The position numbers and the translations under genes were made by a program. Shown piece by piece: positions 1-64,000 of a stretch of 64,000 bases of DNA (within the stretch, counting starts at the first letter, position 1; each line of letters starts with the position of its first letter). Source of the DNA: Alphaproteobacteria bacterium. Its GTDB lineage: Bacteria; Pseudomonadota; Alphaproteobacteria; JANQMY01. A model generated the notes under the pieces. The model was given only the letters and a program-made list of their open reading frames with translations. It was not told where the DNA came from and ran no database searches. The stretch covers positions 122,170 to 186,169 of the forward strand of contig JANQPL010000014.1 of NCBI GenBank assembly GCA_028289425.1, read 5' to 3'.

Positions 1-1
1 C

Positions 2-685
2 GAGTTTGCCTTTGTGGTGATCGGCCTTGCGCTCACCTTGGGTTTGATGCCGGCGGACACCGCCCAATTCATGCTGATCGTCACGGGCATCACCATGATG
101 CTCACTCCGATCGTCGCCGAGGTCGGGAAACGCATCGCCGCGGCAACGGAGCACGAACCCCATGCCGAACATCACGCCCATGGGGTGGATGCCTTTTCAG
201 AGGGCGAGGGGCACATTATTCTGGCGGGTTTCGGCCGCGTGGGGCGCATGCTGGCGCGCATCCTGGATCGGGAACATGTGACGTTTCTCGCTTTGGACTT
301 GGACGGTCCGTCGGTGGGAGAACAACGCAGCCTGGGCCGGCCCGTCTTCTATGGAGATGCCTCTCGCATTGAACTGCTTAAACGCGCGGGCGCGCAGACC
401 GCCGCCGCGGTGGTGGTTACCATGGACGACCCGGAAGCAGCGGAACGCGTGGTGAGCAGTGTACGGAGCAATTGGCCGGCCCTGCCGATTTACGCCCGGG
501 CGCGGGACCGGCAACACGCCCGCAGGCTGTTGGGACATGGCGCCACGGACGTGGTTCCCGAAACCGTCGAATCGAGCCTGCAATTGAGCCTGCGCGTGCT
601 GCGCGGCATCGGCACCTCGGAAGAGGTGTCCGCGAAGCGCATCAGCTTGGAGCGCGAAGCCGCCCTCGACGAGTTGAAACTCTAG
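2..685 (+). CDS. Partial (5'-truncated) glutathione-regulated K+ efflux / Kef-type cation:proton antiporter; last TM helix plus C-terminal RCK/TrkA-N NAD-binding domain.
   Basis: The reading frame is open from base 2. It encodes a hydrophobic helix followed by the ILAGFGRVGRMLARIL Rossmann motif and an RCK C-terminal region. The stop is at 685. Confidence 0.75.
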   Translation, partial: EFAFVVIGLALTLGLMPADTAQFMLIVTGITMMLTPIVAEVGKRIAAATEHEPHAEHHAHGVDAFSEGEGHIILAGFGRVGRMLARILDREHVTFLALDLDGPSVGEQRSLGRPVFYGDASRIELLKRAGAQTAAAVVVTMDDPEAAERVVSSVRSNWPALPIYARARDRQHARRLLGHGATDVVPETVESSLQLSLRVLRGIGTSEEVSAKRISLEREAALDELKL

Positions 686-686
686 A

Positions 687-1220
687 TCAAGAGCCCCAAT
701 AACGGAACCGGCCCGTATCCACATGGATGAATCCGGTTTTGGAGTAGAGCCCAACACCGCCGGCCTGGAGCGAGCGGGCGGCGGTATGTAGGTCAGTGAC
801 GGGCACACCAGCCATGGCGATATCGATGGCGCGGCCCTGCGTATGCAGGCTGCGCTTGGCCACACCACGGCCTTGTTGCCTTAGATTCGTGTTGGTTTTT
901 GGGGAACGGTAGCCGCAGATTACCTGGAACGGTTGGTTCGTCCCCACATTCCGGCTAATCCGGTGGAGCTGATTTAGCAGCGACCGATCGATCTGCATCA
1001 CTTCGTTCTGCCGCCAGTCACGCAGAACATGATCAATATCGGCGCAGGCACTCTCATCAAAGGCGCCGTCGGCCCAATAAACAGCAGACAGCTTTTCATT
1101 TGTGTGCAGATGATGAAAGGAGAGGCTTCTTACATCTCGAGCTTGTGCCGCCCTCGCCACAAAAGGCGTACACACGATCGCTCCAGCGACCGAGTACCTT
1201 AGAAATTCACGCCGCCGCAT
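687..1220 (-). CDS. DUF882 / peptidase M15A-like (YcbK family) protein with a Tat signal.
   Basis: The N-terminus is MRRREFLRYSVAGAIVCTPFVARAA, a twin-arginine signal. Conserved YcbK-like segments follow (GYRSPKTN, HTQGRAIDI). Confidence 0.7.
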   Translation of the reverse strand: MRRREFLRYSVAGAIVCTPFVARAAQARDVRSLSFHHLHTNEKLSAVYWADGAFDESACADIDHVLRDWRQNEVMQIDRSLLNQLHRISRNVGTNQPFQVICGYRSPKTNTNLRQQGRGVAKRSLHTQGRAIDIAMAGVPVTDLHTAARSLQAGGVGLYSKTGFIHVDTGRFRYWGS

Positions 1221-1329
1221 CTAGACAACTCCACAAATGGTTCTGCCCATCCGCCAATTGACTATTCCGCCTTGAAGGCAGGAATGTGGCCGTAAGCGAA
1301 ATGCCTCCCAGCCATTACACTGCTAGCGT

Positions 1330-1857
1330 TCAGCGCCCCGACCCAAGCCCCCGCAGCCAAGAGAAAAAACGGCTAATCTCATCGGCGCGGAACATGATGA
1401 GCAAGGCGACAACCGATAGCACCCAAGGTCCCAACAAGCGCCCAACCCCATCCCAGCCAATCGGAGGAGATGCGTCAACATAAAACAGAGTGTTCTGGAT
1501 CGCGGCCGGAAACGTGTCCAAAAAGAAGAAAAGTCCGATCAGGAAAGTACCGATGGCTAGCAAATCTCGGGCATCGATAGACGTCATGTCCACAACGCCA
1601 GCAGAATCGGCCGGCAGTGCCCACGCAGCTATTCTGCGCGCCAGAAACCAAAGCGTGCCGCTTACACAAATGAGCGAAATGTAATAAGCGTGGAGCAAAG
1701 CCTCGCCACCTAGAGCGAAAACGAATGGTATGTATCCGGCCATCGTCGTAAAGAACCAATAGGCCGCGAGTACCCGGATGATCACCATGGTAATTGCTTC
1801 GATAGCCGTCAATTGACCGTCCTCCGTCATTGATTCACTATACGGGGAATGAAACAC
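1330..1857 (-). CDS. Hypothetical integral membrane protein.
   Basis: 175 aa with several hydrophobic helices. No recognisable motif. Confidence 0.4.
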   Translation of the reverse strand: MFHSPYSESMTEDGQLTAIEAITMVIIRVLAAYWFFTTMAGYIPFVFALGGEALLHAYYISLICVSGTLWFLARRIAAWALPADSAGVVDMTSIDARDLLAIGTFLIGLFFFLDTFPAAIQNTLFYVDASPPIGWDGVGRLLGPWVLSVVALLIMFRADEISRFFSWLRGLGSGR

Positions 1858-1910
1858 ACACGAAAGTCGATCGGCCGCGATGCACTCACGTGGGCAACAA
1901 TCGAGGCGAA

Positions 1911-2996
1911 CTACAAAGACAGAATGAATCCGTCCTTCGGGTCGGCTTTACCGCTCAGCACTTCAAGATACACCTTCTCAACGGCGCCTTGTCCGCTTTC
2001 ACGCCGAACTGTCACCCACTCTTTGGTATGGGGTATGAACTTCGACCAGCTTTCGGCCACGCGGGATTGGAATCCCGCCGGGCTCCAGTCCTCCATACGC
2101 TTGCTCACGTGATCCGGGGCGAAAAACTGCGTGGGAGGAGCGCCCGGCAGACCATCGCGTCCGCCGGCGATCGCCTCCCAATGCGTGCCGCCCACAAGGC
2201 AGCTATATTTGAGATTATCCTTGTAGTGATGATGAATGTCGCTTAGCACCTTGGCATTTCCGGCCATGTCCACAAACACGGCCTGTTCCTCAGGCAGCAG
2301 TGAAATATCATCGTAACTGACGACAGTGTCATAGCAGCCCAAGTTCTTGACGAAGTCCGCATTGCCCGCAGATGTCAGCCCAACAACGGTTGGCCGATCT
2401 CCTTCCCGGTTGAAGAGGCAATACGCAAGGCCGATCGATGTTTTACTCGAGGCGCTCGACAGAACGATCGTTTGGGCACCAAAGAAGTCTTCGTCCGCAA
2501 TAAAATCATCGATCAGAAACGACGTAATAAACAAAGGCCGGAACAACATGATTTGCGGCTCCAAATCGCGACTATACATGGGGTCTTTGTCCGTGAACGT
2601 GTACTGATTATAGACATTATGCAGTTTTGCCCGATGGGCCGCGCCATCAAAGAACCCACTCGCTGTTGCTTTCGCAGGTTCTACGATCAGCTGATTGGAC
2701 ATGGGGAAATAGCCGTAAACACGATGGCCCTGCGACACCCCATCCGCACGCGTTTCAACCACGGTCCCAAATCCCCAAACGGGCACACGCCCATAGCCAT
2801 CCGTTGCCGGAAAAAAATCCCAATAGCGAAAAGACTCTCCTGCCACTGCATAGGTGATGTTATTGGCCGTGAAAGCGAAGGAATCCACACTTAACAAGGC
2901 CTGTCCGTTTTTGAGCCCCGCCACGTCATGACTTGCAAATCTTGTTTCCTGGAAATTGTCCTTCTTGACCTGAAAATCGGTGATGGTGTGTGTCAT
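1911..2996 (-). CDS. Hypothetical protein, DUF2855-like.
   Basis: 361 aa ORF with coding-like composition. The N-terminal pattern (TDFQVKKDNF, FRYWDFFPA) is recalled from DUF2855 proteins, from memory only. Confidence 0.45.
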   Translation of the reverse strand: MTHTITDFQVKKDNFQETRFASHDVAGLKNGQALLSVDSFAFTANNITYAVAGESFRYWDFFPATDGYGRVPVWGFGTVVETRADGVSQGHRVYGYFPMSNQLIVEPAKATASGFFDGAAHRAKLHNVYNQYTFTDKDPMYSRDLEPQIMLFRPLFITSFLIDDFIADEDFFGAQTIVLSSASSKTSIGLAYCLFNREGDRPTVVGLTSAGNADFVKNLGCYDTVVSYDDISLLPEEQAVFVDMAGNAKVLSDIHHHYKDNLKYSCLVGGTHWEAIAGGRDGLPGAPPTQFFAPDHVSKRMEDWSPAGFQSRVAESWSKFIPHTKEWVTVRRESGQGAVEKVYLEVLSGKADPKDGFILSL

Positions 2997-3017
2997 GTCT
3001 GTGGATCCTTTTTATGG

Positions 3018-3941
3018 TCAGCGCAGGTGATTGCCGACAATCTCTTCCGACACCTCGGTCAAGCGTCGCGCTAGTTCCTTATCGCGCGCATACTTACTCG
3101 GCGTTTGGGGATTGCAATCCGAAAAGTACAATCCGCTCACCCCGTCCAGTGACGGATGCGTTGCCACGTAACACTGGGTGGCCGCGCCCTGTGGAATTGT
3201 CCGCATCATCGGCAACAGCAGCACGCCCAAGGCCATGGAAAACAGACCCTCCATATTGCGCCCCAGGTTCGTGGCGATCACACCGGGGTGCAGCGAGTTT
3301 GCCGTGACGGACGTATCTTTCAGGCGCTCCGACAGGTCCAAGGCAAAAAGCGCATTGGCAAGCTTGGATTGTCCGTAGGCGCCCCAGGCGGAATACCCGT
3401 CTTCTCCGGAGAGATTGTCGAATTGTATGCCCCCCTTGGGCGCTTGTTGGTGCGCGGAACTCGACAGCATGACGATACGGCCGGCCGGTGCGTCCAGAAC
3501 TTGTGGCAACAGCCGGTTCACCAGAATGAAATGGCCAAGATGATTTGTGACGAATTGCAGTTCCAGGCCGTAGCGTTGTTCCAGCCGGGGCAACGCCATA
3601 ATCCCCGCATTGCAGATCAGCATATCGATGGGCGTATCAAGGCGCCTCACATCGTCCGAGCACGCGGTAACACTGTCAAAATCCGACAGCTCACAGGCAA
3701 CAGGCGTCGTTTTGCCTTTGACACTTGCGCAGGCTTCGGCTGCTTTTTCCTGGGTCCTGGCGGCACCGATCACATGGGCGCCGCGCATTGCCAGCACCCG
3801 CATGGTTTCAAGGCCCAGGCCCGAATTGCACCCGGTGACCAGGGCGGTCTTGCCGGAGAGATCAGTTCCCGCCGTTACCTGCTCGGCGGTCGACCGCCGG
3901 TTGAACGCGCTTTTGGGTGGATTTGTTTCGCGGGCGGCCAT
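3018..3941 (-). CDS. Short-chain dehydrogenase/reductase (SDR) family oxidoreductase.
   Basis: Gly-rich NAD(P) motif LSGKTALVTGCNSGLGLE and a classical SDR length of 307 aa. Confidence 0.8.
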   Translation of the reverse strand: MAARETNPPKSAFNRRSTAEQVTAGTDLSGKTALVTGCNSGLGLETMRVLAMRGAHVIGAARTQEKAAEACASVKGKTTPVACELSDFDSVTACSDDVRRLDTPIDMLICNAGIMALPRLEQRYGLELQFVTNHLGHFILVNRLLPQVLDAPAGRIVMLSSSAHQQAPKGGIQFDNLSGEDGYSAWGAYGQSKLANALFALDLSERLKDTSVTANSLHPGVIATNLGRNMEGLFSMALGVLLLPMMRTIPQGAATQCYVATHPSLDGVSGLYFSDCNPQTPSKYARDKELARRLTEVSEEIVGNHLR

Positions 3942-4146
3942 GGTGTCCTCTCGTTTATCTGTCGCTCTTTTTTATTCTTCTGAGGCCGAAGACACTCACT
4001 ATAGCCACGCCGCTGCCGGGGTGCACACAATTTCCGTGTTTGAAACCTGCTTGCGCCCCGTCTATTTTCAGCGCGGATGGCAATCAATGACGCCTTGCAG
4101 GCTTGCAACATTCGCGCTGCAGATAGCAAACAATGAGGACCGCTTC

Positions 4147-5385
4147 ATGAATGTGATGCCCGACGTGACCACCCCCGAAGATGCCGGCATGTGTGCTGAG
4201 CGTTTGGACCGGCTGCCCCGGTTCTTCCAGTCCTATCTTGAGCGCAAGAAAGTCTCCGGTCTCTCCCTGTTGGTGTCGCGCGGCGGTCAAATCGTCCATC
4301 AATCTCACCAAGGGGTCATGGATTGGGACACGAATAAACCGATTGCGGCCGATACGCTGTTCCGCATCTATTCGATGACCAAACCGATCACCAGCGTCGC
4401 GCTCATGATGCTGTATGAAGAAGGGGCCTTTCGGTTGGAACATGAGGTGTACCGCTATCTGCCGGCGTTTCGCGATAGCCAGGTATTTGAAAGCGGAGAT
4501 GCGGACAACTACACAACCCACGCGCCCGAACGCCCCATTCAAATTCGAGATCTGCTGACCCACACCTCCGGGCTGACGTACGATTTTTTGGTTCAACACC
4601 CGGTCGACAGGCTCTATCGGCGCGCCAAGCTGCGGGGCATCGGCGCCGAAGACATGAAGCTTGAAACCTTCGTCCAAAAACTTGCGGAACAGCCATTGGT
4701 ATTCTCGCCCGGCACCAAATGGAATTACAGCTTTGCAACGGACGTATGCGGACGACTAGTGGAAGTGCTGTCGGGCAAACCGTTGGACGCGTTTTTTGCG
4801 GAGCGCATTTTCAAGCCGCTCCAAATGCCGGATACGTTTTTCCGCGTGCCTCAAGACAAAGCCGACCGGCTTGCTTCCTGTTATGAGCGCGACCCGCAGA
4901 CCAAGGAAATCAAACTCCAGGACCGGGGTGCCACAAGCGCATATTTGAACGACCGCGCTTTCCTGTCGGGCGGCGGCGGGCTGGTGTCGTGCCTGAACGA
5001 CTATCATCGCTTTTGCCGGATGTTGTTGAATGGCGGCGAGTTGGACGGCCAACGTTTATTGAGCCCCACCACCGTGGAATTCATGACTCAAAACCATCTG
5101 CCTGGCGGCAAAACAATGGTCGACATGGGCGATGAAACCTTCAGCGAAACGCGCATGGACGGTTCGGGCTTTGGGCTTGGATTTTCGGTAGTGCTCAATC
5201 CGGCGGACGCCATGGCGCCGGTAAGCCAAGGCGCCTTTTCCTGGGGCGGTGCGGCCAGCACCTATTTTTGGATCGATCCGGCGGAGGATCTCATCGGCAT
5301 TATGATGACACAGCTCATGCCGTCCGCCGCCTACCCGCTGCGCCCCCAATTCCAACAGCTCGCTTACGCTGCAATCACAGAGTGA
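4147..5385 (+). CDS. Serine hydrolase of the beta-lactamase / esterase (class C-like, EstB-type) family.
   Basis: The S-x-x-K motif in YSMTKPITS marks a serine nucleophile. Overall layout is that of a family VIII esterase / beta-lactamase. The ORF track begins at 3610, but that 5' extension overlaps the antisense SDR gene, so the start was placed at the in-frame ATG at 4147. Confidence 0.7.
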   Translation: MNVMPDVTTPEDAGMCAERLDRLPRFFQSYLERKKVSGLSLLVSRGGQIVHQSHQGVMDWDTNKPIAADTLFRIYSMTKPITSVALMMLYEEGAFRLEHEVYRYLPAFRDSQVFESGDADNYTTHAPERPIQIRDLLTHTSGLTYDFLVQHPVDRLYRRAKLRGIGAEDMKLETFVQKLAEQPLVFSPGTKWNYSFATDVCGRLVEVLSGKPLDAFFAERIFKPLQMPDTFFRVPQDKADRLASCYERDPQTKEIKLQDRGATSAYLNDRAFLSGGGGLVSCLNDYHRFCRMLLNGGELDGQRLLSPTTVEFMTQNHLPGGKTMVDMGDETFSETRMDGSGFGLGFSVVLNPADAMAPVSQGAFSWGGAASTYFWIDPAEDLIGIMMTQLMPSAAYPLRPQFQQLAYAAITE

Positions 5386-5457
5386 CCACAATTCCGGTTC
5401 ATGTTATTTACCGATGCTGGGGAAATTAGACGTTCAAACGCTTGTCGTGGGGGATGA

Positions 5458-5952
5458 ATGCCTCGTCTTTTGTTTGCCATGATCTGCTTGGCCTTGGCCG
5501 CCTATCCGACCATTGCCGGCGCCAAATGTTCCGGCGAGGAACAAGGTTTTGTGAAATCGCGCTTGGGCGAAATGCCGGTCGACATCGTCTTCGACAACCG
5601 GTCGAGCGACTCGCTGACCCTTTATTGGATCGACTATGAAGGCAAGCGGCAAAAATATGCGACCATCAAACCACGCACCACTTTCACCCAATCCACATTC
5701 ATAACGCACCCTTGGGCCCTGGCACGGGGCACGAACGATTGCTATGGCTTGTTTTGGCCGGACGGCCAGACCCGCACAATCGTCATTGAATCGCTTTACG
5801 ATGTAAGGACGGGTCCTTTGTGGGGGGATGAGGACGCCGCCGACGTATGTCCCGGTAAATGTTCCGAATTTGAAGCCCGGTGGACCGGTGAGTGGCGCAA
5901 TGTGATCCCCGCCGTGCGCTCCGCCTGCCAATGCGTCGGCGGGAAAGGGTAG
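5458..5952 (+). CDS. Secreted protein with a von Hippel-Lindau beta-domain-like fold.
   Basis: N-terminal signal peptide MPRLLFAMICLALAAYPTIAGA. The segment VFDNRSSDSLTLYWIDYEGKRQKYATIKP...HPW aligns to the pVHL beta-domain pattern [28 protein letters not shown]...HLW. Confidence 0.5.
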   Translation: MPRLLFAMICLALAAYPTIAGAKCSGEEQGFVKSRLGEMPVDIVFDNRSSDSLTLYWIDYEGKRQKYATIKPRTTFTQSTFITHPWALARGTNDCYGLFWPDGQTRTIVIESLYDVRTGPLWGDEDAADVCPGKCSEFEARWTGEWRNVIPAVRSACQCVGGKG

Positions 5953-6299
5953 CACGGAGCGTGCCTTACCCTACAGATGTCGCCCCAAACTTGATTTGGG
6001 GCCCACAAACACCATAGCCGATGCTCTGACGCCAGGGAACCAAGCTACCCAGTAGACACAAATCGAAGGCGACAGTGGCTATGGGCCCCAGCTTTCGCTG
6101 GGGCGACAGGATGCGTATGGCTTTCCGCCAGCCAAACCCATGACGTTATCCAATTGCGAACTGAGAAGGCCAATAACACTCTTTCAATTGATCTATGGCA
6201 ATCGATCAACCGTTGACCTGGATCATGGTTTCCCATGGTGGCTTTCGAACATGATGGTCAAATCCCGACCAACACCGTTTCGAAGGAGCAAGAACCGCC

Positions 6300-7376
6300 A
6301 TGCCCCAGATGATGAAGGCTGCCCTTTTCGTTGAACCCGGCCGCATCGCCTTAGACGACAAACCCGTTCCGGATGTGGGACCAAACGAAGCGCTCATCCG
6401 CATCACCACCACTACGATCTGCGGGACCGATGTTCACATTCTCAAAGGCGAATACCCGGTCGCCAAAAATCTCACCGTGGGCCACGAACCCGTTGGTGTC
6501 ATCGAGAAGTTGGGGCGCAATGTGGAAGGATATTCCGAGGGCCAACGGGTCATCGCCGGCGCCATTTGTCCGAGCGGTACATCCAATGCGTGCTTGGATG
6601 GCCTGTACGCCCAGGACGGCCAATGTTCAGAGCATGGCCTCAAACCCATGGGCGGATGGCGTTTCGGCAATACCATTGACGGATCGCAGGCCGACTATCT
6701 GCTGGTGCCGGATGCCATGGCCAATTTGGCGCCGGTGCCCGAAGGACTGAGCGACGAGCAAGTGCTCATGTGCCCCGACATCATGTCGACCGGATTTGCC
6801 GGCGCAGAGTCCGGCAATATCAGGATTGGCGACACGGTTGCCGTGTTCGCCCAAGGCCCCATCGGCCTGTGTGCGACGGCCGGCGCCAAGCTGCGCGGTG
6901 CAACCACCATCATTGGCGTAGAGACCGTGCCCGAACGGATGGATATGTCCAAACGGGTGGGCGCCGATATCGTGGTCGACTTCTCCTCATCCGACCCGGT
7001 GGAGGAAATTATGAAAATCACCGGCGGCCGCGGCGTCGACGTGGCGATCGAAGCGCTTGGACTGCAATCCACTTTCGAGAGTTGCCTCAAAGTGCTGAAA
7101 CCCGGCGGCACCTTGTCGAGCCTTGGTGTCTATGCGGACGATCTTACAATTCCCCTTAGTGCCTTTCACGCAGGCCTGGGGGACCACAAAATCGTCACCT
7201 CCCTCTGCCCTGGAGGCAAGGAACGCATGCGGCGGCTGATGAATGTGATTGGGTCCGGCCGTATCGACCTGGAACCAATGATCACCCATCGTTTTGCGCT
7301 TGATCAAATCGAGGAAGCTTACGACCTGTTCGCAAACCAGCGGGACGGTGTGCTGAAGGTCGCGGTTACGCCGTAG
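6300..7376 (+). CDS. Zinc-dependent NAD(P)-alcohol dehydrogenase (MDR family).
   Basis: Catalytic zinc ligands in ICGTDVH, GHEPVG and the GAICPSGTSNAC segment. A Rossmann fold follows. 358 aa. Confidence 0.8.
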   Translation: MPQMMKAALFVEPGRIALDDKPVPDVGPNEALIRITTTTICGTDVHILKGEYPVAKNLTVGHEPVGVIEKLGRNVEGYSEGQRVIAGAICPSGTSNACLDGLYAQDGQCSEHGLKPMGGWRFGNTIDGSQADYLLVPDAMANLAPVPEGLSDEQVLMCPDIMSTGFAGAESGNIRIGDTVAVFAQGPIGLCATAGAKLRGATTIIGVETVPERMDMSKRVGADIVVDFSSSDPVEEIMKITGGRGVDVAIEALGLQSTFESCLKVLKPGGTLSSLGVYADDLTIPLSAFHAGLGDHKIVTSLCPGGKERMRRLMNVIGSGRIDLEPMITHRFALDQIEEAYDLFANQRDGVLKVAVTP

Positions 7377-7545
7377 CCCCGTGCCCGTCAACCTTTATGG
7401 AGTTGCCTCGCTCCGCAACAATCCCCATTTCGTCATGCCAGCGCTTGTCCCTGGCATCCGGAGCGATATTCAAAAGCCCCTGTTTCAGAGGCCTGGATCG
7501 CAGAAATCCATTGTCGCTCGCCTTGGGATGACGCTTCAAGAGTAG

Positions 7546-9300
7546 TCAGCCCCGAGAATATTTCGCCATGCGGTCGCGCAAGGGGGGCTTGAGGATCTTG
7601 CCGTTGGCGTTGCGCTCCAGCGGCTCCTCCTGGGTTTCGATGGCGATCGGCACTTTGAAAGAGGCGAGCTGGCCGGACACATGGGCTTGCAGCTCTTCTT
7701 GCGTTGCCTTTTGCCCCGGGGCGAGCTGCACGATCGCCCCCACTTCTTCGCCCAACACTTTGTGCGGGATACCCACGACCGCGGCGTCCATTACCGCCGG
7801 GTGATTGTAAAGCGCGTCTTCCACCTCGACGCAGTAGACGTTTTCACCGCCGCGGATCAACATGTCCTTGGCCCGGTCGAGAATGTAAACGAACCCTTCT
7901 TCGTCCATGCGCACGAGATCGCCACTTTTCAACCATCCGTCCTCGAATGATTTTGCGGTCGCCTCCGGCTTGTTCCAGTAGCCCTTCACCACATTGGGGC
8001 CTTTGATCCACAATTCACCCACGTCGCCCTGTGGCAACTCGTTGCCATCGCTATCGACCACTTTAAGGTCGACCACTGGCACCGCGACACCGGCGCTGTC
8101 GGGACGGTTCACATAATCCTCCCCGCTGTGCTGGGTGGTGATCGCCGAGGTTTCGGTAAGCCCATAGCCTTGACCGGGCTGCACGTTGGGAAACGCTTCT
8201 TTGATGCGGCGAACCAGCTCCGGTGAGCTGGGCGCACCGCCATAGGACACGCTTTCTACCGCCGACAAATCGTATTTGGAGAAGTTGGGGGATTCGAGCA
8301 CCTGCCAAACGATCGCCGGAACGCCACCGAAGGCGTTGATGCGTTCGCGTTCCATGATCTGCATGGCCTCTTCCACTTCCCACTTGTACATCATGACAAG
8401 CTTGGCGCCGCCCGCCAGCACAGGCACCAAAATCGAGTAACACCCGGTCGCGTGAAACAGCGGCACAGAAATCAGCATGGCCCGCTGGGGATCGTCAGGG
8501 CTGGGCGTCGGCGGCATTTCTCCCCGGCGCATAAAGGCGCGCGCGCCGCCCAAAAGTGTGCTCATCAAATTGGTGGACACATTTCGATGGGTACCCAACG
8601 CGCCTTTCGGCTTGCCGGTCGTCCCTGACGTATAGAAGATGGTCATATCGTCATCAGGCTGAATATCGGCAGGCGGCAGGCCGAGATCTTCAAGGCCCGC
8701 ATAATCGGACGTTCGGCCTACCAAGTCTTCGAAGGCGTCGGCGCGGCCGAGCTTGTCGCGCGGGCAGCGCACGCCGATCAATCCGCGCAGCTCCAACCCA
8801 TACACATGGGGCTCAAGCTCCTGGAGCTTACGGCCGTCTGCGATCACCACGCAGGATCCCGAATCCTGTATGCCGTATTCCATTTCCGGGCCGGTCCACC
8901 AGGCATTGAGCGGCACGATAATCGCGCCTAAAGACACTGTCGCCCAAAAGACTACCGACCATTCGGGATAGTTCCGCATGATGAGGCAAACCCGGTCGCC
9001 TTTTTTGATGCCGTATTTGTCGGCCAGCACATGGGCGAATTTCTTCACCGCCTTGGTGTGGGCTGCGAAGGTGACGCGCTCATCCTCGTAGACCATGTAG
9101 TCCCGGTCCGCCCACGCCTCGGATAATGCAAAAATGTCCCTCAAGGTCGCCGGCGCGTTTTTATACGTACGGATATCGACCCCGCGAATGTTCACGGTTT
9201 CCATCTCGAAGGGCGACCCTTCTGCGGTTAAGAAGGCATGGGCCTCGTCGACGGTCATGGCGGGCCAAGCAGTATTCTCAGATGACATGTGCTTCCTCAC
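7546..9300 (-). CDS. AMP-dependent synthetase/ligase (acyl-CoA synthetase).
   Basis: AMP-binding motif YTSGTTGKPKGA and a C-terminal GWLKSGDLVRMDEEGFVYILDRAKDMLIRGGENVY motif. 584 aa. Confidence 0.85.
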   Translation of the reverse strand: MRKHMSSENTAWPAMTVDEAHAFLTAEGSPFEMETVNIRGVDIRTYKNAPATLRDIFALSEAWADRDYMVYEDERVTFAAHTKAVKKFAHVLADKYGIKKGDRVCLIMRNYPEWSVVFWATVSLGAIIVPLNAWWTGPEMEYGIQDSGSCVVIADGRKLQELEPHVYGLELRGLIGVRCPRDKLGRADAFEDLVGRTSDYAGLEDLGLPPADIQPDDDMTIFYTSGTTGKPKGALGTHRNVSTNLMSTLLGGARAFMRRGEMPPTPSPDDPQRAMLISVPLFHATGCYSILVPVLAGGAKLVMMYKWEVEEAMQIMERERINAFGGVPAIVWQVLESPNFSKYDLSAVESVSYGGAPSSPELVRRIKEAFPNVQPGQGYGLTETSAITTQHSGEDYVNRPDSAGVAVPVVDLKVVDSDGNELPQGDVGELWIKGPNVVKGYWNKPEATAKSFEDGWLKSGDLVRMDEEGFVYILDRAKDMLIRGGENVYCVEVEDALYNHPAVMDAAVVGIPHKVLGEEVGAIVQLAPGQKATQEELQAHVSGQLASFKVPIAIETQEEPLERNANGKILKPPLRDRMAKYSRG

Positions 9301-9440
9301 TCCTATTATCCGCGCTTGATGCCCCAGTTGCGGCCCCTAATCAAGTTCGCCTCACGGGATTTTCAATTGACGCTTACCTAATCGAAGCGGAGCCCCTATA
9401 GTCCCCACCAAAATATTGGCACCGTTACAGGAGGATCCAC

Positions 9441-10337
9441 ATGGCCCGCATGCCCGCAATGTCTCTCGCCGCCGTTCCCACCCGGCGCCAAAGAACCCTC
9501 GAAGTCGCGACGGAAGCGGAGAAGCGGGGCTTTGCCGGCCTGTTCTGCCCAAGCCTGGGCGACCCCATCGCGCTGTGCCAATCCATTGCCCATGTAACCA
9601 ACGAAATCACCTTCGGCACCGCCATTCAGCCTATCTACTATCGGCACCCGGTCGAACTGGCGCGCACCTCCGCCTTTATCAACGAAATCAGCAATGGCCG
9701 GTTCCGCCTGGGCATCGGCGTGAGCCACGGGCCCGTCTATCAGCGCTATGGCCTCAGTGTCGGCAAGCCATTGTCCGATATTCGCGACTATGTGAACGCC
9801 ATGCGGGAAGCGGAAAAAGAGGCAGGCCCCCTGCCGCCCATCACGCTTGCCACACTGCGCGACAAAATGTTGGATCTGGCGCTTGAGATTTCCGACGGCG
9901 CGGTCTGGGCCAATGGCTGCCGTAGCAATATGCCGAAGCAATTGAAAGTCACCGAGGGCAAAGAAAACTTCTTCATTGGCGACATGATCCCCACCGTGAT
10001 CGATGACGACAAAGAAGCCGCTGCTGCCGTGAACAGAAAAACGCTGACGGGATATGTTCAGCTTCCCAACTATCGCAACTATTGGCGCGCCTGCGGATAC
10101 GTTGAAGAAATGGACGCTATCGAACAAGCAATCGAAGCCAAAGAATTCGACAAACTGCCAAGCCTGATGAGCGACAAGTGGTTGTCGGACAACACCCTTT
10201 ACGGCAGTGCTACGGAAGTGCGGGATGGCATCGAAGCGTGGTTTGATTCAGGTGTCAGCACACCGATTATCGTGCCGTCGTCCACCAAAGGCGGACAAAT
10301 GAAAGCGATCGAGGAGTTCTTTGCGCTGTACGCTTAG
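9441..10337 (+). CDS. LLM-class (luciferase-like) flavin-dependent oxidoreductase.
   Basis: Luciferase-like monooxygenase TIM-barrel pattern (RFRLGIGVSHGP; length and composition). 298 aa. Confidence 0.65.
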   Translation: MARMPAMSLAAVPTRRQRTLEVATEAEKRGFAGLFCPSLGDPIALCQSIAHVTNEITFGTAIQPIYYRHPVELARTSAFINEISNGRFRLGIGVSHGPVYQRYGLSVGKPLSDIRDYVNAMREAEKEAGPLPPITLATLRDKMLDLALEISDGAVWANGCRSNMPKQLKVTEGKENFFIGDMIPTVIDDDKEAAAAVNRKTLTGYVQLPNYRNYWRACGYVEEMDAIEQAIEAKEFDKLPSLMSDKWLSDNTLYGSATEVRDGIEAWFDSGVSTPIIVPSSTKGGQMKAIEEFFALYA

Positions 10338-10345
10338 CGAACCAT

Positions 10346-11050
10346 ATGAGCACCTCCGCGCAGACCTATGATTTGCACAAAATCCGCTCTTCTCTCGAGA
10401 AGGACGGATTTTGTCTCGTCAAAGAGGCATTTTCGCCGCGACAAGTTAGGGTCTTGAGCAGTCTTTTCGAGACGTTCGGAGAGACAAGCCGTGTTGAGAG
10501 TTGTCCGCCCGAAATCTCTACACTCTTGCGATCCGCCGGTTTCGCAAACCTAGTCTCTGAGCTGCATGGACGCAAACCATATTTGGTCCGTTTGCTGACA
10601 TTCGCGAAGTCGTCTAAAACAAACTGGTTTGTGCCTTGGCATCAGGATCGGACCATCGCGGTTCGGGAACGGTCTAAAACGCCTGGGTTCGACCGGTGGA
10701 CGATGAAAAACGCCGTTCCCCACGCGGAAGCGCCGGTCGGATTGCTGGAGCGGATGCTGACACTGCGCATTCATCTGGACGATACGCCAAAAGACGGCGG
10801 CGCTTTGGAGGTTTTGGCCGGAAGCCAAAGATTGGGCCGGCTTGACCACGGTGCCATTGCCGATCTTCTTGGCAGAACCAAACCAATAACCTGCTGTGCA
10901 AAAACGGGCGACATTTTGCTGATGAAACCACTTCTGGTGCATCGTTCAAAACGAACGAGCGACCAGCGGCGGCGTGTTCTGCATTTGGAGTTTTCTCCTG
11001 ATCGACTGCCGCCGCCCCTTCAGTGGCGGATGAGCATGGCTCTAGACTAA
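10346..11050 (+). CDS. Phytanoyl-CoA dioxygenase (PhyH) family Fe(II)/2-oxoglutarate oxygenase.
   Basis: WHQD iron-binding motif, a distal His in ALEVLAGSQ...H, and RVLHLEF at the C-terminus. Confidence 0.7.
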   Translation: MSTSAQTYDLHKIRSSLEKDGFCLVKEAFSPRQVRVLSSLFETFGETSRVESCPPEISTLLRSAGFANLVSELHGRKPYLVRLLTFAKSSKTNWFVPWHQDRTIAVRERSKTPGFDRWTMKNAVPHAEAPVGLLERMLTLRIHLDDTPKDGGALEVLAGSQRLGRLDHGAIADLLGRTKPITCCAKTGDILLMKPLLVHRSKRTSDQRRRVLHLEFSPDRLPPPLQWRMSMALD

Positions 11051-11063
11051 ACGAGGAACTGTT

Positions 11064-11828
11064 ATGGATTACGTCGAACCGAAAATCGCCCGCGACATGC
11101 CGGGCATGCGTCTGGCGCTCACGGCGGGGGCGCCCGGTCCCTGGAGCGAATCCGCAAAGGGTATCTTTCACGTGAAGAAGATCGACTATGTGCCCGTGCT
11201 CCAGGTAGGTGGCGGCCAAAACGAAGATCTGGTGGCCTGGACCGGTACCCGCAACGCGCCGGTGGCCGTCTACAATGACGAGCCCCCCAAAGAAGCATGG
11301 ATGGACATTTTGATGCTCGCCGAGCGTATCGCGCCGGAACCGCGTCTCGTGCCCGACGATGCGGCGGAGCGGGCCATGATGTTCGGCCTCTCCCACGAGA
11401 TCTGCGGCGAAGACGGCTATGCCTGGAACCTGCGCCTCATAATGTTTCATGATGTGGTGAAGGCGGGCGGCATGAACGAAAACTTCAAAACCATGGCCGA
11501 TAGTTATGGGTACACGGAGCAAACGGCCCAAGCGGCACCCGAAAAGACGGCGAAAATTGTCCGGCTGTTGGCAACCCAGTTGCACGAACAAAAGACGCGC
11601 AACAGCCGTTACTTTGTTGGCAGCCAGTTGAGTGCACTTGACATTTATTGGGCGTGTTTTTGCGCCATGATACGCCCCATGCCACAAGAGAAATGCCCCA
11701 TGTCGGACCAGTTGCGCTACTTGTATAACAACCGGGATGCGGCGGTGGATGCAGCGATCGACCCGGTGCTGATCGACCATCGCGATTACATCTACGAGAC
11801 CTATCTTGAACTGCCTATGGACTTTTGA
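11064..11828 (+). CDS. Hypothetical protein, possibly glutathione S-transferase-like.
   Basis: The N-terminal region has thioredoxin-like features and the C-terminal region is helical (SALDIYWA). It sits next to the GFA gene. This is a weak call. Confidence 0.35.
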   Translation: MDYVEPKIARDMPGMRLALTAGAPGPWSESAKGIFHVKKIDYVPVLQVGGGQNEDLVAWTGTRNAPVAVYNDEPPKEAWMDILMLAERIAPEPRLVPDDAAERAMMFGLSHEICGEDGYAWNLRLIMFHDVVKAGGMNENFKTMADSYGYTEQTAQAAPEKTAKIVRLLATQLHEQKTRNSRYFVGSQLSALDIYWACFCAMIRPMPQEKCPMSDQLRYLYNNRDAAVDAAIDPVLIDHRDYIYETYLELPMDF

Positions 11829-11867
11829 CGTCTGGCACAGCCGACCAATCAACAGGGAGACGGCGTC

Positions 11868-12275
11868 ATGAAAATCACCGGCGGGTGCCTGTGCGGCGCC
11901 CTTGCTTATGAAGCGGAAGTGGACGAAAACGCATTTGGCATTTGCCACTGCCGCGATTGCCAAATCTTAAGCGGCTCAGCCTTTCGCAGCGTGGCCGTGG
12001 TGCCGCCGGAACAATTCAAGTGGACGAGCGGCATGCCAAAACTGTTCAAGAAGGTGGCCGACAGCGGAAACACCAGAGAAATGACGTTCTGCGGCGATTG
12101 TGGCACCCACATTACCGGGCAGCCGCCGGCGGATGGCACTGGGTACATGTCGTTGCGCCTTGCAACCGCCAATGAATTTGCATCTTTCACGCCCAAATTC
12201 GAAACCTATTGTGCCTCCCGCGTCCCCTGGCTGCAGGCACAAAGCGGCACCGTCGAATTCGACCGGATGCCTTAG
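11868..12275 (+). CDS. GFA family protein (glutathione-dependent formaldehyde-activating / CENP-V-like zinc domain).
   Basis: Cysteine pattern CLCGA...CHCRDCQ...CGDCGTH matches the GFA domain. Confidence 0.8.
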   Translation: MKITGGCLCGALAYEAEVDENAFGICHCRDCQILSGSAFRSVAVVPPEQFKWTSGMPKLFKKVADSGNTREMTFCGDCGTHITGQPPADGTGYMSLRLATANEFASFTPKFETYCASRVPWLQAQSGTVEFDRMP

Positions 12276-12293
12276 GCGCAAGACCTCCTAAAA

Positions 12294-12476
12294 GTCATCC
12301 CAGCGAACGCTGGAGTGCACGGCGACCGGGCTAATACAAGCGTCATCCCGGGCACACCGCAGCACGAAGTGGTGCGGTGTAGAACCGGGATCTCTATCAA
12401 CCTGTGCCAAGTTACCCTAATGGATCCCGGATCAGCACCGCGTCATTTCATGCCGCGGAGCATCCGGGATGACGGC
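12294..12476. repeat. REP/BIME-like composite palindromic element; tandem hairpin modules built on ATCCCGG / CCGGGAT arms. Copy A.
   Basis: GTCATCCCGGG...CCGGGATC...GGATCCCGG...CATCCGGGATGAC. It lies between two convergent genes. A second copy with the same arm consensus is at 33076..33213. Confidence 0.6.
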
Positions 12477-12485
12477 CGAGAGGGA

Positions 12486-13874
12486 TCAAACGTGAATGAC
12501 TTCCCCGAACGCATCGAGGGTTGCTTCATGCATGGCCTCTGAAAGCGTTGGATGCGGGAAGATGACGGCGGCGAGATCGGCTTTGGTCGCTTTCATCTGG
12601 CAGGCGATCACATAGCCTTGGATCAATTCCGTCACTTCCGGCCCGATCATGTGGGCGCCCAGCAAGCGCCCTGTCTTTTCGTCAAAGACCGTTTTGACGA
12701 AGCCGTTCCCCTCGCCAAGGGCCAGGGCCTTGCCGTTGGCTGAAAACGGAAACTTGCCGACGGCCACTTTGCCCACTTCCTTTTTGGCTTGGGCTTCCGT
12801 CAGCCCCACACTGGCAATCTGTGGCCGGCAATAGGTGCAAGACGGCACCAATGATTTGTTGATGGGATGCACGCCTTTCTCCCCGGCGATCTTCTCCACA
12901 CAGACGATCCCTTCATGGCTCGCCTTGTGGGCAAGCCACGGTGCGCCCGCCACATCGCCAATGGCGTAAACGCCCTTCACATTGGTGGCGCCCCATTCAT
13001 CCACATCGATATGGCCCTTGGTCGTTTTGACACCAAGCTCTTCCAGACCCAAACCTTCCACATTGCCTTCGATGCCGATCGCCAGGATCACCCGGTCGAA
13101 GCGCTCGCGCAATTCGCCTTTTTTTGTTTGGATGGTGGCGCGGACAAATTCGGTGCGCGGCACGATTTCATCGACCGTGGCTTTGGTGTGGAACGTCATG
13201 CCTTGGCGCTTGAACGTTTTGAGCGCTTCTTTGGAGATGTCCTTGTCTTCGTTGGGCAGAATGCGGTCGAGGGCTTCAACGACAGTCACGTCCGATCCCA
13301 TGTCCGCAAAGAAGCTCGCGAATTCCATCCCGATGGCACCGGAGCCCACGACCAGCAAGCGCTCGGGGATCTCGTCCGGCACCATGGCTTCGCGATAGGT
13401 CCAGACGCGCGGATCGTCCACTTGCAAATGCGGCAGCACCTTCGCGCGCGCGCCGGTCGCCAAAATGACGTTCTTCGCTTTGACCGTTTGCTCTCCGTTG
13501 ACGGACAATTCGCCGGATTTCACCAGCGTTGCCGCACCGTCGATCACCGTCACTTTGTGCTTTTTCAGAAGGAATCCGATACCTCGTGACAATTGCCCGG
13601 CCACCTCGCGGCTACGCTGCACCACACTGGGCAGCACGGGACGCGCGCCGGGACCTTCAAAACCTGTCTTGGGCAAATCCGCGATTAGATGGGCCACTTC
13701 CGACGACCGCAGCAGCGCCTTTGTTGGAATGCAGCCCCAGTTCAAGCAAATACCGCCCAGATGCTCGCGCTCGATGACCGCCGTCTGCAGACCGAGTTGC
13801 GCCGCGCGGATGGCGGCCACATAGCCGCCGGGCCCGCCGCCAACGATGACAATGTCGAACTGTTGGTCCGCCAT
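12486..13874 (-). CDS. lpdA: Dihydrolipoyl dehydrogenase (E3 component).
   Basis: FAD motif IVIVGGGPGGYVAAI and redox-active disulfide GGICLNWGCIPTK. 462 aa. It is the last gene of the E1-E2-E3 operon. Confidence 0.9.
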   Translation of the reverse strand: MADQQFDIVIVGGGPGGYVAAIRAAQLGLQTAVIEREHLGGICLNWGCIPTKALLRSSEVAHLIADLPKTGFEGPGARPVLPSVVQRSREVAGQLSRGIGFLLKKHKVTVIDGAATLVKSGELSVNGEQTVKAKNVILATGARAKVLPHLQVDDPRVWTYREAMVPDEIPERLLVVGSGAIGMEFASFFADMGSDVTVVEALDRILPNEDKDISKEALKTFKRQGMTFHTKATVDEIVPRTEFVRATIQTKKGELRERFDRVILAIGIEGNVEGLGLEELGVKTTKGHIDVDEWGATNVKGVYAIGDVAGAPWLAHKASHEGIVCVEKIAGEKGVHPINKSLVPSCTYCRPQIASVGLTEAQAKKEVGKVAVGKFPFSANGKALALGEGNGFVKTVFDEKTGRLLGAHMIGPEVTELIQGYVIACQMKATKADLAAVIFPHPTLSEAMHEATLDAFGEVIHV

Positions 13875-13877
13875 GTC

Positions 13878-15335
13878 TTACATGACCAGGGCGACGGGGT
13901 TTTCGAGCAGCTCCTTCAGCGCGGCCAGGAACTGCGCGCCGATGGCCCCGTCGATCACCCGGTGGTCGCAGGACATGCTCAGCGACATCATGGGCGCCAA
14001 ATCCAGCAAGCCGTCGACATTTGCGGGCCGTTCTTCCACGGCACCCACCGCCAGGATCGCCGCTTGGGGCGGATTGATCACCGCATCGAAATCCTGAATG
14101 CCGAACATACCTAGGTTAGAGACAGTAAAGGTGCCGCCTTCGATATCTTCCGGCCGCAAACCGCCGCCCCGCGCTTTGCCGGCTAAGGCCTTCACCTCTT
14201 CAGAAATCTGAAGGGCCGATTTCTTATCCACACCGCGCACGATGGGCGCGATCAGCCCGTCGGGCAATGCCACCGCCACGCCGATATCGGCCTGATCGAA
14301 ATACAGGATTTGATCGTCCGTATATTGAACATTCGCTGCCGGCACTTCCGCAAGCGCCAGACCACAGGCACGCACGAGGAGATCGTTGACGGAGATCTTT
14401 TTGTCGCCAAGTCGTTTGTTTACGCCCTCGCGCACTTTCAGAAGTTCGGTCGCGTTCACTTCGATGCGCAAATAGATGTGCGGTGCCGTGGCCTTGGATT
14501 GCACCAAACGCCGCGCGATTGACTTGCGCATGTTGGAGACGGGTTCCGCGCGCGGCACGGCTGCCCCCACTTGAACCGGCAAGGCCGCGCCCATGGACAT
14601 GCCCGTGACGGGAAGCGGTGCTGCAACCGGTGCATTCTCAACGTCCGCCGCCAAGATACGGCCGTTGGGACCCGAACCGCGAAAAGTTGAAAGGTCGACG
14701 CCTTTTTCTTTCGCCAACCGCTGAGCGCGCGGCGACGCGTTCAAACGCCGGGCCTTGCGGCCCAACGGGCGGCCCGCCGCTTCTTCCAAATCATCGAGCG
14801 AAATGCGGCCCAACCGGCCGGTGGCGGACGCCTTGGTAACATCCACGCCTTCATCCATAGCGACCCGCGCCGCGATCGGACTGATTTCCGTCGACAAGCC
14901 GGCGATCTGTGCCTCCACCGCCGCTTTGTCCAAGCCGTTCGCTTTCGGTGCAGGCACAGGTTCTGAGGACGGCGCCGCATACCCGGCAGGTTGCGCTGGC
15001 ACGGGTGCCGCTGCGGGCGCCGGTGCAGGTGCCGACTCTACCGGCTTGTAATCGGATACGAAGCTGTCGATGTCCTCATCGCTCACATCCGCATCGGCCA
15101 TCACGGCCAGCAATTGCCCAACGGGATAGGGCCCGCCTTCTTCCACCAAGATACGGCGCAGCACACCGCCCGTGTGAGATTCATATGGCATGCTGAGCTT
15201 ATCGGTCTCAAGATCGGCGATTTCATCGCCTTCCTTGATGATTTCGCCGACGCTCTTATTCCATTGGGTGATCAACCCTTCCGTCATCTCCATACCCAGC
15301 TTGGGCATGGCGATGGGCGTAATTTTTCCGGCCAT
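13878..15335 (-). CDS. Dihydrolipoamide acyltransferase (E2) of a 2-oxo-acid dehydrogenase complex.
   Basis: An N-terminal lipoyl domain (ETDKLSMPYES), an Ala/Pro-rich linker, and a catalytic DHRVIDGA motif. Its start overlaps the E1beta stop in an ATGA arrangement. Confidence 0.85.
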   Translation of the reverse strand: MAGKITPIAMPKLGMEMTEGLITQWNKSVGEIIKEGDEIADLETDKLSMPYESHTGGVLRRILVEEGGPYPVGQLLAVMADADVSDEDIDSFVSDYKPVESAPAPAPAAAPVPAQPAGYAAPSSEPVPAPKANGLDKAAVEAQIAGLSTEISPIAARVAMDEGVDVTKASATGRLGRISLDDLEEAAGRPLGRKARRLNASPRAQRLAKEKGVDLSTFRGSGPNGRILAADVENAPVAAPLPVTGMSMGAALPVQVGAAVPRAEPVSNMRKSIARRLVQSKATAPHIYLRIEVNATELLKVREGVNKRLGDKKISVNDLLVRACGLALAEVPAANVQYTDDQILYFDQADIGVAVALPDGLIAPIVRGVDKKSALQISEEVKALAGKARGGGLRPEDIEGGTFTVSNLGMFGIQDFDAVINPPQAAILAVGAVEERPANVDGLLDLAPMMSLSMSCDHRVIDGAIGAQFLAALKELLENPVALVM

Positions 15336-16345
15336 CAGCGCCCCTCCAGGGTTTCGCGCACCGCTGTTTCAATTTTGTCCGCACTCGGAAGATAGGTCCA
15401 TTCGAGGCTGGGTGCGAACGGTATCGGCGTGTGCGGTGGCGTGACCATTTTGATCGGCGCATCAAGGAACTCGAAGGCCTGGCTCGACACAATACCGGCC
15501 ACATCGCTTGCCATGGAGCAGCGCGGTGTCGATTCATCGACGATCACCAACCGCCCCGTTTCTTCCACGCTTTCCAACACCAGCTCTTCGTCGAAGGGCG
15601 ACGTGGTGCGTGGATCGATCACATCGCAAGTAATACCTTCGCCCGCCAGCTTGTCCGCCACTTCGTTGGCCAGCGTGACCATGCGGGCAAAGCCCACAAT
15701 CGTCACATCTTTGCCCTGGCGGGTGAGATTCCCTTTGCCGAACGGCACCGTATATGGCTCATCCGGCACTTCCCCTTGCGACATGTAAAGCATCTTATGC
15801 TCACAGAAGACGACCGGGTCTTCGCCGCGAATGGCCGATGCCAAAAGGCCCTTTGCGTCATAGGGGGTGGACGGCACCGCGCATTTGAGGCCCGGAATGT
15901 TGGTCAGCCATGAATAATTCACCTGGCTGTGCTGGGCCGCCGCGCTCATGCCCGCCCCATGGGTGGTGCGAATGACCATGGGCGTCTTGGCCTTGCCACC
16001 GAACATGTATTTGAACTTGGCAGCTTGGTTGTAGATCTGATCGAGGCACAGACCCATAAAGTCGGTGAACATGATCTCGGCCACGGGCCGCATGCCGGCG
16101 AGCGCCGCGCCGGCGGCCGCACCGACAATGGCGGATTCCGAGATGGGCGTGTCCATGACCCGGTTGTCGCCAAACTTGCCCCACAGGCCCGCCGTCAGGC
16201 TGAACACACCGCCGATGGCTTCCTTGCCGCCTTTAGAGCCGGAACCGCCCACCACATCTTCGCCCAGCACAATGACGCTTTCATCGCGTTCCATTTCCTG
16301 GGCCAAACATTCGTTGATCGCGTCGCGATAGGATTTCACACTCAT
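15335..16345 (-). CDS. 2-oxo-acid dehydrogenase E1 component, beta subunit (transketolase-like, pyruvate/acetoin/branched-chain type).
   Basis: 336 aa with a transketolase-like pyrimidine domain and C-terminal domain. It has no N-terminal lipoyl domain. Confidence 0.85.
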   Translation of the reverse strand: MSVKSYRDAINECLAQEMERDESVIVLGEDVVGGSGSKGGKEAIGGVFSLTAGLWGKFGDNRVMDTPISESAIVGAAAGAALAGMRPVAEIMFTDFMGLCLDQIYNQAAKFKYMFGGKAKTPMVIRTTHGAGMSAAAQHSQVNYSWLTNIPGLKCAVPSTPYDAKGLLASAIRGEDPVVFCEHKMLYMSQGEVPDEPYTVPFGKGNLTRQGKDVTIVGFARMVTLANEVADKLAGEGITCDVIDPRTTSPFDEELVLESVEETGRLVIVDESTPRCSMASDVAGIVSSQAFEFLDAPIKMVTPPHTPIPFAPSLEWTYLPSADKIETAVRETLEGR

Positions 16346-16356
16346 GTCTTGGCCCC

Positions 16357-17325
16357 TTAGTAAGCGTTATAAACGTCTGTATACAAAGCGTCTGGAGCCG
16401 GCGGGGGTGCTTCACGCGCTTCCGTCACCGCCTCTTCGATGAGTGTCATCACTTCTTCGTCGATTTCGTCAAGGCGGCCGGCGTCAAGAAGCTTGGCTTC
16501 GCCCACGCGGGTGCGGAAGTTTTTCAAACAATCCATCGTCTCGCGCAGGTTCTTAACCTCATCAGGCCCGCGATAGTTTTGCGGGTCGCCTTCCACATGG
16601 CCGTAAAACCGGCAGATGGCAAATTCCAATGTGGCAGGTCCCTCGCCCTTGCGCGCCCGCTCCACTGCTTGCTTCGTGGCGTCGTACACGGAAAAGAAAT
16701 CCGCCCCGTCCGCTTTGATGGCCGGCATGCCGAAGGCTTCCGACCGCGCCGCGATATCTCCGCTGCCGACCGCATATTCGAACGCCGTGTGTTCGCTGTA
16801 GCCATTGTTCTCGAACACGAAGATGGTCGGCACCTTCAACACCACGGCTAAATTCATGGCTTCGAAAACAGTGCCTTGGTTGCACGACCCGTCGCCGCCA
16901 AAGGCCAACGTCACCCGCTCCTTGCCTTGATTGCGCGTGGCGATCGCGGCACCCACGGCCAAGGGCGGACCGCCGCCCACAATGCCGTTCGCGCCCAGCA
17001 TGCCCACATCCAAATCGGCAATATGCATGGAGCCGCCCTTGCCGCCGCAAATGCCGCCCGCCTTGCCGTAGATCTCTTTCATCATACCCTTCACATCGCA
17101 GCCCTTGGCGATGCAGTGGCCGTGACCCCGATGGGTACTGACGATCAAATCTTCATCCGTGAGATTTTCACAAACGCCAACCGCGCACGCTTCCTGGCCG
17201 GCATACAAATGGGTAAACCCGGGGATCTCGCCTTTACCGATTTCCACATGCAGACGCTCTTCGAATTCCCGAATGATCTTCATGCGCCGATAGGCCTGTT
17301 CAAGTTGTTCGCGGCTGAGCTGCAT
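16357..17325 (-). CDS. 2-oxo-acid dehydrogenase E1 component, alpha subunit (TPP-dependent).
   Basis: TPP-binding GDG...NN region (AFGGDGSCNQG...VFENNGY). The start is set at the ATG at 17325, which has an AGGAGGGA RBS 11-17 nt upstream. The ORF track begins at 17361. Confidence 0.8.
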   Translation of the reverse strand: MQLSREQLEQAYRRMKIIREFEERLHVEIGKGEIPGFTHLYAGQEACAVGVCENLTDEDLIVSTHRGHGHCIAKGCDVKGMMKEIYGKAGGICGGKGGSMHIADLDVGMLGANGIVGGGPPLAVGAAIATRNQGKERVTLAFGGDGSCNQGTVFEAMNLAVVLKVPTIFVFENNGYSEHTAFEYAVGSGDIAARSEAFGMPAIKADGADFFSVYDATKQAVERARKGEGPATLEFAICRFYGHVEGDPQNYRGPDEVKNLRETMDCLKNFRTRVGEAKLLDAGRLDEIDEEVMTLIEEAVTEAREAPPPAPDALYTDVYNAY

Positions 17326-17627
17326 GCTGACGCTCTCCCTCCTGATAACGAGACCTTGCACGCCTGAAGTTCATAATTTCCCCATTCTTCGAGACGCTCG
17401 CTTTGCTCGCCCTCAGGATGAGGAAATTTGATTGTCATAAAGATGGCCTCACCCTGAGGGCCGCCCACCGGGCGGTGTCTCGAAGGGTGCGGCCATCGGC
17501 GCGATGTCCCTGCTCTTCGTTGCGCGCCATTAGGAGCGGAGGTGAGCCGGAATGTCCAGGGAAGAAACGCGCAAACCCGCCAATTTTCACGTGCCGAGAA
17601 TAGCGTTCTACTTTTGATGGAGCGCCG

Positions 17628-19040
17628 TCAGGTGAATGCGGGTTCGCGCTTCCAATGTCCGGTCTGTTGTTCGAAGGCATGCGCCATTTGCAACACGGAC
17701 AGATCGGCCCGGGGGCGCCCGACAATCTGTAGACCAATCGGTAACCCGCTTTCCGTAAAGCCGGCGGGAACGGAGATGGCGGGACACCCGGTGAGGGTCA
17801 GGATCGAACAACTCATCATCCAGTCAAGGTAATTGTCTTGAGTTTTGCCGTTGATCTCGGTGACCCACGGCATGTCCACATCGAAGGGCGGTACTTGGGT
17901 GGTGGGCAGTACCAAGAAGTCATAGGTTTCGAAGAATTTGAGCACGCGCTCGTATAACTGCGTGCGGGCGATTTCCGCCGTCCCTACATCTTGTGCAGAC
18001 AAGGCAAGCCCCTTCTCCACATTCCAGATGATGGTGTCTTTGAGTTTGTCCCGGGCGAGCTCATAGGCATCGGCGAACGAACTTGCAAACATCCAGGCAC
18101 GCAGAGTTTGAAAGATCTCGGCCCCGTCTTTCACGTCAGGCTGGTCCGCCGCCACTTCACACCCCAGGTCTGTGAATGCCCCGAGCGAACTCTCACAAAC
18201 CGCAACCACTTCAGGCTCGATGTCGTAAGCGCCGCCAAGATCCGGCGTCCAAGCGATGCGGGTTCCTGCCCAATCGTGGCCGAGAGGTGCATCAAACACG
18301 GCCCCCGGCTCGTCCAAGGAAATCGGGCAGCGCGCGTCCGGCCCCGCCATCACCGACAACAAAAACGCCACATCGTCGACCGTGCGCGCCATGGGCCCCA
18401 AAGTGGGCAGCGGGTTCCATGCCATGCGGTCCGGGTAGGACGGCACACGGCCGGGCGATGGACGGAACCCCACCACATTGCAAAACGCCGCCGGGTTGCG
18501 CAGCGATCCGCCGAGATCGCTTCCGTCCGCGAGCGGCGTGAGGTGCGATGCCAAGGCGCAGGCGGCACCGCCGCTCGACCCGCCCACAGTCTTGGACAAA
18601 TCGTACGGGTTGCGTGACGGCCCGAAAATCGGATTGAAGGTCTGCGAGCCCGCGCCGAATTCGGGCGTATTGGTTTTTCCGATGATGATCGCGCCCGCTT
18701 CCTTCATGCGCGTCACGAACAACTGGTCGAAATCAGGCACGTGGTTTTCGAAAAGTGGCGAGCCCCATGTAGTGCGGATGCCTTTTGTCTCCGCCAAGTC
18801 TTTGACCGCAACGGGCACCCCGTGGAGTTTACCACGCTTTTCTTTTGGGAGATTGTCCGCCGCTTTGGCCCCGTCCATCGCTTGGTCGGCGGCCAACGTA
18901 CAGATGGCATTCACATTCGGATTGACCGCATCAATCCGCGCCAGTGTCTGGATCATAAGATCCGTACACGAAACATTCCCACCGCGCGTCATCTCGGCAA
19001 TATCGCGCGCGGACTGAAAGCAAAGCTCATCGGTTGTCAT
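17628..19040 (-). CDS. Amidase (amidase-signature family).
   Basis: GGSSGGAAC signature motif and a Ser-cisSer-Lys triad context. 470 aa. Confidence 0.85.
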   Translation of the reverse strand: MTTDELCFQSARDIAEMTRGGNVSCTDLMIQTLARIDAVNPNVNAICTLAADQAMDGAKAADNLPKEKRGKLHGVPVAVKDLAETKGIRTTWGSPLFENHVPDFDQLFVTRMKEAGAIIIGKTNTPEFGAGSQTFNPIFGPSRNPYDLSKTVGGSSGGAACALASHLTPLADGSDLGGSLRNPAAFCNVVGFRPSPGRVPSYPDRMAWNPLPTLGPMARTVDDVAFLLSVMAGPDARCPISLDEPGAVFDAPLGHDWAGTRIAWTPDLGGAYDIEPEVVAVCESSLGAFTDLGCEVAADQPDVKDGAEIFQTLRAWMFASSFADAYELARDKLKDTIIWNVEKGLALSAQDVGTAEIARTQLYERVLKFFETYDFLVLPTTQVPPFDVDMPWVTEINGKTQDNYLDWMMSCSILTLTGCPAISVPAGFTESGLPIGLQIVGRPRADLSVLQMAHAFEQQTGHWKREPAFT

Positions 19041-19129
19041 TGTCTAAACTTTCTGGGACGAATCTTTCTGGACAGGTTTGACCAATGAACTGATAATACC
19101 AGTGAACTTTCGACGTCGGACTACATGAT

Positions 19130-19375
19130 TTGTATTCGCAATTAACAGAGCTTCGGATGATACTTACTGAATTGATACTCCGTAAACATGTGCCTATTGC
19201 GTTTGTCTGGATCGAAGCAATGGCCGTGCTTTTGATTGTGACTATGCCTCTGATAGTACTGCTGTCATACCTCACTGAAGACACTTTTTGGCCTCTTTTG
19301 ATTTCGTTTTTGATCTTAAGTGTCATCTGTTCCTACTACGGCAAAATAGCAAAGCGTCGCGGATCTAGGTGGTAG
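19130..19375 (+). CDS. Small hypothetical membrane protein (81 aa, two predicted TM helices) in an AT-rich islet.
   Basis: The ORF sits in a stretch of roughly 350 bp whose GC content is markedly lower than its flanks. The hydrophobic segments are LLIVTMPLIVLL and LLISFLILSVI. Confidence 0.3.
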   Translation: MYSQLTELRMILTELILRKHVPIAFVWIEAMAVLLIVTMPLIVLLSYLTEDTFWPLLISFLILSVICSYYGKIAKRRGSRW

Positions 19376-19426
19376 TGCACTTAAACTCGATGACCAAATT
19401 TTTGCCTGTTAAGCCAGCTCAGGGAT

Positions 19427-20056
19427 TTGCACATGTCACCGCGCCCCGACGCCCCCTTCAAGGACGACCTCGATCTGTCGCTTCAGCGGGCCATGAACAT
19501 GTTGGTGCGCGGCGCAAAAAACCGCCGGTCGCCGTTCCACACACCCATCTTCGCCACGCAAGGAGGCGTGTTCGGTGTAGACGCAAGGACGGTGGTGCTG
19601 CGCGCCTTCGACCCCATCACACGGCAAATACGCATTCATTCCGATGCGCGCACCCACAAGAACGCCCATGTGGCGGAAAAATCCAATGGCGTGTTCGTTT
19701 TCTATGATCCGGGCGCCCGCATTCAACTGCGCGCGTACGGTCCATGCGACATTCATATAGCAGGCGCCATCGCAGATGCCGCTTGGGCAGAGTCTCAACA
19801 CTTCAGCCGGCGATGCTACATGGCGCCGGACGCGCCGGGCAGCGATGCATCCAATCCTACGTCCGGACTGCCCGCCGACGTGGAAGCCCGTGTGCCCACC
19901 GAGGAAGAAACGCTTATCGGGCGGCCGCATTTTTCCGTGATGCTGTTGACGATCACCAGTCTCGATTGGCTGTTTCTCGCCCATGACGGTCACAGGCGTG
20001 CCCGGTTCACCTGGAACAGCGACGGCGCATGTGACCAAAATTGGCTGGTGCCTTGA
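19427..20056 (+). CDS. Pyridoxamine 5'-phosphate oxidase family (FMN-binding split barrel) protein.
   Basis: PNPOx-like N-terminal pattern (RSPFHTPIFATQ...VVLRAFD). Confidence 0.6.
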   Translation: MHMSPRPDAPFKDDLDLSLQRAMNMLVRGAKNRRSPFHTPIFATQGGVFGVDARTVVLRAFDPITRQIRIHSDARTHKNAHVAEKSNGVFVFYDPGARIQLRAYGPCDIHIAGAIADAAWAESQHFSRRCYMAPDAPGSDASNPTSGLPADVEARVPTEEETLIGRPHFSVMLLTITSLDWLFLAHDGHRRARFTWNSDGACDQNWLVP

Positions 20057-20129
20057 TCGCTTAGGCACTGGACCTAACGCTCTTTTGCCGATAACAAACT
20101 GAGCCTAGAACAAGCAACGGGTGTGGCTC

Positions 20130-21251
20130 ATGAATTTCGAATTCTCGGAAGATCAAAAACTTCTCAAAGATCAGGTCCGGCGGTTTCTGGACGATAAATG
20201 CGCATCGAAGGATGTGCGTACCGTTTTGGACGGCGCCGCCACGTATAATGAGAGCGTGTGGAACGGCCTCAAGGACATGGGCCTGATGGGCACGGCCATC
20301 CCCGAGGAATATGGCGGGTCCGGCGCGGGCTATTTGGAGCTGTGCGTGATCGCGGAAGAACTCGGCCGCGCTGTGGCGCCCGTACCGTTTTCATCGTCCA
20401 TCTATCTGGCAGCGGAGACACTGCTGGTGGCCGGCACGGAAGAACAAAAACAAGCTCATCTTCCGAAGCTCGCTGCGGGCGACAAGATTGCCACCCTTGC
20501 CATTTCGGAACATTCGGGCCGCCTTGATCCCAGCACGCTTTCCTTGAAAGCAAGCGACGGCACCCTTAAAGGGTCCAAATCGCCCGTGGTGGATGGATCG
20601 ATCGCCGATCTAGCCATCGTCGTGGCGCGCACCGGGCCGAGCCCACGCGACGTATCGCTCTATCTTGTCGACCTTCGGCAAGATGCGATCAGCCGCAAGA
20701 CGTTGGACAGCATTGATCCGACCCGCGATCTGGCCGAGATTGCCTTTAACGAAGCCTCCGGAGAATTGATTGGAGAGCCTAATCGCGGCTGGGACGTGAT
20801 CGAGAAAGTGTTCGACCGGGGCGCCGTGCTGTTCGCCTTCGAACAGTTAGGCGGCGCGCAAAAGGCACTCGAGTCGGCTGTCGACTACGCGAAGGAGCGT
20901 TACGCCTTTGGCCGGCCCATCGGATCATTCCAAGCCGTCAAGCACATGCTGGCGGACATGTATGTGTCGGCGGAACTGGCGCGCTCGAACTGCTATTACG
21001 GCGCCTGGGCGCTGTCGACGGATGCGCCGGAATTGGCGGAAGCGGCCGCCACGGCGCGTGTCGCCGCCACAAAGGCCTATCAGCATTGTTCAAAAAACAA
21101 CATCCAGACCCACGGGGGCATGGGCTTCACCTGGGAATTCGATTGCCACTTGCACTACCGGCGCTCGAACCTGCTTGCGCTGGTTATCGGCAGTCGGTCC
21201 CAATGGGAAGACCAACTGATCGACCGGCTGGAAGCCCGGAACGCAGCCTAG
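20130..21251 (+). CDS. Acyl-CoA dehydrogenase family protein (partner 1 of an adjacent pair).
   Basis: ACAD N-terminal, middle and C-terminal domains. C-terminal GGMGFTWEFD...YRRSN. Confidence 0.8.
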   Translation: MNFEFSEDQKLLKDQVRRFLDDKCASKDVRTVLDGAATYNESVWNGLKDMGLMGTAIPEEYGGSGAGYLELCVIAEELGRAVAPVPFSSSIYLAAETLLVAGTEEQKQAHLPKLAAGDKIATLAISEHSGRLDPSTLSLKASDGTLKGSKSPVVDGSIADLAIVVARTGPSPRDVSLYLVDLRQDAISRKTLDSIDPTRDLAEIAFNEASGELIGEPNRGWDVIEKVFDRGAVLFAFEQLGGAQKALESAVDYAKERYAFGRPIGSFQAVKHMLADMYVSAELARSNCYYGAWALSTDAPELAEAAATARVAATKAYQHCSKNNIQTHGGMGFTWEFDCHLHYRRSNLLALVIGSRSQWEDQLIDRLEARNAA

Positions 21252-21273
21252 CGGAACGCATTAGGAGAACATC

Positions 21274-22521
21274 ATGGATTTCAACGACACACCCCAAGAA
21301 GCCGCCTTCCGCAAAGAGGTGCGCGCGTGGCTTGACGCCAATGCGCCAACCGAATTGAAAGAACCGTTGGAGTCCAGCGGCTTCGGCAACACCAATGTGG
21401 GCGATGCGGACATCATGGAAGTGTCGAAGGCCTGGCAAAAGAAGAAGGCGGATGCCGGTTGGGCCTGCTTGCAATGGCCGAAAGAATATGGTGGCCGCGG
21501 CGCCACGCCCATCGAGCGGGTCATTTGGAGCCAGGAAGAAGGCGTCTATGCGGCGCTCAGCAGTGTCTTCCTCATCGGTCAGGGCATGTGCGGGCCGACC
21601 ATGATGGCCTATGCCAGCGAAGAGCATAAGAGGCATTACTTGCCGAAGCTTGCCAGCGGCGAGGAAATCTGGTGTCAGCTCTTTTCAGAACCGGCCGGCG
21701 GCTCGGACTTGGCGGGCCTGCGCACGAAAGCCGAAAAAGACGGCGACGATTGGGTCATCAACGGTCAAAAGATTTGGACGTCCGGCGCCCATTTCAGCGA
21801 TTACGGTATCCTCATCACACGGACGGATCCGACAGTACCCAAGCACAAAGGCCTGACCATGTTCTTCTTGAGCATGAAATCGCCCGGCATCGAAATCCGC
21901 CCCATCAAGCAAGTGAACGGCCAAAGCGGCTTCAATGAAGTATACTTTACCGATGTGCGCATTCCCGATCACCAGCGCTTGGGCGATGTGGGCGAAGGCT
22001 GGAAAGTGTCCCTCACCACGCTGATGAACGAACGCCTGTCCATCGGTGCGGGCATGCCCACGGGCTTCCCGGAAATGTTCGAACTGGCGCGCAGCTTCGA
22101 AACCGTGGACGGCCCCGCCATTAAAGACAAAGCGTTGCGGTCAAGATTGGCGGACTGGCACGTGAAAACCAACGGGCTCAAATACTCCGCCGCCCGCTCC
22201 ATCAGCGCCCTGTCGCGCGGCGAAACGCCGGGCCCGGAAGCCAGCATCGGCAAGCTGGTGGCCGGCACCACCATGCAGGACATTGCGCAAGCGGCGTTGG
22301 ACTTGCAGGGGTTGAGCGGCGCGCTCACCGATCCGGATCACGCGGATGCGGCCGCCCGCTTCCAAGCCATGTTGCTGCGCTCGCCCGCCACGCGCGTTGA
22401 AGGGGGCACGGACGAAATCCTGCGCAACATCATCGCGGAACGGGTGCTGGGCCTGCCGGGCGACATGCGCGCGGACAAAGACGTGCCGTTCAACGAAATC
22501 CCGACGGGCAAGGCGAACTAG
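21274..22521 (+). CDS. Acyl-CoA dehydrogenase family protein (partner 2 of the pair).
   Basis: ACAD fold with a C-terminal VEGGTDEI motif. It starts 23 bp after the previous ACAD. Confidence 0.8.
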   Translation: MDFNDTPQEAAFRKEVRAWLDANAPTELKEPLESSGFGNTNVGDADIMEVSKAWQKKKADAGWACLQWPKEYGGRGATPIERVIWSQEEGVYAALSSVFLIGQGMCGPTMMAYASEEHKRHYLPKLASGEEIWCQLFSEPAGGSDLAGLRTKAEKDGDDWVINGQKIWTSGAHFSDYGILITRTDPTVPKHKGLTMFFLSMKSPGIEIRPIKQVNGQSGFNEVYFTDVRIPDHQRLGDVGEGWKVSLTTLMNERLSIGAGMPTGFPEMFELARSFETVDGPAIKDKALRSRLADWHVKTNGLKYSAARSISALSRGETPGPEASIGKLVAGTTMQDIAQAALDLQGLSGALTDPDHADAAARFQAMLLRSPATRVEGGTDEILRNIIAERVLGLPGDMRADKDVPFNEIPTGKAN

Positions 22522-22540
22522 TTTCTGTTGACTGACTAAG

Positions 22541-22613
22541 CCATCCCGCTCCCCCTTCCCAACCACCCGAACCAGGGTACCCTCGGAGGGGTTGGGAAGG
22601 GGGAGCGGGATGG
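22541..22613. repeat. C-rich perfect hairpin element: 24-bp arms CCATCCCGCTCCCCCTTCCCAACC / GGTTGGGAAGGGGGAGCGGGATGG. Copy 1.
   Basis: Perfect 24-bp inverted repeat with a 25-nt loop, directly after an ACAD gene. A related copy is at 36396..36460. It may act as a terminator but has no U-tract. Confidence 0.65.
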
Positions 22614-22681
22614 TCAAGTTTTAATGCGTCAGACAACAGGGTAGCGGCAAGCGCGAAACAAGAACGGAGACGCATTCAAAA

Positions 22682-23464
22682 ATGACGTTTAAACCTTTCG
22701 ATCTTTCCGGCCGGGTGGTGCTGATCACCGGCGGCAATGGCGGCATCGGGCTCGGCATGGCCGAGGGCGTGGCACAAGCCGGCGCGGATGTGTGCATTTG
22801 GGGCACCAATGAAGAAAAGAATGCCGATGCGCTCGCCAAATTGAAAGCACATGGCACGAAGGTCGCCGCCAAGAAATGCGATGTGTCCGACCGGTCGGCG
22901 GTTGAATCGAGTTTCGCTGAAACGCTGGAAGAATTCGGCAGGGTGGACGGCTGTTTCGCCAATGCCGGTGCAGGCGCGCGCGGCACGCCCTATCACGAAA
23001 TGCCCGACGAAGAATGGCAGCGCATCCTAAACATCAATCTATGGGGCGCCCATTACGTGCTGCAGCAAGCGGCCGGCCACATGAAAGCCCGCGCGGATGA
23101 CGGCGACGCTTTTGGCCGCTTGATCGGCACCGCAAGCCTCGCCGCCGTCTCCGGACAAGCGCGCGGCGAACATTATGCCGCCACCAAAGGCGCGATCGTT
23201 GCGATGATCAAGGCGCTGGCCGTGGAATACGCACGCTACAACGTCACGGCGCACACCTTGCTGCCGGGCTGGATCGAAACCGCCATGACGGAATCCGCCT
23301 TTTCCTGGGATAAGTTTGCCGCAAATGTGATGCCGCGCATCCCCATGCGCCGTTGGGGCCAACCGGAAGACTTCGCGGGCATTGCGGTTTACATTATGAG
23401 CGAGGCGAGCCGATACCACACGGCGGAAACCTTCCTCATCGATGGGGGATACTTCGTGTTCTAG
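22682..23464 (+). CDS. SDR family oxidoreductase.
   Basis: NAD(P) motif ITGGNGGIGLG and an SDR catalytic tetrad context. 260 aa. Confidence 0.8.
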   Translation: MTFKPFDLSGRVVLITGGNGGIGLGMAEGVAQAGADVCIWGTNEEKNADALAKLKAHGTKVAAKKCDVSDRSAVESSFAETLEEFGRVDGCFANAGAGARGTPYHEMPDEEWQRILNINLWGAHYVLQQAAGHMKARADDGDAFGRLIGTASLAAVSGQARGEHYAATKGAIVAMIKALAVEYARYNVTAHTLLPGWIETAMTESAFSWDKFAANVMPRIPMRRWGQPEDFAGIAVYIMSEASRYHTAETFLIDGGYFVF

Positions 23465-23479
23465 AGGGGAAGCACCGAC

Positions 23480-24589
23480 ATGTCACTTGCGCGGCGCATA
23501 CGCGGATTGCTCGGAGGATCATCCGGAGGCGGAAGCTCCCGGAGCACGAACCCGGTCGCAGCCTTCGCGGCGCTCAAGGAAAAGGCACCTCTTGAATCCT
23601 ATGCCATCCAGCGGCGCACGCCCGGCACCGACGATGTGCAGATTGACATCGAGTTTTGCGGCATCTGCCACACGGACCTGCATTTCGTGAACAATGACAT
23701 GCAAAACTCCGTATACCCCATGGTGCCGGGGCATGAGATTGTCGGGCGTGTCGCCAAAGCCGGAAGCGGTGCGTCCGCGTTCAAGGCCGGCGACCGTGTG
23801 GCCGTGGGCTGTTTGGTGGAGTCTTGCCGCAGGTGCGGTCCCTGCAAAAACCATCTGGAGCAGCTTTGTCAAAACGGGTACACGCTGACCTATAACGCCC
23901 CCACATCAGACCCGGGGGGCATTACCTATGGGGGCTATTCCAAGAGCATCGTCGTCAACAAGGACTTCGTTCTGCGCGTGCCGGAAAGCCTCGACCCGGC
24001 GGGCGCGGCACCCTTGTTGTGCGCCGGCATCACCACCTATTCGCCGCTCAAACACTGGCGCATCGGCAGTAGCCAAACCGTCGGCGTGATTGGGCTGGGC
24101 GGTCTAGGACATATGGGCGTGAAATTCGCGCACGCCCTGGGCGCCCATGTGGTCATGATCACCACATCGCCCGAAAAGGGCGCCGATGCCAAAGCGTTGG
24201 GCGCCGACGAAGTGCTCGTTTCAACGGATGCGAACGCGATGGAAAACAATGCGGGCCGGTTCGACTTCTTGCTGAACACCATTCCGGTGGGTCATGACAT
24301 CAATCCCTATGTGGCGTTGCTGGCGCAAGAGGGTGTCATGTGCATTGTGGGCGCCGTGACCACACTCGACCCTGTGGAACCCGCGCCCCTCATGTTTGCC
24401 CGCAAGACCATCACCGGCTCCATGATCGGCGGCATTCAGGAAACCCAGGAGATGCTGGACTTTTGCGGCACCCACAACATCATGTCGGATGTGGAAGTGA
24501 TCCCCATGCAGGGCGTCAACGGCGCTTATGGGCGCATGCTCAAGAACGACGTGAAGTACCGCTTCGTGATCGATCTAAGCAGCCTGTAG
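23480..24589 (+). CDS. NAD(P)-dependent zinc alcohol dehydrogenase (YahK / cinnamyl-ADH-like).
   Basis: GICHTDLH and GHEIVG zinc ligands, and CRRCGPC structural-zinc cysteines. The first 30 or so residues (GGSSGGGSS) do not look like an ADH, so the real start may be an internal TTG near 23507. Confidence 0.75.
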   Translation: MSLARRIRGLLGGSSGGGSSRSTNPVAAFAALKEKAPLESYAIQRRTPGTDDVQIDIEFCGICHTDLHFVNNDMQNSVYPMVPGHEIVGRVAKAGSGASAFKAGDRVAVGCLVESCRRCGPCKNHLEQLCQNGYTLTYNAPTSDPGGITYGGYSKSIVVNKDFVLRVPESLDPAGAAPLLCAGITTYSPLKHWRIGSSQTVGVIGLGGLGHMGVKFAHALGAHVVMITTSPEKGADAKALGADEVLVSTDANAMENNAGRFDFLLNTIPVGHDINPYVALLAQEGVMCIVGAVTTLDPVEPAPLMFARKTITGSMIGGIQETQEMLDFCGTHNIMSDVEVIPMQGVNGAYGRMLKNDVKYRFVIDLSSL

Positions 24590-24595
24590 AGCGGC

Positions 24596-25042
24596 CTACT
24601 TCTTAAGCACCATCTTGTCCTTGCGCGCCTTCTTGATGGTGCCCGAGAAGCTCAAGCAGGAACGTCCTTCGGCCGTGACAATACCACGGACGAAGATGAG
24701 CGAGCCGCCGGCGCGCAGCACGTCGCCGCGGGCTTCGATGTATTCGCCTTCGCGAGGCCCGTCCAAAAACTCGGAACTAAACGCCACCGTCAAACCGTAG
24801 ACGTCATCGCCCAAATGGTCGTGGGCGATACCGAACAAGGCAAAATCCGCGAACGTCATCAGGCAACCCCCATGCATGACCCCGCCGCCGTTCATGTGTT
24901 TACGTTCGGCACGGAATGCGCAGACGGGCCCCTTTTCGTCTACGGTAAACGCAAACGGTCCAACCAGGTCGTGCTCGAATGGCTCCCCTTCCCAGGTACG
25001 CCACCCTTCGAACTCGCCTGTTTTGATGAGGCTTCCTTTCAC
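24596..25042 (-). CDS. PaaI-family hotdog-fold thioesterase.
   Basis: The HGG...F motif in GVMHGGCLMTFADFA. 148 aa. Confidence 0.7.
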   Translation of the reverse strand: MKGSLIKTGEFEGWRTWEGEPFEHDLVGPFAFTVDEKGPVCAFRAERKHMNGGGVMHGGCLMTFADFALFGIAHDHLGDDVYGLTVAFSSEFLDGPREGEYIEARGDVLRAGGSLIFVRGIVTAEGRSCLSFSGTIKKARKDKMVLKK

Positions 25043-25878
25043 ACATGTTCCTTTCGTGAAGCGCGCAGTGCATCCAACACCTGCTGGAAGTCCGGCTCCG
25101 CGACGCTCTTTAACCCGGAAAGCCGTTCATACACGGCTGCCGCCCCTCGATGAAAGTCGTCGGGCAGACCCGCGCTTGCAAAGGTTTGTGCAATTTCGCG
25201 CATTTCCGCGACGAAGCGCCAAGCTTTTGGGGCGGTGCCAAGGGCCGCCCCCTCACTTTGCTGGGCAAGACCCGGTTGTGAGATGTCCCATTCCCGCATT
25301 AAATCGCTGGTGACCCCGTTTGAGTCCGCCAGCGCGCGAATGCTCAGCAACAGGGCGGCACTGCCTTTGGTCCAAGCGGCGTAGCACATCTTTAAGGTCG
25401 ACGCGGCGACCGCATCACCGCCCAGCACGAACGCATCAAGTGTGCCTGCGTTAAACCATGGCTCCACCTCGGCCGCCCTTGTCCCCGACAAATAAAGGCG
25501 CGTTGTGCCCGGATGCACCGGCGGCGGACCGATCACGCCGCCATCCACATAGGCCTCCCCGATAATGGCGTGCACGTTTCGCGCCGTCGCCGGCGACACG
25601 GCGTTGGCGTCCACATAAATGCCGGCAAAGCCGAGAGCCGCCACCTGTTCTGCAACCGAACGGGCAAATTCCGGCGGGCAAATGGAGATGATGGCGTCGG
25701 ACTCCTGAGCCAACCGTTCGACCGATCCCCTGTTGGCAAAAGCTGACGCACGGGATTTGGTGTCGGCGCTACGGCCGTCAGCGGCCCACAACACCTCATG
25801 TCCGTTGGCCTGCAGGGCCAAACCAATGCTGGCGCCCATGGCGCCGGGGTGGAGCAATCCGATCTTCATGTCCGCCAT
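25039..25878 (-). CDS. NAD(P)-binding oxidoreductase (6-phosphogluconate/3-hydroxyisobutyrate dehydrogenase-like N-domain).
   Basis: N-terminal Rossmann motif KIGLLHPGAMGASIG. 279 aa. Confidence 0.55.
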   Translation of the reverse strand: MADMKIGLLHPGAMGASIGLALQANGHEVLWAADGRSADTKSRASAFANRGSVERLAQESDAIISICPPEFARSVAEQVAALGFAGIYVDANAVSPATARNVHAIIGEAYVDGGVIGPPPVHPGTTRLYLSGTRAAEVEPWFNAGTLDAFVLGGDAVAASTLKMCYAAWTKGSAALLLSIRALADSNGVTSDLMREWDISQPGLAQQSEGAALGTAPKAWRFVAEMREIAQTFASAGLPDDFHRGAAAVYERLSGLKSVAEPDFQQVLDALRASRKEHV

Positions 25879-26090
25879 CCTTTAAGATGTTCCGCTGTGC
25901 AAGCTAGCACATACGCCGTACATTTTCGGAACGTGTTCCTAATACGCACGTTGTACTATGTATCTTGAAACGCGTGCCAGTTCGCATACTGGAAACAAAA
26001 CACGAGCAACCCTCGCGATGGCCAGCCAAAGGGCCGCCGTTACATTAGCCCGTCAAGGACACTTTCAGTCGACGAAAAGGTGATCAAACC

Positions 26091-26858
26091 ATGACCGACT
26101 TATCTTCCACTCTTTCCGGCCGCGTCGCGGTCGTCACGGGCGGGGCCAACGGCATCGGCTTGGCCGCCGCCCAACAGTTTAAGGCCCAGGGCGCCAACGT
26201 CATCATTGCGGACATCAATGAAGAGGCACTGACTTCAGCGGCGGAGGCCAATGGCTTTACGGCCATGCGATGTGATGTCTCCAAAGACGAAGACTTGAAG
26301 ACTATTGCCGAAGCGGCGACGGAATTGGGGCCCATAGGTGTCGTGATGGCCAATGCGGGCGTGGCGCTGGGCGGCCGCTGGGAATATGTTCCGATTACGG
26401 AATGGCAGCGTGTCTTAGACATCAATGTTGTGGGTGTGGTGCGGACGATCCAACCCTTTATGTCTGCACTCATGGAACAGAAGAGCGGCCACATTGTGGT
26501 GACCGGGTCAAGCGCCGGACTGCGCGGCGACCCGACCGGCATGAACAGCGCTTACGCCACATCTAAGCATGCGCTGCTGGGCCTGACCCGAACGCTGGCC
26601 GCTTACCTTCAACCTCATGAGGTGAACGTACATTTGCTGGCACCGCGCATGACCGATACCGCCTTCCCGCGCAGTGCCATCGGTTGGGGGCGTAAAGGAT
26701 CCCGTGTTGCGGGCGATCACGACATTGGCGAAGCCGACACACCCGACCAGGTGGCGGAAGCGCTCGTCGCCGGCATGGCCAAGGGAGAATTCCTGATCAG
26801 CCTACTGCCGGACACCAAAGAGATTTTGCACAATTTCGCGGAGACGCTGGCACCCTGA
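26091..26858 (+). CDS. SDR family oxidoreductase.
   Basis: VTGGANGIGLA motif and an SDR-length ORF. Confidence 0.8.
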   Translation: MTDLSSTLSGRVAVVTGGANGIGLAAAQQFKAQGANVIIADINEEALTSAAEANGFTAMRCDVSKDEDLKTIAEAATELGPIGVVMANAGVALGGRWEYVPITEWQRVLDINVVGVVRTIQPFMSALMEQKSGHIVVTGSSAGLRGDPTGMNSAYATSKHALLGLTRTLAAYLQPHEVNVHLLAPRMTDTAFPRSAIGWGRKGSRVAGDHDIGEADTPDQVAEALVAGMAKGEFLISLLPDTKEILHNFAETLAP

Positions 26859-27142
26859 ATCTTGGAAATCGAGCCTAACTCTTAAGCGGGCGTCCCGGCA
26901 TCGGGCGCGATCTCGGTCAGATCTGACCGACGGGTTATCGCCGGGATGGGATTTGGCAGAGACGCAGAGCCCCCATGCATGCGGCCCTGCGACAAGATTG
27001 GCAAATTTGGCTCCATTCCGCCAAAAAACACAGTTTCCCCACACTAAACCCAGATTTCCCCCAGCCCTCGCTCAAGCATCGAATGTCTCCCGATCCTACC
27101 TTCTATCCAACATCAACGACAGGTGACGGAAGGAGATCCACC

Positions 27143-28030
27143 ATGGCTCAAGCCCTTGAAGCGCTCACGGAAGACGAGGACACAGCATTTGTCCAATTCT
27201 GGAACGATGTGCTCGCCCCCAAGTTCATCCGATTCAAGCATGTGCTGGTGGGGGGTCTTACACAACACAGCGCCGCCATTTTCCCAAACCTGCCGGTGAA
27301 GGCCGGCGACAGGGTGCTGGATGTGGGATGCGGATTTGGCGATACAGCGCTCGAACTAGCAGAGCGGGTGGGACCGACAGGGCACGTGGTTGGCGTCGAT
27401 TGTTGCGATGCGTTTCTTGACTATGCGCGCAAAGACGCCCGTGACCGAGGCGTCACCAATGTGACCTTTCTTAGGGCGGACGCGGAGATTGCCCTCCCAC
27501 AAGAAGAATTTGATTTTGTCTTCGCCAGGTTCGGCACCATGTTTTTTGCCAATCCGGTGGCCGGCTTGCGCAACATGTGCGCGGCGCTGCGCCCCGGCGG
27601 ACGGATGGTTCACATTGTGTGGCGCAATCGGGCCGACAATCCCTGGCTATCGATGGCAAAGGACATTGTTCTCCAGTTTCTCCCGGCGCCGGGGGACGAC
27701 GCGCAAACCTGCGGTCCTGGCCCGTTTTCGATGGCGAACGAAACAAACGTGCGTGCCATGATGGAAGCCGCCGGCTATGACGACATTACGTTTCGGCGGG
27801 TGGACGCGCCGGTCATGGTCGGGAACGATGTGCAAGACGCCATCGATTTCCAACTGGCCATCGGCCCCGCCGGCGAGGTGTTCCGTGAAGCCGGCACCCA
27901 AGCGCTGTCGCAGGAAGACCAGATTCGTGCGGCGCTCGCCGAGGCCATTACCAAACAAAAGATTGCTGCCGAGGGCATTGTCATGGACAGTTCCTCTTGG
28001 GTGATCAGCGCCACCAAACCTCTCAACTAG
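27143..28030 (+). CDS. Class I SAM-dependent methyltransferase.
   Basis: Motif I VLDVGCGFGDTALELAER. The start is placed at an ATG preceded by an AGGAGA RBS. The ORF track begins at 26975. Confidence 0.7.
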   Translation: MAQALEALTEDEDTAFVQFWNDVLAPKFIRFKHVLVGGLTQHSAAIFPNLPVKAGDRVLDVGCGFGDTALELAERVGPTGHVVGVDCCDAFLDYARKDARDRGVTNVTFLRADAEIALPQEEFDFVFARFGTMFFANPVAGLRNMCAALRPGGRMVHIVWRNRADNPWLSMAKDIVLQFLPAPGDDAQTCGPGPFSMANETNVRAMMEAAGYDDITFRRVDAPVMVGNDVQDAIDFQLAIGPAGEVFREAGTQALSQEDQIRAALAEAITKQKIAAEGIVMDSSSWVISATKPLN

Positions 28031-28041
28031 GGGAACATCAC

Positions 28042-29037
28042 ATGCCATCGCAAGAAGCACGACGTCTTACTTTCGACAAACCCGGTCGCGGCCGCGTCTA
28101 TGACTCGATCCTGGAAACCATCGGCAACACGCCGCTGGTTCGGATCAACAAGCTGGCGGATCAACATGGCTGCGTCGGTGAAGTTCTGGCAAAGCTCGAG
28201 TTTTTCAACCCGATCTCGTCAGTGAAAGACCGCATCGCGGTGTCGATGCTGGAAGCAATGGAAGCCAGCGGAGATATCGGCCCCGGCAGCGTAATTGTGG
28301 AGCCCACATCCGGCAATACGGGCATCGGTTTGGCGTTTGCCTGCGCCGCTAAAGGATATCGATGCATCCTGGTGATGCCCGACAGTTTCTCAATCGAGCG
28401 GCGCATGCTGATGAAAGTGTTCGGCGCGGAACTCGTCCTTACGCCCCGCGAAAAAGGCATCTTTGGCGCCGTGGACAAAGCCAACGAAATCATCGACCAA
28501 ACGGACAACGCGATCATGCCGTGGCAATTCGGCAACCCGGCAAACCCGGAAATCCACCGCCGCACGACGGCTGAAGAAATCTGGGCAGACACTAATGGCG
28601 TTGTGGACGCGATCGTCTTGGGTGTCGGCACCGGCGGCACACTGACCGGCGTGGGCGACGTGCTCAAATCGCGAAAGCCGGATATTCAAATGATTGCAGT
28701 AGAGCCGGAAAACAGCCCAGTGCTATCGGGCGGCGAACATTCGCCCCATGTGATCCAAGGAATCGGTGCGGGATTCGTGCCCGATGTTCTGGACACAGAT
28801 TTAATCGACGGCATCGAAGTCGTATCGAACGATGACGCCCTGGAAACGGCGCGCCTTGCCGCTAAACTTGAAGGCATTCCCGCCGGCATTTCGTCGGGAG
28901 CTGCCCTTGTGGCCGCCATGCGCGTTGCATCTCGCCCCGAGATGAAAGGCAAAACGATTGTTACTGTTTTGGCCAGTCACGCGGAGCGCTACGTCTCGAC
29001 CGTGCTCTTTGATCCCTACCGTGAAGAGGGAAGCTGA
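28042..29037 (+). CDS. cysK: Cysteine synthase (O-acetylserine sulfhydrylase).
   Basis: PLP-lysine region NPISSVKDR and substrate-binding TSGNTG loop. 331 aa. Confidence 0.85.
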   Translation: MPSQEARRLTFDKPGRGRVYDSILETIGNTPLVRINKLADQHGCVGEVLAKLEFFNPISSVKDRIAVSMLEAMEASGDIGPGSVIVEPTSGNTGIGLAFACAAKGYRCILVMPDSFSIERRMLMKVFGAELVLTPREKGIFGAVDKANEIIDQTDNAIMPWQFGNPANPEIHRRTTAEEIWADTNGVVDAIVLGVGTGGTLTGVGDVLKSRKPDIQMIAVEPENSPVLSGGEHSPHVIQGIGAGFVPDVLDTDLIDGIEVVSNDDALETARLAAKLEGIPAGISSGAALVAAMRVASRPEMKGKTIVTVLASHAERYVSTVLFDPYREEGS

Positions 29038-29127
29038 AGTTTGCTTCGCCACTGCAAATAAGAGATATAGACTTGAAATACATCAGCGGCGCCAAATGAT
29101 GGCACCGCTGACTGCGGGGAAAAAGGG

Positions 29128-31218
29128 ATGGAACGCAAACTGACAACAATCGTCGCCATGGATGTTGTCGGGTACAGCAGCCTCATGGAACGCGACGAGG
29201 TAAGCACTTTCGCCGACCTGAAAACGCTGCGCACGTCTATTGTCGATCCCGCCGTCAATAATAACGGCGGTCGCGTCGTCAAGCTGATGGGGGATGGCAC
29301 ACTGATCGACTTCCCCAGCGTCGTCAGCGCTCTTGAATGCACGATCGCCATTCAAAAAGAGCTTGCCGCAGCTCAAAACGCCGCTGCCGATGGACGGGCC
29401 ATGCGATTGCGTATCGGCATCCACTTAGGCGATGTGATGGTTGAAGGCGATGACATCTATGGAGACGGTGTAAATGTCGCCGCACGCTTGGAGACCGTCG
29501 CAGATCCGGGAAGCATTGTGATCTCCAAACAAGTTCACGATCAGGTTGAGGGGAAGGTTTCTGTCTCCTTCACACCATTGGGCGGCCAATCGGTGAAAAA
29601 CATCCGCCGCCCGATCGAAGCCTATAGTGTTCAATGGCGCGAAGAAGAACCCAACACTGAGAATTTGCGGTTCGGCGATTTCGAACTGGACCTTGCCCGC
29701 TTTGAGCTCCGCAAAAGCGGTGTGCATGTGCCGATGGAACCGCAAGCTTTCGACCTGCTGGTTTATTTGGCGCGGCATGCGGATCGAACGGTTACAAAGT
29801 CGGAGTTGTTTGAGAACATTTGGGACGGCCGGATCGTTTCTGAAACGGCGCTGAGCAGCCAGATCAAAACTGTCCGCAAAGCCGTCGGCGATGACGGCAA
29901 TGCCCAGCACACCATACGTACCTTACATGGGCGTGGGTTCCGGTTTGTCGCAGAGCTTCAATCTGCCCCCATTTCGGCACCAACCGCTCCGGAACCCGAG
30001 GAAGCACCAACCATTCCAGCCATGGCGGCGAAACCGTCGGTCGCGGTACTTCCGTTCGAAAACCTCAATCGCGATCCCGACGAAGACTATTTCGCGGACG
30101 GCATTTCCGAAGACATCACCACGGCGCTTTCAAAAAACCGTTGGCTCACGGTCATTGCGCGCAATCCAGCCTTTGCCTTTCGAAACTCACCGGACAGCAT
30201 ACGGACGATCGGCAAGAAGCTGCACGCCAATTACTTGGTGACCGGCAGCGTTCGAAAGGCCGGGTCCCGCGCGCGAATCTCGGTGCAAGTTGTAGACGCG
30301 GAAACGGAACATAGCGTCTGGTCGGAACGGTTTGACCGCGACGTGGTGGATATTTTCGATCTTCAGGACGAGATCACCGAGCTGGTGACAGCGCGCATCG
30401 AATCCGAGTTGGGTCTTTCGGAACAACGCAAGGCAGAACGGTGCCCACGCAAGAATCTCGGCGCTTGGGATCTTTATCAATTGGGTGTGGCGGAATTCTA
30501 CAAATTCACCCCCGAGGCCAATGAGCGATGCCAGGAATTGTTGCGCAGATCCATCGAGGTCGATCCGGAGTTTGCCGGTGCCTATGCGCGTCTGGCTTAT
30601 GCCATCGTATTGAGCATGGTTTACTTCGATGCGGATCACAGCAGCGCGCGCATGGATGACGCGCTGAAAATTGCAAAGAAGGCGATCGAGTTGGATGACC
30701 AAGACGCCAACGCCTATTTCACCATTGGACGCGTTTATCTGGCGCGCCGGGAATATGACCTGGCGATCGATTCCCTGGAACACGCGGTCGAGTTAAACCC
30801 GAGCTTGGCGCAGACTTATTGCGGCCTCGGCGACTCGCTGGCCTATGAAGGGCGGCTTGATGAAGCCATCGAACAATTCGAAATTGCCATTCGCTTAAGC
30901 CCCCACGACCCCTTCCGTTGGGCGTTCTTTTCCTACCGGTCACTCGCCCATTTGTTTCGCGGCGAATACGGCGAGGCTGTGACGTGGGCCCGTAAGGCCA
31001 CGCAAATCCCCAACGCACAGTATTGGGCGAGCGCCCATTTGGTGGCGGCGCTCGGGCACTTAGGCGACACAAATCAAATCGCGGCCGCCCGTGCCGAGCT
31101 GTTGCGCACGAAGCCGGAATTTACACAGGCCTTCGCGCGCAAGCACTTGTTTTATCTGAAACAAGAAAACCAGATGGAAACCTATATCGACGGCCTTAAG
31201 AAGGCAGGGGTCGAATAG
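29128..31218 (+). CDS. Multidomain signalling protein: class III adenylate/guanylate cyclase domain, OmpR/PhoB-type winged-helix DNA-binding domain, and TPR repeats.
   Basis: The N-terminal cyclase domain carries the motifs TIVAMDVVGYS, KLMGDG and RIGIHLGDV...GDGVNVAARLE. A central trans_reg_C-like domain follows (FDLLVYLARHADRTVTKSELFENIW...GFRF). The C-terminal 350 aa are TPR-like helical repeats. Confidence 0.75.
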   Translation: MERKLTTIVAMDVVGYSSLMERDEVSTFADLKTLRTSIVDPAVNNNGGRVVKLMGDGTLIDFPSVVSALECTIAIQKELAAAQNAAADGRAMRLRIGIHLGDVMVEGDDIYGDGVNVAARLETVADPGSIVISKQVHDQVEGKVSVSFTPLGGQSVKNIRRPIEAYSVQWREEEPNTENLRFGDFELDLARFELRKSGVHVPMEPQAFDLLVYLARHADRTVTKSELFENIWDGRIVSETALSSQIKTVRKAVGDDGNAQHTIRTLHGRGFRFVAELQSAPISAPTAPEPEEAPTIPAMAAKPSVAVLPFENLNRDPDEDYFADGISEDITTALSKNRWLTVIARNPAFAFRNSPDSIRTIGKKLHANYLVTGSVRKAGSRARISVQVVDAETEHSVWSERFDRDVVDIFDLQDEITELVTARIESELGLSEQRKAERCPRKNLGAWDLYQLGVAEFYKFTPEANERCQELLRRSIEVDPEFAGAYARLAYAIVLSMVYFDADHSSARMDDALKIAKKAIELDDQDANAYFTIGRVYLARREYDLAIDSLEHAVELNPSLAQTYCGLGDSLAYEGRLDEAIEQFEIAIRLSPHDPFRWAFFSYRSLAHLFRGEYGEAVTWARKATQIPNAQYWASAHLVAALGHLGDTNQIAAARAELLRTKPEFTQAFARKHLFYLKQENQMETYIDGLKKAGVE

Positions 31219-31248
31219 GCAACCGCTGCCCCCAGACGCTGCCTTTCT

Positions 31249-32097
31249 TTATTCGGCAGCCGCATTGGCCATGCCGAATGATTTGTCGAAGATCTCGATG
31301 GTTTCCGACGTGGGGCCGTGAATGAAGGCAAAGCCGTCTTGCGGCGGGATCAGATAGCCAAGTGCGTGTTGAGCGGCAATCTTAGCGTCTATATGAGGCA
31401 CGTCCCGCTCGATCAGGCGGAAATGATTGGCCGCCGGATAGTGCTTACCCCAAGCGCGGAAGTCGGGCCGCGGGGTTGTCGCCCGCACCTCCACATCCAT
31501 CCGACCTTTGATGCCGGTGAGCGCGTAGCGGTCGCAGCCGGACTCGCGCCCCTCCAGCGGCTGGACGCTCACCTGCAGCACCTCTTCATAGAAGGCGCGG
31601 GCCTTTGGCCAGTCTTGCGCGCTATAATGCAGGATGGCGAAGGGCTCGGTATTCCGTGTAAGGATGGACACTTGTCCGTCCCGCCATGTGAAGCGGATGC
31701 CGTTTTCATGGGGCTCATCTACCGGTTCCGAATTGGCCCAGTCCGGATCTGCCGCCTGCATGGCGCGGTACATGTCCATGGGATCGTCCACCGGAAAGCC
31801 GATCACCAAGTCACCTTGGGCGATCCCGTCCCAAGAGCGCGGCGTCATGGCTTCCGGCATGATTTCGATCAGGTCTACCTGGTGACGGGTTGTCGGGTTT
31901 TCGACGTAATGGGTGTGATATTCATCCCCCAACACCGCGGACGTCACCTGGCCAATGTAATCTTCTTCCGTGTTCCGATAAATCAGCGGCTCCGGCGCGC
32001 CGGGCTGAAACGCGGTAAAGCCGAGCACCCGCAACACCCGCTTTGTGGCGTTGATGTCGGAACAGCTGATCCCGTGATGGGTCTGGACCAAAGTCAT
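31249..32097 (-). CDS. VOC (glyoxalase/bleomycin resistance/extradiol dioxygenase) family protein, two-domain.
   Basis: Two VOC-like beta-alpha-beta-beta-beta modules. Weak motif-level call. Confidence 0.45.
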   Translation of the reverse strand: MTLVQTHHGISCSDINATKRVLRVLGFTAFQPGAPEPLIYRNTEEDYIGQVTSAVLGDEYHTHYVENPTTRHQVDLIEIMPEAMTPRSWDGIAQGDLVIGFPVDDPMDMYRAMQAADPDWANSEPVDEPHENGIRFTWRDGQVSILTRNTEPFAILHYSAQDWPKARAFYEEVLQVSVQPLEGRESGCDRYALTGIKGRMDVEVRATTPRPDFRAWGKHYPAANHFRLIERDVPHIDAKIAAQHALGYLIPPQDGFAFIHGPTSETIEIFDKSFGMANAAAE

Positions 32098-32191
32098 GAT
32101 GACGGCCGCCTAATCGCTCTCAATTCCATTTTCCGATCCTAGGACAGACAAAAGCTTTCTGCTAGCATCGCCTCAAAGATCAACCAACAGG

Positions 32192-33067
32192 ATGAGAAAT
32201 ATGGGATCGCCGTCCATTGCGCATTACGGCACAACGATAATCGAAGCCGAGCCGTCGAAAGACGTGCCCCTGAACGAAGTGCCCAAGACGGGAGATCTTG
32301 CAAAGGCGCTGCGCCTCTTTGAAATAATGCAATTCGAACCGCTGACCGAGAACATGTATGACGGCATCGGCCGGCAATACATACTGTCGCGCGGCAAGCC
32401 CACGGATGTGGATTATGTGGAGGTGGACAATTTCACCTCGTTCCGCGCCGTGGCGCGGCCCGATGCGGGCTGCCCACGGGTGGGCGATACCCATTTCCGG
32501 ATGACGCACTCATCGCCGCAAGAGATCTACAAGCTATGGAAGGCCGAAGACCTTGTCTCCACCCTGCTGTCGGATGCGGACGAACAGGCGTTCCTGGCGG
32601 GCGACCAGGACTGGACGCTTTTTCGCGCCGCCCACGGACAGATTTTTGAGTTCGGCCCCACGCAGGCAAGCCGGGCGGGCAATCATGGCATCTATGTTTG
32701 GACCGATCCCGCGCAAGTCGGTCGTATCGCCGAAGATTTTTGTTCCGAATTCGGTATGGAGCGCGAAGGCACATTCGACTTTTTCGGCCAGGCAGACGCC
32801 CAACGCCTGGTGCGCACCTCACCCGGCATCACCATCAGCCTGCTGACGCCGAAGCCGGGCGGCTCTATTGCGCCGCGCTGGTCGGAAGACATCTTCCTGG
32901 AAGCAGGCTATGCCCACTTCCGCCTGGGCTCGCCCGACAAAGCGCACACGCGCACGGTCACCAAAGAAGCCTTTCCCGATGGGGGCGATGTGTCGTTCGT
33001 CTATTTCCACGACAGCTATTTGGAGCTGGTGCAGATCGGCGAGGATGATCCGGCCTTAGCTGCCTAA
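32192..33067 (+). CDS. Hypothetical protein (possibly VOC-like).
   Basis: 291 aa ORF with coding-like composition. The C-terminal HFRLGSPD...FVYFHD...YLELVQ is reminiscent of VOC motifs. Confidence 0.35.
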   Translation: MRNMGSPSIAHYGTTIIEAEPSKDVPLNEVPKTGDLAKALRLFEIMQFEPLTENMYDGIGRQYILSRGKPTDVDYVEVDNFTSFRAVARPDAGCPRVGDTHFRMTHSSPQEIYKLWKAEDLVSTLLSDADEQAFLAGDQDWTLFRAAHGQIFEFGPTQASRAGNHGIYVWTDPAQVGRIAEDFCSEFGMEREGTFDFFGQADAQRLVRTSPGITISLLTPKPGGSIAPRWSEDIFLEAGYAHFRLGSPDKAHTRTVTKEAFPDGGDVSFVYFHDSYLELVQIGEDDPALAA

Positions 33068-33075
33068 CGCCAACT

Positions 33076-33213
33076 GTCATCCCGTGCGCGGTGCAGCACT
33101 TCAGTGATGCATCGCAGACACGGGATCCAGTAAAGGCGAGGTCTCTGCAAACTGCACGTGGATCCCGGGTTAGCAGCGCACCGCTTGGGCGCTGCGCAGC
33201 ACCCGGGATGACG
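33076..33213. repeat. REP/BIME-like composite palindromic element, copy B.
   Basis: GTCATCCCGTG...CACGGGATCC...GGATCCCGGG...CCCGGGATGACG. It lies between two convergent genes and shares the arm consensus of copy A (12294..12476). Confidence 0.6.
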
Positions 33214-33239
33214 TTTGAGGTAGGAGCCAACGCCGGCGA

Positions 33240-34289
33240 TTACGATGAAGCCGTCCCCCGCCCCACAATCCACGGCAGATCGAGAAACGTTTTGATGCCC
33301 GGATGCGCCGCCACCACATAGGGAATGGCGTTGACCGCATGCATGCCGGTGGCAAGCAACCCGTCGCTGATCCAATCGGCCTTGAATTCCATATGCATGC
33401 GCGGTTCGCCGGAAATGGTGATGGAGTGATCCCCCTGGGGCCAGTCGGGCGCGACGCTTCCATGCATGCGCCAAACGGTTTCGTGGACAATCACTTTCTT
33501 GCCGCCCTTCATGCCAGCCCATTCCCAGTGCTGACCCGCGATGGTTCCCTTGCGGACAATACCGGCCGCGGTTTCCAGATCGTCCGGCGCGTAGGCGCGG
33601 ACCGTCTCTTCCGCAATGCCGTCAAGATCCAAGCCCAGGCCGTCGGCGATCATCTGGACGTTTTCACGAAAGAGCCCCGTCAGCCAAAACTTGTAGCGCT
33701 CGATTTGCTTGGCGAATTCTTCTTCGGTTTTGCCGAACCCCATCATGTCGAACATGATTTCGGGGGAAGGATAGAACTGGAAATTGCTGATCTCGCGCAC
33801 ATAGATCTGCTCGATGCGCTTTGACAGCGACGACATGGTGAGCGGCAGCACGTCGCCCAGCCAGCCCGGGTTGAGCCCCGTGGAATGAAATGTGGCGCCG
33901 CCCCGCCGGCAGGCCTCTTCCAATTTGTGGGTGATCTCTTCCCCATAGACCTTGGGATACATGTAGCCCACCGTGGTGATCACGTTCTTGCCCGCCGCCA
34001 GCAGCTTGCAGAAGTTCTCGATGTCGGCATAGCGGTCGTCGCCATAAACCAGCGACGGCAATGCGGTGTGGATCACCACATCCGCATGGGCATGGACGAT
34101 CTCGTCCACATGATGGGTCGATTTAACGCCAAGGGGCTCGATGCCCGCGATCACGCCCGCATCTTGCCCGGCCTTGTCGGCGGAATAGACATACAGGCCG
34201 GCAAGCTTCAGGTCGGGCCGCTCCGCCACCGCGCGGATCACATGCTTGCCCACATTGCCGCTCGACCATTGAATGACTTTGGTGACCAT
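33240..34289 (-). CDS. DapB-like NAD(P)-binding oxidoreductase (dihydrodipicolinate reductase-like / amine dehydrogenase family).
   Basis: N-terminal Rossmann motif VIQWSSGNVGKHVIRAV. The start is placed at the ATG at 34289 (MVTKVIQW). The ORF track begins at 34355. Confidence 0.55.
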   Translation of the reverse strand: MVTKVIQWSSGNVGKHVIRAVAERPDLKLAGLYVYSADKAGQDAGVIAGIEPLGVKSTHHVDEIVHAHADVVIHTALPSLVYGDDRYADIENFCKLLAAGKNVITTVGYMYPKVYGEEITHKLEEACRRGGATFHSTGLNPGWLGDVLPLTMSSLSKRIEQIYVREISNFQFYPSPEIMFDMMGFGKTEEEFAKQIERYKFWLTGLFRENVQMIADGLGLDLDGIAEETVRAYAPDDLETAAGIVRKGTIAGQHWEWAGMKGGKKVIVHETVWRMHGSVAPDWPQGDHSITISGEPRMHMEFKADWISDGLLATGMHAVNAIPYVVAAHPGIKTFLDLPWIVGRGTASS

Positions 34290-34314
34290 GGGGCACCTCC
34301 TTATATTAAGTGCT

Positions 34315-34392
34315 GGCGCCATCCTAGTGTCGTGGTTCAGAAGTTCGCAATACAATCTCAGCGAGTCCGGAAGCGAACTTCTGAACCTAAAA
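34315..34392. repeat. 78-bp hairpin element, CTAGTGTCG...CGACACTAG with inner 15-bp stem GGTTCAGAAGTTCGC. Copy 1 of a tandem pair.
   Basis: A long imperfect inverted repeat framed by CTAGTGTC / GACACTAG. It is followed directly by a diverged second copy. Confidence 0.6.
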
Positions 34393-34405
34393 CGACACTA
34401 GATTC

Positions 34406-34481
34406 AATGATTTCCTAGTGTCCTTACGAATCCGAAGTTCGTAGGGAGCAAGCTGTTTTAATGCAACGAACTTCGGATTCG
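34406..34481. repeat. 76-bp hairpin element, CTAGTGTCC...GGACACTAG with inner stem GAATCCGAAGTTCGT. Copy 2 of the tandem pair.
   Basis: Same terminal motif and a related inner stem (xxTxCxGAAGTTCGx) as copy 1. Confidence 0.6.
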
Positions 34482-34538
34482 GGACACTAGCGGGATCGCC
34501 CCGGGGACAAAGCGTTTTCGGCACAGGGCTTTAATAGA

Positions 34539-35030
34539 ATGGCGAACATGAGAAATGTGACCATCAGAGCCGCAACGCTCGACGACAAAGACGCATCGTT
34601 GCGGCTCTACGAGCAAATAGATGAGCTGCACCGTCAAGCGCGGCCGGATATCTTTCGCGTCCCCGATGGCGCACGGCGGTCAGAGACATTCCTCAAAAAG
34701 CGCATTGAGAATGACGGGTGTGCCATGTATGTGGCGCAGGCCGGGGAGACGGTCGTCGGACTTGCAACCATTATTCTGAGGCGTACACGGGAAGATTCCA
34801 TCCTGCGGAAGCAGTACTATGCGGAGGTCGACGAGATTGTCGTCGATACCGCTCACCAGCAGCGCGGCACGGGAACGCTTCTGCTGGAGGCGTGTTTGGA
34901 CTGGGCGCGCCGGCAGCCGGATGTGACCGCCGTGACGCTCGGTGTTCACGAATTTAACGCAAACGCCCGGCGGTTCTATGAGAGCAAAGGCTTCAAAACC
35001 TTCTACCGGCAGATGGAGATTGAGCTTTAG
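34539..35030 (+). CDS. GNAT family N-acetyltransferase.
   Basis: Acetyl-CoA-binding motif QQRGTGTLLLEA. 163 aa. Confidence 0.75.
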   Translation: MANMRNVTIRAATLDDKDASLRLYEQIDELHRQARPDIFRVPDGARRSETFLKKRIENDGCAMYVAQAGETVVGLATIILRRTREDSILRKQYYAEVDEIVVDTAHQQRGTGTLLLEACLDWARRQPDVTAVTLGVHEFNANARRFYESKGFKTFYRQMEIEL

Positions 35031-35085
35031 GGCTCAATTTTCGATACGAAATGGAAGGCGTTAGACACATCTTTGTCTTATCGAG

Positions 35086-35574
35086 TTAGCGCCTTCTCTT
35101 TCGCTTCTTACGGTCAGCCTTGTCTTTTTCAACGGGATAAACTTGATGCTCTGGGTCCCACCACAACAATCTTAAGATGTTTTCATGCTGCGGCCACCAA
35201 AACGCCCAAGCGCGATTTTTGCCAGTAAGTCGCAGTGAAATCAGCTCATCGAATTGGTCCATGCCCAATTTCTGCAACCTAACTTGAGCACTGCTATGTA
35301 GTTTATTGACCCCAATTCTGTGAGATCCTCCAGATTTTATTTGATCCCAGTTCTTACCTTCAAATTCGCGGAGCTTGTTGATTACTTCTAAGGCCTTGCC
35401 ACTCTCGGCAAGTTGGGACCAGCCAAAAGGACCTTCGCTGTCAGTGTTTTCAAACTTCCAGGCGAGCATCATATCGCTTTTTTTAGACGGAGCAGCGACT
35501 TTTGGGAGGCTCTTTGTATCGCGAATCCTAAATTCCGATTTTGGCCGGCGGGCTTTCCCCTTGCTTCTTTTCAC
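35086..35574 (-). CDS. Putative toxin partner of the Panacea antitoxin; 162 aa with K/R-rich termini and no recognisable domain.
   Basis: Its GTG start overlaps the antitoxin TAG stop by 1 nt (TAGTG on the minus strand). Both the N- and C-termini are basic. It lies in a low-GC islet. In-frame ATG codons also occur at 35472 and 35469. Confidence 0.5.
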   Translation of the reverse strand: MKRSKGKARRPKSEFRIRDTKSLPKVAAPSKKSDMMLAWKFENTDSEGPFGWSQLAESGKALEVINKLREFEGKNWDQIKSGGSHRIGVNKLHSSAQVRLQKLGMDQFDELISLRLTGKNRAWAFWWPQHENILRLLWWDPEHQVYPVEKDKADRKKRKRRR

Positions 35575-36005
35575 TAGAGCAAGCCGCTATAGTACTCGGC
35601 CATTGCGGAGTGAGAAATTTCTCTGTTTGAACGCGCGTCTTCCGGCAAACCCTCTCGCGCTTCCTTCCAGGGCCGTTCTCGATGAGTTAGCGCACTGAGC
35701 TGCGCTGCGCTCTTCTTCCCGTAGTATTCTACAACGACCTCAATCGTCTCTTTTTCTTCGTCTGATAGGTTACGAATGTCCCCGCTTGGAGGAGTGGAGA
35801 TATTGAACCGCCCTTTGTGCCAATCATATAGCTCGCGTACAACCGGCCCATTCGCCCACGCAAGAACCCTCTCTTTGAAAATCGGTTTCTCATCCCAAAC
35901 CAAAGACCAGGCTTGTGAGTAGTAGACGAGCTTTTGAAGCTTCATTGCACTCATCTTGCCGTGAAGCTTCACGATGTATCGAGCTACATCGAATACGTTG
36001 GACAT
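35574..36005 (-). CDS. Panacea-domain (DUF4065) SocA-like antitoxin.
   Basis: The N-terminal pattern MSNVFDVARYIVKLHG..MSAMKLQKLVYYSQAWSLVW...AWANGPVV matches the DUF4065 / SocA consensus. The start is set at the ATG at 36005. The ORF track begins at 36047. Confidence 0.75.
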   Translation of the reverse strand: MSNVFDVARYIVKLHGKMSAMKLQKLVYYSQAWSLVWDEKPIFKERVLAWANGPVVRELYDWHKGRFNISTPPSGDIRNLSDEEKETIEVVVEYYGKKSAAQLSALTHRERPWKEAREGLPEDARSNREISHSAMAEYYSGLL

Positions 36006-36038
36006 GGCGCGAATTCCTCGTACGAACCAACATAGCAA

Positions 36039-36056
36039 TTGATTCATTCAAATCAA
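36039..36056. promoter_or_regulatory. Palindromic candidate operator TTGATTCATTCAAATCAA, just upstream of the antitoxin start.
   Basis: TTGATT / AATCAA inverted repeat 34 bp upstream of the antitoxin ATG on the minus strand, within an AT-rich promoter region. Confidence 0.4.
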
Positions 36057-36276
36057 TAGGTTGCATATTCGTGAGTCTAAACAATAAGTTACTTACAAAG
36101 CCTCACCAACGAAACCGTGTTATTTCAATCTTGGAAAACACAAAGATCGCGACTTCGGCAAGCCATAGAGTTAGCTGGTAGCAGAGATACCTATTCGTGT
36201 ATAATTCTTAATCCGAGGGGAGGCCCCGGTACGCATGAGAGATTCCGATGGCCTCGACAGATTTCCGCCCACTCAT

Positions 36277-36307
36277 GGCCCGCAATAGCGGGCCATTCGT
36301 GTTTTTG
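36277..36307 (+). terminator. Rho-independent-terminator-like hairpin GGCCCGCAATAGCGGGCC followed by ATTCGTGTTTTT.
   Basis: A 7-bp GC stem followed by a T-run on the plus strand. It sits in the 550-bp leader between the TA islet and the Rieske oxygenase gene. Confidence 0.4.
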
Positions 36308-36395
36308 GACCCTGCCGACAGGGGGGCCAGATCCCGAAATCGGGATGAACCCCATGCGCCCATCTTTTCAATAGATATTGAAGGTGCCTCGCCGG

Positions 36396-36460
36396 CCCGC
36401 TCCCCCGTCCCAACCACCCGCCAGGGTACCGTATTCGGGCGGTTGGGACGGGAGAGCGGG
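36396..36460. repeat. C-rich hairpin element, copy 2: CCCGCTCCCCCGTCCCAACC / GGTTGGGACGGGAGAGCGGG.
   Basis: 20-bp arms with one mismatch. The loop (ACCCGCCAGGGTACC...) is related to the loop of copy 1 at 22541..22613. Confidence 0.6.
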
Positions 36461-36488
36461 TGGCCTGGTCATCCGTCAAACAAAGCCG

Positions 36489-36502
36489 TTGATCTAGATC
36501 AA
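36489..36502. promoter_or_regulatory. Perfect 14-bp palindrome TTGATCTAGATCAA, about 90 bp upstream of the Rieske oxygenase start.
   Basis: Exact dyad symmetry. A related TTGATC-N10-GATCAA lies at 6188..6209, also about 90 bp upstream of an oxidoreductase gene. Confidence 0.35.
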
Positions 36503-36592
36503 TCGCAAATTACAACGCGCGTGGCAAAATTCTGCTCATGGACCCGGCCGCGGACCCAAGCGGCGGGCGTCTCTCACGGGAGGAGAGTGCAC

Positions 36593-38143
36593 ATGACAGA
36601 GACAACCACCGGAACCAACCGTTCCGCCGGCATCACCTATCTGGAACTGCTCGACCAAGACAGCCATCCGGTCCGGCCGATTTTGCGGGTCGACAGCCCC
36701 ATGGAACCGGGGCCCACCAAGGTGCCCGTTGAGCGCTATTTCTCGAAAGAGTTCCACGATCTGGAAGTGGAGAAGGTGTGGAAGCGGGTGTGGCAGATGG
36801 CCTGCCATGAAGACGATATTCCCGACGTGGGGGACTATCACGTCTACGACATCGCCAATCTGTCCTTCCTCATTGTACGGACGGCTGAGGACGAGTTTAA
36901 GGCCTATTGGAATGCCTGCCTGCACCGTGGGCGGCAATTGAAGGAAAAAAGCGGCAAGAAGGCGTTTGCGTTCCGCTGCCCGTTCCATGGCTGGGCGTGG
37001 AATTTGGACGGGTCGATCATGCAGATCCCCTGTCAATGGGATTTCCCCACCGTCGATCCGAAAGAGTACAGCCTGCCGGAAGTGCAGCTTGACCGGTGGG
37101 GCGGCTTCATCTTCATCAACCCGGATGAAAACAACACCCAGTCGCTCGCCGATTATCTGGGCGATCTGTCGGACCAATTCACGCTGCTGCCCTATGAGAA
37201 GCGGTGCAAGGTGGCCCATGTGGCGAAGGTGTTGCGGTGCAATTGGAAAGTGGCGCAAGAAGCCTTTAGCGAAGCCTATCACGTGATCGCCACCCACCCG
37301 ACGATCCTGGAAACCATCGGCGATGCCAACACCAAATATGACGTGTTCGGAAATTATTCCCGGGCCATGTCGCCCAACTTCACGCCGAGCCCGCATTTGG
37401 CCAATATGCCTCATTTCGAGCATTTGGACGATGCGAAGCTGTACACGAAACTGCGCCATCCGCTCTCCGGCCACGTATATGAGCGCGGCGAAGACGGGCT
37501 AGTGCATGTGACCAACGGCAAAGGCACGGTCAGCAAGTTTACAGCCGGCGGCGATTGGGTCGAAGGCGAGTTGATCAACGCCGACCCGCATATGTGCGAT
37601 TGGATCGGCGGCATGCAACTGCCCGACGCGGATGAGGTGCCCTCCCCCGACCCCTATGACGTGCCCGAAGGCACCAATGTGCGGGCCGCCATGGCGGAAG
37701 GGCCGCGCAAGGCGCTACGGGACGTGTTGGGCGACAGGGTGGAAGAGATCAGCGATGCGGAATTGCTCGATTCGATCTATTACACCGTGTTCCCGAACTT
37801 TCACCCCTGGGGTTCGTTCAATCAAATCGTTTACCGATTCCGTCCGTATGGGGATGATCCGGATATGTGCATTCACGAATGCATGTATTTCGCACCCGCC
37901 CCCAAGGGCGACAAACGGCCGCCGGCGGCGCCCATCCACTGGCTGGGTGTAGACGATGATTGGTGCGAAGCACCGGAGCTCGGCATGTTGGCCAAAGTGT
38001 TCAATCAGGATGTGGTGAATATGCCCTATGTTCAGAAGGGCCTCAAAACCATGAAACAGCCCTATGTGATCTTCGCGGATTACGGCGAAACGAAGCCGCG
38101 TCATTTCCACAAATTGCTGAACGAGTGGATCGACAAACCTTAG
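36593..38143 (+). CDS. Rieske [2Fe-2S] non-heme iron oxygenase, alpha subunit (aromatic-ring-hydroxylating type).
   Basis: Rieske motif CLHRG...CPFHGW and a mononuclear iron site E..AYHVIATH. A GGAGGAGAG RBS precedes the ATG at 36593. The ORF track begins at 36248. Confidence 0.8.
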   Translation: MTETTTGTNRSAGITYLELLDQDSHPVRPILRVDSPMEPGPTKVPVERYFSKEFHDLEVEKVWKRVWQMACHEDDIPDVGDYHVYDIANLSFLIVRTAEDEFKAYWNACLHRGRQLKEKSGKKAFAFRCPFHGWAWNLDGSIMQIPCQWDFPTVDPKEYSLPEVQLDRWGGFIFINPDENNTQSLADYLGDLSDQFTLLPYEKRCKVAHVAKVLRCNWKVAQEAFSEAYHVIATHPTILETIGDANTKYDVFGNYSRAMSPNFTPSPHLANMPHFEHLDDAKLYTKLRHPLSGHVYERGEDGLVHVTNGKGTVSKFTAGGDWVEGELINADPHMCDWIGGMQLPDADEVPSPDPYDVPEGTNVRAAMAEGPRKALRDVLGDRVEEISDAELLDSIYYTVFPNFHPWGSFNQIVYRFRPYGDDPDMCIHECMYFAPAPKGDKRPPAAPIHWLGVDDDWCEAPELGMLAKVFNQDVVNMPYVQKGLKTMKQPYVIFADYGETKPRHFHKLLNEWIDKP

Positions 38144-38207
38144 AGAAGAAAGAATGCCGGCACTTTATGCCGGGGGCGGACAATTAAAGGAGGTGCCGTC
38201 AGCGGCG

Positions 38208-38684
38208 TTACGTTCGGCGCTGCCGGCGCGCCTCCAGCATGCGTTTCAGCCCGTCCACAAAGCCGTCATCGAAATTGGCGAGCAGTACATATCCGATCAG
38301 CATGGCGTGAAAAATGACCGATGCCGGGCTGATCGACACCAGGTTGAAGACCAAGGAAAGCGACAGCACGGACAAAACGGTCATCCCGCCATAGCCCCAC
38401 GCAAAGAGCGAAGGTGTCGGCGTCCCGAAGCGGATCCAGGTCATGGCCGCCATGGGCACCACAAAGGCAAGCTTCAACGCCGCCATGGCTTTCATGAGAA
38501 ACGCCAATTCCGGATCGGCCACATAATTTGCTTGCGCCGGCAACAGGAACGGTACTGCACCGGCGGCCGCCATCGCGGCAATCATGCCAAGACGCAGGCG
38601 CCTGGATTGAGACGCGGCCGTGGCCGCTTTTTGGTCGCGACCGGTTTGGTCAAGGCTTTCGTAGACAAGGGCCATGACCGTCAC
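38208..38684 (-). CDS. Hypothetical integral membrane protein.
   Basis: 158 aa with four predicted hydrophobic helices. Confidence 0.4.
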   Translation of the reverse strand: MTVMALVYESLDQTGRDQKAATAASQSRRLRLGMIAAMAAAGAVPFLLPAQANYVADPELAFLMKAMAALKLAFVVPMAAMTWIRFGTPTPSLFAWGYGGMTVLSVLSLSLVFNLVSISPASVIFHAMLIGYVLLANFDDGFVDGLKRMLEARRQRRT

Positions 38685-38926
38685 GTTAGACCGGAAGTTG
38701 GGCGCCGTCGACCATTTGTTGGCCTTGTAATTGCCGGTTCAACCCTAGCTCAATGGCTTGGTTTTCCCATTCAACCCAGCAATCCGGACACATTCTTACA
38801 AAGTTGTTGCAAAAAGACGGTGAATGTTTTTTATCACGGCAACCAGTCCAGACAGAAAGATCGTGCGTATAAGGTCTTTTGGCGCAGCGCCCCCCGGCGA
38901 TGCCCAAGGCGACGGGAGAGGTAACC

Positions 38927-40042
38927 ATGGCAGACCATAAAACAGATGTGATCATCATCGGCGCGGGCCCCGTGGGGTTGTTCGCTGTGGCCCAGTTGGG
39001 CATGCAGGCCCGCCTCAGTTGCCATTTGATCGACAGTTTGGACCGCCCGGGCGGACAGCCGGCGGAGCTTTATCCGGACAAACCGATCTACGACATCCCC
39101 GCCATCCCCGTCATCACCGGGCAGGGCCTCACCAACGCGCTGATGGCGCAGGCTCAGCCCTTTTCGCCCGTCCTGCATCTTGGTCAGTGTGCTGATAAAC
39201 TCGAGAAGCTCGACGACGGCAATTGGCGGGTGAGCACCGATTATGGCGAAAACATAGAGGCGCCGACGATTTTGATTTCATCCGGCCGCGGATTGTTCGA
39301 TCCCCGAAAGCCGAAGATCGACGGTCTGGCGGAGTATGAGAACAAATCGATATTCTATGCCCTGCGCGCCGGCGTCCGCGAAAAACTGCAAGGCCAACAT
39401 TTGGTCATCGCCGGCGGTGGCGACTCCGCGCTGGATTGGTGCATGGCGCTCGAGAAAGAAGCCGCCTCGCTCACCCTCATTCATCGGCGCAGCGGCTTCA
39501 GAGCCGCCGACGACAGCGTGCAAAAAGTCAAGCAGCTCGTCGCGGGAGGTAAGGTCAACTTCATCGTCGCGGAACCGGCCGGTGTCGTCGGCGAGAACGG
39601 CGTTCTTACGGGCGTGCAGATCAAAACGAAAGAAGGCGATGAGTTCACCCTGCGCGCGGACAGGTTCTTGCCGTTCTTCGGCATGACCCCGAAACTTGGC
39701 GCCCTGGAAAACTGGGGCCTTGAAATGGAGCGCGGGAAGATCGTCGTGACCGACACGCGCTATGCGTCCACATCAATCCCCGGCATTTTTGCGATCGGCG
39801 ATGCATCTTCTTACGACGGCAAGCAGGAATTGATCCTGACCGGCTTCCAAGAAGCAGCCCACGCGACCGCAGGCATCTATCAGCACATCTACGAAAAACC
39901 GCTACGGGTCCAGTTCACCACATCGTCTTCGGAAATCTTAGGCGCGTTGGGTGTGGAAAAGCACGTGGACTCCATGGGCGAGATCACCACACAGACGCCG
40001 ATGGAGTCATTGGTCGAGCGCGGCGTTGTGGTCAACGCGTGA
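38927..40042 (+). CDS. FAD/NAD(P)-dependent ferredoxin-NADP+ reductase (thioredoxin-reductase-like); probable electron donor for the Rieske oxygenase.
   Basis: FAD motif DVIIIGAGPVGLFAV and NAD(P) motif LVIAGGGDSALDW. The start is placed at the ATG at 38927. The ORF track begins at 38879. Confidence 0.7.
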   Translation: MADHKTDVIIIGAGPVGLFAVAQLGMQARLSCHLIDSLDRPGGQPAELYPDKPIYDIPAIPVITGQGLTNALMAQAQPFSPVLHLGQCADKLEKLDDGNWRVSTDYGENIEAPTILISSGRGLFDPRKPKIDGLAEYENKSIFYALRAGVREKLQGQHLVIAGGGDSALDWCMALEKEAASLTLIHRRSGFRAADDSVQKVKQLVAGGKVNFIVAEPAGVVGENGVLTGVQIKTKEGDEFTLRADRFLPFFGMTPKLGALENWGLEMERGKIVVTDTRYASTSIPGIFAIGDASSYDGKQELILTGFQEAAHATAGIYQHIYEKPLRVQFTTSSSEILGALGVEKHVDSMGEITTQTPMESLVERGVVVNA

Positions 40043-40137
40043 TCAATCAACGCCAATTCAGCCGCCAACAGGAAAGGTAAGTCCCCGAATTGATCGACGC
40101 TGACGCTTCGGGTCAGCGAGGGAAAAAAACTCAAAGA

Positions 40138-41631
40138 CTAATTCGGGGAAACTGGCAACGCCAAAATGCGTTCGCCCGGATAGACGTTGTCGATCATCTC
40201 ACCATTGGTGGCAACGATGGTACCGCCAACAATGACGTACGCCATGCCCGTCGGCGCCACATACGGTTTGCCATAGGTGGCATTGGCCTGCACCGTGTCC
40301 GGATCGAAGATGACGATATCCGCATCGGCCCCTTCCTGAAGCCGCCCTTTGCGTTTGAACGCAGGCGCGACACCTTCCAACCACTGGGCCTGGTAGAGGC
40401 TGGACTTGGCCAACGCTTCTCGCAAATCCATGACGCCCCGTTCGCGGGCATAGTGCCCCAACAAGCGGGTAAATGTGCCCGACAAATTGGGATTGGCCAT
40501 GACGTTCAAGCTCAATGCGGGTGTCACGTCAGACGACGCCATCATGCGCGGCCAATTGAGCGCCGTTTCCATCCACTCCTCTTTCACATAATGGTGGTTC
40601 ACCATGCCGGAGGGTTCTTCCAATCGGTATTTTATCCAGGTCTCTTCTGTCAGCCATTCACCAGTGGCCGTCCACTGAACATCTTCGTAGGTGATGTTGA
40701 AGATCTTCTGCCAATCCCGGTTGAACACGGCTGCCGAAATGCTGGTGCCCCCCGCCGCATAGGTGAGTGTTTCGGTCGTGATGTTGGCGCCGCGGGCATT
40801 GGCCGCATCGATTTTCGCCAACCACTCGCCCACCGCCTGCATGGCATTGTGGGTGATGTGATTGATCAGCACAGGTGCGCCAGTCTGTTCCGCCAGCGCA
40901 ATCACTTCGTCAAGACCTTGCGGTTCGCCGGGAAAGCCTCGGCGCACGTGAATGGCGATGGGTGCTTGGCGTTCCCCAGCCACCTCAAAGATCATGCGCA
41001 GTTCTTCCGGCGATACCGCGATGCTCATGTAATCCAGCAACACGCCAATGCCCAACCCGCCTTGGTCGAGCCCCTCATGAAGCAGGCCGCGCATTTCGTC
41101 GACCTGGTCGGGCGTTGCCCGCTGGATAAAGGCAGCGCCCGGCACAAGCGGTCCGGATTGGTTGAACAAATAGGGCTGGTCCCGGCCTTCGATCACTTTG
41201 GTGCGCACCGCCAGATGACTTACCGAGCTGCCGAAATTCAAAGGCGCGCCGCCTCCGAACTCGTGCCCATACGCCATGACGGGAAAGGCACCCGCTTCCA
41301 GATCAAGCTGCGTGGTCACACCGTCCAGAACTTGAAACTTTGCCCCCAGCCTCGACGGCGAGTGAGAATGCACATCGATAAAGCCGGGCGCCACCACATG
41401 GCCTGATGCATCAATAGTTTGGTCACCCGCCAATTCATGCTCGGAAACCGCCACGACCGTCCCGCCACGCAATCCCACGTGACGCACTGCATCCAATCCG
41501 GTCTCCGGATCGATGACCCGCCCGTTCGCGATGATCAGATCATACTCTTCCACGGCCGGCCCGCAGGCAGCAATTGCAACCGCCAAAAACAAAAAAGCTG
41601 CCCGGAACGCTGTCATTGCGGCGCCAGTCAT
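40138..41631 (-). CDS. N-acyl-D-amino-acid deacylase (D-aminoacylase) family amidohydrolase, secreted.
   Basis: A signal peptide, DLIIANGRVID, and GFIDVHSHS metal-binding motifs. 497 aa. Confidence 0.75.
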   Translation of the reverse strand: MTGAAMTAFRAAFLFLAVAIAACGPAVEEYDLIIANGRVIDPETGLDAVRHVGLRGGTVVAVSEHELAGDQTIDASGHVVAPGFIDVHSHSPSRLGAKFQVLDGVTTQLDLEAGAFPVMAYGHEFGGGAPLNFGSSVSHLAVRTKVIEGRDQPYLFNQSGPLVPGAAFIQRATPDQVDEMRGLLHEGLDQGGLGIGVLLDYMSIAVSPEELRMIFEVAGERQAPIAIHVRRGFPGEPQGLDEVIALAEQTGAPVLINHITHNAMQAVGEWLAKIDAANARGANITTETLTYAAGGTSISAAVFNRDWQKIFNITYEDVQWTATGEWLTEETWIKYRLEEPSGMVNHHYVKEEWMETALNWPRMMASSDVTPALSLNVMANPNLSGTFTRLLGHYARERGVMDLREALAKSSLYQAQWLEGVAPAFKRKGRLQEGADADIVIFDPDTVQANATYGKPYVAPTGMAYVIVGGTIVATNGEMIDNVYPGERILALPVSPN

Positions 41632-42353
41632 ACCGATTCCTTTCTTGCGAGGTATACGGTTTGAGTGAACGGTCTGTTGTCTTGAAGCGGATTTGTGAAA
41701 GTGACGGGTTCCGCGCGCGCCCAGCCGAAGACGGCCGCCAATCGGTCCGTAAAGTCATTGTCAGGCGGCACGTTCGACCACAACCCCATGACGCCCTTGG
41801 GATGGAGATGCGCTGCAAGGCCCGCCATTCCGTACTCGGAGTAAAACCCGTCACTGCGTTCATCGAGCAGCATATCCGGCGCATGATCAATGTCGATCAG
41901 GATAGCGTGAAACAAGCGACCCGGCACGCTAGCATCGAAACCGTCGGCAGAAGCGGCAAGGGCGAAGAAATCGCCCTGCACGATCCGGCACCGGCCATCA
42001 TCTTTCAACGGCGGCGCAAGCGGCACCAATCCTTGGTCATGCCAATCGATCACCGCCTCCAGGTATTCAATAACCAACAGCGACCCAACCGAATCGTTTC
42101 GCAGCACCTCCTGAGCGGTGTAACCAAGCCCCAATCCGCCGACCACCACGTCCAACCCGTTGCCATCCGCTTCCGCCAACCCAAGTCGGGCAAGCGCAAT
42201 TTCCGACTCTGTGAATAGGCTGGACATAAGATGTTCATCGCCGAGCATGATCTCAAACACATCCGTGTCCAGCGACAAGACACGGCGCCGTCGCAGGCTG
42301 ATCGGCCCGATAGGGGTCGGCCGGTAGTCGAGTTCTTCGAAAAGGTTGCTCAT
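41628..42353 (-). CDS. Spermidine-synthase-like (PABS fold) methyltransferase-fold protein.
   Basis: Gly-rich VVGGLGLGYTAQE motif. 241 aa. Its stop overlaps the aminoacylase start by 4 bp. Confidence 0.45.
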   Translation of the reverse strand: MSNLFEELDYRPTPIGPISLRRRRVLSLDTDVFEIMLGDEHLMSSLFTESEIALARLGLAEADGNGLDVVVGGLGLGYTAQEVLRNDSVGSLLVIEYLEAVIDWHDQGLVPLAPPLKDDGRCRIVQGDFFALAASADGFDASVPGRLFHAILIDIDHAPDMLLDERSDGFYSEYGMAGLAAHLHPKGVMGLWSNVPPDNDFTDRLAAVFGWARAEPVTFTNPLQDNRPFTQTVYLARKESV

Positions 42354-42377
42354 GGCGCTTCCCCCTTGCCGCAGCCG

Positions 42378-42923
42378 CTAAGGCACCAAATCGCAGCGGC
42401 CGGAGGCCAACGCAGAAACCACCTTGGCCAGAGATTGGGCGAGTGCATCGCCATCCGTCGAAATCCGGTGATCGGTGTAGTCATTCGACTCGGTGAAGGC
42501 TTTGTGCATATGCCGAACGCCTTCTATGGGAAACTTATCAGCATCCGGACGTTCCGATGCCCGTTTGACAGTCTCGCCAAGACTCGCATGAAGAATCACG
42601 TAGCGACAGGGAACCGTCCCCGACAGAGATTCCAAAAATGTCTTTGCGAACCACGGACCAATGACCCCGTCGACGATGGCGGTGTAGCCCCCGATGGCAA
42701 ACCCCTCGGCAGCCATCGCCGCGGCGCGAATTACTGTTTCGTTTTGGTGGTGACTTTCGGGACGTGTCGGGTCAACATAATGGCAGATGGACGCATGAAA
42801 GGAATCCACGTCAAGCAGCACACCGTGGGAGTCTTCCTCCGCCAAGCGGCGTGCAATCGCCGTCTTTCCGGTGCCAGGGCACCCGGTGACAACGTCAATT
42901 CTTCCCTTTTTCAGTGTGCTCAT
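42378..42923 (-). CDS. P-loop NTPase / small-molecule kinase-like protein.
   Basis: Walker A motif GCPGTGKTAIA. 181 aa. Confidence 0.5.
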   Translation of the reverse strand: MSTLKKGRIDVVTGCPGTGKTAIARRLAEEDSHGVLLDVDSFHASICHYVDPTRPESHHQNETVIRAAAMAAEGFAIGGYTAIVDGVIGPWFAKTFLESLSGTVPCRYVILHASLGETVKRASERPDADKFPIEGVRHMHKAFTESNDYTDHRISTDGDALAQSLAKVVSALASGRCDLVP

Positions 42924-42941
42924 CGGCTGAGCTTAGAGCGG

Positions 42942-44945
42942 TTAGGCCTCCGCCCGCAAATCGAGCCAGCCAATCTCCTGTTCAGTCAAGGGAACGGTCA
43001 AAGCCTCAAAAGACGATTTGGTCTCAGCGATGGTGCGCGGACCGATCAGCGCAAACGGTTCGAAGGGCTGGGCCAACACGTAAGCCAACGCAATATGAAC
43101 GGGTGCGACGCCTTTTTGTCCCGCCAACTCATAGCACCGCTTGCGGCGTTCAAAATTTGCGTCCGAATACCAGGCATTGACCAATTCCATGTCGTCCTTC
43201 TTGTCGGGGCCGGCACGATCAGTAAAAAATCCGCGCGCTTGGGACGACCAGCACATCAGCGCAATTTCATTTTTGGTCAACCAATCGCGATAGGCGTCTT
43301 CCGATGCCGCGATGCATCCCGGCCAGACAGGATTTTCCATGCGGGCCAGACTGAAATTGTTGGAAACGGCTTCAAATCCCAACAACCCCTTCGAGTCGGC
43401 ATAGGCGTTTGCCTCGTCGATACGCTCTGCCGTCCAATTGGATCCGCCATAGGCCTTGATGCGCCCCGCGGCCACGTGCTCATTGATCGCATCGACGAAT
43501 TCGCCCACCGGTACATCCAGATTGTCCCGATGAAGGAAGTAGACGTCCACATAATCCGTTTGCAGACGGTCGAGCGACTCAATAAGTTCAGGTGTAACGG
43601 TTTGCGGAAAGCAATTGGGGCTGTGCGCGCCCTTCCCAATCACCACCAACTCATCCCGAATACCTCGATTGGTCATCCACTGACCCAAAAGCTTCTCCAT
43701 AATGCCCTCGCCGTAGAGGTGGGCCGTGTCGAAGCAGTTGCCGCCGCGCTCAACGAAATCGTCAAACATGACGGCCGCATGGGGCATGGTCACTTGATTG
43801 TCGCAGCCCATCACCAGGCGAGAGATTTGCTTGTTCACCTTGCCGAAACTGCGATATGGCATCGGATCGACCGGTACCACCTTCAACGGGCCGCCATGGA
43901 CCGTACGGGTAACCGCTTTGGGGCGCTCTGCATCATAGGTCAGTCGAATCTGGCTGCGCCAAGCATCCAGCGTGGCCATATTGCCCAGCGTGTCGTTCCA
44001 GGACATTTCGTCCGTCTGCTGCCTGCCCGAAGCGATTGCATCGGCGATAACCTCCGCTTCAACAGCGTAAATGTTTCGCGTCTCATCGACCTTCATGCTT
44101 TCCGGTTTTTTGCCGTGGTGCGTCAACACCACCTCACCGAATGTCTTGCCATGCTGGGCCGGATGCCACGGCGCCGGCAGATGCAATTGTCCCTTATCGC
44201 CAAACACCGTGACCGTATTGTCGAGCCAAACCGACACGGCAGTAGAGACCTGGGCGACGATGCCGTTTTCAAACTGCATCGTGGCCGCCGTCCACTGGTC
44301 GACACCGGTTTCACCCAACTCGCCGACCGCTTTGACCCGAACGGGATCGAGGAACGGAACGCCTTGAACCGCGCCCGCTACAAGGCGGCTCATGGAAACG
44401 GGATAGCACCCCACATCCAATATACCTCCGCCCCCGAGCGCATTGCTGAAGAGCCGGCTGTTGGCATCGAAAGGCGCCTCAAATCCGAAACTTGCTCGGA
44501 TCATCCGCACGTCGCCGATAGCCCCGTCGCGAATCAAGTCAATCGCCTTTTTGGTTTGCGGATGGCAGCGATACATAAACGCTTCCATAGCGAAGACGCC
44601 GTTTTCCTCTGCCGCGTTGAAGATCGCCATGGCTTCCGCGTGGTTCATGCCGATGGGTTTTTCGCACAGCACGTGTTTGCCTGCGCGGGCGGTCTTGATG
44701 GCCCATTCCGCATGGCCGGGATGAGGGTTGGCGATGTAGACAGCTTCGACCGCCGGGTCGTTCAAAAGCGACTCGTACGAGCCGTGCGGCGTTGTGCCGT
44801 CGCCGTGGGCGGCGAATTTATCGGCACTTTCCTGCGAACGGCTGCCGACGGCCGCCAGCGTGCCCTTGTCGGTCGTCTGCAGCGCTTTTGCAAACTGCTT
44901 TGCAATGCTGCCGGTTCCCAAAATACCCCACTTGATGCTTCCCAC
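42942..44945 (-). CDS. Fusion protein: N-terminal Gfo/Idh/MocA oxidoreductase and C-terminal aldo/keto reductase.
   Basis: N-terminus KWGILGTGSIAKQFA...VYIANPHPGHAEW...CEKP is Gfo/Idh/MocA-like. The C-terminal half has an AKR-like TIM barrel (GCDNQV...FDTAHLYGEG). 667 aa in a single ORF. Confidence 0.7.
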   Translation of the reverse strand: MGSIKWGILGTGSIAKQFAKALQTTDKGTLAAVGSRSQESADKFAAHGDGTTPHGSYESLLNDPAVEAVYIANPHPGHAEWAIKTARAGKHVLCEKPIGMNHAEAMAIFNAAEENGVFAMEAFMYRCHPQTKKAIDLIRDGAIGDVRMIRASFGFEAPFDANSRLFSNALGGGGILDVGCYPVSMSRLVAGAVQGVPFLDPVRVKAVGELGETGVDQWTAATMQFENGIVAQVSTAVSVWLDNTVTVFGDKGQLHLPAPWHPAQHGKTFGEVVLTHHGKKPESMKVDETRNIYAVEAEVIADAIASGRQQTDEMSWNDTLGNMATLDAWRSQIRLTYDAERPKAVTRTVHGGPLKVVPVDPMPYRSFGKVNKQISRLVMGCDNQVTMPHAAVMFDDFVERGGNCFDTAHLYGEGIMEKLLGQWMTNRGIRDELVVIGKGAHSPNCFPQTVTPELIESLDRLQTDYVDVYFLHRDNLDVPVGEFVDAINEHVAAGRIKAYGGSNWTAERIDEANAYADSKGLLGFEAVSNNFSLARMENPVWPGCIAASEDAYRDWLTKNEIALMCWSSQARGFFTDRAGPDKKDDMELVNAWYSDANFERRKRCYELAGQKGVAPVHIALAYVLAQPFEPFALIGPRTIAETKSSFEALTVPLTEQEIGWLDLRAEA

Positions 44946-45065
44946 TTGTTCGCCTTTCTCAATGCCGCCAAACCCGCATGGTTAAGCGGATCTTTACGTA
45001 AACCCTCTTTAGTAGCTTGTCACCAAAACACAACGCCAAAAGTAAGGACCGAAGGGGTTTTTCTT

Positions 45066-46106
45066 ATGTCTCAGTTGCAGGGGTTTTTGTGGTCCATGGG
45101 GCGATGCGCCACCAAGGCGGTGGCGGACACGATCAGCGCACACACACCCGCCCATGCCACGAGCTGGGTCGACACCACTCAGATGATGAAAAGCCCGGCC
45201 TATTACATCAAGCACGCGCCGGTACCATTGGTGATGACACTGCACCATCCGCAGTATTGCGATACCTTCGGCAAGCTTACCCAGCAGTTCGCCGATGCTC
45301 CGGTGGTGCACACGGTGCGCGATCCGATTTCGAACCTCAAGAGTTTCGCGAAAACATTCCTGACATCCTTCGTCGCCCGGCGCGTTGATGAAGCGGGTCA
45401 ACTTTCGGCCCAGGGCAAGTCGGTAGCCGACGCCATCAACCCGGCGGCACTTGAAGAATGGTTGCTGCCGACGGCAGATCTTTGGCGCCAATACAATGCT
45501 TACAAGAATTCGCCTCACTTGATTGTCGATTTTGCGGATTTGGGCGAAGACCACTTCGTTGGGACCATGGAAGAGATCATCGGATTTCTGGGTCTGACAA
45601 TTGAAACCCCTATCACGTGGACCACGGAAGCCAACACGGAATGCGACCGCTTCTTCGTAGGCTATCAGCGCAGCTTCACCCTCATGGACAAGAAACTCGA
45701 TCTGCAGTTCAGCCGCTGGCCGAACCATTGGGGCGAGTTTGGAATGACCACATTGGGGGAATTGAGGTCGGAGGCCCTGCGTGAGGTGTGCGGCGATGAT
45801 CCCATCTACATTCACATTGCCAGCGACCAGCTTTGCACATTCGGCCGGCTGGATTACGAGTGCGCGACATTCGCGGCCTATATGGCCGAGGATGCAGTGC
45901 GCGAGGCCATCGCCCATCAGGTCGCAACCGACTACGCCAATACCGCCGAAATTGTCGCCAAGGACCTTACCGGGCTTCAGAGCCGATTGATCGCAAAATT
46001 CGAGAAAACGAGCCGCAATGGCGTGAAACGTTTCCTCAAACTCAAGCCAGAGCTTGAAGCGCGTTGGGCAGGCTGGCAAGAGCTGATGGAACGGAAAGCG
46101 GCGTAA
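45066..46106 (+). CDS. Hypothetical protein; weak sulfotransferase-like features.
   Basis: 346 aa. An RDP-containing segment (VVHTVRDPISNLKS) resembles the 3'-phosphate-binding motif of PAPS sulfotransferases. An APS kinase gene lies 4 kb away. It is the only real part of a 1291-aa ORF in the track. Confidence 0.35.
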   Translation: MSQLQGFLWSMGRCATKAVADTISAHTPAHATSWVDTTQMMKSPAYYIKHAPVPLVMTLHHPQYCDTFGKLTQQFADAPVVHTVRDPISNLKSFAKTFLTSFVARRVDEAGQLSAQGKSVADAINPAALEEWLLPTADLWRQYNAYKNSPHLIVDFADLGEDHFVGTMEEIIGFLGLTIETPITWTTEANTECDRFFVGYQRSFTLMDKKLDLQFSRWPNHWGEFGMTTLGELRSEALREVCGDDPIYIHIASDQLCTFGRLDYECATFAAYMAEDAVREAIAHQVATDYANTAEIVAKDLTGLQSRLIAKFEKTSRNGVKRFLKLKPELEARWAGWQELMERKAA

Positions 46107-46734
46107 AGAGCGCGCGCATCATGTCTATGTCTTGCTCGCGGAAGGGGGCAAGACGTTCCGGATGCCACATAATTCCGCGGATCGGATAGCCCTCGACTGT
46201 AATTGCCTTGACGATGCCATCCGATGATCGTCCGTCTACAGATATTCTATCATTCGAGTCCGCGGTCCCGAAATTGTGGTAACTGTTGACGGCAATCGCC
46301 TTGCCGCAAAAATCGACCGTTTGTTTTTTCTGAACATGTCCATCGACGTGCTTAAGCGGAACACCGAAATGGTGTTGAATGATTTGCATGCCTCGGCATA
46401 CGCCTAAGAGCGGCACATGATGTTGGATCGCATGCTCCAACAAGTTGGTTTCAACGGCATCGCGTTCTGGTGCGTCGCCACCGTATGCCACAAGATCATT
46501 GCCGCCCGTGAGTAAGATGCCCGTTGGTTTCAAGTTGCGTATGAACACGTCGACCAGTTGAGGATTGTTCGGCATGGCAATGCCCACATATCCCGCCTGA
46601 GACAAAAACGCTGCCCATTGCTGGTCCAGCGCATCGCGGCGCTCGCCGGTCTTCATATCCGTTACAACGCGTTGGGTAATTAGTACGATTGGCGCCCTGG
46701 TCACGCAATCACATCCACTTTGCGATTGGCGCAA
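46042..46734 (-). CDS. Class I glutamine amidotransferase-like, gamma-glutamyl-GABA hydrolase (PuuD) family.
   Basis: GATase1 nucleophile motif GVCRGMQ and the HH pair. The start is uncertain. Confidence 0.65.
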   Translation of the reverse strand: MRQSQSGCDCVTRAPIVLITQRVVTDMKTGERRDALDQQWAAFLSQAGYVGIAMPNNPQLVDVFIRNLKPTGILLTGGNDLVAYGGDAPERDAVETNLLEHAIQHHVPLLGVCRGMQIIQHHFGVPLKHVDGHVQKKQTVDFCGKAIAVNSYHNFGTADSNDRISVDGRSSDGIVKAITVEGYPIRGIMWHPERLAPFREQDIDMMRALFTPLSVPSALASLPNALQALA

Positions 46735-49085
46735 TCAATGCGCAGCGTCTTAGCGCCCGACCATCTTTCGAAGTTGCTCTCGCCGGCGCCGATCACCGCC
46801 GGAATTTGAAGCTCGCCCGCGCGAATTGCCATGTGAGAATTCACACCGCCATAGGCCGTGATCAGCCCGCCGATCTTGTGGGAAAACAACCAATCAAAAC
46901 CGGGATCCGCATTGGGCAGCATGACAATCGCCCCGTCCAATCCGGCAAAATTGTCCGGCGCGACGGTATTTGCTTGGATCGACCGTTGGGTGATGAAGTT
47001 CGGCTCATCCGCCCCCATTTCCATCTGCCAAACATCGTCGGCACCAGTGATCAGACTTGGCAAGATCAATGCCTTGGTTTTTTCATATTGCGCGCGGCCT
47101 GATTCAATGGCGCGTCCCAACACATCTTTCGGATCATTGACGGTGCCATAAAGCTCATGCACGGCCTGGATGTTGGCAAACGCCAAATCCTCACGCGTAA
47201 ATCCGTGGCGCGCCCCGACCTCGGCAAAAATCTCCATCGCGTCCGATAGATTGCGCGTGAAATGAAACTTCGCCTTTTCGCGGCCTTCAATGCCGGCTTT
47301 CAGGAAATTGAATAATCCAACCACATTGTGGCTGAGATTATGCTCTTTCAGCAAAGCACTGATCTCATTCATCTGTTGAAGCGTCAGCGCAAAGGCCGGA
47401 TGAGAAGCCCTGGCGCCATCTGCCTGTTCGTCCCACCTAAAGTAAGTGTCGGGTGCTGCGTCGTAGCGTGGCGAACAAATGTCGTATGTGCCCGGACGAA
47501 GGTGGCCATATCGATGGAGAAAAGCGCTTTTGGTGAGATTTTGGAAATCCGCAGCGATTTCTCCACTCACTGTCGTAAGGCTGCTCAAGAAGGCTTGGTA
47601 GTCTTCCTCACTCAATGCCCCCGCCGTGACCAAGGATCTAAGCAACTGCATGGCAATAAAGCCGGCGCGGGCAAGCCCCGCAAACGGCAAGGTGCCGTAC
47701 CGCTTGCAATCTTCCAGCAGCCAATAGACCTGGGAGATGGCGTCGTCCTGCTTGGCGCAAATTGTTTCATAACGCCGTTGCAACGTCTCGATCTTGGCAA
47801 GGTCCTTTCGCCACAATCCATCGTCGGCGATGATCCGATTGGTGAGGTGCCTCAGGCTTTCTTCGAGAACCAGACGATCGTTTTCGGAAAATCCGTACGC
47901 TGTTAATTCGCGTAGTCGTTCCGGCAGGTCGAGCGTGTAGCAGGAAAACAGGATCTCGAACTCAACCTTGTCATGAAGCGATGGCCGCTCACAGAGCGCA
48001 TCGATGTAGTAATTGGCCAAACGCTCGGCGAGGTCATCCGGCACGTCATTGGGAATGAAAGAATTGAAACTTACCCGAACGTCAATGAACGGCATGCCGT
48101 AGAAGTCGCACAGAAGCGGAAAGCTGCGCAGGTTCCGATACCCGTAATTGTGCCGCTGATAGGCCCAGATCGAATCCGTCACCAATTCCCGATAGAGCGA
48201 TAAAGCGAGAGGTTTCGGCCGCAATCCAATGATTTCCGCCGGGTTCCAATCGGGCATGACACCGAAGACTGTGCGCCGACCAAAAAGGTAAGGATGCGGT
48301 TTTGCGCGTTCCGCTACGCGACGCGCTACAGCACCAAGCATTATGTTGTGCTGCTGAATATCGACACCGCGCGCGCCGTTCTCGACCAGTGGACGTGCCT
48401 GCAACAAAAACAATGCGCCCTTCCGATCGATGGCAAACTCTATATCCAACCGGTCGTTGCCGGTCAGCCGTTCCACTTCCTTAAGGAGCGCCGCCACCTT
48501 TTCGCCAATCGGATCGTCGACCTGCTCGGCCGAGCGGCTGATGATCAGTGTGCGATGATCGTTCGACGTACCGGAGGTAATGAACTCGGTATCGCCTTCC
48601 TCGCTGAAATTCAGAACTATGTATGGCGCGCCCGTGTTCGGATCGTAGGAAAACGCAACCCCGCTTGCCACCACGTCGCGCAGCATTGGTTGGATGAGAA
48701 CCTGGTGATCGGTGTGATCATCGCCATACGATGCGTATACCTGCTCGACGGCAAGCTCAAGCGCCCGTGGGCCCTCCACATTGAGCACACTTAGATATTC
48801 ACCTGCGTGTGATGCGTCTGCGCCGTCTTCCCCGAGGGCGCTGCTGCGCACAATCATTGGGGCTGCCGCCCATTCATTCCTGAAAATGCGGTTCACCATC
48901 TGGCGCCGGTTGTCGCGCCAGGCGCCGAGCGTCACGACTTCAGCCGGCAGAATCGTCGCGGAACGGATCTGCGCCGAAAGCCCGTGCAGTGTGTCGGCTT
49001 TACTTCCAAAGCGAAAAGCCTCGGGGCGCTGTCGTTCAAGGTCGAGCGCGTACCGATTCGAAGCCGACGACATTGCATTTTTCAT
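46701..49085 (-). CDS. PEP-utilising enzyme with rifampin-phosphotransferase-like architecture: N-terminal PPDK_N ATP-grasp domain, a central domain, and a C-terminal His swivel domain, with no PEP/pyruvate TIM barrel.
   Basis: N-terminal PEP-synthase ATP-grasp signature (FGSKADTL...SSALGEDG). C-terminal mobile-domain catalytic His in GGVNSHMAIRAGELQIPAV. 794 aa. Confidence 0.7.
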   Translation of the reverse strand: MKNAMSSASNRYALDLERQRPEAFRFGSKADTLHGLSAQIRSATILPAEVVTLGAWRDNRRQMVNRIFRNEWAAAPMIVRSSALGEDGADASHAGEYLSVLNVEGPRALELAVEQVYASYGDDHTDHQVLIQPMLRDVVASGVAFSYDPNTGAPYIVLNFSEEGDTEFITSGTSNDHRTLIISRSAEQVDDPIGEKVAALLKEVERLTGNDRLDIEFAIDRKGALFLLQARPLVENGARGVDIQQHNIMLGAVARRVAERAKPHPYLFGRRTVFGVMPDWNPAEIIGLRPKPLALSLYRELVTDSIWAYQRHNYGYRNLRSFPLLCDFYGMPFIDVRVSFNSFIPNDVPDDLAERLANYYIDALCERPSLHDKVEFEILFSCYTLDLPERLRELTAYGFSENDRLVLEESLRHLTNRIIADDGLWRKDLAKIETLQRRYETICAKQDDAISQVYWLLEDCKRYGTLPFAGLARAGFIAMQLLRSLVTAGALSEEDYQAFLSSLTTVSGEIAADFQNLTKSAFLHRYGHLRPGTYDICSPRYDAAPDTYFRWDEQADGARASHPAFALTLQQMNEISALLKEHNLSHNVVGLFNFLKAGIEGREKAKFHFTRNLSDAMEIFAEVGARHGFTREDLAFANIQAVHELYGTVNDPKDVLGRAIESGRAQYEKTKALILPSLITGADDVWQMEMGADEPNFITQRSIQANTVAPDNFAGLDGAIVMLPNADPGFDWLFSHKIGGLITAYGGVNSHMAIRAGELQIPAVIGAGESNFERWSGAKTLRIDCANRKVDVIA

Positions 49086-49098
49086 TGTCGTAAAGCCG

Positions 49099-49854
49099 TC
49101 ACGCGGCGCGTTTTGCCGCCCAAACGCGGGTTGTATAAGGCACCTGTATGCTCGGAGCTTTCAATGCCCGCAGTTGGTTTTCGATTTTGTCAATGATGGC
49201 GCCAAAGCCATCGCCTGCCTGCCGATGCAGCGTTGCATGCGAACGCCACGCTTCCACAACATCGTCGACCTGCTGCTCGTGCAAGATCGTGCCTTCGATC
49301 TTCTCTACGGGGCCGAACAAACCACTCTTGTTGATTTCGTCAGTCTGGTCTTCACGACGCGTGCCGTATCCATATTCGGGGATTGCATCAGAAATGATGC
49401 CTTCGATTTCCGCCTGGATCGGATCGGAAAGATCCCGATGGTTCCACATGGCCGCAAACCAACCACCTGGCTTTAGAATGCGGGCCGTTTCCGTGAGAGA
49501 TGCTTGACGATCTGTGACGTTAAAGGACGAACCGAAGGTGACAATATCGAACATGCTGTCGTCCTGACCGGTATCTTCCGCCGTGTTTTCGATGTACGCG
49601 ACCACGTTCGGCAACTGCTTTGTCCGCTGTTGGCCCAGCGCTCTCATATTGTCGTTTGGCTCGATAGCCGTCACTTCAAGACCACGGTCAGCCAACATTA
49701 ATGTGAGATGCGCTACGCCCGCGCCGATATCACAAGCACGCGCCCCTTGTTTGGCACCGCACGTGACCAGCAATTCGTCAATCGCGCTGTCAGAGTAATC
49801 TGGGCGCTTCAAATAAGCCTGCGCTAAATCCGAATAATCCCAAGCGGTTTTCAT
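49099..49854 (-). CDS. Class I SAM-dependent methyltransferase.
   Basis: Motif I DIGAGVAHLT. The start is set at the ATG at 49854 (MKTAWDYS). The ORF track begins at 49965. Confidence 0.7.
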   Translation of the reverse strand: MKTAWDYSDLAQAYLKRPDYSDSAIDELLVTCGAKQGARACDIGAGVAHLTLMLADRGLEVTAIEPNDNMRALGQQRTKQLPNVVAYIENTAEDTGQDDSMFDIVTFGSSFNVTDRQASLTETARILKPGGWFAAMWNHRDLSDPIQAEIEGIISDAIPEYGYGTRREDQTDEINKSGLFGPVEKIEGTILHEQQVDDVVEAWRSHATLHRQAGDGFGAIIDKIENQLRALKAPSIQVPYTTRVWAAKRAA

Positions 49855-49980
49855 TGTTAACCCCGTGCTCAAAAAGTTTTGGTAACCAAGAACTAGGCGA
49901 AAGCTCTTGAAAATTCGTTTCGATTTTTCGGGAATTCGGAAAGAAAAAATTAACAAACAGATCATGTTGGTGTACGGATC

Positions 49981-50595
49981 ATGGTTAAACGCGCGTTAAT
50001 AGAACAATTCGCCGATGCAGAGCGGATAAGGGACGACTCCCCTCTTCAGAGGTCGGACCAGGGATGTGTTGTTTGGATTACGGGGCTTTCCGGTGCCGGT
50101 AAATCAACGGTCGGGAACATCTTGAAATCACGGCTATTGGCCAAAGGGCGGCGCACAATATTCCTTGACGGCGATGCGCTTCGGGGCGTCTTCGCCATTG
50201 GTGACCGTTTCGATCCCAATGCGCGGCTTGAACTTGCCCGGAGCTATGGGCGCTTGTGCCAATTACTGGCATCTCAAGGGCATACGGTAATTTGTGCCAC
50301 CATCTCCATGCGCAACGTGGTCTATGACTGGAACCGCAAGAACCTGCCGAATTATGTAGAGGTGTTCTTGGACGTGCCGCTGGAAGTACGCCAGGCCCGT
50401 GATCCGAAAGGATATTACGCGGCGGTCCACAACGGCACACTGAACAATTTCGCGGGTCAAGACCAGCGGGTCGATGTACCGCCGTCACCCGACATTCATA
50501 TCGCACCGGAGTCGGCCGCCACGCCCGAAGAGATCTGCGATCAGATCGAAGCGAAGCTGGATAAAAATTTATCCGTAAAGGGACAAGTCGCCTGA
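49981..50595 (+). CDS. cysC: Adenylyl-sulfate (APS) kinase.
   Basis: P-loop ITGLSGAGKST and LDGDALR motifs. 204 aa. It faces the methyltransferase gene across a divergent AT-rich promoter region. Confidence 0.8.
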   Translation: MVKRALIEQFADAERIRDDSPLQRSDQGCVVWITGLSGAGKSTVGNILKSRLLAKGRRTIFLDGDALRGVFAIGDRFDPNARLELARSYGRLCQLLASQGHTVICATISMRNVVYDWNRKNLPNYVEVFLDVPLEVRQARDPKGYYAAVHNGTLNNFAGQDQRVDVPPSPDIHIAPESAATPEEICDQIEAKLDKNLSVKGQVA

Positions 50596-51321
50596 GGCCA
50601 CGCGCCGTTCGTAGTAGGCGAGATCTTCTTCGTTATCGCACTCGCCCCAGCTTCCCTGGACGGGCGACGTCCCGATTTTCACGCCTTCCATAATCAGCCG
50701 CTGCAGAAGGCTCGTCATGTCAAGTTTGTCCCGCACGGCACCGATCAAAGGTTCAATCACGCTTTTGGTTTTCGACCAGCCTTCGGGCGTGAATTTCAAC
50801 AGGCCCATATATTGCCCTTTGATGTCCGCCATCGAATTTGTCTTGCCGCCAATCTCGGTGAGATGACCGTTGTCATCCGTCTGGAATGTTTCTGCATCGC
50901 TCAGTGGATCATCGAATCGGTCTTTCCACAGCGCCGCCCAATGCGGATCGTAGCTGATGGCGATATCGTCCGTACACCGCGATAACCTGATGACCGTCAA
51001 CGGGTCATAGAAGATGTCGCTGTAGCTTACGATGGTCGGTCCCTGCGCTAGCCATTCATCGGCGGCGGACAGGCTTGCCACCATGTTGGTTTCGGACCAA
51101 CGCGGATTGTGGAAACGCGTTTCGCCGAATTCCTCCAGCATATCCGCCTTATAGCCCGTGCACAGCGCAATGTGGCTGACGCCGGCTTCTTCCAGCGATG
51201 CGAGTTGGCGTTCGATCAAAGATCGGCCCGCCAGCTTAATCAGCCCTTTGGGCCGCGCTGCCGTGCTGTTTCCCATGCGGCTGCCACGACCTGCCGCAAG
51301 AATGAGCCCTCTCGCCCCCAT
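50569..51321 (-). CDS. Sugar-phosphate / phospho-base nucleotidyltransferase (LicC / GlmU-N-like).
   Basis: LAAGRGSRMG nucleotide-binding loop. The start is set at the ATG at 51321. The ORF track begins at 51537. Confidence 0.6.
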   Translation of the reverse strand: MGARGLILAAGRGSRMGNSTAARPKGLIKLAGRSLIERQLASLEEAGVSHIALCTGYKADMLEEFGETRFHNPRWSETNMVASLSAADEWLAQGPTIVSYSDIFYDPLTVIRLSRCTDDIAISYDPHWAALWKDRFDDPLSDAETFQTDDNGHLTEIGGKTNSMADIKGQYMGLLKFTPEGWSKTKSVIEPLIGAVRDKLDMTSLLQRLIMEGVKIGTSPVQGSWGECDNEEDLAYYERRVASGDLSLYG

Positions 51322-51481
51322 TTCCCTCAACTCCAGCTGTGAAACCTCGCCAGCAGTATGTGGAAACGAGGGTAAATCGCTGCTTAACCGGGCCAAATAG
51401 TGCAGAAACCCTAACCTATTCGCCCCTCCGCTTGGCTTTCTGCTATAGTTGCCTGCGCTAAAGACCGCCAGGGAGACACAG

Positions 51482-52078
51482 ATGACGTCAGCGACAACGG
51501 ATAAACGGGCAAGTTTCACGGCTATGCAGGACGGCACGCCGGAGGACTACAAGATCATTAGCGAAAGCTCACGACCTTTTAGTCAGGACCTCCCAAATCG
51601 CGTCCTTTCGCATCTTAAGTTGTTGGGCGATGACCACGGTGGCTTCGCAATCGATCGTCTTACCCACTCGCTGCAATCAGCCACGCTTGCGCACCGGGCA
51701 GGAAAAGATGAGGAATATGTGGTCTGCGCATTGCTTCACGACATCGGGGATTCGCTGGCGTGTTATAACCACGCAGAATTGGCGGCCACCATGCTTTATC
51801 CCTTCGTGTCGGAAGCGAACCATTGGATGGTCGAAAAGCACGGCATTTTTCAAGGGTACTATTTCTTCCATCATTTGGGCCTTGATCGGGACATGCGGGA
51901 GGAATATCGCGGGCACCCTCATTTCGAACACTGCGCCCAATTCTGTCACCAATTCGATCAGAACGCCTTCGATCCGGACTACGACACCATGCCGCTCGAG
52001 GCTTTCGAACCGATGGTCCAGCGCGTGATGGCCAAGCCAAAACGCAGTATCTATATGCGGGAAAGCAAAGCGGCATAA
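51482..52078 (+). CDS. HD-domain protein (PhnZ-like HD phosphohydrolase/oxygenase superfamily).
   Basis: H...HD...H...H...D pattern (LAHRAG, LLHDIGD, HWMVEKHG, FHHLGLD). 198 aa. Confidence 0.55.
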   Translation: MTSATTDKRASFTAMQDGTPEDYKIISESSRPFSQDLPNRVLSHLKLLGDDHGGFAIDRLTHSLQSATLAHRAGKDEEYVVCALLHDIGDSLACYNHAELAATMLYPFVSEANHWMVEKHGIFQGYYFFHHLGLDRDMREEYRGHPHFEHCAQFCHQFDQNAFDPDYDTMPLEAFEPMVQRVMAKPKRSIYMRESKAA

Positions 52079-52313
52079 AAGCGGGTCGGGTCGATCGGAT
52101 CGAAACCCTGGCTTGATGCGACACACGCATTGAGTTCTGATCACCGCGAGTTCTGATCACCGCGGCGCTAAGATCGCTTGCCGTATGGGCAAGGCTGGAT
52201 AACCCCGGCATACAACCATCAAAGTTGCGTTGAGGGGTCAAACTCAATATTGATTGTCGCGCGCTGATATGCGCGCCAATGAGCGACGACGCAAAATAGA
52301 GTAGGTCGACAAA

Positions 52314-53504
52314 ATGTCAGAGAATTTGGAAGCCTTTCGCAAGGAAGTTCAAGACTGGCTGGCTGAAAATTGCCCGCCTTCCATGCGGACACCCATGCCC
52401 GAGGACGAAACGGTTTGGGGCGGCCGCAACGCCACCTACAAAAATCGGGAATCCAAACAGTGGCTGGACGCCATGGGCGCCAAGGGATGGACGTGCCCGA
52501 CTTGGCCAAAGGAGTATGGCGGCGGCGGACTTTCGAAGGAAGAAAACAAAATCCTGCAACAGGAATTGCGGCGCATCAACGCCCGTCCGGCGCTTGTCAG
52601 CTTCGGCATCATGATGCTGGGCCCTGTTCTTCTGGAGTATGGCAATGAAGAACAAAAACAGGAGCACATTCCCAAAATTGTCCGTGGTGAGATTCGCTGG
52701 TGCCAAGGCTATAGCGAGCCGGGGGCTGGGTCTGATCTTGCGGGACTGCAAACGCGCGCGATCGAAGACGGTGACGACTACGTCATTAACGGACAGAAAG
52801 TTTGGACGTCCTATGCCAATTACGCGGACTGGATTTTCTGTCTTGTGCGCACGGACACATCCGTGAAGCATGAAGGCATCAGCTTCATACTTTTTGACAT
52901 GACCACCAAAGGTGTCACCACAAAGCCGATCAAGTTGATTAGCGGTTCATCTCCCTTCTGTGAAACTTTTTTTGACGATGTACGCGTCCCGAAGGCCAAT
53001 ATGGTTGGACGCGTGAACGGCGGATGGGAGATTGCGAAACGGTTGCTTCAACACGAGCGGTCCAGCATCTCCGCATCCGGCTTCACCGGTGGGTCTTCCG
53101 TCCCCATGCAAGACGTGGCGAAGGAATACTCGGGCGAAGCCAACGGTCGGATTGCCGATGGATCTCTGCGTGAGTCAATTGCGCAGCATCGGATGAACGC
53201 GCAAGCCTTCCAACTTACGCTCAAGCGGTCGGCGGAAGAGTCCAAAGCCGGTATGGGCCCCGGGGCGGCATCTTCGATATTCAAATCCTACGGCGCCGAA
53301 CTCAACAAAATGAAATATGACTTGTTAATGGAGGCCATGGGCACGCAAGCGCTCGGCTGGGAAGGCGATGGCTTCGACGCCGAAGAGCTCAACGTGACCC
53401 GCAGCTGGCTTCGTTCGAAAGCGAATTCTATTGAAGGCGGCACGACGGAAATCAACCTAAACGTCGTTGCAAAACGCGTTCTGGGTCTCAACGATCATCA
53501 GTAG
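52314..53504 (+). CDS. Acyl-CoA dehydrogenase family protein (pair 2, partner 1).
   Basis: ACAD fold with a C-terminal IEGGTTEI motif. Confidence 0.8.
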   Translation: MSENLEAFRKEVQDWLAENCPPSMRTPMPEDETVWGGRNATYKNRESKQWLDAMGAKGWTCPTWPKEYGGGGLSKEENKILQQELRRINARPALVSFGIMMLGPVLLEYGNEEQKQEHIPKIVRGEIRWCQGYSEPGAGSDLAGLQTRAIEDGDDYVINGQKVWTSYANYADWIFCLVRTDTSVKHEGISFILFDMTTKGVTTKPIKLISGSSPFCETFFDDVRVPKANMVGRVNGGWEIAKRLLQHERSSISASGFTGGSSVPMQDVAKEYSGEANGRIADGSLRESIAQHRMNAQAFQLTLKRSAEESKAGMGPGAASSIFKSYGAELNKMKYDLLMEAMGTQALGWEGDGFDAEELNVTRSWLRSKANSIEGGTTEINLNVVAKRVLGLNDHQ

Positions 53505-53515
53505 GCAGACATAAG

Positions 53516-54655
53516 ATGGGTATGGTTTTGACGGAGGAGCAACAGCTCCTAAAAGATTCTGCGCGGGATTTTATTGAGGCAAAATCGCCGGTCACGGCAT
53601 TCCGCGCCCTGCGGGACAATGATGACCCCAAGGGCTATTCGCCCGACCTCTGGAAGGAAATGGTCGACCTTGGTTGGGCGGGCATTTTGATCCCCGAGGA
53701 GTTTGGCGGTCTCGACTTCGGCATGCAGGGGCTGGGCCTGGTTCTTGAGGAAGCAGGCAAAACGCTTACCGCATCGCCATTGGTGTCCACCGTTCTTACA
53801 TGCGGGTCGGCCTTGATGCTCGGCGGCACACAAGCACAAAAGCAAGAATTCCTGCCTAAGATCGCGGCGGGCGACGTATTGATGTCGCTGGGGCTTGAAG
53901 AAAATGCGCATCACGCACCGACGGCAATCTCGACAAAGGCTGAAAAATCCGGCGATGGATATACGATTTCCGGCAAGAAGACCTTTGTCTTGGACGGCCA
54001 CATCGCCAACCAGCTGATTGTCGTTGCCCGCACCGGCGGAACGGGCGAAGACATCAACGGCATCACATTGTTCCTGGTGCCCACCAACGCCCCCGGAGTT
54101 TCCATCCAACGGACGACCATGGTCGATAGCCGGAACGCGGCGAACATAGAGCTCAACAACGTGTCTGTCGGCGCCGATGCGGTGCTCGGCAGCGTAGACG
54201 GCGGCACCGACCTTCTGGAGCAGGTGCTAGATCGTGCCCGCATCGGGCTTGCCGCCGAAATGCTCGGCAGCGCTCAGCACGTCTTTGATGAAACCTTGGC
54301 TTACATTAAAGAACGAAAGCAATTCGGCGTGGTGATCGGTCAGTTCCAAGCCTTGCAGCACCGTGCCGCGAAGATGTTCACGGAGCTCGAGCTTTGCCGG
54401 TCCGTGGTGATGGAAGCGCTCACGGCCGTTGATGAAAAAGCGAACAATGTCCCGCTGCTCGCAAGCCTTGCCAAAGGCAAGGTATCGGAAGCCTTCCATC
54501 TGATCGCGCGCGAAGGCGTGCAAATGCACGGCGGAGTCGGCATGACAGATGAGTATGATGTGGGATTATATCTAAAACGGTCGGCCGTCGTCGAACAGGC
54601 TTTTGGCGGCCCTCGCTATCACAGCGACCGTTACGCTCAGCTCGAAGGATTTTAG
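53516..54655 (+). CDS. Acyl-CoA dehydrogenase family protein (pair 2, partner 2).
   Basis: ACAD fold with C-terminal GGVGMTDEYD...YLKRS. It starts 11 bp after the previous ACAD. Confidence 0.8.
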   Translation: MGMVLTEEQQLLKDSARDFIEAKSPVTAFRALRDNDDPKGYSPDLWKEMVDLGWAGILIPEEFGGLDFGMQGLGLVLEEAGKTLTASPLVSTVLTCGSALMLGGTQAQKQEFLPKIAAGDVLMSLGLEENAHHAPTAISTKAEKSGDGYTISGKKTFVLDGHIANQLIVVARTGGTGEDINGITLFLVPTNAPGVSIQRTTMVDSRNAANIELNNVSVGADAVLGSVDGGTDLLEQVLDRARIGLAAEMLGSAQHVFDETLAYIKERKQFGVVIGQFQALQHRAAKMFTELELCRSVVMEALTAVDEKANNVPLLASLAKGKVSEAFHLIAREGVQMHGGVGMTDEYDVGLYLKRSAVVEQAFGGPRYHSDRYAQLEGF

Positions 54656-54685
54656 AGCTCAGACAAGAATGTAAGGAGGATACCC

Positions 54686-55528
54686 ATGGCCGAGGCAAAC
54701 TCGTATGAAGCAATTTTGGTCGATCGGCCGCGGGACCACATCCAGCGCGTCACCCTAAACCGGCCAGACAAACGCAATGCGCTCAGCAATATTCTCCGCA
54801 CCGAGATTTTGGATGCTCTGACAAAAGCGGACCAAGACCCGGAGATACATGTGTCCATTTTGCGAGGGGCCGGCAAGTGCTTCTGCGCTGGATACGATCT
54901 GGGTGGGGATAATCGAAAAGATCAGCCCTACTATACGCCTGGGGGGCTCGGCCAATGGCCGCGCCACGTGATCGAGGGCTCGTTCACCATCTGGGATTTG
55001 GCAAAGCCCGTGATCGCTCAGGTGCACGGTTACTGCCTGGCCGGCGGGTCGGAGTTGGCGACCGCCTGTGATCTTGTCTATGTGGCCGAGGATGCCCAAA
55101 TCGGCTACCCCCCGGTGCGCCTGATGAGCCCGCCGGACATGCAATTCCATCCGTGGTTGATGGGCATGCGGGATGCCATGGAACATATGCTGACCGGGGA
55201 TTCCATCAGTGGCATCGAAGCCGCCCGAAGCGGCTTCGCCAATCGGGCGGTGCCGGCGGAACAATTGGAGGAGTTTGTGCTCGACCGGGCCGAGCGGGTA
55301 GCCAAAGTGCCCACGGACATTCAACAGATCAACAAGCGCAGCGTGCATCGCGCTATGGAAATCATGGGGGTTCGCTCGGCCATCCGGTCAGGCACAGAAA
55401 TGCAGGCGCTGGCCTTCCAAACGGAGAGCTTCAAGGAATACATCCAAGAATTCAAAAAAGGCGTAAGCCACGCCCTCAATGTACGCGACAAGAAATTCGG
55501 CGATTACCGCACCAAATCCGATGATTAG
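54686..55528 (+). CDS. Enoyl-CoA hydratase/isomerase (crotonase) family protein.
   Basis: Oxyanion-hole region FCAGYDL and a second GG...E motif. 280 aa. Confidence 0.8.
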   Translation: MAEANSYEAILVDRPRDHIQRVTLNRPDKRNALSNILRTEILDALTKADQDPEIHVSILRGAGKCFCAGYDLGGDNRKDQPYYTPGGLGQWPRHVIEGSFTIWDLAKPVIAQVHGYCLAGGSELATACDLVYVAEDAQIGYPPVRLMSPPDMQFHPWLMGMRDAMEHMLTGDSISGIEAARSGFANRAVPAEQLEEFVLDRAERVAKVPTDIQQINKRSVHRAMEIMGVRSAIRSGTEMQALAFQTESFKEYIQEFKKGVSHALNVRDKKFGDYRTKSDD

Positions 55529-55614
55529 CGCTCGCGCATTCCACTGATCTGCACGGCGCCCTCGCGCGTAAGTGAGATCAATGGGGCGGAAGGAGTGTTA
55601 CAGTCTGTAACCAT

Positions 55615-57963
55615 TTGGCCGTTGACCGATTTCCTTCCTTTTGCAATGCAACGCCCAGCGCACAACCATTCTGGGGGCTTGTCTTGATTATTCCCGTTCG
55701 GCGTATTGTCCGTCTTCTGTTTTCTGTCAGTTTTCTCATTGTAGTGACCAACCTTGCGGGGTGTGCCGCCTTGAACGCCAAACAAGTCACGCTGGAACAA
55801 CGCCTCGATATGTTCCCGAAGGGGCCGTATCCCGTGAAAGAAGCGGTCACCATTCGCTGGAACGATCATCAAGTTCCTTTTGTGGAAGCAAGTAATGACA
55901 ATGACCTGGCCTTTGCGCTCGGTCTTGTGCATTTCCATTTGCGCGGCGGACAGATGACCTTGCTGCATCGCATTGCCCATGGCCGCTTATCGGAATCCGC
56001 AGGGCCGTTCACGGCCGAAATCGATCACGCCATTCGAATCATTGATTTTGGGTATGCCTCGGAATCGGTTGTGGAACAAATGCCGGACGACACCAAGGCG
56101 TGGCTTGAGAATTATGTCCGTGGTCTGAATTACTACCAAGACAATATGAAAAAGCGGCCGCCAGAGTTCGGCTTACTCAATCTGCGTAAAGAAGAATGGC
56201 GCGTGGAAGACGTCATCACCATCGGCCGCATCGCCAGCACGGACGTCAACTGGCTGACCCTGTTGGGGCTCATGGGCGAGCGGGTGAAGCCGGAATGGGA
56301 ACAGACATTTGCAAATGTGTTGGAAGCAGGCGCCGACCCGGTCACAAGCTTTCGGGGCACCCCCAAGCAAGCGCTGTTGTCGGACTTCCTCGCCGGCATG
56401 AGCCGGTCCGGCAGCAATTCGTGGGCTGTGTCGCCTGAGCGCAGCGCCACCGGCAGTGCCCTCATTGCCAACGACCCCCATTTGGGACTTGTTCTGCCAA
56501 ATCTATGGATCTTGGCGGGGATGAAATCCCCCAGCTATCACGCCGTGGGCTTTATGATTCCGGGCGTGCCGATCGTTGGCGTGGGCCGAAACCCGGATAT
56601 GGCGTGGGGCGGCACGAATTTACGGGCGGCGGTGAGCGACCTTTATGATGTGTCCCGTGCGGACGATCCGCAAATCGTCGAAACGGAAAGCGTGATCAAG
56701 AACCGCCTGTGGTTTAACCGCACGGTCACCTTGCGCCGGTCGGCGTACGGTCCGATCTTGTCGGATTCCCAATTTTTGGCAAAGCGGCCAGGCGAGGAAA
56801 TTGCCATCAAATGGATCGGTCACGAGCCGCGTGATCAAGTGACGGCCCTGCTTGCCGCGGCGCGTGCCTCAACACCGGAAGAGTTTCGGGAGGCCTTCAA
56901 GTCCTTCGCCGTTTCCGCCCAGAACATGGTCTTTGCCGACAAAAACGGTAACATTGGACAGATCATTGCCACCACACTCCCGGTTCGCCAGTACGACACG
57001 TTGGAAGACATCGTTCTGGACCCGGACGATCCCACCTATGAGTGGCAGGGCTATGTGGACGCGACGGATTTGCCGTGGGCCCTGAATCCGCCGGAAGGCT
57101 TCATTGCGTCCGCCAATAATCGACCGGCTGAAACCCCCGTACCGCTTGGGTTCTTTTTCGGCGGCGATGATCGGGTGCGCCGTCTTCAAGAAGTGCTCGC
57201 CGCCAATGACAAAGTGAGCATGGCGGACCTGACTGCATTGCAGCTCGACACCAAGTCGCCGGATGCGGAAGCCATGAAAGAAGCGCTGGTTACGCAGATT
57301 GAGCCCCTCGCGGGATTGGAAGAAGCCTCTGGCTTTGTTTCCGATCTCAAAGGCTGGGACGGTGATTATCGCGCCGATTCAAGGGGCGCTCTGGCTTTTG
57401 AATTGCTGCTCTACCATCTTGTGCCGTCCGTTTACGGGTTTGAAGATGCATCGGACGTACCCCCGCTTCGCCTTCAGTGGCACTACAAAACAAAACTGTT
57501 CTTAAAAGACCTGGCCGCACTGGATGATGCAGCGCGCGAGTCGCTGCTGGTCGAAAGCACAATGAGCGCGGCAGAAGATGCCGAGAAATATGAGATTTGG
57601 GGCGATATCCATACCCTCAAAGTGGGGCACTTGTTGAGCAATGTGCCTGTCATTGGCGGCCGTTATGTGATCGAGGAATATGGTGTCGGCGGCTCGCGCG
57701 AAACGCCCATGAAGACCGCCCACGATCTGGTGAATGAAAAACACTCCGCAAGCTATGGCTCCCAGGCCCGCCACCTCTCAGATATGTCCGACATGGACGA
57801 GAACTATTTTCTGCTGTTCGGCGGTGAAGACGGTTGGATCGGCAGCGAAAACTTCGCCGACATGATGCCGTTGTGGCGCAAGGGGGACTATGTGCGTATG
57901 CCCTTGCGGCTTGAAACGGTTGCGAAAGAGTTCGGGCATGTCTTGACACTTTCACCTCAGTAA
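55615..57963 (+). CDS. Penicillin acylase family Ntn-hydrolase (AHL-acylase-like), probable lipoprotein.
   Basis: The lipobox LAGC follows a hydrophobic signal. The beta-subunit N-terminal nucleophile context is GSNSWAVSPERSATG. 782 aa. The exact start is uncertain. Confidence 0.75.
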   Translation: MAVDRFPSFCNATPSAQPFWGLVLIIPVRRIVRLLFSVSFLIVVTNLAGCAALNAKQVTLEQRLDMFPKGPYPVKEAVTIRWNDHQVPFVEASNDNDLAFALGLVHFHLRGGQMTLLHRIAHGRLSESAGPFTAEIDHAIRIIDFGYASESVVEQMPDDTKAWLENYVRGLNYYQDNMKKRPPEFGLLNLRKEEWRVEDVITIGRIASTDVNWLTLLGLMGERVKPEWEQTFANVLEAGADPVTSFRGTPKQALLSDFLAGMSRSGSNSWAVSPERSATGSALIANDPHLGLVLPNLWILAGMKSPSYHAVGFMIPGVPIVGVGRNPDMAWGGTNLRAAVSDLYDVSRADDPQIVETESVIKNRLWFNRTVTLRRSAYGPILSDSQFLAKRPGEEIAIKWIGHEPRDQVTALLAAARASTPEEFREAFKSFAVSAQNMVFADKNGNIGQIIATTLPVRQYDTLEDIVLDPDDPTYEWQGYVDATDLPWALNPPEGFIASANNRPAETPVPLGFFFGGDDRVRRLQEVLAANDKVSMADLTALQLDTKSPDAEAMKEALVTQIEPLAGLEEASGFVSDLKGWDGDYRADSRGALAFELLLYHLVPSVYGFEDASDVPPLRLQWHYKTKLFLKDLAALDDAARESLLVESTMSAAEDAEKYEIWGDIHTLKVGHLLSNVPVIGGRYVIEEYGVGGSRETPMKTAHDLVNEKHSASYGSQARHLSDMSDMDENYFLLFGGEDGWIGSENFADMMPLWRKGDYVRMPLRLETVAKEFGHVLTLSPQ

Positions 57964-57980
57964 CACCACTTGTTGGAGCG

Positions 57981-59537
57981 ATGATCGACACCACACCGCT
58001 CTTTCGACCCCTTGCCCGGCGCCGATTGGCGCAGATCCATTCACTTGACCCGGTCGCGACACAAGAACGGCAGTTGCTCAAGCTGCTTGCCCGCGCGAGA
58101 CATACAAGGTTTGGCAAGGATCACGGTTTTTCCGATATCAAGACCGTAGCGGATTTTCAGGCGCGGGTGCCGTTGCGCAGTTACGATCAATTCTGGACCG
58201 AGTATTGGCAGGACGGCTATCCGAACACCCCCGATATGACCTGGCCAGGGCCTACCAGGTTTTGGGCGTTATCGTCCGGCACCTCTTCCGCGACCACAAA
58301 ATATATTCCGTGTACGATGGATATGGTTGCGTCGAACAAACGCGCCGCCCTGGACATTTTGTGTTACCAATTGGCAGAAATGCCGGACTTCCGTCCGACC
58401 GACGGCAAAACCTTTATTCTCGGTGGCAGCACGGCTCTTACGGAAGAGGCGCCCGGCTTTTTCTCCGGAGACCTTAGCGGTATTGCTGCAAAGACGGTCC
58501 CATTTTGGGCCAAGCCGTTTACGTTTCCACCGACCGACCTTTCGTTGATTAAGAACTGGGAAGAGAAACTTGAAACCCTTGCCCAGCGATCGCTTAGGGA
58601 AAAAATCCGTGTACTGAGTGGCACACCCATATGGCTGTTACTGCTGTTTCGCCGCGTGCGAAAACTGCGCGACGCTGCCGGACAAAGCGATACCCCTACT
58701 TTTCCCTACCTGCAATTGCTGATCCATGGGGGCACGTCTTACGCGCCCTACAAGGCAGAGACATCTCCCTTTCTTGAGCATGCGGGTGCCGCAACCCGCG
58801 AGGTCTATCCGGCCAGTGAAGGCTTTATTGCCATCGCCGACCGGGGCGACGGTGAGGGGCTTCGGCTTAATCTGGATATCGGGCTTTTCTTTGAGTTCAT
58901 CCCCCTTGAAGAGCTTGAAGCGGAACAGCCCACACGGCATTGGGTGGGCACTCTCGAGCCAGGCATTACCTACGCTGTCGCCATTACCAGCTGCGCCGGC
59001 GTGTTCTCCTATTTGTTGGGAGACGTGGTACGGTTTGTGGGAACAAACCCGCCGCGGCTTCTCATCACCGGGCGAACGTCTTATTCCTTGTCCGAGTTCG
59101 GCGAACATTTAATTGGGGAAGAAATTGAGCGGGCCATATTGGCCGCAGCGAAAATGATCGACCTGAATATTGTCGAGTTCAGTGTAGGCACTGTGTTTGC
59201 GCATCACAATCACGACGCGGGGTCGCACAAATACTTTCTTGAAACCGCCCATCCGGTCGGTCCCAATGCGCGGGAAAAACTGGAGGACCACCTCTCACAA
59301 TTAATTGATGAAGATCTCATTGCCGGCAATGATGACTACGCTTCCCATCGCCGCAATGGGCTGACATTACAGGCGCCCCAAGTAAGCCTGGTGCCGCCCC
59401 AGAGTTTTGCCCAATGGATGCAATCGCGCGGGAAACTGGGCGGTCAGAACAAGGTTCCCCGTGTTATCAACAACAGGGATCTGTTCGACAATCTGGCGGA
59501 GTTTATGGGCGCTCAATCCGTGGCCCGTGAGGGCTGA
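57981..59537 (+). CDS. GH3 family protein (adenylating acyl-acid amido synthetase, bacterial GH3).
   Basis: 518 aa. Layout is that of the GH3 auxin-responsive-promoter family, with N-terminal FRPLARRRL...FW..YW and SSGTSS adenylation-motif regions. Confidence 0.65.
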   Translation: MIDTTPLFRPLARRRLAQIHSLDPVATQERQLLKLLARARHTRFGKDHGFSDIKTVADFQARVPLRSYDQFWTEYWQDGYPNTPDMTWPGPTRFWALSSGTSSATTKYIPCTMDMVASNKRAALDILCYQLAEMPDFRPTDGKTFILGGSTALTEEAPGFFSGDLSGIAAKTVPFWAKPFTFPPTDLSLIKNWEEKLETLAQRSLREKIRVLSGTPIWLLLLFRRVRKLRDAAGQSDTPTFPYLQLLIHGGTSYAPYKAETSPFLEHAGAATREVYPASEGFIAIADRGDGEGLRLNLDIGLFFEFIPLEELEAEQPTRHWVGTLEPGITYAVAITSCAGVFSYLLGDVVRFVGTNPPRLLITGRTSYSLSEFGEHLIGEEIERAILAAAKMIDLNIVEFSVGTVFAHHNHDAGSHKYFLETAHPVGPNAREKLEDHLSQLIDEDLIAGNDDYASHRRNGLTLQAPQVSLVPPQSFAQWMQSRGKLGGQNKVPRVINNRDLFDNLAEFMGAQSVAREG

Positions 59538-59648
59538 CCGCCGGGAGCCACTTTTCAGACTCGTCGATTGGCGCTAGTCTTTATTCGCACCGGGCCGCTT
59601 CACTTTTGGATATCTTCCTCGCCCAACCAATACAACGGAAAACGGATC

Positions 59649-60284
59649 ATGTTGCATCAGCTTGTCTCGACACGAGTGTTTTCGAAAGCCACTTTGATGG
59701 GCGCGGTCGCCCTTGTGGCATCAGCGCCCCTGCTCACGGCGCCGGCGCAGGCGCAGGCGGACGGTCATATGACCGGCACTTACGGCATGGACCCCACCCA
59801 CACCAGCGTTGTCTTTAAGTTGGATCACCTTGGCTTCTCCACTTATATCGGCCGCTTCGATACGGTCGGAGGAACGCTGACCTTCGATGAGAATGACCCT
59901 ACAAAAAGTGCTTTGAGCGTGACCATCGATACGGCCAGCATCAACACCAATAGCGAGGAACTGGAAGAGAAGTTGCGCGCGGAAGATATGTTCAATGCCG
60001 CAGCGCATCCGCAGATCACGTTCGTCAGCACGGGAATTGAAAAGACGGACGACACCGCCGGTAAAATCACGGGCGACCTAAGCGTTGCCGGTGTAACAAA
60101 GCCGGTCACTTTAGACGTCACATTCAACGGCGGTGCGCCAAATCCGTTTTCGCAGAAGATGACGTTGGGGTTCTCAGCAACAGCGGCCATGAAGCGCTCC
60201 GAATTTGGCTTGGACAATTGGTTGCCCGCGGTTGGCGATGACGTGGCGCTGGTGATCGAAACTGAATTCCAGAAGCAAGAATAG
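59649..60284 (+). CDS. YceI family periplasmic protein.
   Basis: A signal peptide and YceI-like beta-barrel motifs (DPTHTSVVFKLDHLGFS). The start is placed at the ATG at 59649. The ORF track begins at 59568. Confidence 0.75.
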   Translation: MLHQLVSTRVFSKATLMGAVALVASAPLLTAPAQAQADGHMTGTYGMDPTHTSVVFKLDHLGFSTYIGRFDTVGGTLTFDENDPTKSALSVTIDTASINTNSEELEEKLRAEDMFNAAAHPQITFVSTGIEKTDDTAGKITGDLSVAGVTKPVTLDVTFNGGAPNPFSQKMTLGFSATAAMKRSEFGLDNWLPAVGDDVALVIETEFQKQE

Positions 60285-60357
60285 CTGATCGTCAGAAACA
60301 CCTATACTGCGGCCCGGCGTGAGGCGCACGCGCCCCGCGCCCCTTTGAGTAAGACCT

Positions 60358-60918
60358 ATGGCTTGGCGTAACACCAGCGAACGGTATGGCATTGTCGCAA
60401 AATCCTTTCATTGGATTTTGTTTTTGCTGATTGCCGGCCTTATTGGCTTTGGACTGTATATGACAAGCCAGACCTTCACGCCGGAAATCTTCACCCTCTA
60501 CAAATGGCACAAAACGATCGGCGTGCTGGTCTTAGCATTGGTCGTCGCACGCGTGGTTTGGCGTTTTGTATCGCCGCCGCCGCCCCTGCCGGCCAATACG
60601 CCGCCTCTGGAACGTTGGGCCGCGCATCTGACACATCTGCTCATCTATGTGGCGATCATCGTCATTCCCGTGAGCGGCTGGCTTATGTCCTCCGCTGCTC
60701 CGTTCCCCAACCTCATTCTGGGTAACATCCAACTGCCGGCCCTGATCGGACAAGATGAAGCGGCCTCCAAGTTTTTTTCGGCGGTGCACTATTGGGCCGG
60801 CCGTGCCTTAATGGCGTTGCTGGTCCTTCATGTTGGTGCCGCTCTTCTTCACCACTTTATCCGCCGCGACCAGATCTTGGTGCGGATGCTTCCCGGAAGT
60901 TTCAGCAGGAAAGCCTGA
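60358..60918 (+). CDS. Cytochrome b561 family protein.
   Basis: The N-terminus ERYGIVAKSFHWILFLL has the conserved heme-ligand His. Four TM helices. 186 aa. Confidence 0.8.
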   Translation: MAWRNTSERYGIVAKSFHWILFLLIAGLIGFGLYMTSQTFTPEIFTLYKWHKTIGVLVLALVVARVVWRFVSPPPPLPANTPPLERWAAHLTHLLIYVAIIVIPVSGWLMSSAAPFPNLILGNIQLPALIGQDEAASKFFSAVHYWAGRALMALLVLHVGAALLHHFIRRDQILVRMLPGSFSRKA

Positions 60919-60920
60919 TC

Positions 60921-61514
60921 ATGAGAACATCCTCTTTGTGCCTCGGTGCCGCGCTGTGCCTTACACCCCTCACAGCCGTGCTTGCCGCACCCTGGACAAT
61001 GGATCCTGAGGCGAGTTCAATCGAATACGCTTATTCCTGGTCCGGTGTGGCAGCGGGTGGCGGTTTCGAATCCTTCAGCGCCGATATCGATTTTGACAAA
61101 GAGGACCTGTCGGGGAGCAGCGTTCACGTGGTGATTCAAATGTCGAGTGTCACGGCCGCCTACAGCCAGGTGCCGACAGAACTTGTCAAACCCGAATGGT
61201 TCGACGTGGATCAATTCCCCGAAGCCGTGTTCGAAAGCAACTCTTTCAGCGCGGCCGATGACGGGAGCTTTGTTGCCGACGGCACACTCACCATGCGTGG
61301 CGTGACGCAGCCGTCCCAATTGACTTTCAATTTTGACACTTACGGTCCGATCCCCGGCAAACCTGGTGCGCTGCAAGCGGTGATGTCGGGTGAAACCACG
61401 CTCAGCCGAACCGCATTCGGCATAGGCCAAGGGAGTTGGTCCGCAACGGATACGTTGGCGGATGAGGTGACCGTCACCGTCAATGTCACGGCGGAACAAT
61501 CCGCAAGTCAATAG
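60921..61514 (+). CDS. YceI family periplasmic protein (second copy).
   Basis: A signal peptide and YceI-like sequence. The start is set at the ATG at 60921, immediately after the cytochrome b561 stop. The ORF track begins at 60792. Confidence 0.7.
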   Translation: MRTSSLCLGAALCLTPLTAVLAAPWTMDPEASSIEYAYSWSGVAAGGGFESFSADIDFDKEDLSGSSVHVVIQMSSVTAAYSQVPTELVKPEWFDVDQFPEAVFESNSFSAADDGSFVADGTLTMRGVTQPSQLTFNFDTYGPIPGKPGALQAVMSGETTLSRTAFGIGQGSWSATDTLADEVTVTVNVTAEQSASQ

Positions 61515-61525
61515 AGCGAACGCGC

Positions 61526-62158
61526 TTAAAAGAACGACAGCAGCAGGTCGGGCACGCCGTACAAAAAGGCTGCGACAATCAAAACGGCAAGCACGATCGA
61601 CGCTGTACCAATGGCGCCGATCAACCCCGACACAAATTGCAACGGGCCAACACGCCGCCGACGCCGTCCAACCAGTTCCCCGTCCTCATCCAACGGCACG
61701 GGCACGGTTTGCCGCTGAACCGACTGGAACCAAACGAAGGCCTGCATTGGTGGTGAAAAAAGACAGAGCAGGCCGCCAACTAGGCCAATTCCGATAACGG
61801 TCATCACATAGATCTGCTGATCGCCTGGCATGTCGAACATGTAACCGTAGATCGCATTCAGGAACAGGCTTGCGGAGATCAACAAAAATAGCCCAAGCCC
61901 CCAACGGGCGACCCGGTGCCCCCGGAACACAAGGATCAACAGCAAGATTTGTAAAACAGCGCCCACTAAAATCTGCAGAAACAAATCCGTGCCGATGTAG
62001 GGGAGTTCGGCAGAGGGCGCAAAAAAGACAGCAGGCAACGCTTCCGTCCACAAAGCGGCCAAGGTGTAAAACTCCTTGCCCAAAATGGCGACGAACAAAA
62101 GTGTCATTAAGATCCGGCCGTTGCGAATATCCGTTTGCGACCAGATTTCGGTGTCCAT
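61526..62158 (-). CDS. Hypothetical integral membrane protein.
   Basis: 210 aa with multiple hydrophobic helices and an RRRRR cytoplasmic loop. Confidence 0.4.
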   Translation of the reverse strand: MDTEIWSQTDIRNGRILMTLLFVAILGKEFYTLAALWTEALPAVFFAPSAELPYIGTDLFLQILVGAVLQILLLILVFRGHRVARWGLGLFLLISASLFLNAIYGYMFDMPGDQQIYVMTVIGIGLVGGLLCLFSPPMQAFVWFQSVQRQTVPVPLDEDGELVGRRRRRVGPLQFVSGLIGAIGTASIVLAVLIVAAFLYGVPDLLLSFF

Positions 62159-62588
62159 CAGCGTCTCCCCTCTGATGACGCCTTTTGGTTGTGCAACCCA
62201 GTCCGCCGGTTTCCCGGTGTTCGATCGCTAGGTTGTAAACCCAACTCGTCCTTACTATCTGGAGCTGTACCCTCTCCACCCCTAGGCCCCCAGGGGCGCA
62301 CCCGCACTGCCGTCTCTCGAACGCCTAAGAGAGCGCGGGTCGCATGTGAATCATCAATGACAGGTCAGATCATGTCAATTGCTGGCGGTTCCAATTTGAA
62401 GCTATTTCGCCACTTTTTGCGGGATTTGAGTGTAAGCCTGGCATTCCTGCCACAATTATTCCCAGGATTCCCCTATGGCAGCGTCAGAATGCCCCTTTTC
62501 TTTGGTCATCGCTAACCACACTATGCGAAAATTTTGGTGACGCCCTGCCGCGAATCCCTTGGCGGCACGTAGCTTTGAGGACACACAC

Positions 62589-64000
62589 ATGCCGGTTTAC
62601 AAGGCGCCGACCGACGATTTTCGTTTTCTTTTTTTTGAGTTGCTGAAGATCTCCGAGTCGTCAGATTTGCCTGGATACGAACAGCTGGACCAGGATTTGG
62701 TGTCGGATGTCCTAGAGGGCGCGGCCAAGTTTTGCGAAGAAGTGCTGCAACCACTCAATCAAGTTGGCGATGAGCACGGCTGCACATTTGAAAACGGTGT
62801 GGTCCGCACACCTCCCGGTTTCAAGGAAGCTTATGACGCCTATTGCGAAAGCGGTTGGAACCGGCTGGGCGCCCCCGAAGCCTTTGGCGGCGCCGCTTTA
62901 CCTGCCATCATGACCTTCGCTGTCAGCGAGATGGCATTTTCCGCAAACCAAGCCTTCGCCATGTATCCCGGCTTGACCAGCGCAGCCTACAGCGCACTGG
63001 CGGCCACCGGCGACCGTTGGATGCGTGAAACCATCGTGCCCAAGATGGTTTCCGGCGAATGGTCCGGCACCATGTGTTTGACCGAGCCCCATTGCGGCAC
63101 CGACCTCAAGCTCATGAAAAGCAAGGCTGTCGAACAGGACGACGGCACCTATCGCTTGAGCGGCACCAAGATATTCATTTCCGGTGGCGATCACGACATG
63201 ACCGACAACATCATTCATATGGTGATTGCGAAGGTGCCGGATGAAGACGGCAAACTCGCCAATGATCTGTCCACGGTCAATTTCTTCATGGTGCCGAAAG
63301 TGATGGTCAATGAAGACGGAACGTTGGGTCCCCGAAACGGTGTCTCGTGCGGCTCGATCGAAAAGAAAATGGGCATCAAGGGCAGTTCCACCTGCGTTCT
63401 CAATTTCGACGATGCTGTTGCCTATCGCTTGGGCCCCGCGCCAAAGAAGAAGAAAGACGGTGAGGCCGGCAGCAAGAAGTCGAAATCGCAAGGCATGTCA
63501 GGCATGTTCGGCATGATGAACGCGGCCCGAATGGGCGTCGGCATTCAAGGCATCGCCATCGGCGAGGTTGCGTATCAAAACGGTGTCACCTATGCCAATG
63601 ACCGGCTGGCCGGCCGCGCGCTCACAGGCACAAAAAACCCGGACGGACCGGCAGACCCGATCATCGTTCATCCCGATGTACGGCGCATGTTGTTGCAGGC
63701 ACGCTCTTTCGTGGAAGGCGCCCGAGCTTTGGCCATGTGGATTTCCCACTTGTTCAGTGTACAGCGCTCCACCCGCTCTGATGCAGATAAGGAAAATGCG
63801 GCCGACCTGACGAATTTGATGACGCCGATCATCAAAGCGTTTTTTACGGACATGGGCTTTGAAGCCACCAACGCCGCCATGCAGTGCTATGGCGGTCACG
63901 GCTACGTGCGCGACCATGGCATGGAACAGTTTGTCCGCGATGCGCGTATCAATCAGGTGTATGAGGGCGCCAATGGCGTGCAGGCGCTGGATCTTGTAGG
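62589..64000 (+). CDS. Large (~600 aa class) acyl-CoA dehydrogenase, 3'-truncated by the window edge.
   Basis: Hand translation from the ATG at 62589 gives MPVYKAPTDDFRFLFFELL...CLTEPHCGTDL...YEGANGVQALDLV with no stop before the window ends. No window-end ORF is listed in the track. Confidence 0.8.
   Translation, partial: MPVYKAPTDDFRFLFFELLKISESSDLPGYEQLDQDLVSDVLEGAAKFCEEVLQPLNQVGDEHGCTFENGVVRTPPGFKEAYDAYCESGWNRLGAPEAFGGAALPAIMTFAVSEMAFSANQAFAMYPGLTSAAYSALAATGDRWMRETIVPKMVSGEWSGTMCLTEPHCGTDLKLMKSKAVEQDDGTYRLSGTKIFISGGDHDMTDNIIHMVIAKVPDEDGKLANDLSTVNFFMVPKVMVNEDGTLGPRNGVSCGSIEKKMGIKGSSTCVLNFDDAVAYRLGPAPKKKKDGEAGSKKSKSQGMSGMFGMMNAARMGVGIQGIAIGEVAYQNGVTYANDRLAGRALTGTKNPDGPADPIIVHPDVRRMLLQARSFVEGARALAMWISHLFSVQRSTRSDADKENAADLTNLMTPIIKAFFTDMGFEATNAAMQCYGGHGYVRDHGMEQFVRDARINQVYEGANGVQALDLV

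Follow-up and report, generated by a model that had tools for sequence, protein, structure and literature searches.

An alphaproteobacterial gene for a predicted exported protein combining a homologue of the pVHL β-domain with an MVL-type lectin repeat

Prolyl hydroxylation is classically read by the β-domain of the von Hippel-Lindau protein (pVHL), and most PROTAC drugs use this domain as their handle. Its hydroxyproline site is composed of Trp88, Tyr98, His110, Ser111, His115, and Trp117, with the hydroxyl group of the ligand being bonded by Ser111 and His115 and the carbonyl group by Tyr98 (PMC9528729). Trp117 and Phe76 of pVHL belong to a structural core known as the 'aromatic tetrahedron' (PMC3688787). 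For VHL-like domains in prokaryotes, the function was given as unknown; one such domain is found in the accessory protein of type X retrons, which is membrane-anchored, exposes its VHL domain to the cytoplasm, and also carries an IHF-like DNA-binding domain (PMC7736814). The secreted VHL-β protein EMK97_00595 of Litorilituus sediminis was described in a purely in silico paper (PMC9002001). We found neither a VHL-MVL fusion nor an experimental function of bacterial VHL-like domains described in the literature, and the view of the initial annotation that these proteins are poorly characterized agrees with the published statement on their function in prokaryotes. The second system of relevance is the mannan-binding lectin MVL of Microcystis viridis (PF12151; PDB 1ZHQ/1ZHS), the fold of which binds the Man-GlcNAc-GlcNAc core of oligomannosides. 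MVL works as a homodimer of two-repeat chains, and its minimal ligand contains GlcNAc-β-1,4-GlcNAc (PMC3407925).

A stretch of 64,000 nucleotides of alphaproteobacterial DNA, referred to as the window, was analyzed. Both the ORF list and the sequence itself contain an ORF of 164 amino acids at 5458..5952 on the forward strand, which includes the segment IVFDNRSSDSLTLYWIDYEGKRQKYATIKP...THPWALAR. The following features were assigned at this locus:

5458..5952, forward strand: complete gene of 164 codons plus stop, encoding a signal peptide, a VHL-β-like domain, and an MVL-like lectin repeat
5447..5454, forward strand: putative Shine-Dalgarno-like purine-rich stretch GTGGGGGA, read from the sequence and ending 3 nt 5' of the ATG
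5458..5523, forward strand: predicted Sec signal peptide, aa 1-22 (MPRLLFAMICLALAAYPTIAGA, cleavage before K23), with an n/h/c layout by inspection
5524..5793, forward strand: VHL β-domain-like seven-stranded β-sandwich, aa ~23-112, with pocket residues W57, Y60, Y67, T80, F81, H84, and W86 and a predicted disulfide C24-C95
5794..5937, forward strand: single MVL-type (mannan-binding lectin) repeat, aa ~113-160, β-α-β-β, motif GPLW...A...WTGEW, with predicted disulfides C131-C157 and C135-C159
5946..6007, forward strand: two stable hairpins, overlapping and then trailing the stop codon, lacking a U-tract, with an RNA fold of -27.3 kcal/mol
5434..5955, reverse strand: antisense ORF of 173 aa covering the whole VHL-MVL gene

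The purine-rich sequence GGGGGA is located a few nucleotides 5' of the start codon at 5458. The two hairpins following the coding region had a z-score of -3.6 as compared to shuffled sequences and did not appear in the output of a consensus terminator scan; they possibly represent a transcript end or a stabilizer. Orthologues of the protein showed 74-98% identity, and an identical protein was also encoded on an independent assembly contig of 43.8 kb; within the window, a paralogue of the gene was not found. The clade to which the window belongs consists of uncultured Alphaproteobacteria, including one chromosome of 5.3 Mb. Comparison of four orthologues revealed a dN/dS of 0.05-0.10 in the forward frame with dS being saturated; furthermore, GC3 was 0.68 in this frame as compared to 0.53 in the antisense ORF. 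Hence, the forward strand is the coding strand, and the gene is under strong purifying selection. By the same two measures, the antisense ORF was ruled out as a true gene and has to be considered spurious.

The product of this gene comprises two Pfam domains, each scoring above its own gathering threshold, and no third Pfam family matched the 164 residues even at E ≤ 10. The VHL family PF01847 was matched with 39.9 bits (gathering score 21, E = 4.4e-10), with aa 32-88 covering profile positions 1-57 of 82. When the single sequence was compared to the PDB by phmmer, human pVHL was retrieved at E of about 1e-3 with approximately 22% identity; a profile built from 32 bacterial relatives matched pVHL at E = 2.6e-11 as the sole PDB entry, and a solved structure of a bacterial VHL-like member was not found with this profile. 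An AlphaFold2 model, built with the alignment of these 32 relatives, reached a mean pLDDT of 87.5, with both domains above 90, and a pTM of 0.67. The predicted structure contains seven strands between aa 40 and 110, forming a sandwich superposable on the pVHL β-domain, and a Foldseek search with this model returned exclusively pVHL structures among the top 50 PDB matches (E of about 5e-8, probability 1.00). The Pfam score, the profile match, and the Foldseek matches thus argue for homology to pVHL and not for chance; the region of aa ~23-112 is a true homologue of the pVHL β-domain, beyond a mere likeness of motifs. The initial annotation had proposed a VHL β-domain-like core from the spacing of a motif, and both the Pfam search and the structure prediction that it had suggested as checks confirmed this proposal. 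Automated pipelines already label such proteins with PF01847 and PF12151; both domains are known, and the VHL-MVL protein is an architectural variant of them.

The opposite possibility, namely that the motif match is fortuitous in an unrelated β-rich protein or that the antisense ORF is the real gene, could invoke the weak match of the single sequence to pVHL and the very presence of a 173-aa ORF on the reverse strand. It is contradicted by a Pfam score clearly above threshold, by the profile comparison in which only pVHL was found, and by the substitution pattern and GC3 values of the forward frame. We therefore count this possibility as refuted and assign it a negligible probability.

Homology to pVHL extends to the residues lining the hydroxyproline pocket. 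In the alignment, W57, Y67, T80, H84, and W86 correspond to Trp88, Tyr98, Ser111, His115, and Trp117, respectively, with Ser being replaced by Thr at one position; His110, which contacts the ligand through its backbone only, aligns to S79. The key pVHL residues to which the initial annotation referred are indeed reproduced. The consensus reads Q-x-T-[FY]-x-T-H-P-W in the bacterial domain as compared to I-H-S-Y-R-G-H-L-W in pVHL. Conservation, which had also been suggested as a check, was counted over 256 VHL-like domain copies from 132 proteins and was high at the ligand-contacting positions and at several residues shared with human pVHL (PF01847; PDB 1LM8, 4AJY):

N47 (pVHL N78): 97%
W57 (pVHL W88): 98%
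Y60 (pVHL F91): Y or F in 84%
G62 (pVHL G93): 94%
Y67 (pVHL Y98): 80%
T80 (pVHL S111): T in 91%, S in 7%
F81 (pVHL Y112): Y or F in 94%
H84 (pVHL H115): 95%
W86 (pVHL W117): 94%

The columns at the pVHL ligand site are the most conserved ones of the family; therefore, the most constrained surface is this site. Part of the conservation could be architectural, since W117 and F76 of pVHL sit in the aromatic tetrahedron. The Thr/Ser-His pair has no such structural explanation and, as judged from the alignment, argues for a retained ligand site.

A pocket of this kind could mean that the protein truly reads hydroxyproline in the periplasm or outside the cell, with the VHL-like pocket binding trans-4-hydroxyproline in peptides or glycoproteins and the MVL repeat reading an attached glycan. 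Possible targets would be Hyp-rich glycoproteins of algae or plants, proteins resembling collagen, or bacterial substrates of a prolyl 4-hydroxylase (P4H). Such a role would agree with the fact that all hydroxyproline-contacting residues of pVHL are kept or conservatively replaced and constitute the most conserved columns; however, Thr in place of Ser introduces an additional methyl group into the pocket. We consider a hydroxyproline reader rather unlikely, also with regard to the gene neighborhoods described below.

In other respects, the protein differs from pVHL. Identity is about 22%, and the protein has no α-domain, BC-box, cullin box, or C-terminal H4 helix; it is therefore not expected to bind Elongin C/Cul2. 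The BC-box motif S/T/A/P-L-x3-C/S/A-x3-aliphatic was absent from the sequence upon inspection by eye, and the sole helix following the sandwich in the AlphaFold2 model, aa 124-136, is part of the MVL repeat. A function as E3-ligase adaptor or substrate receptor of a cullin-RING complex was thus ruled out, because both the α-domain and the BC-box are missing. Furthermore, pVHL is a cytosolic or nuclear protein, whereas the bacterial protein stands behind a predicted signal peptide and, unlike pVHL, carries a predicted C24-C95 disulfide and a fused lectin repeat.

This lectin repeat had been missed by the initial annotation: its VHL-like core stands, but its picture of a lone module does not, since the C-terminal third of the protein is an MVL-type repeat. 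PF12151 was matched with 30.6 bits at a cutoff of 25, and the PDB entry 1zhq was matched at E = 2.5e-11. The AlphaFold2 model shows the β-α-β-β fold of the repeat over aa 113-160, joined directly to the last strand of the sandwich without a flexible linker. The motifs GPLW, D/E-A, and T-G-x-W of Microcystis MVL are kept in the repeat studied here, in which GPLW, A127, T143-G144, and W146 are conserved. In MVL, two-repeat chains pair to a homodimer that offers four glycan sites, whereas the protein studied here has one repeat; it also contains four additional cysteines, assigned to predicted pairs that MVL itself does not have. In the clade of the window, S-N is changed to G-D in the motif GPLWSN and Q to E in TGQW, both adjoining conserved Trp residues. 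Because of these exchanges, the sugar specificity of the repeat, if it binds sugars at all, may differ from that of MVL.

The N-terminus, MPRLLFAMICLALAAYPTIAGA|KC, has a basic n-region followed by a hydrophobic core, with Ala occupying positions -3 and -1. This layout was kept in five orthologues, the predicted cleavage sites among orthologues being AHA|K, SHA|K, AQA|Q, and VFA|K, which by inspection bears out the earlier description of a secreted protein with a typical signal peptide. In the AlphaFold2 model, aa 4-12 form an N-terminal helix of low confidence. A lipoprotein was ruled out, as a lipobox is lacking and the cleavage motif is followed by Lys and not by Cys; the AxA-type cleavage site, also seen in the orthologues, is that of a soluble Sec-exported protein. 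Cysteine pairs were examined as well. At C24-C95, a Cys located 15-28 residues before the invariant Asn and a Cys in the C95 column were both present in 79 domain copies and both absent in 149, with 28 copies being discordant. Nearly all environmental MVL-like repeats that were retrieved contained C131 and C157, whereas C135 and C159 co-varied in them (47 both, 37 neither, 4 discordant). Since these Cys pairs co-vary, an oxidizing compartment fits the protein. Three predicted disulfides would hold it together, and judging from its sequence it is likely exported.

The VHL-like domain is widespread in bacteria. When 1.84 billion cluster representatives (50% identity) were searched in full with HMMER, 2790 of them matched at E ≤ 1e-3, and of these 352 reached E ≤ 1e-10. 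Relatives were found in metagenome-assembled genomes of Alphaproteobacteria, Acidobacteriota, Verrucomicrobiota, Planctomycetes, Armatimonadota, Bacteroidota, and Myxococcota. A phage origin was ruled out, since VHL-like matches were found neither in IMG/VR nor in PHROGs. Signal-peptide-like N-termini were recognized by a crude test in 92 of 139 family representatives. The initial annotation had regarded a periplasmic or secreted hydroxyproline-binding module as unusual; secreted bacterial VHL-β proteins as such are not unusual, being numerous, scoring above the Pfam threshold, and having one member that was already treated in the in silico paper cited above. Other bacterial VHL-β proteins belong to the same family and share the conserved pocket, and many of them are secreted and have the same Cys pair; the window clade differs from them in the extra MVL repeat.

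Among the best 150 of the 2790 matches, architectures ranged from secreted single domains of ~110 aa over two- and three-domain tandems to giants with up to 12 repeats. Fusions with MVL in this set comprised VHL-MVL, MVL-VHL, MVL-MVL-VHL, a tandem (VHL-MVL)x2, and DM9-DM9-VHL-MVL; the repeated fusion in varied orders suggests that VHL and MVL modules work together. Further Pfam partners were lectin or surface domains (DM9, RicinB, BACON, SdrD_B/Ig, beta-gamma-crystallin), cell-wall-related domains (SH3_3, LprI, OmpA, Peptidase_M15_4), and domains of conflict or signaling systems (TIR, caspase, patatin, protein kinase); Inhibitor_I36 was also found among the co-occurring domains. The VHL-like domain is thus a promiscuous general binding module already catalogued by Pfam. 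As it occurs together with TIR, caspase, kinase, and patatin domains and in a retron as well, a lectin context need not define its ligand.

Two further observations concern the family. Nine giant proteins (P0006-P0010, P0026, P0038, P0058, P0082) of 1700-2140 aa contain between 3 and 12 VHL-like domains in tandem; a tail of 950-1350 residues beyond these repeats comes after them. P0006 was the only giant scanned, and its tail gave just one weak Ig-like Pfam match. In P0006, P0007, and P0026, a VHL-like repeat is located at the very start, and a signal peptide is not obvious. On an activated-sludge contig of 674 kb (L016:8001-9006), two tandem genes for secreted single-domain VHL-like proteins of 115 aa adjoin a LysR regulator, indicating a local duplication.

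The cell-wall-related partners raise the question of whether the protein acts in the cell envelope, on the own wall or that of a competitor. The MVL repeat would then bind a GlcNAc-β-1,4 backbone of peptidoglycan or a chitin-like polymer, the VHL-like pocket would bind a stem-peptide or sugar feature, and the protein would either attach to the wall as a periplasmic factor or inhibit lytic enzymes. Co-occurrence of the VHL-like domain with Peptidase_M15_4 (6 of 139 representatives), SH3_3, the lysozyme inhibitor LprI, OmpA, and Inhibitor_I36 is consistent with this idea, although the counts for Peptidase_M15_4 and OmpA do not separate VHL from MVL-only proteins. Known periplasmic inhibitors are small, secreted, and disulfide-bonded, as is predicted here. 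The minimal ligand of MVL, which has GlcNAc-β-1,4-GlcNAc (PMC3407925), likewise agrees with binding to the wall. However, a conserved wall-enzyme neighbor was not found among 150 neighbors from 68 loci, and the adjoining β-lactamase-family gene, whose product has no signal peptide, shows linkage in the close clade only. An envelope function of this type appears unlikely to us.

Genes surrounding 5458..5952 encode a DUF2855 protein, an SDR, a β-lactamase-family hydrolase, a Zn-ADH, an AMP-binding enzyme, a luciferase-like monooxygenase, and a PhyH protein. Linkage of the upstream β-lactamase-family gene, for which a signal peptide was not seen by eye, was restricted to the close relatives examined (L001/L002, L004, L015, L019). 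The downstream Zn-ADH gene was missing in L004 and L019. In L005, the homologue with 38% identity was located in an unrelated gene context. A meaningful operon partner was thus not recognized. The AMP-binding enzyme (reverse strand), the luciferase-like monooxygenase, and the PhyH-family Fe/2OG dioxygenase (10346-11050) form a cluster at 7546-11050, the gene order of which recurs in three related genomes (L001/L002, L004, L019). This cluster probably serves to modify a small molecule and has no relation to the VHL-MVL gene. A sequence relative of the PhyH-family gene was not found in the PDB.

A search for proline hydroxylase genes, also proposed by the initial annotation, bears on the reading as hydroxyproline reader. 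In the window, a PF13640 prolyl 4-hydroxylase was found neither among 50 ORFs subjected to Pfam nor by eye in the ~19 kb between 11.8 and 31.2 kb; the only dioxygenase on offer is that of the PhyH family, located 4.4 kb from the VHL-MVL gene inside the conserved metabolic cluster. An HMM built from 79 P4H homologues was then applied to 4083 ORFs from 99 VHL-bearing loci (655 kb), including 80 extra metagenome loci. A P4H-like ORF was detected at a single locus, L018, and not at the other 98. Furthermore, an unbiased Pfam scan of 150 non-redundant neighbors from 68 loci revealed no enriched family.

Locus L018 (positions 1-3713 of a contig from Logan SRR22387796) is an inovirus-like fragment with a Phage_CRI/G2P replication protein and Phage_Coat_B. 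It harbors a bona fide prolyl 4-hydroxylase-family gene (75-659, reverse strand) and a gene for a secreted single-domain VHL-like protein (3351-3704, forward strand), the latter starting at a distance of 8 nt from the end of a small ORF (3149-3343), for which the matching PHROG families have no assigned function. These two genes could constitute a writer-reader pair carried as phage cargo and speak for a hydroxyproline reader; the lectin modules MVL, DM9, and RicinB fused to VHL-like domains would fit glycoprotein targets. Against this reading, the closest relatives of the L018 P4H were found on inovirus-like contigs (L100, L101) without a VHL-like ORF. A general linkage of hydroxylase and reader is hence unsupported by the neighborhoods, with one locus in 99, P4H relatives without a VHL-like gene, and no enrichment. 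Linkage to a P4H gene would not be expected for a target that stems from a different organism; the negative results therefore weaken the hydroxyproline reading but do not refute it.

Other regions of the window showed additional features. At 35574-36047 (reverse strand), a gene for a SocA/Panacea-domain antitoxin abuts an unannotated 162-aa ORF at 35086-35574, representing a candidate toxin-antitoxin pair. A sulfation-related cluster is located at 42231-51537. It contains a forward-strand ORF of 1291 aa with a Sulfotransfer_3 match only near the C-terminus (aa 970-1124). Most of this ORF is probably noncoding, because it overlaps a 667-aa ORF at 42942-44945 (reverse strand) with strong matches to fused GFO_IDH_MocA and aldo-keto reductase domains. 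ORFs nearby encode a PPDK_N/PEP-utilizer protein, a methyltransferase, an APS kinase, and a MobA-like nucleotidyltransferase. Finally, at 55615-61514, the gene for a penicillin amidase (782 aa) precedes one for a protein of the GH3 family (acyl-acid amido synthetase-like); after these come two YceI-like genes around a cytochrome b561 gene.

For the VHL-MVL protein, we propose a role as a small, non-catalytic, Sec-exported protein with two binding sites, located in the periplasm or beyond and acting as a bivalent lectin-like binder of glycoconjugates with putative ligands; we give this proposal about an even chance. The MVL repeat would dock on a β-1,4-linked glycan of the GlcNAc/Man type, and the VHL-like pocket would grip a second small, ring-shaped group bearing a hydroxyl on the same or a neighboring polymer. 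Candidates for this group are a sugar or a Hyp- or Pro-like residue. With both sites, the protein could serve as a bivalent lectin-like adaptor or adhesin whose target would be a glycoconjugate, either of the cell envelope or from the environment. This proposal is based on the identities and folds of the two domains, the conservation of the pocket, the VHL-MVL fusions, and the lectin and surface partners, as well as on the co-varying Cys pairs, the kept signal peptide, purifying selection, and the restriction of Pfam matches to two binding domains. Homology is well supported, and the function is a prediction from sequence and modeled structure.

According to this comparison, bacteria possess a large family of the pVHL-β fold in which the pocket residues are nearly unchanged and of which the domain is often exported, disulfide-bonded, repeated, or fused to sugar-binding modules. 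A bolder conjecture, which we hold to be improbable, is that the bacterial VHL-like sandwich represents an ancient secreted module for reading hydroxyproline or Hyp-linked glycans, that pocket and lectin repeat recognize extracellular Hyp-rich glycoproteins, and that L018 presents a writer-reader pair. If this were true, the hydroxyproline module of animal oxygen sensing would descend from a large bacterial family of extracellular binding domains. A VHL-MVL protein that is small, stable, and secreted would offer an easy experimental entry to the ligand of the ancestral pocket, be it hydroxyproline, another ring-shaped group, or a sugar, and to the origin of the animal oxygen-sensing reader. 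Should the pocket bind hydroxyproline, bacteria would recognize this residue outside the cell; should it bind a sugar, the family would represent new lectins.

Follow-up and report, generated by a model that had tools for sequence, protein, structure and literature searches.

Two C-rich hairpins lie in intergenic DNA of the window, by which we mean the whole 64-kb stretch analyzed here (Table 1). Copy 1 stands between the gene of an acyl-CoA dehydrogenase (ACAD), which among named sequences is closest to that of Parvibaculum (82%), and the gene of a short-chain dehydrogenase (SDR), while copy 2 occupies part of a 545-nt spacer flanked by a minus-strand SocA/Panacea-like gene and a plus-strand Rieske oxygenase gene. 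Both hairpins are intergenic and copy 1 directly follows the ACAD gene, as a preliminary description of this DNA had stated.

Table 1. Positions of the two hairpin copies and of their neighboring genes in the 64-kb window.
Feature	Position	Strand	Remark
Copy 1, core hairpin	22541..22613		24-bp perfect arms (CCAT + CCCGCTCCCCCTTCCCAACC), 25-nt spacer, T:A subtype
Copy 1, tip motif GGGTACCC	22575..22582		Nearly invariant in the family, asymmetric in the loop
Copy 1, extended palindrome	22525..22640		Outer arms CTGTTGACTGAC and GTCAGACAACAG included
Copy 2, core hairpin	36396..36460		20-nt arms, one C·A mismatch, G:C subtype
Copy 2, tip motif GGGTACC	36424..36430
Acyl-CoA dehydrogenase (ACAD) gene	21274..22521	+	Stop codon 19 nt upstream of copy 1
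Short-chain dehydrogenase (SDR) gene	22682..23464	+	Begins 68 nt beyond copy 1
SocA/Panacea-like gene	35574..36047	-	Flanks copy 2
Rieske oxygenase gene	36593..38143	+	132 nt downstream of copy 2

The two hairpins and other palindromes of the window

The arms of copy 1 (22541-22564 and 22590-22613; arm sequence CCATCCCGCTCCCCCTTCCCAACC) are 24 nt long, 100% complementary and separated by 25 nt, exactly as first reported. Outside of them, a further inverted repeat is formed by CTGTTGACTGAC at 22525-22536 and GTCAGACAACAG at 22629-22640, making the palindrome longer than originally noted, and these outer arms are part of a T-rich/A-rich outer module of the TTTGTTTGA / TCAAACAAA type. Copy 2 is indeed related to copy 1 and has a similar loop, but its 20-nt arms (36396-36415 and 36441-36460) are not perfect as had been claimed, since A36453 stands opposite C36403. 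When an inward ACCC(G)/(C)GGGC extension of 4-5 bp is included, the stem of copy 2 comprises 25-nt arms that are 92% complementary around a 15-nt loop. The tip of copy 2 has the opposite orientation to that of copy 1.

No third copy was detected in the window, in line with the number given previously. The arm consensus, allowing up to three mismatches, gave four arm matches in 64 kb compared to 0.01 expected from shuffled sequences, and a covariance model of the family run with no filters returned only the two copies, at 22533-22621 (83 bits) and at 36384-36472 on the minus strand (72 bits). Comparison of the flanks of copy 1 with those of copy 2 gave no alignment, showing that they are unrelated. 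The predicted folding energies of both copies are far below those of shuffled sequences (z = -6.6 to -9.8), with RNA folds of -66 to -80 kcal/mol for window segments of 101-126 nt. A TTTT run is present 9 nt downstream of copy 1. No U-tract was found within 0-2 nt of either stem and an intrinsic-terminator consensus scan identified no terminator at copy 1 or copy 2, confirming the earlier view that the hairpins lack a U-tract and are unlike simple terminators. Similarly, no promoter-like site was found beside either window copy, and Rfam 15 gave no match at gathering score in the window, with generic miRNA-precursor hits below half their thresholds as the only result. As judged from its letters, the G-rich arm of the hairpin may have G-quadruplex potential. 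In Logan SRR20820731, for which the same organism was independently assembled from short reads, one contig ends inside copy 1 at 22570 and another starts inside copy 2 at about 36403, as is expected of a multi-copy repeat in de Bruijn assembly.

The window contains several other palindromes. Two adjacent hairpins of about 80 nt at 34322-34495 belong to a different family, having 23-24-nt loops and perfect inner arms (GGTTCAGAAGTTCGC/GCGAACTTCTGAACC and CGAATCCGAAGTTCGT/ACGAACTTCGGATTCG), and each is bounded by CCTAGTGTC...GACACTAG. They are located in the divergent spacer between 33240-34355 (minus) and 34539-35030 (plus), and could form a second family of palindromic repeats or be paired operators. 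At 12341-12474, the 52-nt arms of a large imperfect inverted repeat are 77% complementary across a 30-nt spacer, have the ends CGTCATCCCGG...CCGGGATGACG and each include a small hairpin, and at 17409-17461 a short GC-rich inverted repeat, GCCCTCAGGATGAGG / CCTCACCCTGAGGGC, surrounds a 23-nt spacer. In addition, a canonical terminator-like hairpin on the plus strand about 100 nt upstream of copy 2 (36275-36296; ATGGCCCGC-AATA-GCGGGCCAT, then TCGTGTTTTT) follows a TATAAT-like box near 36200, and the region 36117-36310 may encode a small transcript or leader beside the SocA/Panacea-like gene pair at 35086-36047 (minus).

Distribution and anatomy of the repeat family

An exact-match scan with CCCGCTCNCCCNTCCCAACC, using one genome per species, matched at least 111 blocks of 8 kb, and these loci do not include the window. 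Within the alphaproteobacterial blocks, plus- and minus-strand matches were paired about 45 nt apart and thus represent hairpins; single-arm matches in other phyla fell in coding sequence (e.g., a release-factor motif) and occurred at the number expected by chance. We extracted 80 hairpin copies including the two from the window, the other 78 originating from at least 24 genomes. The carriers represent at least five named orders, i.e., Minwuiales, Hyphomicrobiales, Hyphomonadales, Geminicoccales, and Sneathiellales. A single Minwuiaceae MAG contributed at least 44 blocks, with many copies at contig ends, and the closed MAG OZ245840.1 contributed at least 10. Other carriers were Hyphomonas sp. 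FCG-A18, a Hyphomonas MAG, Methyloligellaceae and Hyphomicrobiaceae MAGs, one Geminicoccaceae MAG and one Sneathiellales MAG. Metagenome contigs provided 30 more copies with both arms perfect, among them 12, five and three on single contigs of 1.07, 2.0 and 1.93 Mb, respectively. In total, about 110 hairpin copies were found in the fetched genome and metagenome loci.

Scanning 2.9 million viral contigs for phage or GTA carriage gave no hits. On plasmids, only a diverged variant was found, carried by three sphingomonad replicons (Novosphingobium resinovorum pSA1, Sphingomonas sanguinis, and Sphingopyxis sp. FD7). The arms of this Sphingomonadales variant, CCCGCTCCCCCTCCCGACC / GGTCGGGAGGGGGAGCGGG, carry compensatory changes on both sides, showing that the sequence of the family is subject to drift.

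Alignment of 75 distinct copies, oriented by their loop, defined the element as a palindromic repeat of about 90 bases (90-130 bp, containing no ORF) with a full consensus stem of about 34 bp. The outer stem of about 10 bp is variable (consensus GCCnnGCCRG) and stays complementary. It is followed by the core, CCCGCTCCCCC[G/T]TCCCAACC, which is near-invariant, although this is partly an ascertainment effect as an exact-match scan finds only such copies. An inner stem extension, in which ACCC pairs with GGGT, leads to an asymmetric apical loop of 16 nt with the structure N4-6-(A)GGGTACCC-T-N1-2. The GGTACCCT part of the tip is nearly invariant and positioned off-centre, giving each copy an orientation, and both orientations are about equally common. 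The arm CCCGCTCCCCCKTCCCAACC is not self-complementary and a GTAG motif is absent. In many copies, and at both copies of the window, outer modules are present that read T-rich (CTTTTGTTTGA-like) upstream and as the A-rich complement downstream on each strand.

Covariation supports the stem. Of the cells in the stem alignment, 92% were paired, compared to 85% in shuffles and 39-56% with slid partners, and changes on both sides were seen in 15 of the 34 stem pairs; none of 500 shuffles reached the observed values. For instance, columns 24/72 are occupied by G:C in 54 copies, T:A in 17, A:T in one and C:G in one, with two copies unpaired, whereas four pair types are found at columns 12/84 and six at columns 6/90. 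The G:C and T:A subtypes coexist in the window, in OZ245840.1 and in other genomes, and an orthologous copy present in two genomes at 94% nucleotide identity has undergone a compensated C:G to T:A change in one of them. We also considered a T-shaped tip, consisting of two 4-bp mini-hairpins (ACCC/GGGT) resembling a parvovirus ITR. Pair counts do not discriminate between this structure and the stem extension; two copies with a G...C change favor the 4-bp stem extension, and DNA as well as RNA folding favors the 34-bp stem with a 16-nt loop, and the T-shaped tip was rejected.

Genomic position, spread and neighboring insertion sequences

When compared with gene ends, the copies were mostly found near gene 3' ends. 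Using a crude, uniform ORF call on all loci, 78 of 113 copies were flanked on either side by a gene no more than 400 nt away. Convergent-gene spacers held 40 of these 78 copies (51%) compared to a baseline of 24% in the same loci (p = 1.6e-7), and 30 were in co-directional spacers. Only eight (10%) were in divergent spacers, compared to a baseline of 22% (p = 0.007), and copy 2 is in such a divergent position. The core lay at a median of 33 nt from a stop codon, and often the element constitutes nearly the whole intergenic spacer. In co-directional contexts the orientation of the tip relative to transcription was 8:7, and G·U versus A·C mismatches were balanced between the strands (48:48 in the outer stem and 8:9 in the core; column 33 showed G·T 7:0, though several of these copies are related). 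The balance of both features gives no sign of a strand-specific RNA gene, and a strand-specific RNA function was thus discarded. At one locus (L111; JANQFL010000089.1, 1-80) an ORF enters the element and finds its stop codon TAG in the loop, with coding sequence replacing the left arm, so that the 3' end of the gene overlaps a half copy.

The genes neighboring the copies are diverse and no gene family recurs among them. Orthologous conservation of position was rejected for the syntenic loci L044 and L048, as their copies flank opposite sides of the gene they have in common. In those parts of the element that are not fixed by the search query, copies resemble each other more within than between genomes (outer stem 68 vs. 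43%, tip 75 vs. 60%). Moreover, a relative with a 92% identical ACAD and the same gene order has an empty site at the position of copy 1, with 17 nt from the ACAD stop to the SDR start compared to 160 nt in the window, a comparison that is not base-precise because the intergenic spacers do not align.

Nested, truncated, mosaic and loop-interrupted copies exist as well, and together these observations favor an origin of the copies by proliferation over one by descent. Hairpins of the Minwuiaceae MAG have modules A, B, and C on their flanks in every combination, these modules being found only beside hairpins (e.g., in loci L003, L017, L052, L069, and L075), and in L069 the arms of the palindrome reach about 79 bp. 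Both there and in one metagenome genome, variable orders of the hairpin, such short modules and a second palindrome give rise to mosaic clusters. Modules A (AGAGTCTGTTCAAGAATGCC) and C (GGATTCCTCTGTTTGGGCC) of the Minwuiaceae MAG each contain GANTC, the CcrM methylation motif. Two further arrangements were observed. Locus L047 (OZ245032.1, 2064001-2072000) contains at 700-4700 three tandem units of about 2 kb, each starting with a hairpin copy, the third of which is degenerate; the units hold small ORFs, one with an Ntox24 toxin domain, and the locus resembles an array of polymorphic-toxin cassettes with the repeat as punctuation. A recurrent chimeric form on Ga0315336 contigs (L126 12086-12210, L140 9097-9219, and L133 7700-7834) consists of a lone C- or G-rich arm and a small hairpin (AACGCC-TTCG/TGGT-GCGTT) beside a complete copy, and may have arisen by rearrangement or form a related sub-family.

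No mobilizing gene was identified around the copies. A phmmer search with E. coli RayT (E ≤ 10) and a scan for the HUH and Y-x-x-x-NP motifs, which together covered about 1.1 Mb surrounding the about 110 copies and have limited sensitivity for distant RAYT groups, gave no hit. Likewise, tblastn of RayT against plasmids gave no hit on the sphingomonad replicons carrying the variant. Group 1 RAYTs, the largest RAYT group, are rare in Alphaproteobacteria (PMC5581495). In the fetched loci, no transposase family recurs near the copies and no parent insertion sequence with matching terminal repeats was found, and genes located between closely spaced copies are ordinary. Furthermore, no direct repeats indicating a target-site duplication were found at the palindrome boundaries of 80 copies, which speaks against a DDE-type MITE and fits single-strand transposition of the HUH/Y1 type as in REPINs.

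On one metagenome contig (L142; Ga0114932_10032156, 390-3469), two copies bracket the transposase genes of an IS481-family and a DDE_5 (IS701-like) element. The former carries terminal repeats of its own, with a 6-bp duplication at a distance of 8 nt from the hairpin, and the latter interrupts the center of a second palindrome, between TCGAAAATGG and CCATTTTCGA, which is the equivalent of module B. Having their own ends or lying within another palindrome, these elements are guests in the repeat cluster and not parents of the hairpin. The hairpin pair of this contig has identical flanks and mirror-image tips, which may reflect a real inversion or an artefact of assembling a palindrome that exceeds k in length. 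Repeat clusters of this kind seem to attract insertion sequences.

Nature and possible function of the element

The repeat family is real and well-defined, and the interpretation given in the preliminary description was essentially right. We consider it probable that both hairpins are copies of a non-autonomous, proliferating palindromic repeat of the REP/REPIN/MITE kind, which has multiplied in many alphaproteobacterial lineages and persists across them. Of the REP-like mobile or regulatory family suggested earlier, the dispersed family has been borne out, whereas a REP in the strict sense has not, as the GTAG motif is absent and no RAYT gene was found around the copies.

Like the REP/REPIN-RAYT systems of E. 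coli and Pseudomonas (Bertels & Rainey; PMC5581495), the element is a short extragenic palindrome in tens to hundreds of copies, with a hairpin built from two inverted arms around a short spacer; it is sited at gene 3' ends and in convergent spacers, shows no target duplications, and displays compensatory stem evolution as well as genome-specific sequence populations. In contrast to these systems, its arms are not palindromic REP units and have no GTAG-type 5' motif, its stem is much longer (about 34 bp), its core is common to several orders and not to one genus, and no RAYT was found near the about 110 copies. The mosaic clusters resemble the BIMEs of E. coli and the RIMEs of rhizobia in organization only. 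The sequence of the element is unrelated to E. coli palindromic units, and a Rhizobium gave one chance-like single-arm match among the matches listed. Size (100-150 bp), long inverted arms and long RNA hairpins upon co-transcription are shared with Correia/NEMIS elements of Neisseria and with SMAG/ERIC-type MITEs, and hairpins of this type are RNase III-processed or mRNA-stabilizing. However, Correia elements are restricted to one genus and possess TA target duplications, promoter elements and an IHF site, features not seen here. Integron attC sites are found in cassette arrays next to intI and have R/L boxes and extrahelical bases. The present copies are instead solitary between ordinary genes, their stems are perfect with no bulges, and TCCCAAC/GTTGGGA does not fit the R/L boxes RYYYAAC/GTTRRRY.

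A possible, though rather unlikely, alternative is that the element is a cis element selected by the host, either marking transcript ends in both directions between convergent genes (for termination, insulation or mRNA stabilization) or offering a conserved alphaproteobacterial protein, e.g., gyrase or a nucleoid protein, a place to bind or a cruciform. Its conservation would then be due to selection and not to selfish spread. The strong enrichment between convergent genes near stop codons would agree with this, as would the copies that nearly fill their spacer, the near-invariance of the core and the GGTACCC tip across several orders, and the compensated stem changes, including the one at an orthologous copy. 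On the other hand, a termination hairpin would need no invariant sequence, and the stem is not followed by a U-tract; the T-rich upstream and A-rich downstream modules on both strands are the reverse of a bidirectional terminator. Compared to intrinsic terminators, which are likewise GC-rich hairpins right after stop codons, the stem is about three times longer, is conserved in sequence and has a U-rich tract before it and none after. Also, copy number varies greatly among genomes, orthologous sites are empty in relatives, about 10% of the copies, with copy 2 among them, lie in divergent promoter regions, and the mosaic and truncated copies resemble mobile-DNA debris. A host function is nevertheless compatible with a proliferating repeat, because REPs do both.

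The remaining alternatives appear weaker. That the element is a classical MITE, i.e., an internally deleted insertion sequence of the DDE type with the C-rich arms as its terminal inverted repeats, moved by the transposase of that insertion sequence, is improbable. Its long inverted-repeat arms, small size of 90-130 bp, lack of a coding region and genome-specific subfamilies, as well as the metagenome contig on which two copies bracket DDE transposase genes of the IS481 family and of DDE_5, would be in keeping with a MITE. Yet the palindromes of 80 copies have no flanking direct repeats, the two elements on that contig are guests with other ends, no transposase family recurs near the copies, and conservation falls on the inner stem and tip rather than on the termini. 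Even less likely is a small structured RNA gene or a riboswitch-like cis-regulatory RNA family; the very stable fold, strong stem covariation and conserved loop motif are offset by the absence of an orientation bias relative to flanking genes, by balanced G·U wobbles on the two strands, by the lack of promoter-like sites beside the window copies and of Rfam matches, and by a structure that is simply a perfect duplex, free of internal loops and junctions. Finally, the occurrence of only two copies in the 64-kb window could have arisen by chance similarity, or from two remnants of one segmental duplication in the source genome, the outcome that the preliminary description had named as contradicting a repeat family. 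With 0.01 matches expected, flanks that cannot be aligned and about 110 copies in other genomes, we regard this as practically negligible.

If the element is a proliferating repeat, a trans-acting enzyme would act on folded single-stranded DNA, recognizing its invariant core and tip, and copy the element to new sites with no target-site duplication; the best-known candidate would be an HUH/Y1-type transposase such as a RAYT, though none was found here. Copies would survive mainly in short spacers after stop codons, notably between convergent genes, where insertion may be tolerated. A transcribed copy would be expected to form a highly stable hairpin with a stem of about 34 bp at the 3' end of the transcript, which could act as a barrier to 3' exonucleases, a processing site or a leaky block to transcription. 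Hairpins of REP, Correia, and ERIC elements are known to protect upstream mRNA from 3' exonucleases, to be cut by RNase III or to attenuate read-through, and by analogy we infer comparable RNA-level effects for hairpins at transcript ends in this family. As ACAD and SDR are only 17 nt apart in the relative, like a tight operon, copy 1 probably alters their coupling, uncoupling or re-weighting the expression of the two genes.

Among the points against the proliferating-repeat reading are that no mobilizing gene was identified around the about 110 copies and that the arms are non-palindromic and lack the GTAG motif of classical REPs. REPs are normally species- or genus-specific, and the same 20-24-nt core in several orders is thus unusual for REPs and could reflect a host function instead. 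We speculated whether the element is the cis partner of a hitherto unrecognized, class-wide alphaproteobacterial system, in which a conserved protein other than a classical RAYT reads the invariant 24-bp core and the GGGTACCC tip of a folded hairpin, a proposal that we hold to be tentative and on balance doubtful. If true, this protein would either propagate the element as a REPIN-like replicator with a new type of mobilizer, or use it as a transcript-end or chromosome-structuring signal between convergent genes, and the persistence of the G:C and T:A subtypes in distant genomes as well as the mirror-image tips would reflect its workings. No description of the element was found in the literature by sequence or keyword, in a search of incomplete coverage that leaves an earlier description possible. 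The family could be new and yet of an ordinary kind, the breadth of the core and the missing mobilizer being its only non-routine features.

Palindromic repeat families shape genomes by breaking short-read assemblies, seeding rearrangements and attracting insertion sequences, and contigs of two assemblies indeed end inside copies of the present element. Because the core is shared by several orders, many of them known from metagenomes only, it would be a useful marker for annotation and binning, and, if the mobilizer is not a RAYT, the element would provide a route to a new hairpin-recognizing enzyme. Repeats of this kind inside operons change the relative expression of neighboring genes, and in the window the practical result is that an ACAD-SDR gene pair, contiguous in a close relative, is split by copy 1.

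Follow-up and report, generated by a model that had tools for sequence, protein, structure and literature searches.

The space between two divergent genes in the window, as the whole 64,000-nt stretch of alphaproteobacterial DNA analysed here is called, is mostly occupied by a 167-nt double hairpin. With high confidence this repeat is a non-autonomous composite MITE of the IS630 type, a known kind of selfish DNA. Its arms are homologous to the TIRs of IS630-family insertion sequences, the whole repeat entered a CTAG site in a single event, and it belongs to a family with one characteristic architecture that is distributed over several orders of Alphaproteobacteria. In annotation the feature should be recorded as selfish DNA, not as a regulator, a terminator or a small RNA gene. 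A widespread alphaproteobacterial double-hairpin repeat is now tied to IS630-family transposases through a clean comparison of filled and empty sites.

Structure and insertion of the element

The element consists of two hairpin units, E1 and E2, joined by a short linker and bounded by CTAG on either side. Its parts and the two flanking genes are as follows.

33240..34289, minus strand: DapB_N/DAP_DH_C gene, NAD(P)H amine dehydrogenase-like, with its start codon 34 nt from the element
34324..34490, plus strand: whole composite element, 167 nt with both terminal CTAGs, made up of inverted E1, the 13-nt linker and direct E2
34324..34327: left CTAG junction; its TA (34325-34326) is presumably one of the two target duplicates
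34324..34401, minus strand: unit E1, 78 nt, in inverted orientation with respect to the parent insertion sequence
34324-34333 with 34392-34401: E1 outer stem, 10 bp
34334-34348 with 34373-34387: E1 inner stem, perfect 15 bp, GGTTCAGAAGTTCGC
34349-34372: E1 loop, 24 nt
34388-34391: E1 bulge, 4 nt
34402..34414, plus strand: linker, 13 nt, ATTCAATGATTTC
34415..34490, plus strand: unit E2, 76 nt, direct orientation
34415-34423 with 34482-34490: E2 outer stem, 9 bp
34424-34426: E2 bulge, 3 nt
34427-34442 with 34466-34481: E2 inner stem, perfect 16 bp, CGAATCCGAAGTTCGT
34443-34465: E2 loop, 23 nt
34487..34490: right CTAG junction; its TA (34488-34489) is presumably the other target duplicate
34539..35030, plus strand: GNAT acetyltransferase gene, with its start codon 48 nt from the element

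Both units have CTAGTGTC as their 5' end and GACACTAG as their 3' end. These shared terminal motifs, the related inner stems, the loops of about 23 nt, and the DapB-like and GNAT genes on the minus and plus strands had all been described correctly in the first-pass annotation. The two hairpins that it reported also exist, although their true positions lie 9 nt beyond the intervals given (34315-34392 and 34406-34481). The framing pattern CTAGTGTC-N50-70-GACACTAG occurs twice in the 64-kb window and in none of 100 shuffles. The motif CTAGTGTC itself is found four times in the window against 0.37 expected, and all four occurrences are inside E1 or E2. Folding energies of -40.8 kcal/mol for E1 (z -8.5) and -40.7 kcal/mol for E2 (z -8.3) answer the proposed folding check with about -41 kcal/mol per unit; z is about -8 to -9 for both units on both strands, and the strands are equally foldable.

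Profile scores place E1 on the minus strand (59.5 bits, vs 32.5 on the plus strand) and E2 on the plus strand (55.6 bits, vs 27.0 on the minus strand). Since E1 is inverted with respect to E2, the pair is head-to-head and is no direct tandem duplication; the earlier description of a tandem pair is right about two consecutive units and wrong about their orientation. A profile built on 77 pairs from other genomes matches the element from end to end (34324-34490, plus strand, 130.6 bits, E 1.4e-39) and scores 103.4 bits on the minus strand of the same interval. The 167 nt have no coding capacity, and the ORFs listed over 34324-34490 are mechanical, running in from the flanks. In Logan contigs of the same organism (SRR20820731) the assembly breaks at the hairpins, with one contig beginning in the E1 loop (L001 1-35) and another one base ahead of E2 (L002 1-77). 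De Bruijn assemblies are fragmented by such palindromes, and metagenome assemblies therefore probably under-count hairpin elements.

Empty sites were found in orthologous loci retrieved via a flanking protein. The closest relative (L195), 89-91% identical in nucleotide sequence across both genes, reads ...GGCGATCCCG-CTAG-GATGGCGCC... with a single CTAG. In the window these flanks enclose 163 additional nucleotides, with a CTAG at each junction (CTAG, 159 nt, CTAG). A single CTAG is likewise present at the empty site of L191 and L192 (86% protein identity) and of L193, and L190 carries TTAG instead of CTAG. When the 163 nt are removed, the window aligns colinearly with L191. The 13-nt linker is missing from every empty site and is therefore part of the element, so that both hairpins and the linker were inserted together. 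The insertion is younger than the divergence from a relative with about 90% DNA identity. The first-pass suggestion of a duplicated repeat has to be given up, as the pair arrived as one composite unit and the same head-to-head pair recurs in many genomes.

The filled and empty sites fit a 2-bp TA duplication and a 4-bp CTAG duplication alike; by analogy with other members of the IS630 family, the duplicated target is presumably TA (2 bp) rather than CTAG (4 bp). Independent evidence that CTAG is the target comes from long, high-GC3 ORFs that run into the ends of pairs in other sequences (L063-L182). For 23 of 31 such ORFs the stop codon is the TAG within the terminal CTAG (p = 4e-6), which indicates that the elements often land on C-TAG stop codons and that the stop is regenerated.

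IS630-family ends and the double-hairpin family

A sensitive search of plasmids with the element sequence returned a single match. The right arm of E2 has a 28-nt exact BLAST match in the Roseomonas mucosa plasmid NZ_CP147882 that covers the right end of a gene annotated as an IS630-family transposase and continues for four bases past it, and arm and IS end are identical at 24/24 positions. The Roseomonas transposase frame (L183) enters the repeat, and its stop codon is the TAG of the terminal CTAG (...GGGACACTAG). The transposase frame of IS870 is closed in the same way, by the TAG that the CTAG target creates. Used as a tblastn query, the Roseomonas transposase found 736 plasmid records. Six IS relatives were retrieved, three of which are complete elements of 1158-1212 bp from plasmids of Bradyrhizobium guangxiense, Rhodovastum atsumiense and a Sinorhizobium strain. 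All three open with CTAGTGTCC and close with ACACTAG (GACACTAG in 3/3), and the end of a Bradyrhizobium barranii copy is CCACACTAG. By hand count, the E1 arm agrees with Bradyrhizobium IS ends at 24/30 (L186) and 25/30 (L184) positions. The proteins of the IS relatives have DDE_3 and helix-turn-helix domains and are annotated as members of the IS630 family. Because the arms are homologous to IS ends, each hairpin is composed of a TIR, a short remnant and a second TIR. The MITE-like repeat, one of several readings offered in the first pass, is thus upheld by the IS630-family TIRs in the arms and by the relatives with an empty CTAG at this locus. No IS630-family transposase was detected by tblastn in the 64-kb window or in the 120 genome loci listed, and the 9-kb neighbourhood gave no match to plasmids by megablast. 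Literature searches with terminal words such as CTAGTGTCC returned primer matches only, and a search by genus and MITE returned nothing relevant.

IS630-family elements move by cut-and-paste into TA, which becomes duplicated (PMC2170065), and a preference of IS630 for TA within CTAG is attributed to Tenzen and Ohtsubo (1991) as cited in PMC2170065. Each hairpin holds two TIR copies of about 25 bp, opposed to one another over a remnant loop of 23-24 nt, and folds because the TIRs are mutual reverse complements, not through selected RNA structure. In the model proposed here, a DDE transposase of the IS630 family, produced from another locus of the genome, would bind the TIRs and excise the element, which would then be pasted into the TA of a CTAG site with duplication of that TA. 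Mobilisation in trans of this kind is predicted from IS630-family biochemistry. Since the 64-kb window holds neither a transposase nor a second copy, mobility in the source genome is something that we infer. A full-length parent element in that genome would end in CTAGTGTCCCGAATCCGAAGTTCG. Mobilisation through the two outermost TIRs alone accounts neither for four perfectly paired arms nor for the dominance of pairs, and these features count against it as the whole mechanism. One idea is that a 76-nt hairpin may be too short for synapsis of its ends, hence the pair over the single unit.

The element belongs to a large family. A scan of species-representative genomes for two adjacent units gave at least 120 loci. 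Among those listed, 119 of 120 come from Alphaproteobacteria of several orders or from unclassified Proteobacteria MAGs, and the remaining one is a chance match. Genera represented among the loci listed include Bradyrhizobium, Afipia, Nitrobacter, Mesorhizobium, Devosia, Hyphomicrobium and Caulobacter, the last with Caulobacter ginsengisoli and alongside Caulobacteraceae MAGs (L117, L086, L123). Hyphomonadaceae, Parvularculaceae, Paramagnetospirillum, Magnetospira, Rhodopila, Micropepsaceae and Rhizomicrobium are found there as well. A profile search of 857 kb from the loci listed identified at least 120 two-unit arrays, of which 118 of 120 have the same head-to-head arrangement and none the opposite one, together with at least four four-unit arrays and at least 16 apparent singles. 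Of the nine genome-locus singles inspected, most prove to be pairs in which one partner has decayed or been truncated, or pairs that a contig end interrupts. Viral contigs scanned for the framing pattern also contain clear relatives, including a four-unit array (L049). A consensus search of plasmids returned Roseibium and Labrenzia only, and no Sinorhizobium or Rhizobium plasmid.

Family members are uniform in design. CTAGTGT termini are present in 207/207 units, nearly all of which are 72-80 nt long (two outliers measure 84 and 88 nt). Within aligned pairs the second unit usually has CC-type ends, and the loops of the two units are roughly reverse complements of each other. The linker, with the consensus AATCATAnnnTTG, shows a conserved sequence and direction in 77 pairs, and its orientation follows that of the pair. 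Near-identical whole pairs occur at different loci of one genome (L137/L131, L137/L094, L083/L113), which identifies the pair as the multiplying unit. Co-evolution of the units within pairs, which would point to a single transposase recognising all four arms, is not significant (similarity 0.617 within vs 0.610 between; 466 of 2000 permutations at or above the observed value). Among the loci listed, MFD05513.bin.1.205 has four pairs and Bradyrhizobium australafricanum two. Applied to the 64-kb window, the copy search recommended in the first pass reveals no second copy of the element by profile; other genomes hold several copies each. Copies lie between convergent (13), divergent (10) and tandem (19) genes, crude statistics that convey the spread of contexts only, and 21 of 76 pairs overlap ORFs, spurious ORFs being the probable cause.

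Several smaller variants accompany the family. At L164 4032-4148 an internally deleted unit, a 27-nt hairpin, CTAGTGTCC-CGAATCCGA-GGACACTAG, with GAATC in its loop, lies beside a full unit, the two together measuring about 117 nt, and another internally deleted unit, of 51 nt, is found at L092 3313-3363. Two other sequence families in viral contigs share the frame CTAGTGTCC...GGACACTAG. The first is 68 nt long with iterated TAGTGTCC-like motifs and an AT-rich centre, and the second is 76 nt long with a conserved GATGCCCCA...GCTGGCTGA interior. Contigs with these framed families form one group comprising L004, L010, L015, L020, L025, L039, L043, L045, L048, L050, L053, L055 and L059, and a second comprising L007, L009, L034, L060 and L061. 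The 68-nt and 76-nt families could be other IS630-type derivatives or phage sites.

Alternative readings and known repeat systems

Stable hairpins close to gene starts invite an interpretation as RNA, either as a pair of structured small RNAs or as a 5' UTR leader that would regulate one flanking gene or both in cis. Both strands give very stable hairpins, the element lies 34 and 48 nt from the two start codons, and stem covariation is strong: in an alignment of 58 second units, double changes that preserve pairing affect 15 of 24 stem pairs. G-U intermediates, however, occur at just two positions of that alignment. Covariation confined to Watson-Crick pairs, together with strands that fold equally well, is what palindromic DNA gives and points to TIR symmetry at the DNA level rather than to selected RNA. 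This serves as a warning that TIR symmetry alone can yield strong "compensatory" covariation, for which the near absence of G-U is the telltale. Rfam returned no match for the whole window at the gathering threshold and only microRNA-type noise at the locus at E up to 10. A scan of 34100-34700 found no terminator-like or sigma-70-like promoter site. Orthologous loci exist without the element, and other copies are found at gene ends, at gene starts and between convergent genes. An RNA function of either kind is therefore very unlikely, and the structured small RNA proposed in the first pass is not supported. The terminator proposed alongside it fails as well: an intrinsic terminator was tried as a candidate and rejected, as no GC-rich stem followed by a T-run (the U-tract of a transcript) occurs in 34100-34700 and the element lies between two gene starts.

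Two further readings concern the origin of the palindromes. REP/BIME- or REPIN-like repeats are alternating palindromic units moved as single-stranded DNA by RAYT, an IS200/IS605-like tyrosine transposase. Mutually inverted units joined by a conserved linker, as in BIME-1 (PMC2817692), and compensatory changes that maintain palindromy, as reported for REPs, would both suit such repeats, which are intergenic like the window element (PMC2817692). The arms, however, match IS630-family (DDE) ends, that of E2 at 24 of 24 positions, and not RAYT-flanking REPs; the conserved GTAG/GTGG head is missing, the termini being CTAGTGT; the units, at 72-80 nt instead of 20-40 nt, are two to three times longer; and the target is a duplicated CTAG/TA. 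A REP-like origin is accordingly highly improbable. Palindromes that arose by chance, or a local duplication outside any wider family, for which the one copy in the 64-kb window might speak, are already refuted by the shuffles, by the at least 120 related pairs in other genomes, by the homology of the arms to IS ends and by the empty site of L195.

A composite MITE may nevertheless have been domesticated, the double hairpin now serving the host or regulating itself. Such a role is compatible with a MITE origin. It could take the form of a cluster of CcrM sites (GANTC) that links the cell cycle with transposase binding or with neighbouring promoters, or of an mRNA stabiliser or attenuator. GANTC is enriched and recurs at certain positions. 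The window copy has four sites (34363, 34401, 34428 and 34476) against about 0.27 expected from the density in the window, and the 77 pairs average 2.27 per pair against 0.65 expected, 3.5-fold over composition, with sites in both CC-type unit arms (about 52% each) and at the linker start (35%). In several full-length IS ends GANTC occupies the corresponding TIR position, different orders share the conserved architecture and linker, and the CIR repeats were found through the same association with CcrM sites (PMC2229807). Set against this, 8 of 77 pairs lack GANTC and no single position is universal, copies occur in all gene contexts, and the window copy is a recent insertion that close relatives do not have. 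Domestication thus appears rather unlikely, and the GANTC enrichment hints at a constraint beyond selfish spread.

The IS630-type MITE preferred here has counterparts elsewhere. RUP of Streptococcus pneumoniae, linked to IS630-Spn1, the Correia/NEMIS elements of Neisseria, and Nezha of cyanobacteria are all IS630-family-derived MITEs (PMC2229807; PMC2817692). Like the window element, RUP, Correia and Nezha are small and non-coding, have TIRs resembling IS630-family ends, insert at TA with duplication, form a long hairpin in the transcript or single strand, are mostly intergenic, and show filled and empty sites between relatives. In the present family, unlike RUP, Correia and Nezha, two TIR-loop-TIR hairpins form a fixed head-to-head unit with a conserved linker and four TIR copies; the target is specifically CTAG, and the family is found in many alphaproteobacterial orders instead of a single genus. 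Two autonomous IS630-family elements, IS630 of Shigella sonnei and IS870 of Agrobacterium vitis, share with the window element the preference for TA within 5'-CTAG-3', but both are 1.1-1.2 kb long and have a transposase gene, which the window element lacks. Bru-RS1 and Bru-RS2 of Brucella and RIME of Rhizobium are palindromic intergenic repeats of about 100-110 bp, and for IS711, whose YTAR target sites include CTAG, Bru-RS is a hot spot (PMC3163539; PMC10800456). Set side by side from descriptions alone, these repeats resemble the window family in being alphaproteobacterial, palindromic and intergenic. The restriction of the plasmid consensus matches to Roseibium and Labrenzia argues against identity with RIME.

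The closest likeness by description is to CIR, the Caulobacter CcrM-associated intergenic repeats (Chen and Shapiro, 2003), as these are summarised in PMC2229807, PMC3184786 and PMC10969869. In the summary of PMC2229807, CIR have two long stem-loop arms with a linker, TA termini and embedded GANTC, as does the window family. They are portrayed as strictly intergenic and conserved among alpha-proteobacteria, and the window family is likewise present in Caulobacter ginsengisoli and Caulobacteraceae MAGs. CIR are given a length of about 110 bp, as opposed to 167 bp here, and the variant of about 117 nt in L164 resembles the CIR description. According to the accounts in PMC2229807 and PMC10969869, CIR have no recognised TIR, and neither a target duplication nor a mechanism is established for them. 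Compared by description only, the double-hairpin family may be the same as CIR or related to it. A reading that joins these threads would equate the family with CIR, with GANTC inside IS630-type TIRs providing the link to CcrM. Transposase binding, and with it movement of both the MITE and its parent IS, might then be gated by the hemimethylated state that follows replication, an alphaproteobacterial counterpart of the way in which Dam regulates IS10 and IS50. Synapsis would require the four-arm architecture, a single 76-nt hairpin being too short. Taken as a whole this combination seems improbable; if the family is CIR, a mechanism of mobility would be supplied that the reviews still list as missing.

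The divergent promoter region and neighbouring genes

The flanking genes are divergent, and the element therefore lies between two gene starts and not between gene ends. It takes up most of the intergenic gap of 249 bp. Insertion has split an 86-bp divergent promoter region into segments of 38 nt and 48 nt, and the halves of a conserved inverted repeat, CGCCATyCTA ... TAGGATGGCG, now lie 163 nt further apart. With the promoter region divided in this way, the DapB-like gene, the GNAT gene or both may be expressed differently from their counterparts in relatives with an empty site. The inverted repeat, CGCCATCCTA ... TAGAATGGCG at 34317-34326 and 34535-34544, brackets the divergent promoter region and is a candidate operator. 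Its counterpart in L191 (3885-4000) is a perfect 11-bp repeat, CCGCCATCCTA ... TAGGATGGCGG. The MITE insertion point is the CTAG at the edge of this inverted repeat.

Further downstream, two minus-strand genes overlap by a single base: one (35574-36047) has a SocA/Panacea antitoxin domain, and the other (35086-35574), which encodes 162 aa, has no Pfam match. The two (35086-36047) are likely to form a toxin-antitoxin pair. This putative pair separates the GNAT gene from the Rieske gene, a place where the content of the orthologous loci L191 and L196 is different, and the local GC falls to 0.525. The mechanical ORF of the Rieske oxygenase (36248-38143) comprises 631 aa, whereas its orthologues in L190, L191 and L194 are annotated with 516 aa; a true start near 36590 is probable. 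Such a start would make a hairpin at 36396-36460 intergenic. That hairpin is one of two window members (22541-22613 and 36396-36460, folding at -62 and -50 kcal/mol) of an unrelated second hairpin repeat family, with arms CCCGCTCCCCC(T/G)TCCCAACC / GGTTGGGA(A/C)GGGGGAGCGGG. Other members of this second family are present in L191 (2976-3067, between the Rieske and GNAT genes), in L178 near 710 and in L002 near 1983.

Follow-up and report, generated by a model that had tools for sequence, protein, structure and literature searches.

A Panacea-domain gene pair in a low-GC islet of an alphaproteobacterial genome is a new member of the T1 PanAT family with a predicted RelE-like fold in its putative toxin

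The survey of the Panacea (DUF4065) gene neighbourhoods by Kurata et al. (2022; PNAS 119:e2102212119; PMC8832971) resulted in 88 toxin clusters, among which T1 is the first-numbered: in the part of Dataset S1 considered here the label pT1 occurs 217 times and the T1 rows carry the mark "NoTest" with neither HHpred nor CDD annotation, while the annotation of the T1 members in SI Table S1 is "mRNase". The latter table includes three T1 pairs: the toxin from C. cadaveris was toxic in E. coli and its PanA failed to neutralise it, and the toxins from E. coli MOD1 and Salmonella phage Emek were not toxic, the antitoxin test being not applicable for both (PMC8832971). With one of the three toxic yet un-neutralised and the other two non-toxic, no T1 pair qualifies so far as a toxin-antitoxin (TA) system, and a later paper characterising T1 was not found in the literature. 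PanA-PanT complexes were stable in the same study and were described as characteristic of type II direct neutralisation (PMC8832971), and direct neutralisation by stand-alone Panacea antitoxins is known from two validated systems (Ernits et al., 2023; PMC10440598). The Panacea domain is likewise carried by SocA of the Caulobacter type VI TA system SocAB.

The window analysed here, a stretch of 64,000 nucleotides from an alphaproteobacterial contig, contains a pair of this kind in an islet of two genes only, located between a GNAT acetyltransferase gene and a Rieske oxygenase gene (Table 1). The GC content of positions 35040-36260 was 47.5% against the window mean of 57.2% (sd 2.3% in 1.2-kb windows). 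Two of the 1256 sliding windows were as low, both overlapping the panAT locus, and its 1.2 kb is the minimum-GC stretch of the whole 64 kb. The GC3 values followed the same pattern: 0.50-0.58 in the panAT genes, as opposed to 0.70-0.76 for the GNAT, dehydrogenase and Rieske oxygenase genes beside them. The composition of the islet is thus foreign to its surroundings, which consist of metabolic and regulatory genes (GNAT, DapB-like dehydrogenase, Rieske oxygenase, SDR, PLP enzyme and amidohydrolase). The scanning of ORFs of at least 180 aa within approximately 10 kb on each side of the islet gave no integrase or transposase domain; direct repeats at the islet borders were not longer than expected by chance, and neither a tRNA nor an Rfam element was found there. 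Both the low GC content of the locus and the absence of an adjacent integrase or transposase had been noticed in an earlier sequence-only reading of this DNA and were borne out. The same genes for 143 and 162 aa, with unchanged boundaries, were called on an independent Logan metagenome contig. Overall, the panAT locus is a real, horizontally acquired and autonomous two-gene module of the toxin-antitoxin-like type.

Table 1. Position of the panAT genes, their flanks and associated sequence elements in the window.
Feature	Position	Strand	Basis
GNAT acetyltransferase gene, convergent with panT	34539..35030	+	
Low-GC islet with two genes only	35031..36250	.	GC and GC3
Imperfect hairpin, 17-nt arms, 82% complementary, 23-nt loop	35047..35103	-	Inverted-repeat search
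panT (T1 family), putative toxin, 162 aa, GTG start	35086..35574	-	ORF and family profile
panA, stand-alone Panacea-domain (DUF4065) putative antitoxin, 143 aa	35574..36005	-	PF13274
AT-rich upstream region, 245 nt, 43% GC; presumed panAT promoter and 5' leader	36006..36250	-	
Rieske oxygenase gene, divergent; other border of the islet			

The panA gene starts with ATG at 36005, preceded at a distance of 9 nt by a Shine-Dalgarno sequence GAGGA (36019-36015), and ends with a TAG stop at 35576-35574. Its product matched the Pfam model SocA_Panacea (PF13274) over residues 23-114 with E = 3.5e-21 and 76.6 bits (cut-off 25.7), and phrog_1281 with E = 3.5e-41, while the score with the NCBIfam SocA equivalog NF047745 (42.2 bits, E = 6.7e-11) did not reach the cut-off of 190. 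The N-terminus, MSNVFDVA, aligned at position 1-2 of a profile made of about 80 partner PanAs, and no N-terminal HTH, PAD1 or ZBD domain was present; PanA is free of a DNA-binding domain. The stop codon of panA and the start codon of panT overlap by a single base (TAG and GTG in TAGTG, gap -1 nt) and, because of this overlap, the two genes are considered translationally coupled. The identification of the first gene as SocA/Panacea and its one-nucleotide overlap with the 162-aa ORF, both proposed earlier from the letters, were hence correct.

The putative toxin consists of a basic, disordered N-terminal part (residues 1-36), a predicted RelE/YoeB-like core (approximately 37-150) and a basic tail KKRKRRR within residues 151-162, in agreement with the basic termini described in the sequence-only reading. 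No Pfam, NCBIfam or PADLOC model matched the 162-aa protein at E <= 0.1, and a weak match was obtained with PHROG 8366 (function not annotated; E = 6.5e-8). The Pfam search with 121 family members gave nothing at E <= 1, including no match to ParE_toxin, and the PDB search by phmmer and by hmmsearch with profiles of 21 and 121 sequences gave only chance matches. When the family profile was compared by hhalign with single sequences of E. coli YoeB, RelE and YafQ, the probability was below 1%; the best local path, which was suggestive but not significant, placed SLRLTGKNR onto SRRITEEHR of YoeB (R121 onto R65) and onto KLRSSGYRL of RelE.

The structure prediction gave a different picture. The AlphaFold2 model, based on the alignment of 21 sequences, had a mean pLDDT of 81.8, with 87-94 over residues 41-140 and low confidence at both ends (the first ~36 residues and the basic tail at the C-terminus). 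The predicted core consists of a beta-strand, helices and a three-stranded antiparallel sheet, which is the RelE/ParE fold. Foldseek ranked YoeB, HigB and YafQ first, with a probability of 0.99 and a target TM-score of 0.63 for the top match and with weak E-values of 0.04 and above; the search against viral structures gave nothing useful. PanT is, therefore, predicted by the model to have the RNase fold of RelE, YoeB, YafQ and HigB. The statement that no motif of a known toxin family could be assigned to the protein holds at the sequence level but not at the level of the fold, and of the profile and structure searches proposed for it the former remained without an informative match while the latter pointed to RelE/YoeB.

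In 170 PanT relatives, averaging ~35% identity, four residues were invariant (R121, W138, D140 and H143) and five more (H85, R99, A96, E72 and W39) were conserved at 95-98%, with H85 and R99 at 97-98%. The catalytic residues of the RNase branch are E46, R65, H83 and Y84 in YoeB and R61, R81 and Y87 in RelE. In the predicted model, R121, H143, H85, R99 and D140 lie, as candidate catalytic residues, in secondary-structure elements equivalent to those of the RNase branch: R121 and H143 probably sit where YoeB has R65 and H83, i.e. in the second strand of the sheet and in the C-terminal tail past the last strand. Position 146, which would correspond to Y84 of YoeB or Y87 of RelE, is either Y or C and is not conserved.

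The affiliation of the pair with the PanAT family T1 is nearly certain. Two T1 loci listed in Dataset S1 of Kurata et al. (PMC8832971), from Desulfovibrio (now Solidesulfovibrio) alcoholivorans DSM 5433 with a gap of -1 and from Legionella gresilensis Greoux 11D13 with a gap of +4, were both recovered in our family scan (as L034 and L055, respectively), and the gaps between the PanA stop and the toxin start measured in them, -1 and +4, were identical to those in the dataset. The T1 pair of phage Emek (JQ806763) consists of orf149 and orf161, whose 62-nt overlap agrees with the dataset; its toxin YP_006560566.1 matched the toxin-family HMM at positions 15-140 with E = 1.5e-11 and its PanA matched the PanA HMM with E = 4e-34. 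In the Emek PanT, H143 is replaced by F and R121 by A, which may be the reason why this protein is inert. With the two listed loci, their identical gaps, the Emek match and the predicted RelE-like fold, the earlier suggestion of an undescribed pair with a possibly new toxin family is contradicted: the locus is a new member of T1, while the family itself, the largest group of partners listed for Panacea antitoxins, has already been catalogued.

The initial search by word index recovered only 21 relatives, and this apparent rarity was an artefact of the index: an exhaustive search of 1.84 billion cluster representatives with the profile made from these relatives yielded 2,663 proteins with E-values up to 1e-3, of which 1,974 had E <= 1e-10; nearly all were 140-170 aa long and aligned from end to end including the basic N-terminus. 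A pattern scan with one genome per species found 253 loci of the PanT family in many phyla, such as Pseudomonadota, Chloroflexota, Cyanobacteriota, Acidobacteriota, Planctomycetota, Verrucomicrobiota, Chlamydiota, Nitrospinota and Poribacteria, and in one Heimdallarchaeota MAG, while tblastn against phages gave one weak match only. The PanT of the window shared 32-60% identity with the relatives found.

The linkage of the two genes was almost obligate. In 77 of the 80 retrieved species-level loci, belonging to more than 15 phyla, a PanA gene was located immediately upstream on the same strand; orphan PanT copies were encountered at loci L037 and L041. In the 68 pairs whose starts could be placed with confidence, gaps between -20 and +8 nt were the most frequent. 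Of the two proteins PanA was better conserved (mean identity 58% versus 38% for PanT), and the PanA and PanT distances were correlated (Mantel r 0.66, p 0.001), showing their co-evolution. The reading of the pair as a Panacea gene followed by a co-transcribed partner was right, and the partner was conserved with PanA in these 77 loci. The genes flanking the pairs, on the contrary, belonged to 147 Pfam families among 148 neighbours, none of them present in more than three loci, and such unrelated surroundings are typical of an autonomous mobile TA cassette. A few of the neighbours belonged to IS elements or to restriction-modification, BREX, mad or AbiEii-like systems. Both a third conserved gene and a defence-island context were rejected, the neighbours being essentially all different; most of the 148 were housekeeping genes.

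The presumed control region upstream of panA was less informative. It contains the palindrome TTGATTCATTCAAATCAA at 36039-36056, 34-51 nt upstream of the panA start, as a part of the full inverted repeat ATTGATT-N6-AATCAAT at 36038-36057. Little weight can be placed on it, because an equal-size inverted repeat appeared in 13% of the shuffles of the 245-nt region. In the upstream regions of the relatives inverted repeats occurred in 11 of 79 cases versus 5.5 expected, a mild excess in which three of the 11 came from related loci, and no shared motif was evident among the repeats. The consensus scan for sigma-70-like promoters had a single match, inside panT, and none in the upstream region, where Rfam gave no match either. 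The Panacea domain, moreover, probably acts as a sensor and not as a transcriptional autoregulator (Ernits et al., 2023; PMC10440598). The palindrome was, therefore, rejected as an operator, being compatible with chance and lacking a motif common to the relatives: it exists as described earlier, but the autoregulation attached to it is not supported, given also that PanA has no DNA-binding domain. At the other end of the pair the hairpin, placed where panT and the GNAT gene converge, overlaps the panT stop codon and may be a weak terminator, although the terminator scan did not call it.

The explanation that we favour, by a modest degree, is that the locus is a horizontally acquired T1 PanA-PanT pair, in which an RNase toxin of the RelE fold is neutralised directly by PanA. 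PanT would be an endoribonuclease, probably associated with the ribosome similarly to RelE and YoeB, which arrests translation and whose catalytic residues are probably H85, R99, R121, D140 and H143. The stand-alone PanA would bind PanT directly and keep it inactive (type II neutralisation), and PanT would be freed either upon the loss of PanA or upon the sensing of a trigger by PanA. Taken alone, the RNase mechanism appears evenly balanced between true and false. The RNase activity and ribosome dependence of the window PanT, its toxicity, its direct neutralisation and a role in addiction, stabilisation or phage defence are all inferred.

Another reading would make the T1 PanT not a classical ribosome-dependent mRNase but a separate line of enzymes within the RelE fold, with a His/Arg/Arg/Asp/His site of its own and a conserved basic N-terminal tail. 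This seems rather doubtful at present, albeit it would explain why T1 members fail in the standard toxicity and neutralisation assays. If true, the target or the activation could also differ from those of classical mRNases, such as a specific site in tRNA or rRNA, or a phage-derived trigger sensed by PanA.

The explanations competing with an RNase toxin under direct control of PanA differ in what they change. A live alternative, although on the unlikely side, is a phage-defence (abortive-infection) module, in which a stable complex keeps PanT non-toxic and PanA, acting as a sensor, releases or activates the RNase only on infection; it departs from the favoured explanation in the role and regulation and not in the chemistry of the effector. 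If PanT is released only on infection, over-expression assays can read as "not toxic" or "not neutralised", and in the standard assays two of the three T1 members were indeed non-toxic and one was un-neutralised. A sensory role of Panacea is favoured by Ernits et al. (2023; PMC10440598), T1 members are present in temperate phages such as Emek, and defence genes do occur beside some of the relatives: BREX BrxL/PglZ at one locus (L002), mad3 as an immediate neighbour at three loci, type I restriction-modification specificity subunits at two, and AbiEii-like AAA_21 and Schlafen/AlbA_2 genes at two each. Such genes are, however, few among the 148 immediate neighbours, most of which are housekeeping; the flanks in the window are metabolic, no PADLOC model matched either PanA or PanT, and phage data for T1 pairs were not found in the searched literature.

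A loss of the toxic function altogether is less likely: the RelE fold might have been exapted, for example for RNA or ribosome binding or for regulation, with PanA as a partner or chaperone and the pair as a selfish or neutral mobile cassette. The lack of toxicity of the E. coli MOD1 and Emek proteins (PMC8832971), the persistence of the fold in the Emek PanT with H143 and R121 replaced, and the orphan PanT copies would fit this, but R121, D140 and H143 are invariant in the window PanT and the 170 relatives, the C. cadaveris member is toxic (PMC8832971), and a near-obligate linkage to an antitoxin family with overlapping or nearly abutting frames is a signature of a toxic partner. Still less probable is a ParE-type toxin, in which the same fold would poison DNA gyrase instead of cleaving RNA. 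ParE is not known to carry the catalytic residues of the RNase branch. The PanT family, in contrast, resembles that branch in having invariant His, Arg and Asp in its sheet and C-terminal tail; RelE, YoeB, YafQ and HigB all outscored every ParE in the comparison with the predicted structure, the Pfam ParE_toxin model gave no match, and T1 is labelled mRNase by Kurata et al. (PMC8832971). A SocAB-like type VI mechanism, in which PanA would, like SocA with SocB, serve as an adaptor that brings the toxin to ClpXP for proteolysis, is unsupported and very improbable: the Panacea domain is common to PanA and SocA and the NCBIfam SocA model was weakly matched, but the 42 bits are far under the equivalog cut-off, the partner belongs to T1 and not to the SocB cluster T10, and the stable PanA-PanT complexes of Kurata et al. 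have type II character (PMC8832971).

For the window itself, the outcome is mainly a correct annotation: a PanA-PanT (T1) mobile cassette with an effector of predicted RelE fold, inserted between metabolic genes. For the family, it concerns no fewer than 2,663 clusters (50% identity) from many bacterial phyla and from some phages, for which there is neither a Pfam, NCBIfam or PADLOC model nor a validated activity. The tested enteric and phage T1 members are without R121 and H143, while the window PanT has kept both; with the full conserved site it would, therefore, be a better representative of T1 than they are. A member with an intact putative site, together with the candidate catalytic residues, offers a route to ask whether the T1 proteins are toxins at all and, if so, of which type.

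Compared with the described systems, the locus has most in common with the other T1 PanAT pairs, in which a stand-alone Panacea antitoxin is encoded first and a toxin of ~140-160 aa second, with an overlap or a gap of a few nucleotides; examples are C. cadaveris WP_074844973.1/WP_074844970.1, L. gresilensis WP_131783195.1/WP_131783196.1 and Salmonella phage Emek YP_006560565.1/YP_006560566.1. The window PanT differs from other T1 toxins as a member of a subclade with an additional C-terminal KDKADRKKRKRRR tail and a WWPQHEN insertion. The Panacea antitoxins are also combined with RelE/ParE-like toxins in the clusters T14 (HigB-2, HHpred 99.7%), T28 (YoeB/ParE, 89%), T59 (ParE_toxin by CDD) and T76, all of which are separate from T1 by homology; the existence of these clusters makes Panacea with a RelE-fold toxin an established combination. 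SocAB is more distant, as PanT is unrelated to SocB, PanA scored below the SocA equivalog cut-off, and the ClpXP-adaptor mechanism is not implied for panAT.

Among toxins with other antitoxins the closest are the ribosome-dependent mRNA interferases RelE, YoeB, YafQ and HigB (for example 2khe, 2a6q, 7v6w, 4q2u, 6kml). PanT resembles them in the predicted fold and the order of secondary-structure elements, in the basic and His residues on the sheet and C-terminal tail, and, as with RelE-type toxins, in being encoded downstream of, and overlapping with, the antitoxin gene. However, it has no detectable sequence-profile similarity to them, is ~60-70 residues longer than the RelE-type toxins, with a conserved basic N-terminal extension and extra helices, and has a Panacea protein as its antitoxin in place of RelB, YefM, DinJ or HigA, while its candidate catalytic set, to judge from the residue conservation, would be His/Arg/Arg/Asp/His and not one of the canonical sets of the RelE branch.

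Estimates of the size of the T1 toxin family (toxin cluster T1 of Kurata et al., 2022), to which the putative toxin PanT belongs, depended on the search used: 21 homologous proteins were recovered by word-indexed search vs 2,663 by exhaustive profile search, so the former count is a gross underestimate in this divergent family. Many of the closest genomic relatives originated from metagenome-assembled genomes (loci L008, L011, L013-L015, L018, L026, L033, L058, L075 and L080), the lineages of which included Poribacteria, Arenicellales, Ca. Foliamicus and Ca. Porisulfidus. All four are common in marine sponge microbiomes, which hints at the habitat of the window organism. The set of species-representative genomes did not contain the species of this organism, and the best match there was 48% identical.

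The majority of the family members terminated in ...PSxKKHT, while the tail found in PanT was restricted to a small subclade (for example, proteins P0002-P0008, P0022, P0023 and P0025). The WWPQHEN insertion had an even narrower distribution, occurring in the window protein, P0002-P0004 and P0023.

Features of the window and of the related T1 loci
Feature	Location	Strand	Remarks
PanT C-terminal tail KDKADRKKRKRRR	window 35086-35130		PanT residues 148-162
WWPQHEN insertion	PanT residues 125-131		between the last two strands
Terminator-like hairpin, strong	window 36275-36306	+	9-bp stem with 7 GC pairs, then TCGTGTTTTT
Three-gene T1 variant	L005:3649-5321		PanA divergent to T1 toxin
Three-gene T1 variant	L035:2731-4423		PanA divergent to T1 toxin
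Orphan T1 toxin gene	L037:1665-2021		conserved residues intact
Orphan T1 toxin gene	L041:3896-4348		conserved residues intact
T1 pair, Salmonella phage vB_SemP_Emek	L087 (JQ806763):14764-15637

The gene arrangement varied among the T1 loci. At L005 and L035, the gene for the Panacea-domain putative antitoxin PanA was located approximately 800 nt upstream in the opposite orientation, and the toxin gene was directly preceded on the same strand by a gene for a 156–159-aa protein whose N-terminal region was coiled-coil-like and whose C-terminal region ended in ...GVYRL. It may represent an alternative antitoxin or regulator, in which case T1 toxins would have swapped partners. At L005, the variant was adjoined by an IS1595 transposase. 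At the two orphan loci, the PanA gene was not found within the stretch examined.

The hairpin is located at the high-coordinate border of the low-GC islet and falls within a mechanically listed 631-aa ORF (36248..38143). Since the Rieske and ring-hydroxylase domains of this ORF start only at residue ~182, the actual start of the ORF probably lies far downstream of the listed one. Elsewhere in the window (29128-31218, + strand), a 696-aa protein combining an adenylate/guanylate cyclase, an OmpR-type DNA-binding domain (Trans_reg_C) and TPR repeats was encoded, without relation to the PanA-PanT finding.

The enteric/phage T1 branch, including the Emek pair, was non-toxic when assayed by Kurata et al. 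(PMC8832971). In this branch, the family-invariant H143 and R121 are replaced by F and A, respectively, and therefore the published negative result may not hold for T1 members such as the window PanT.
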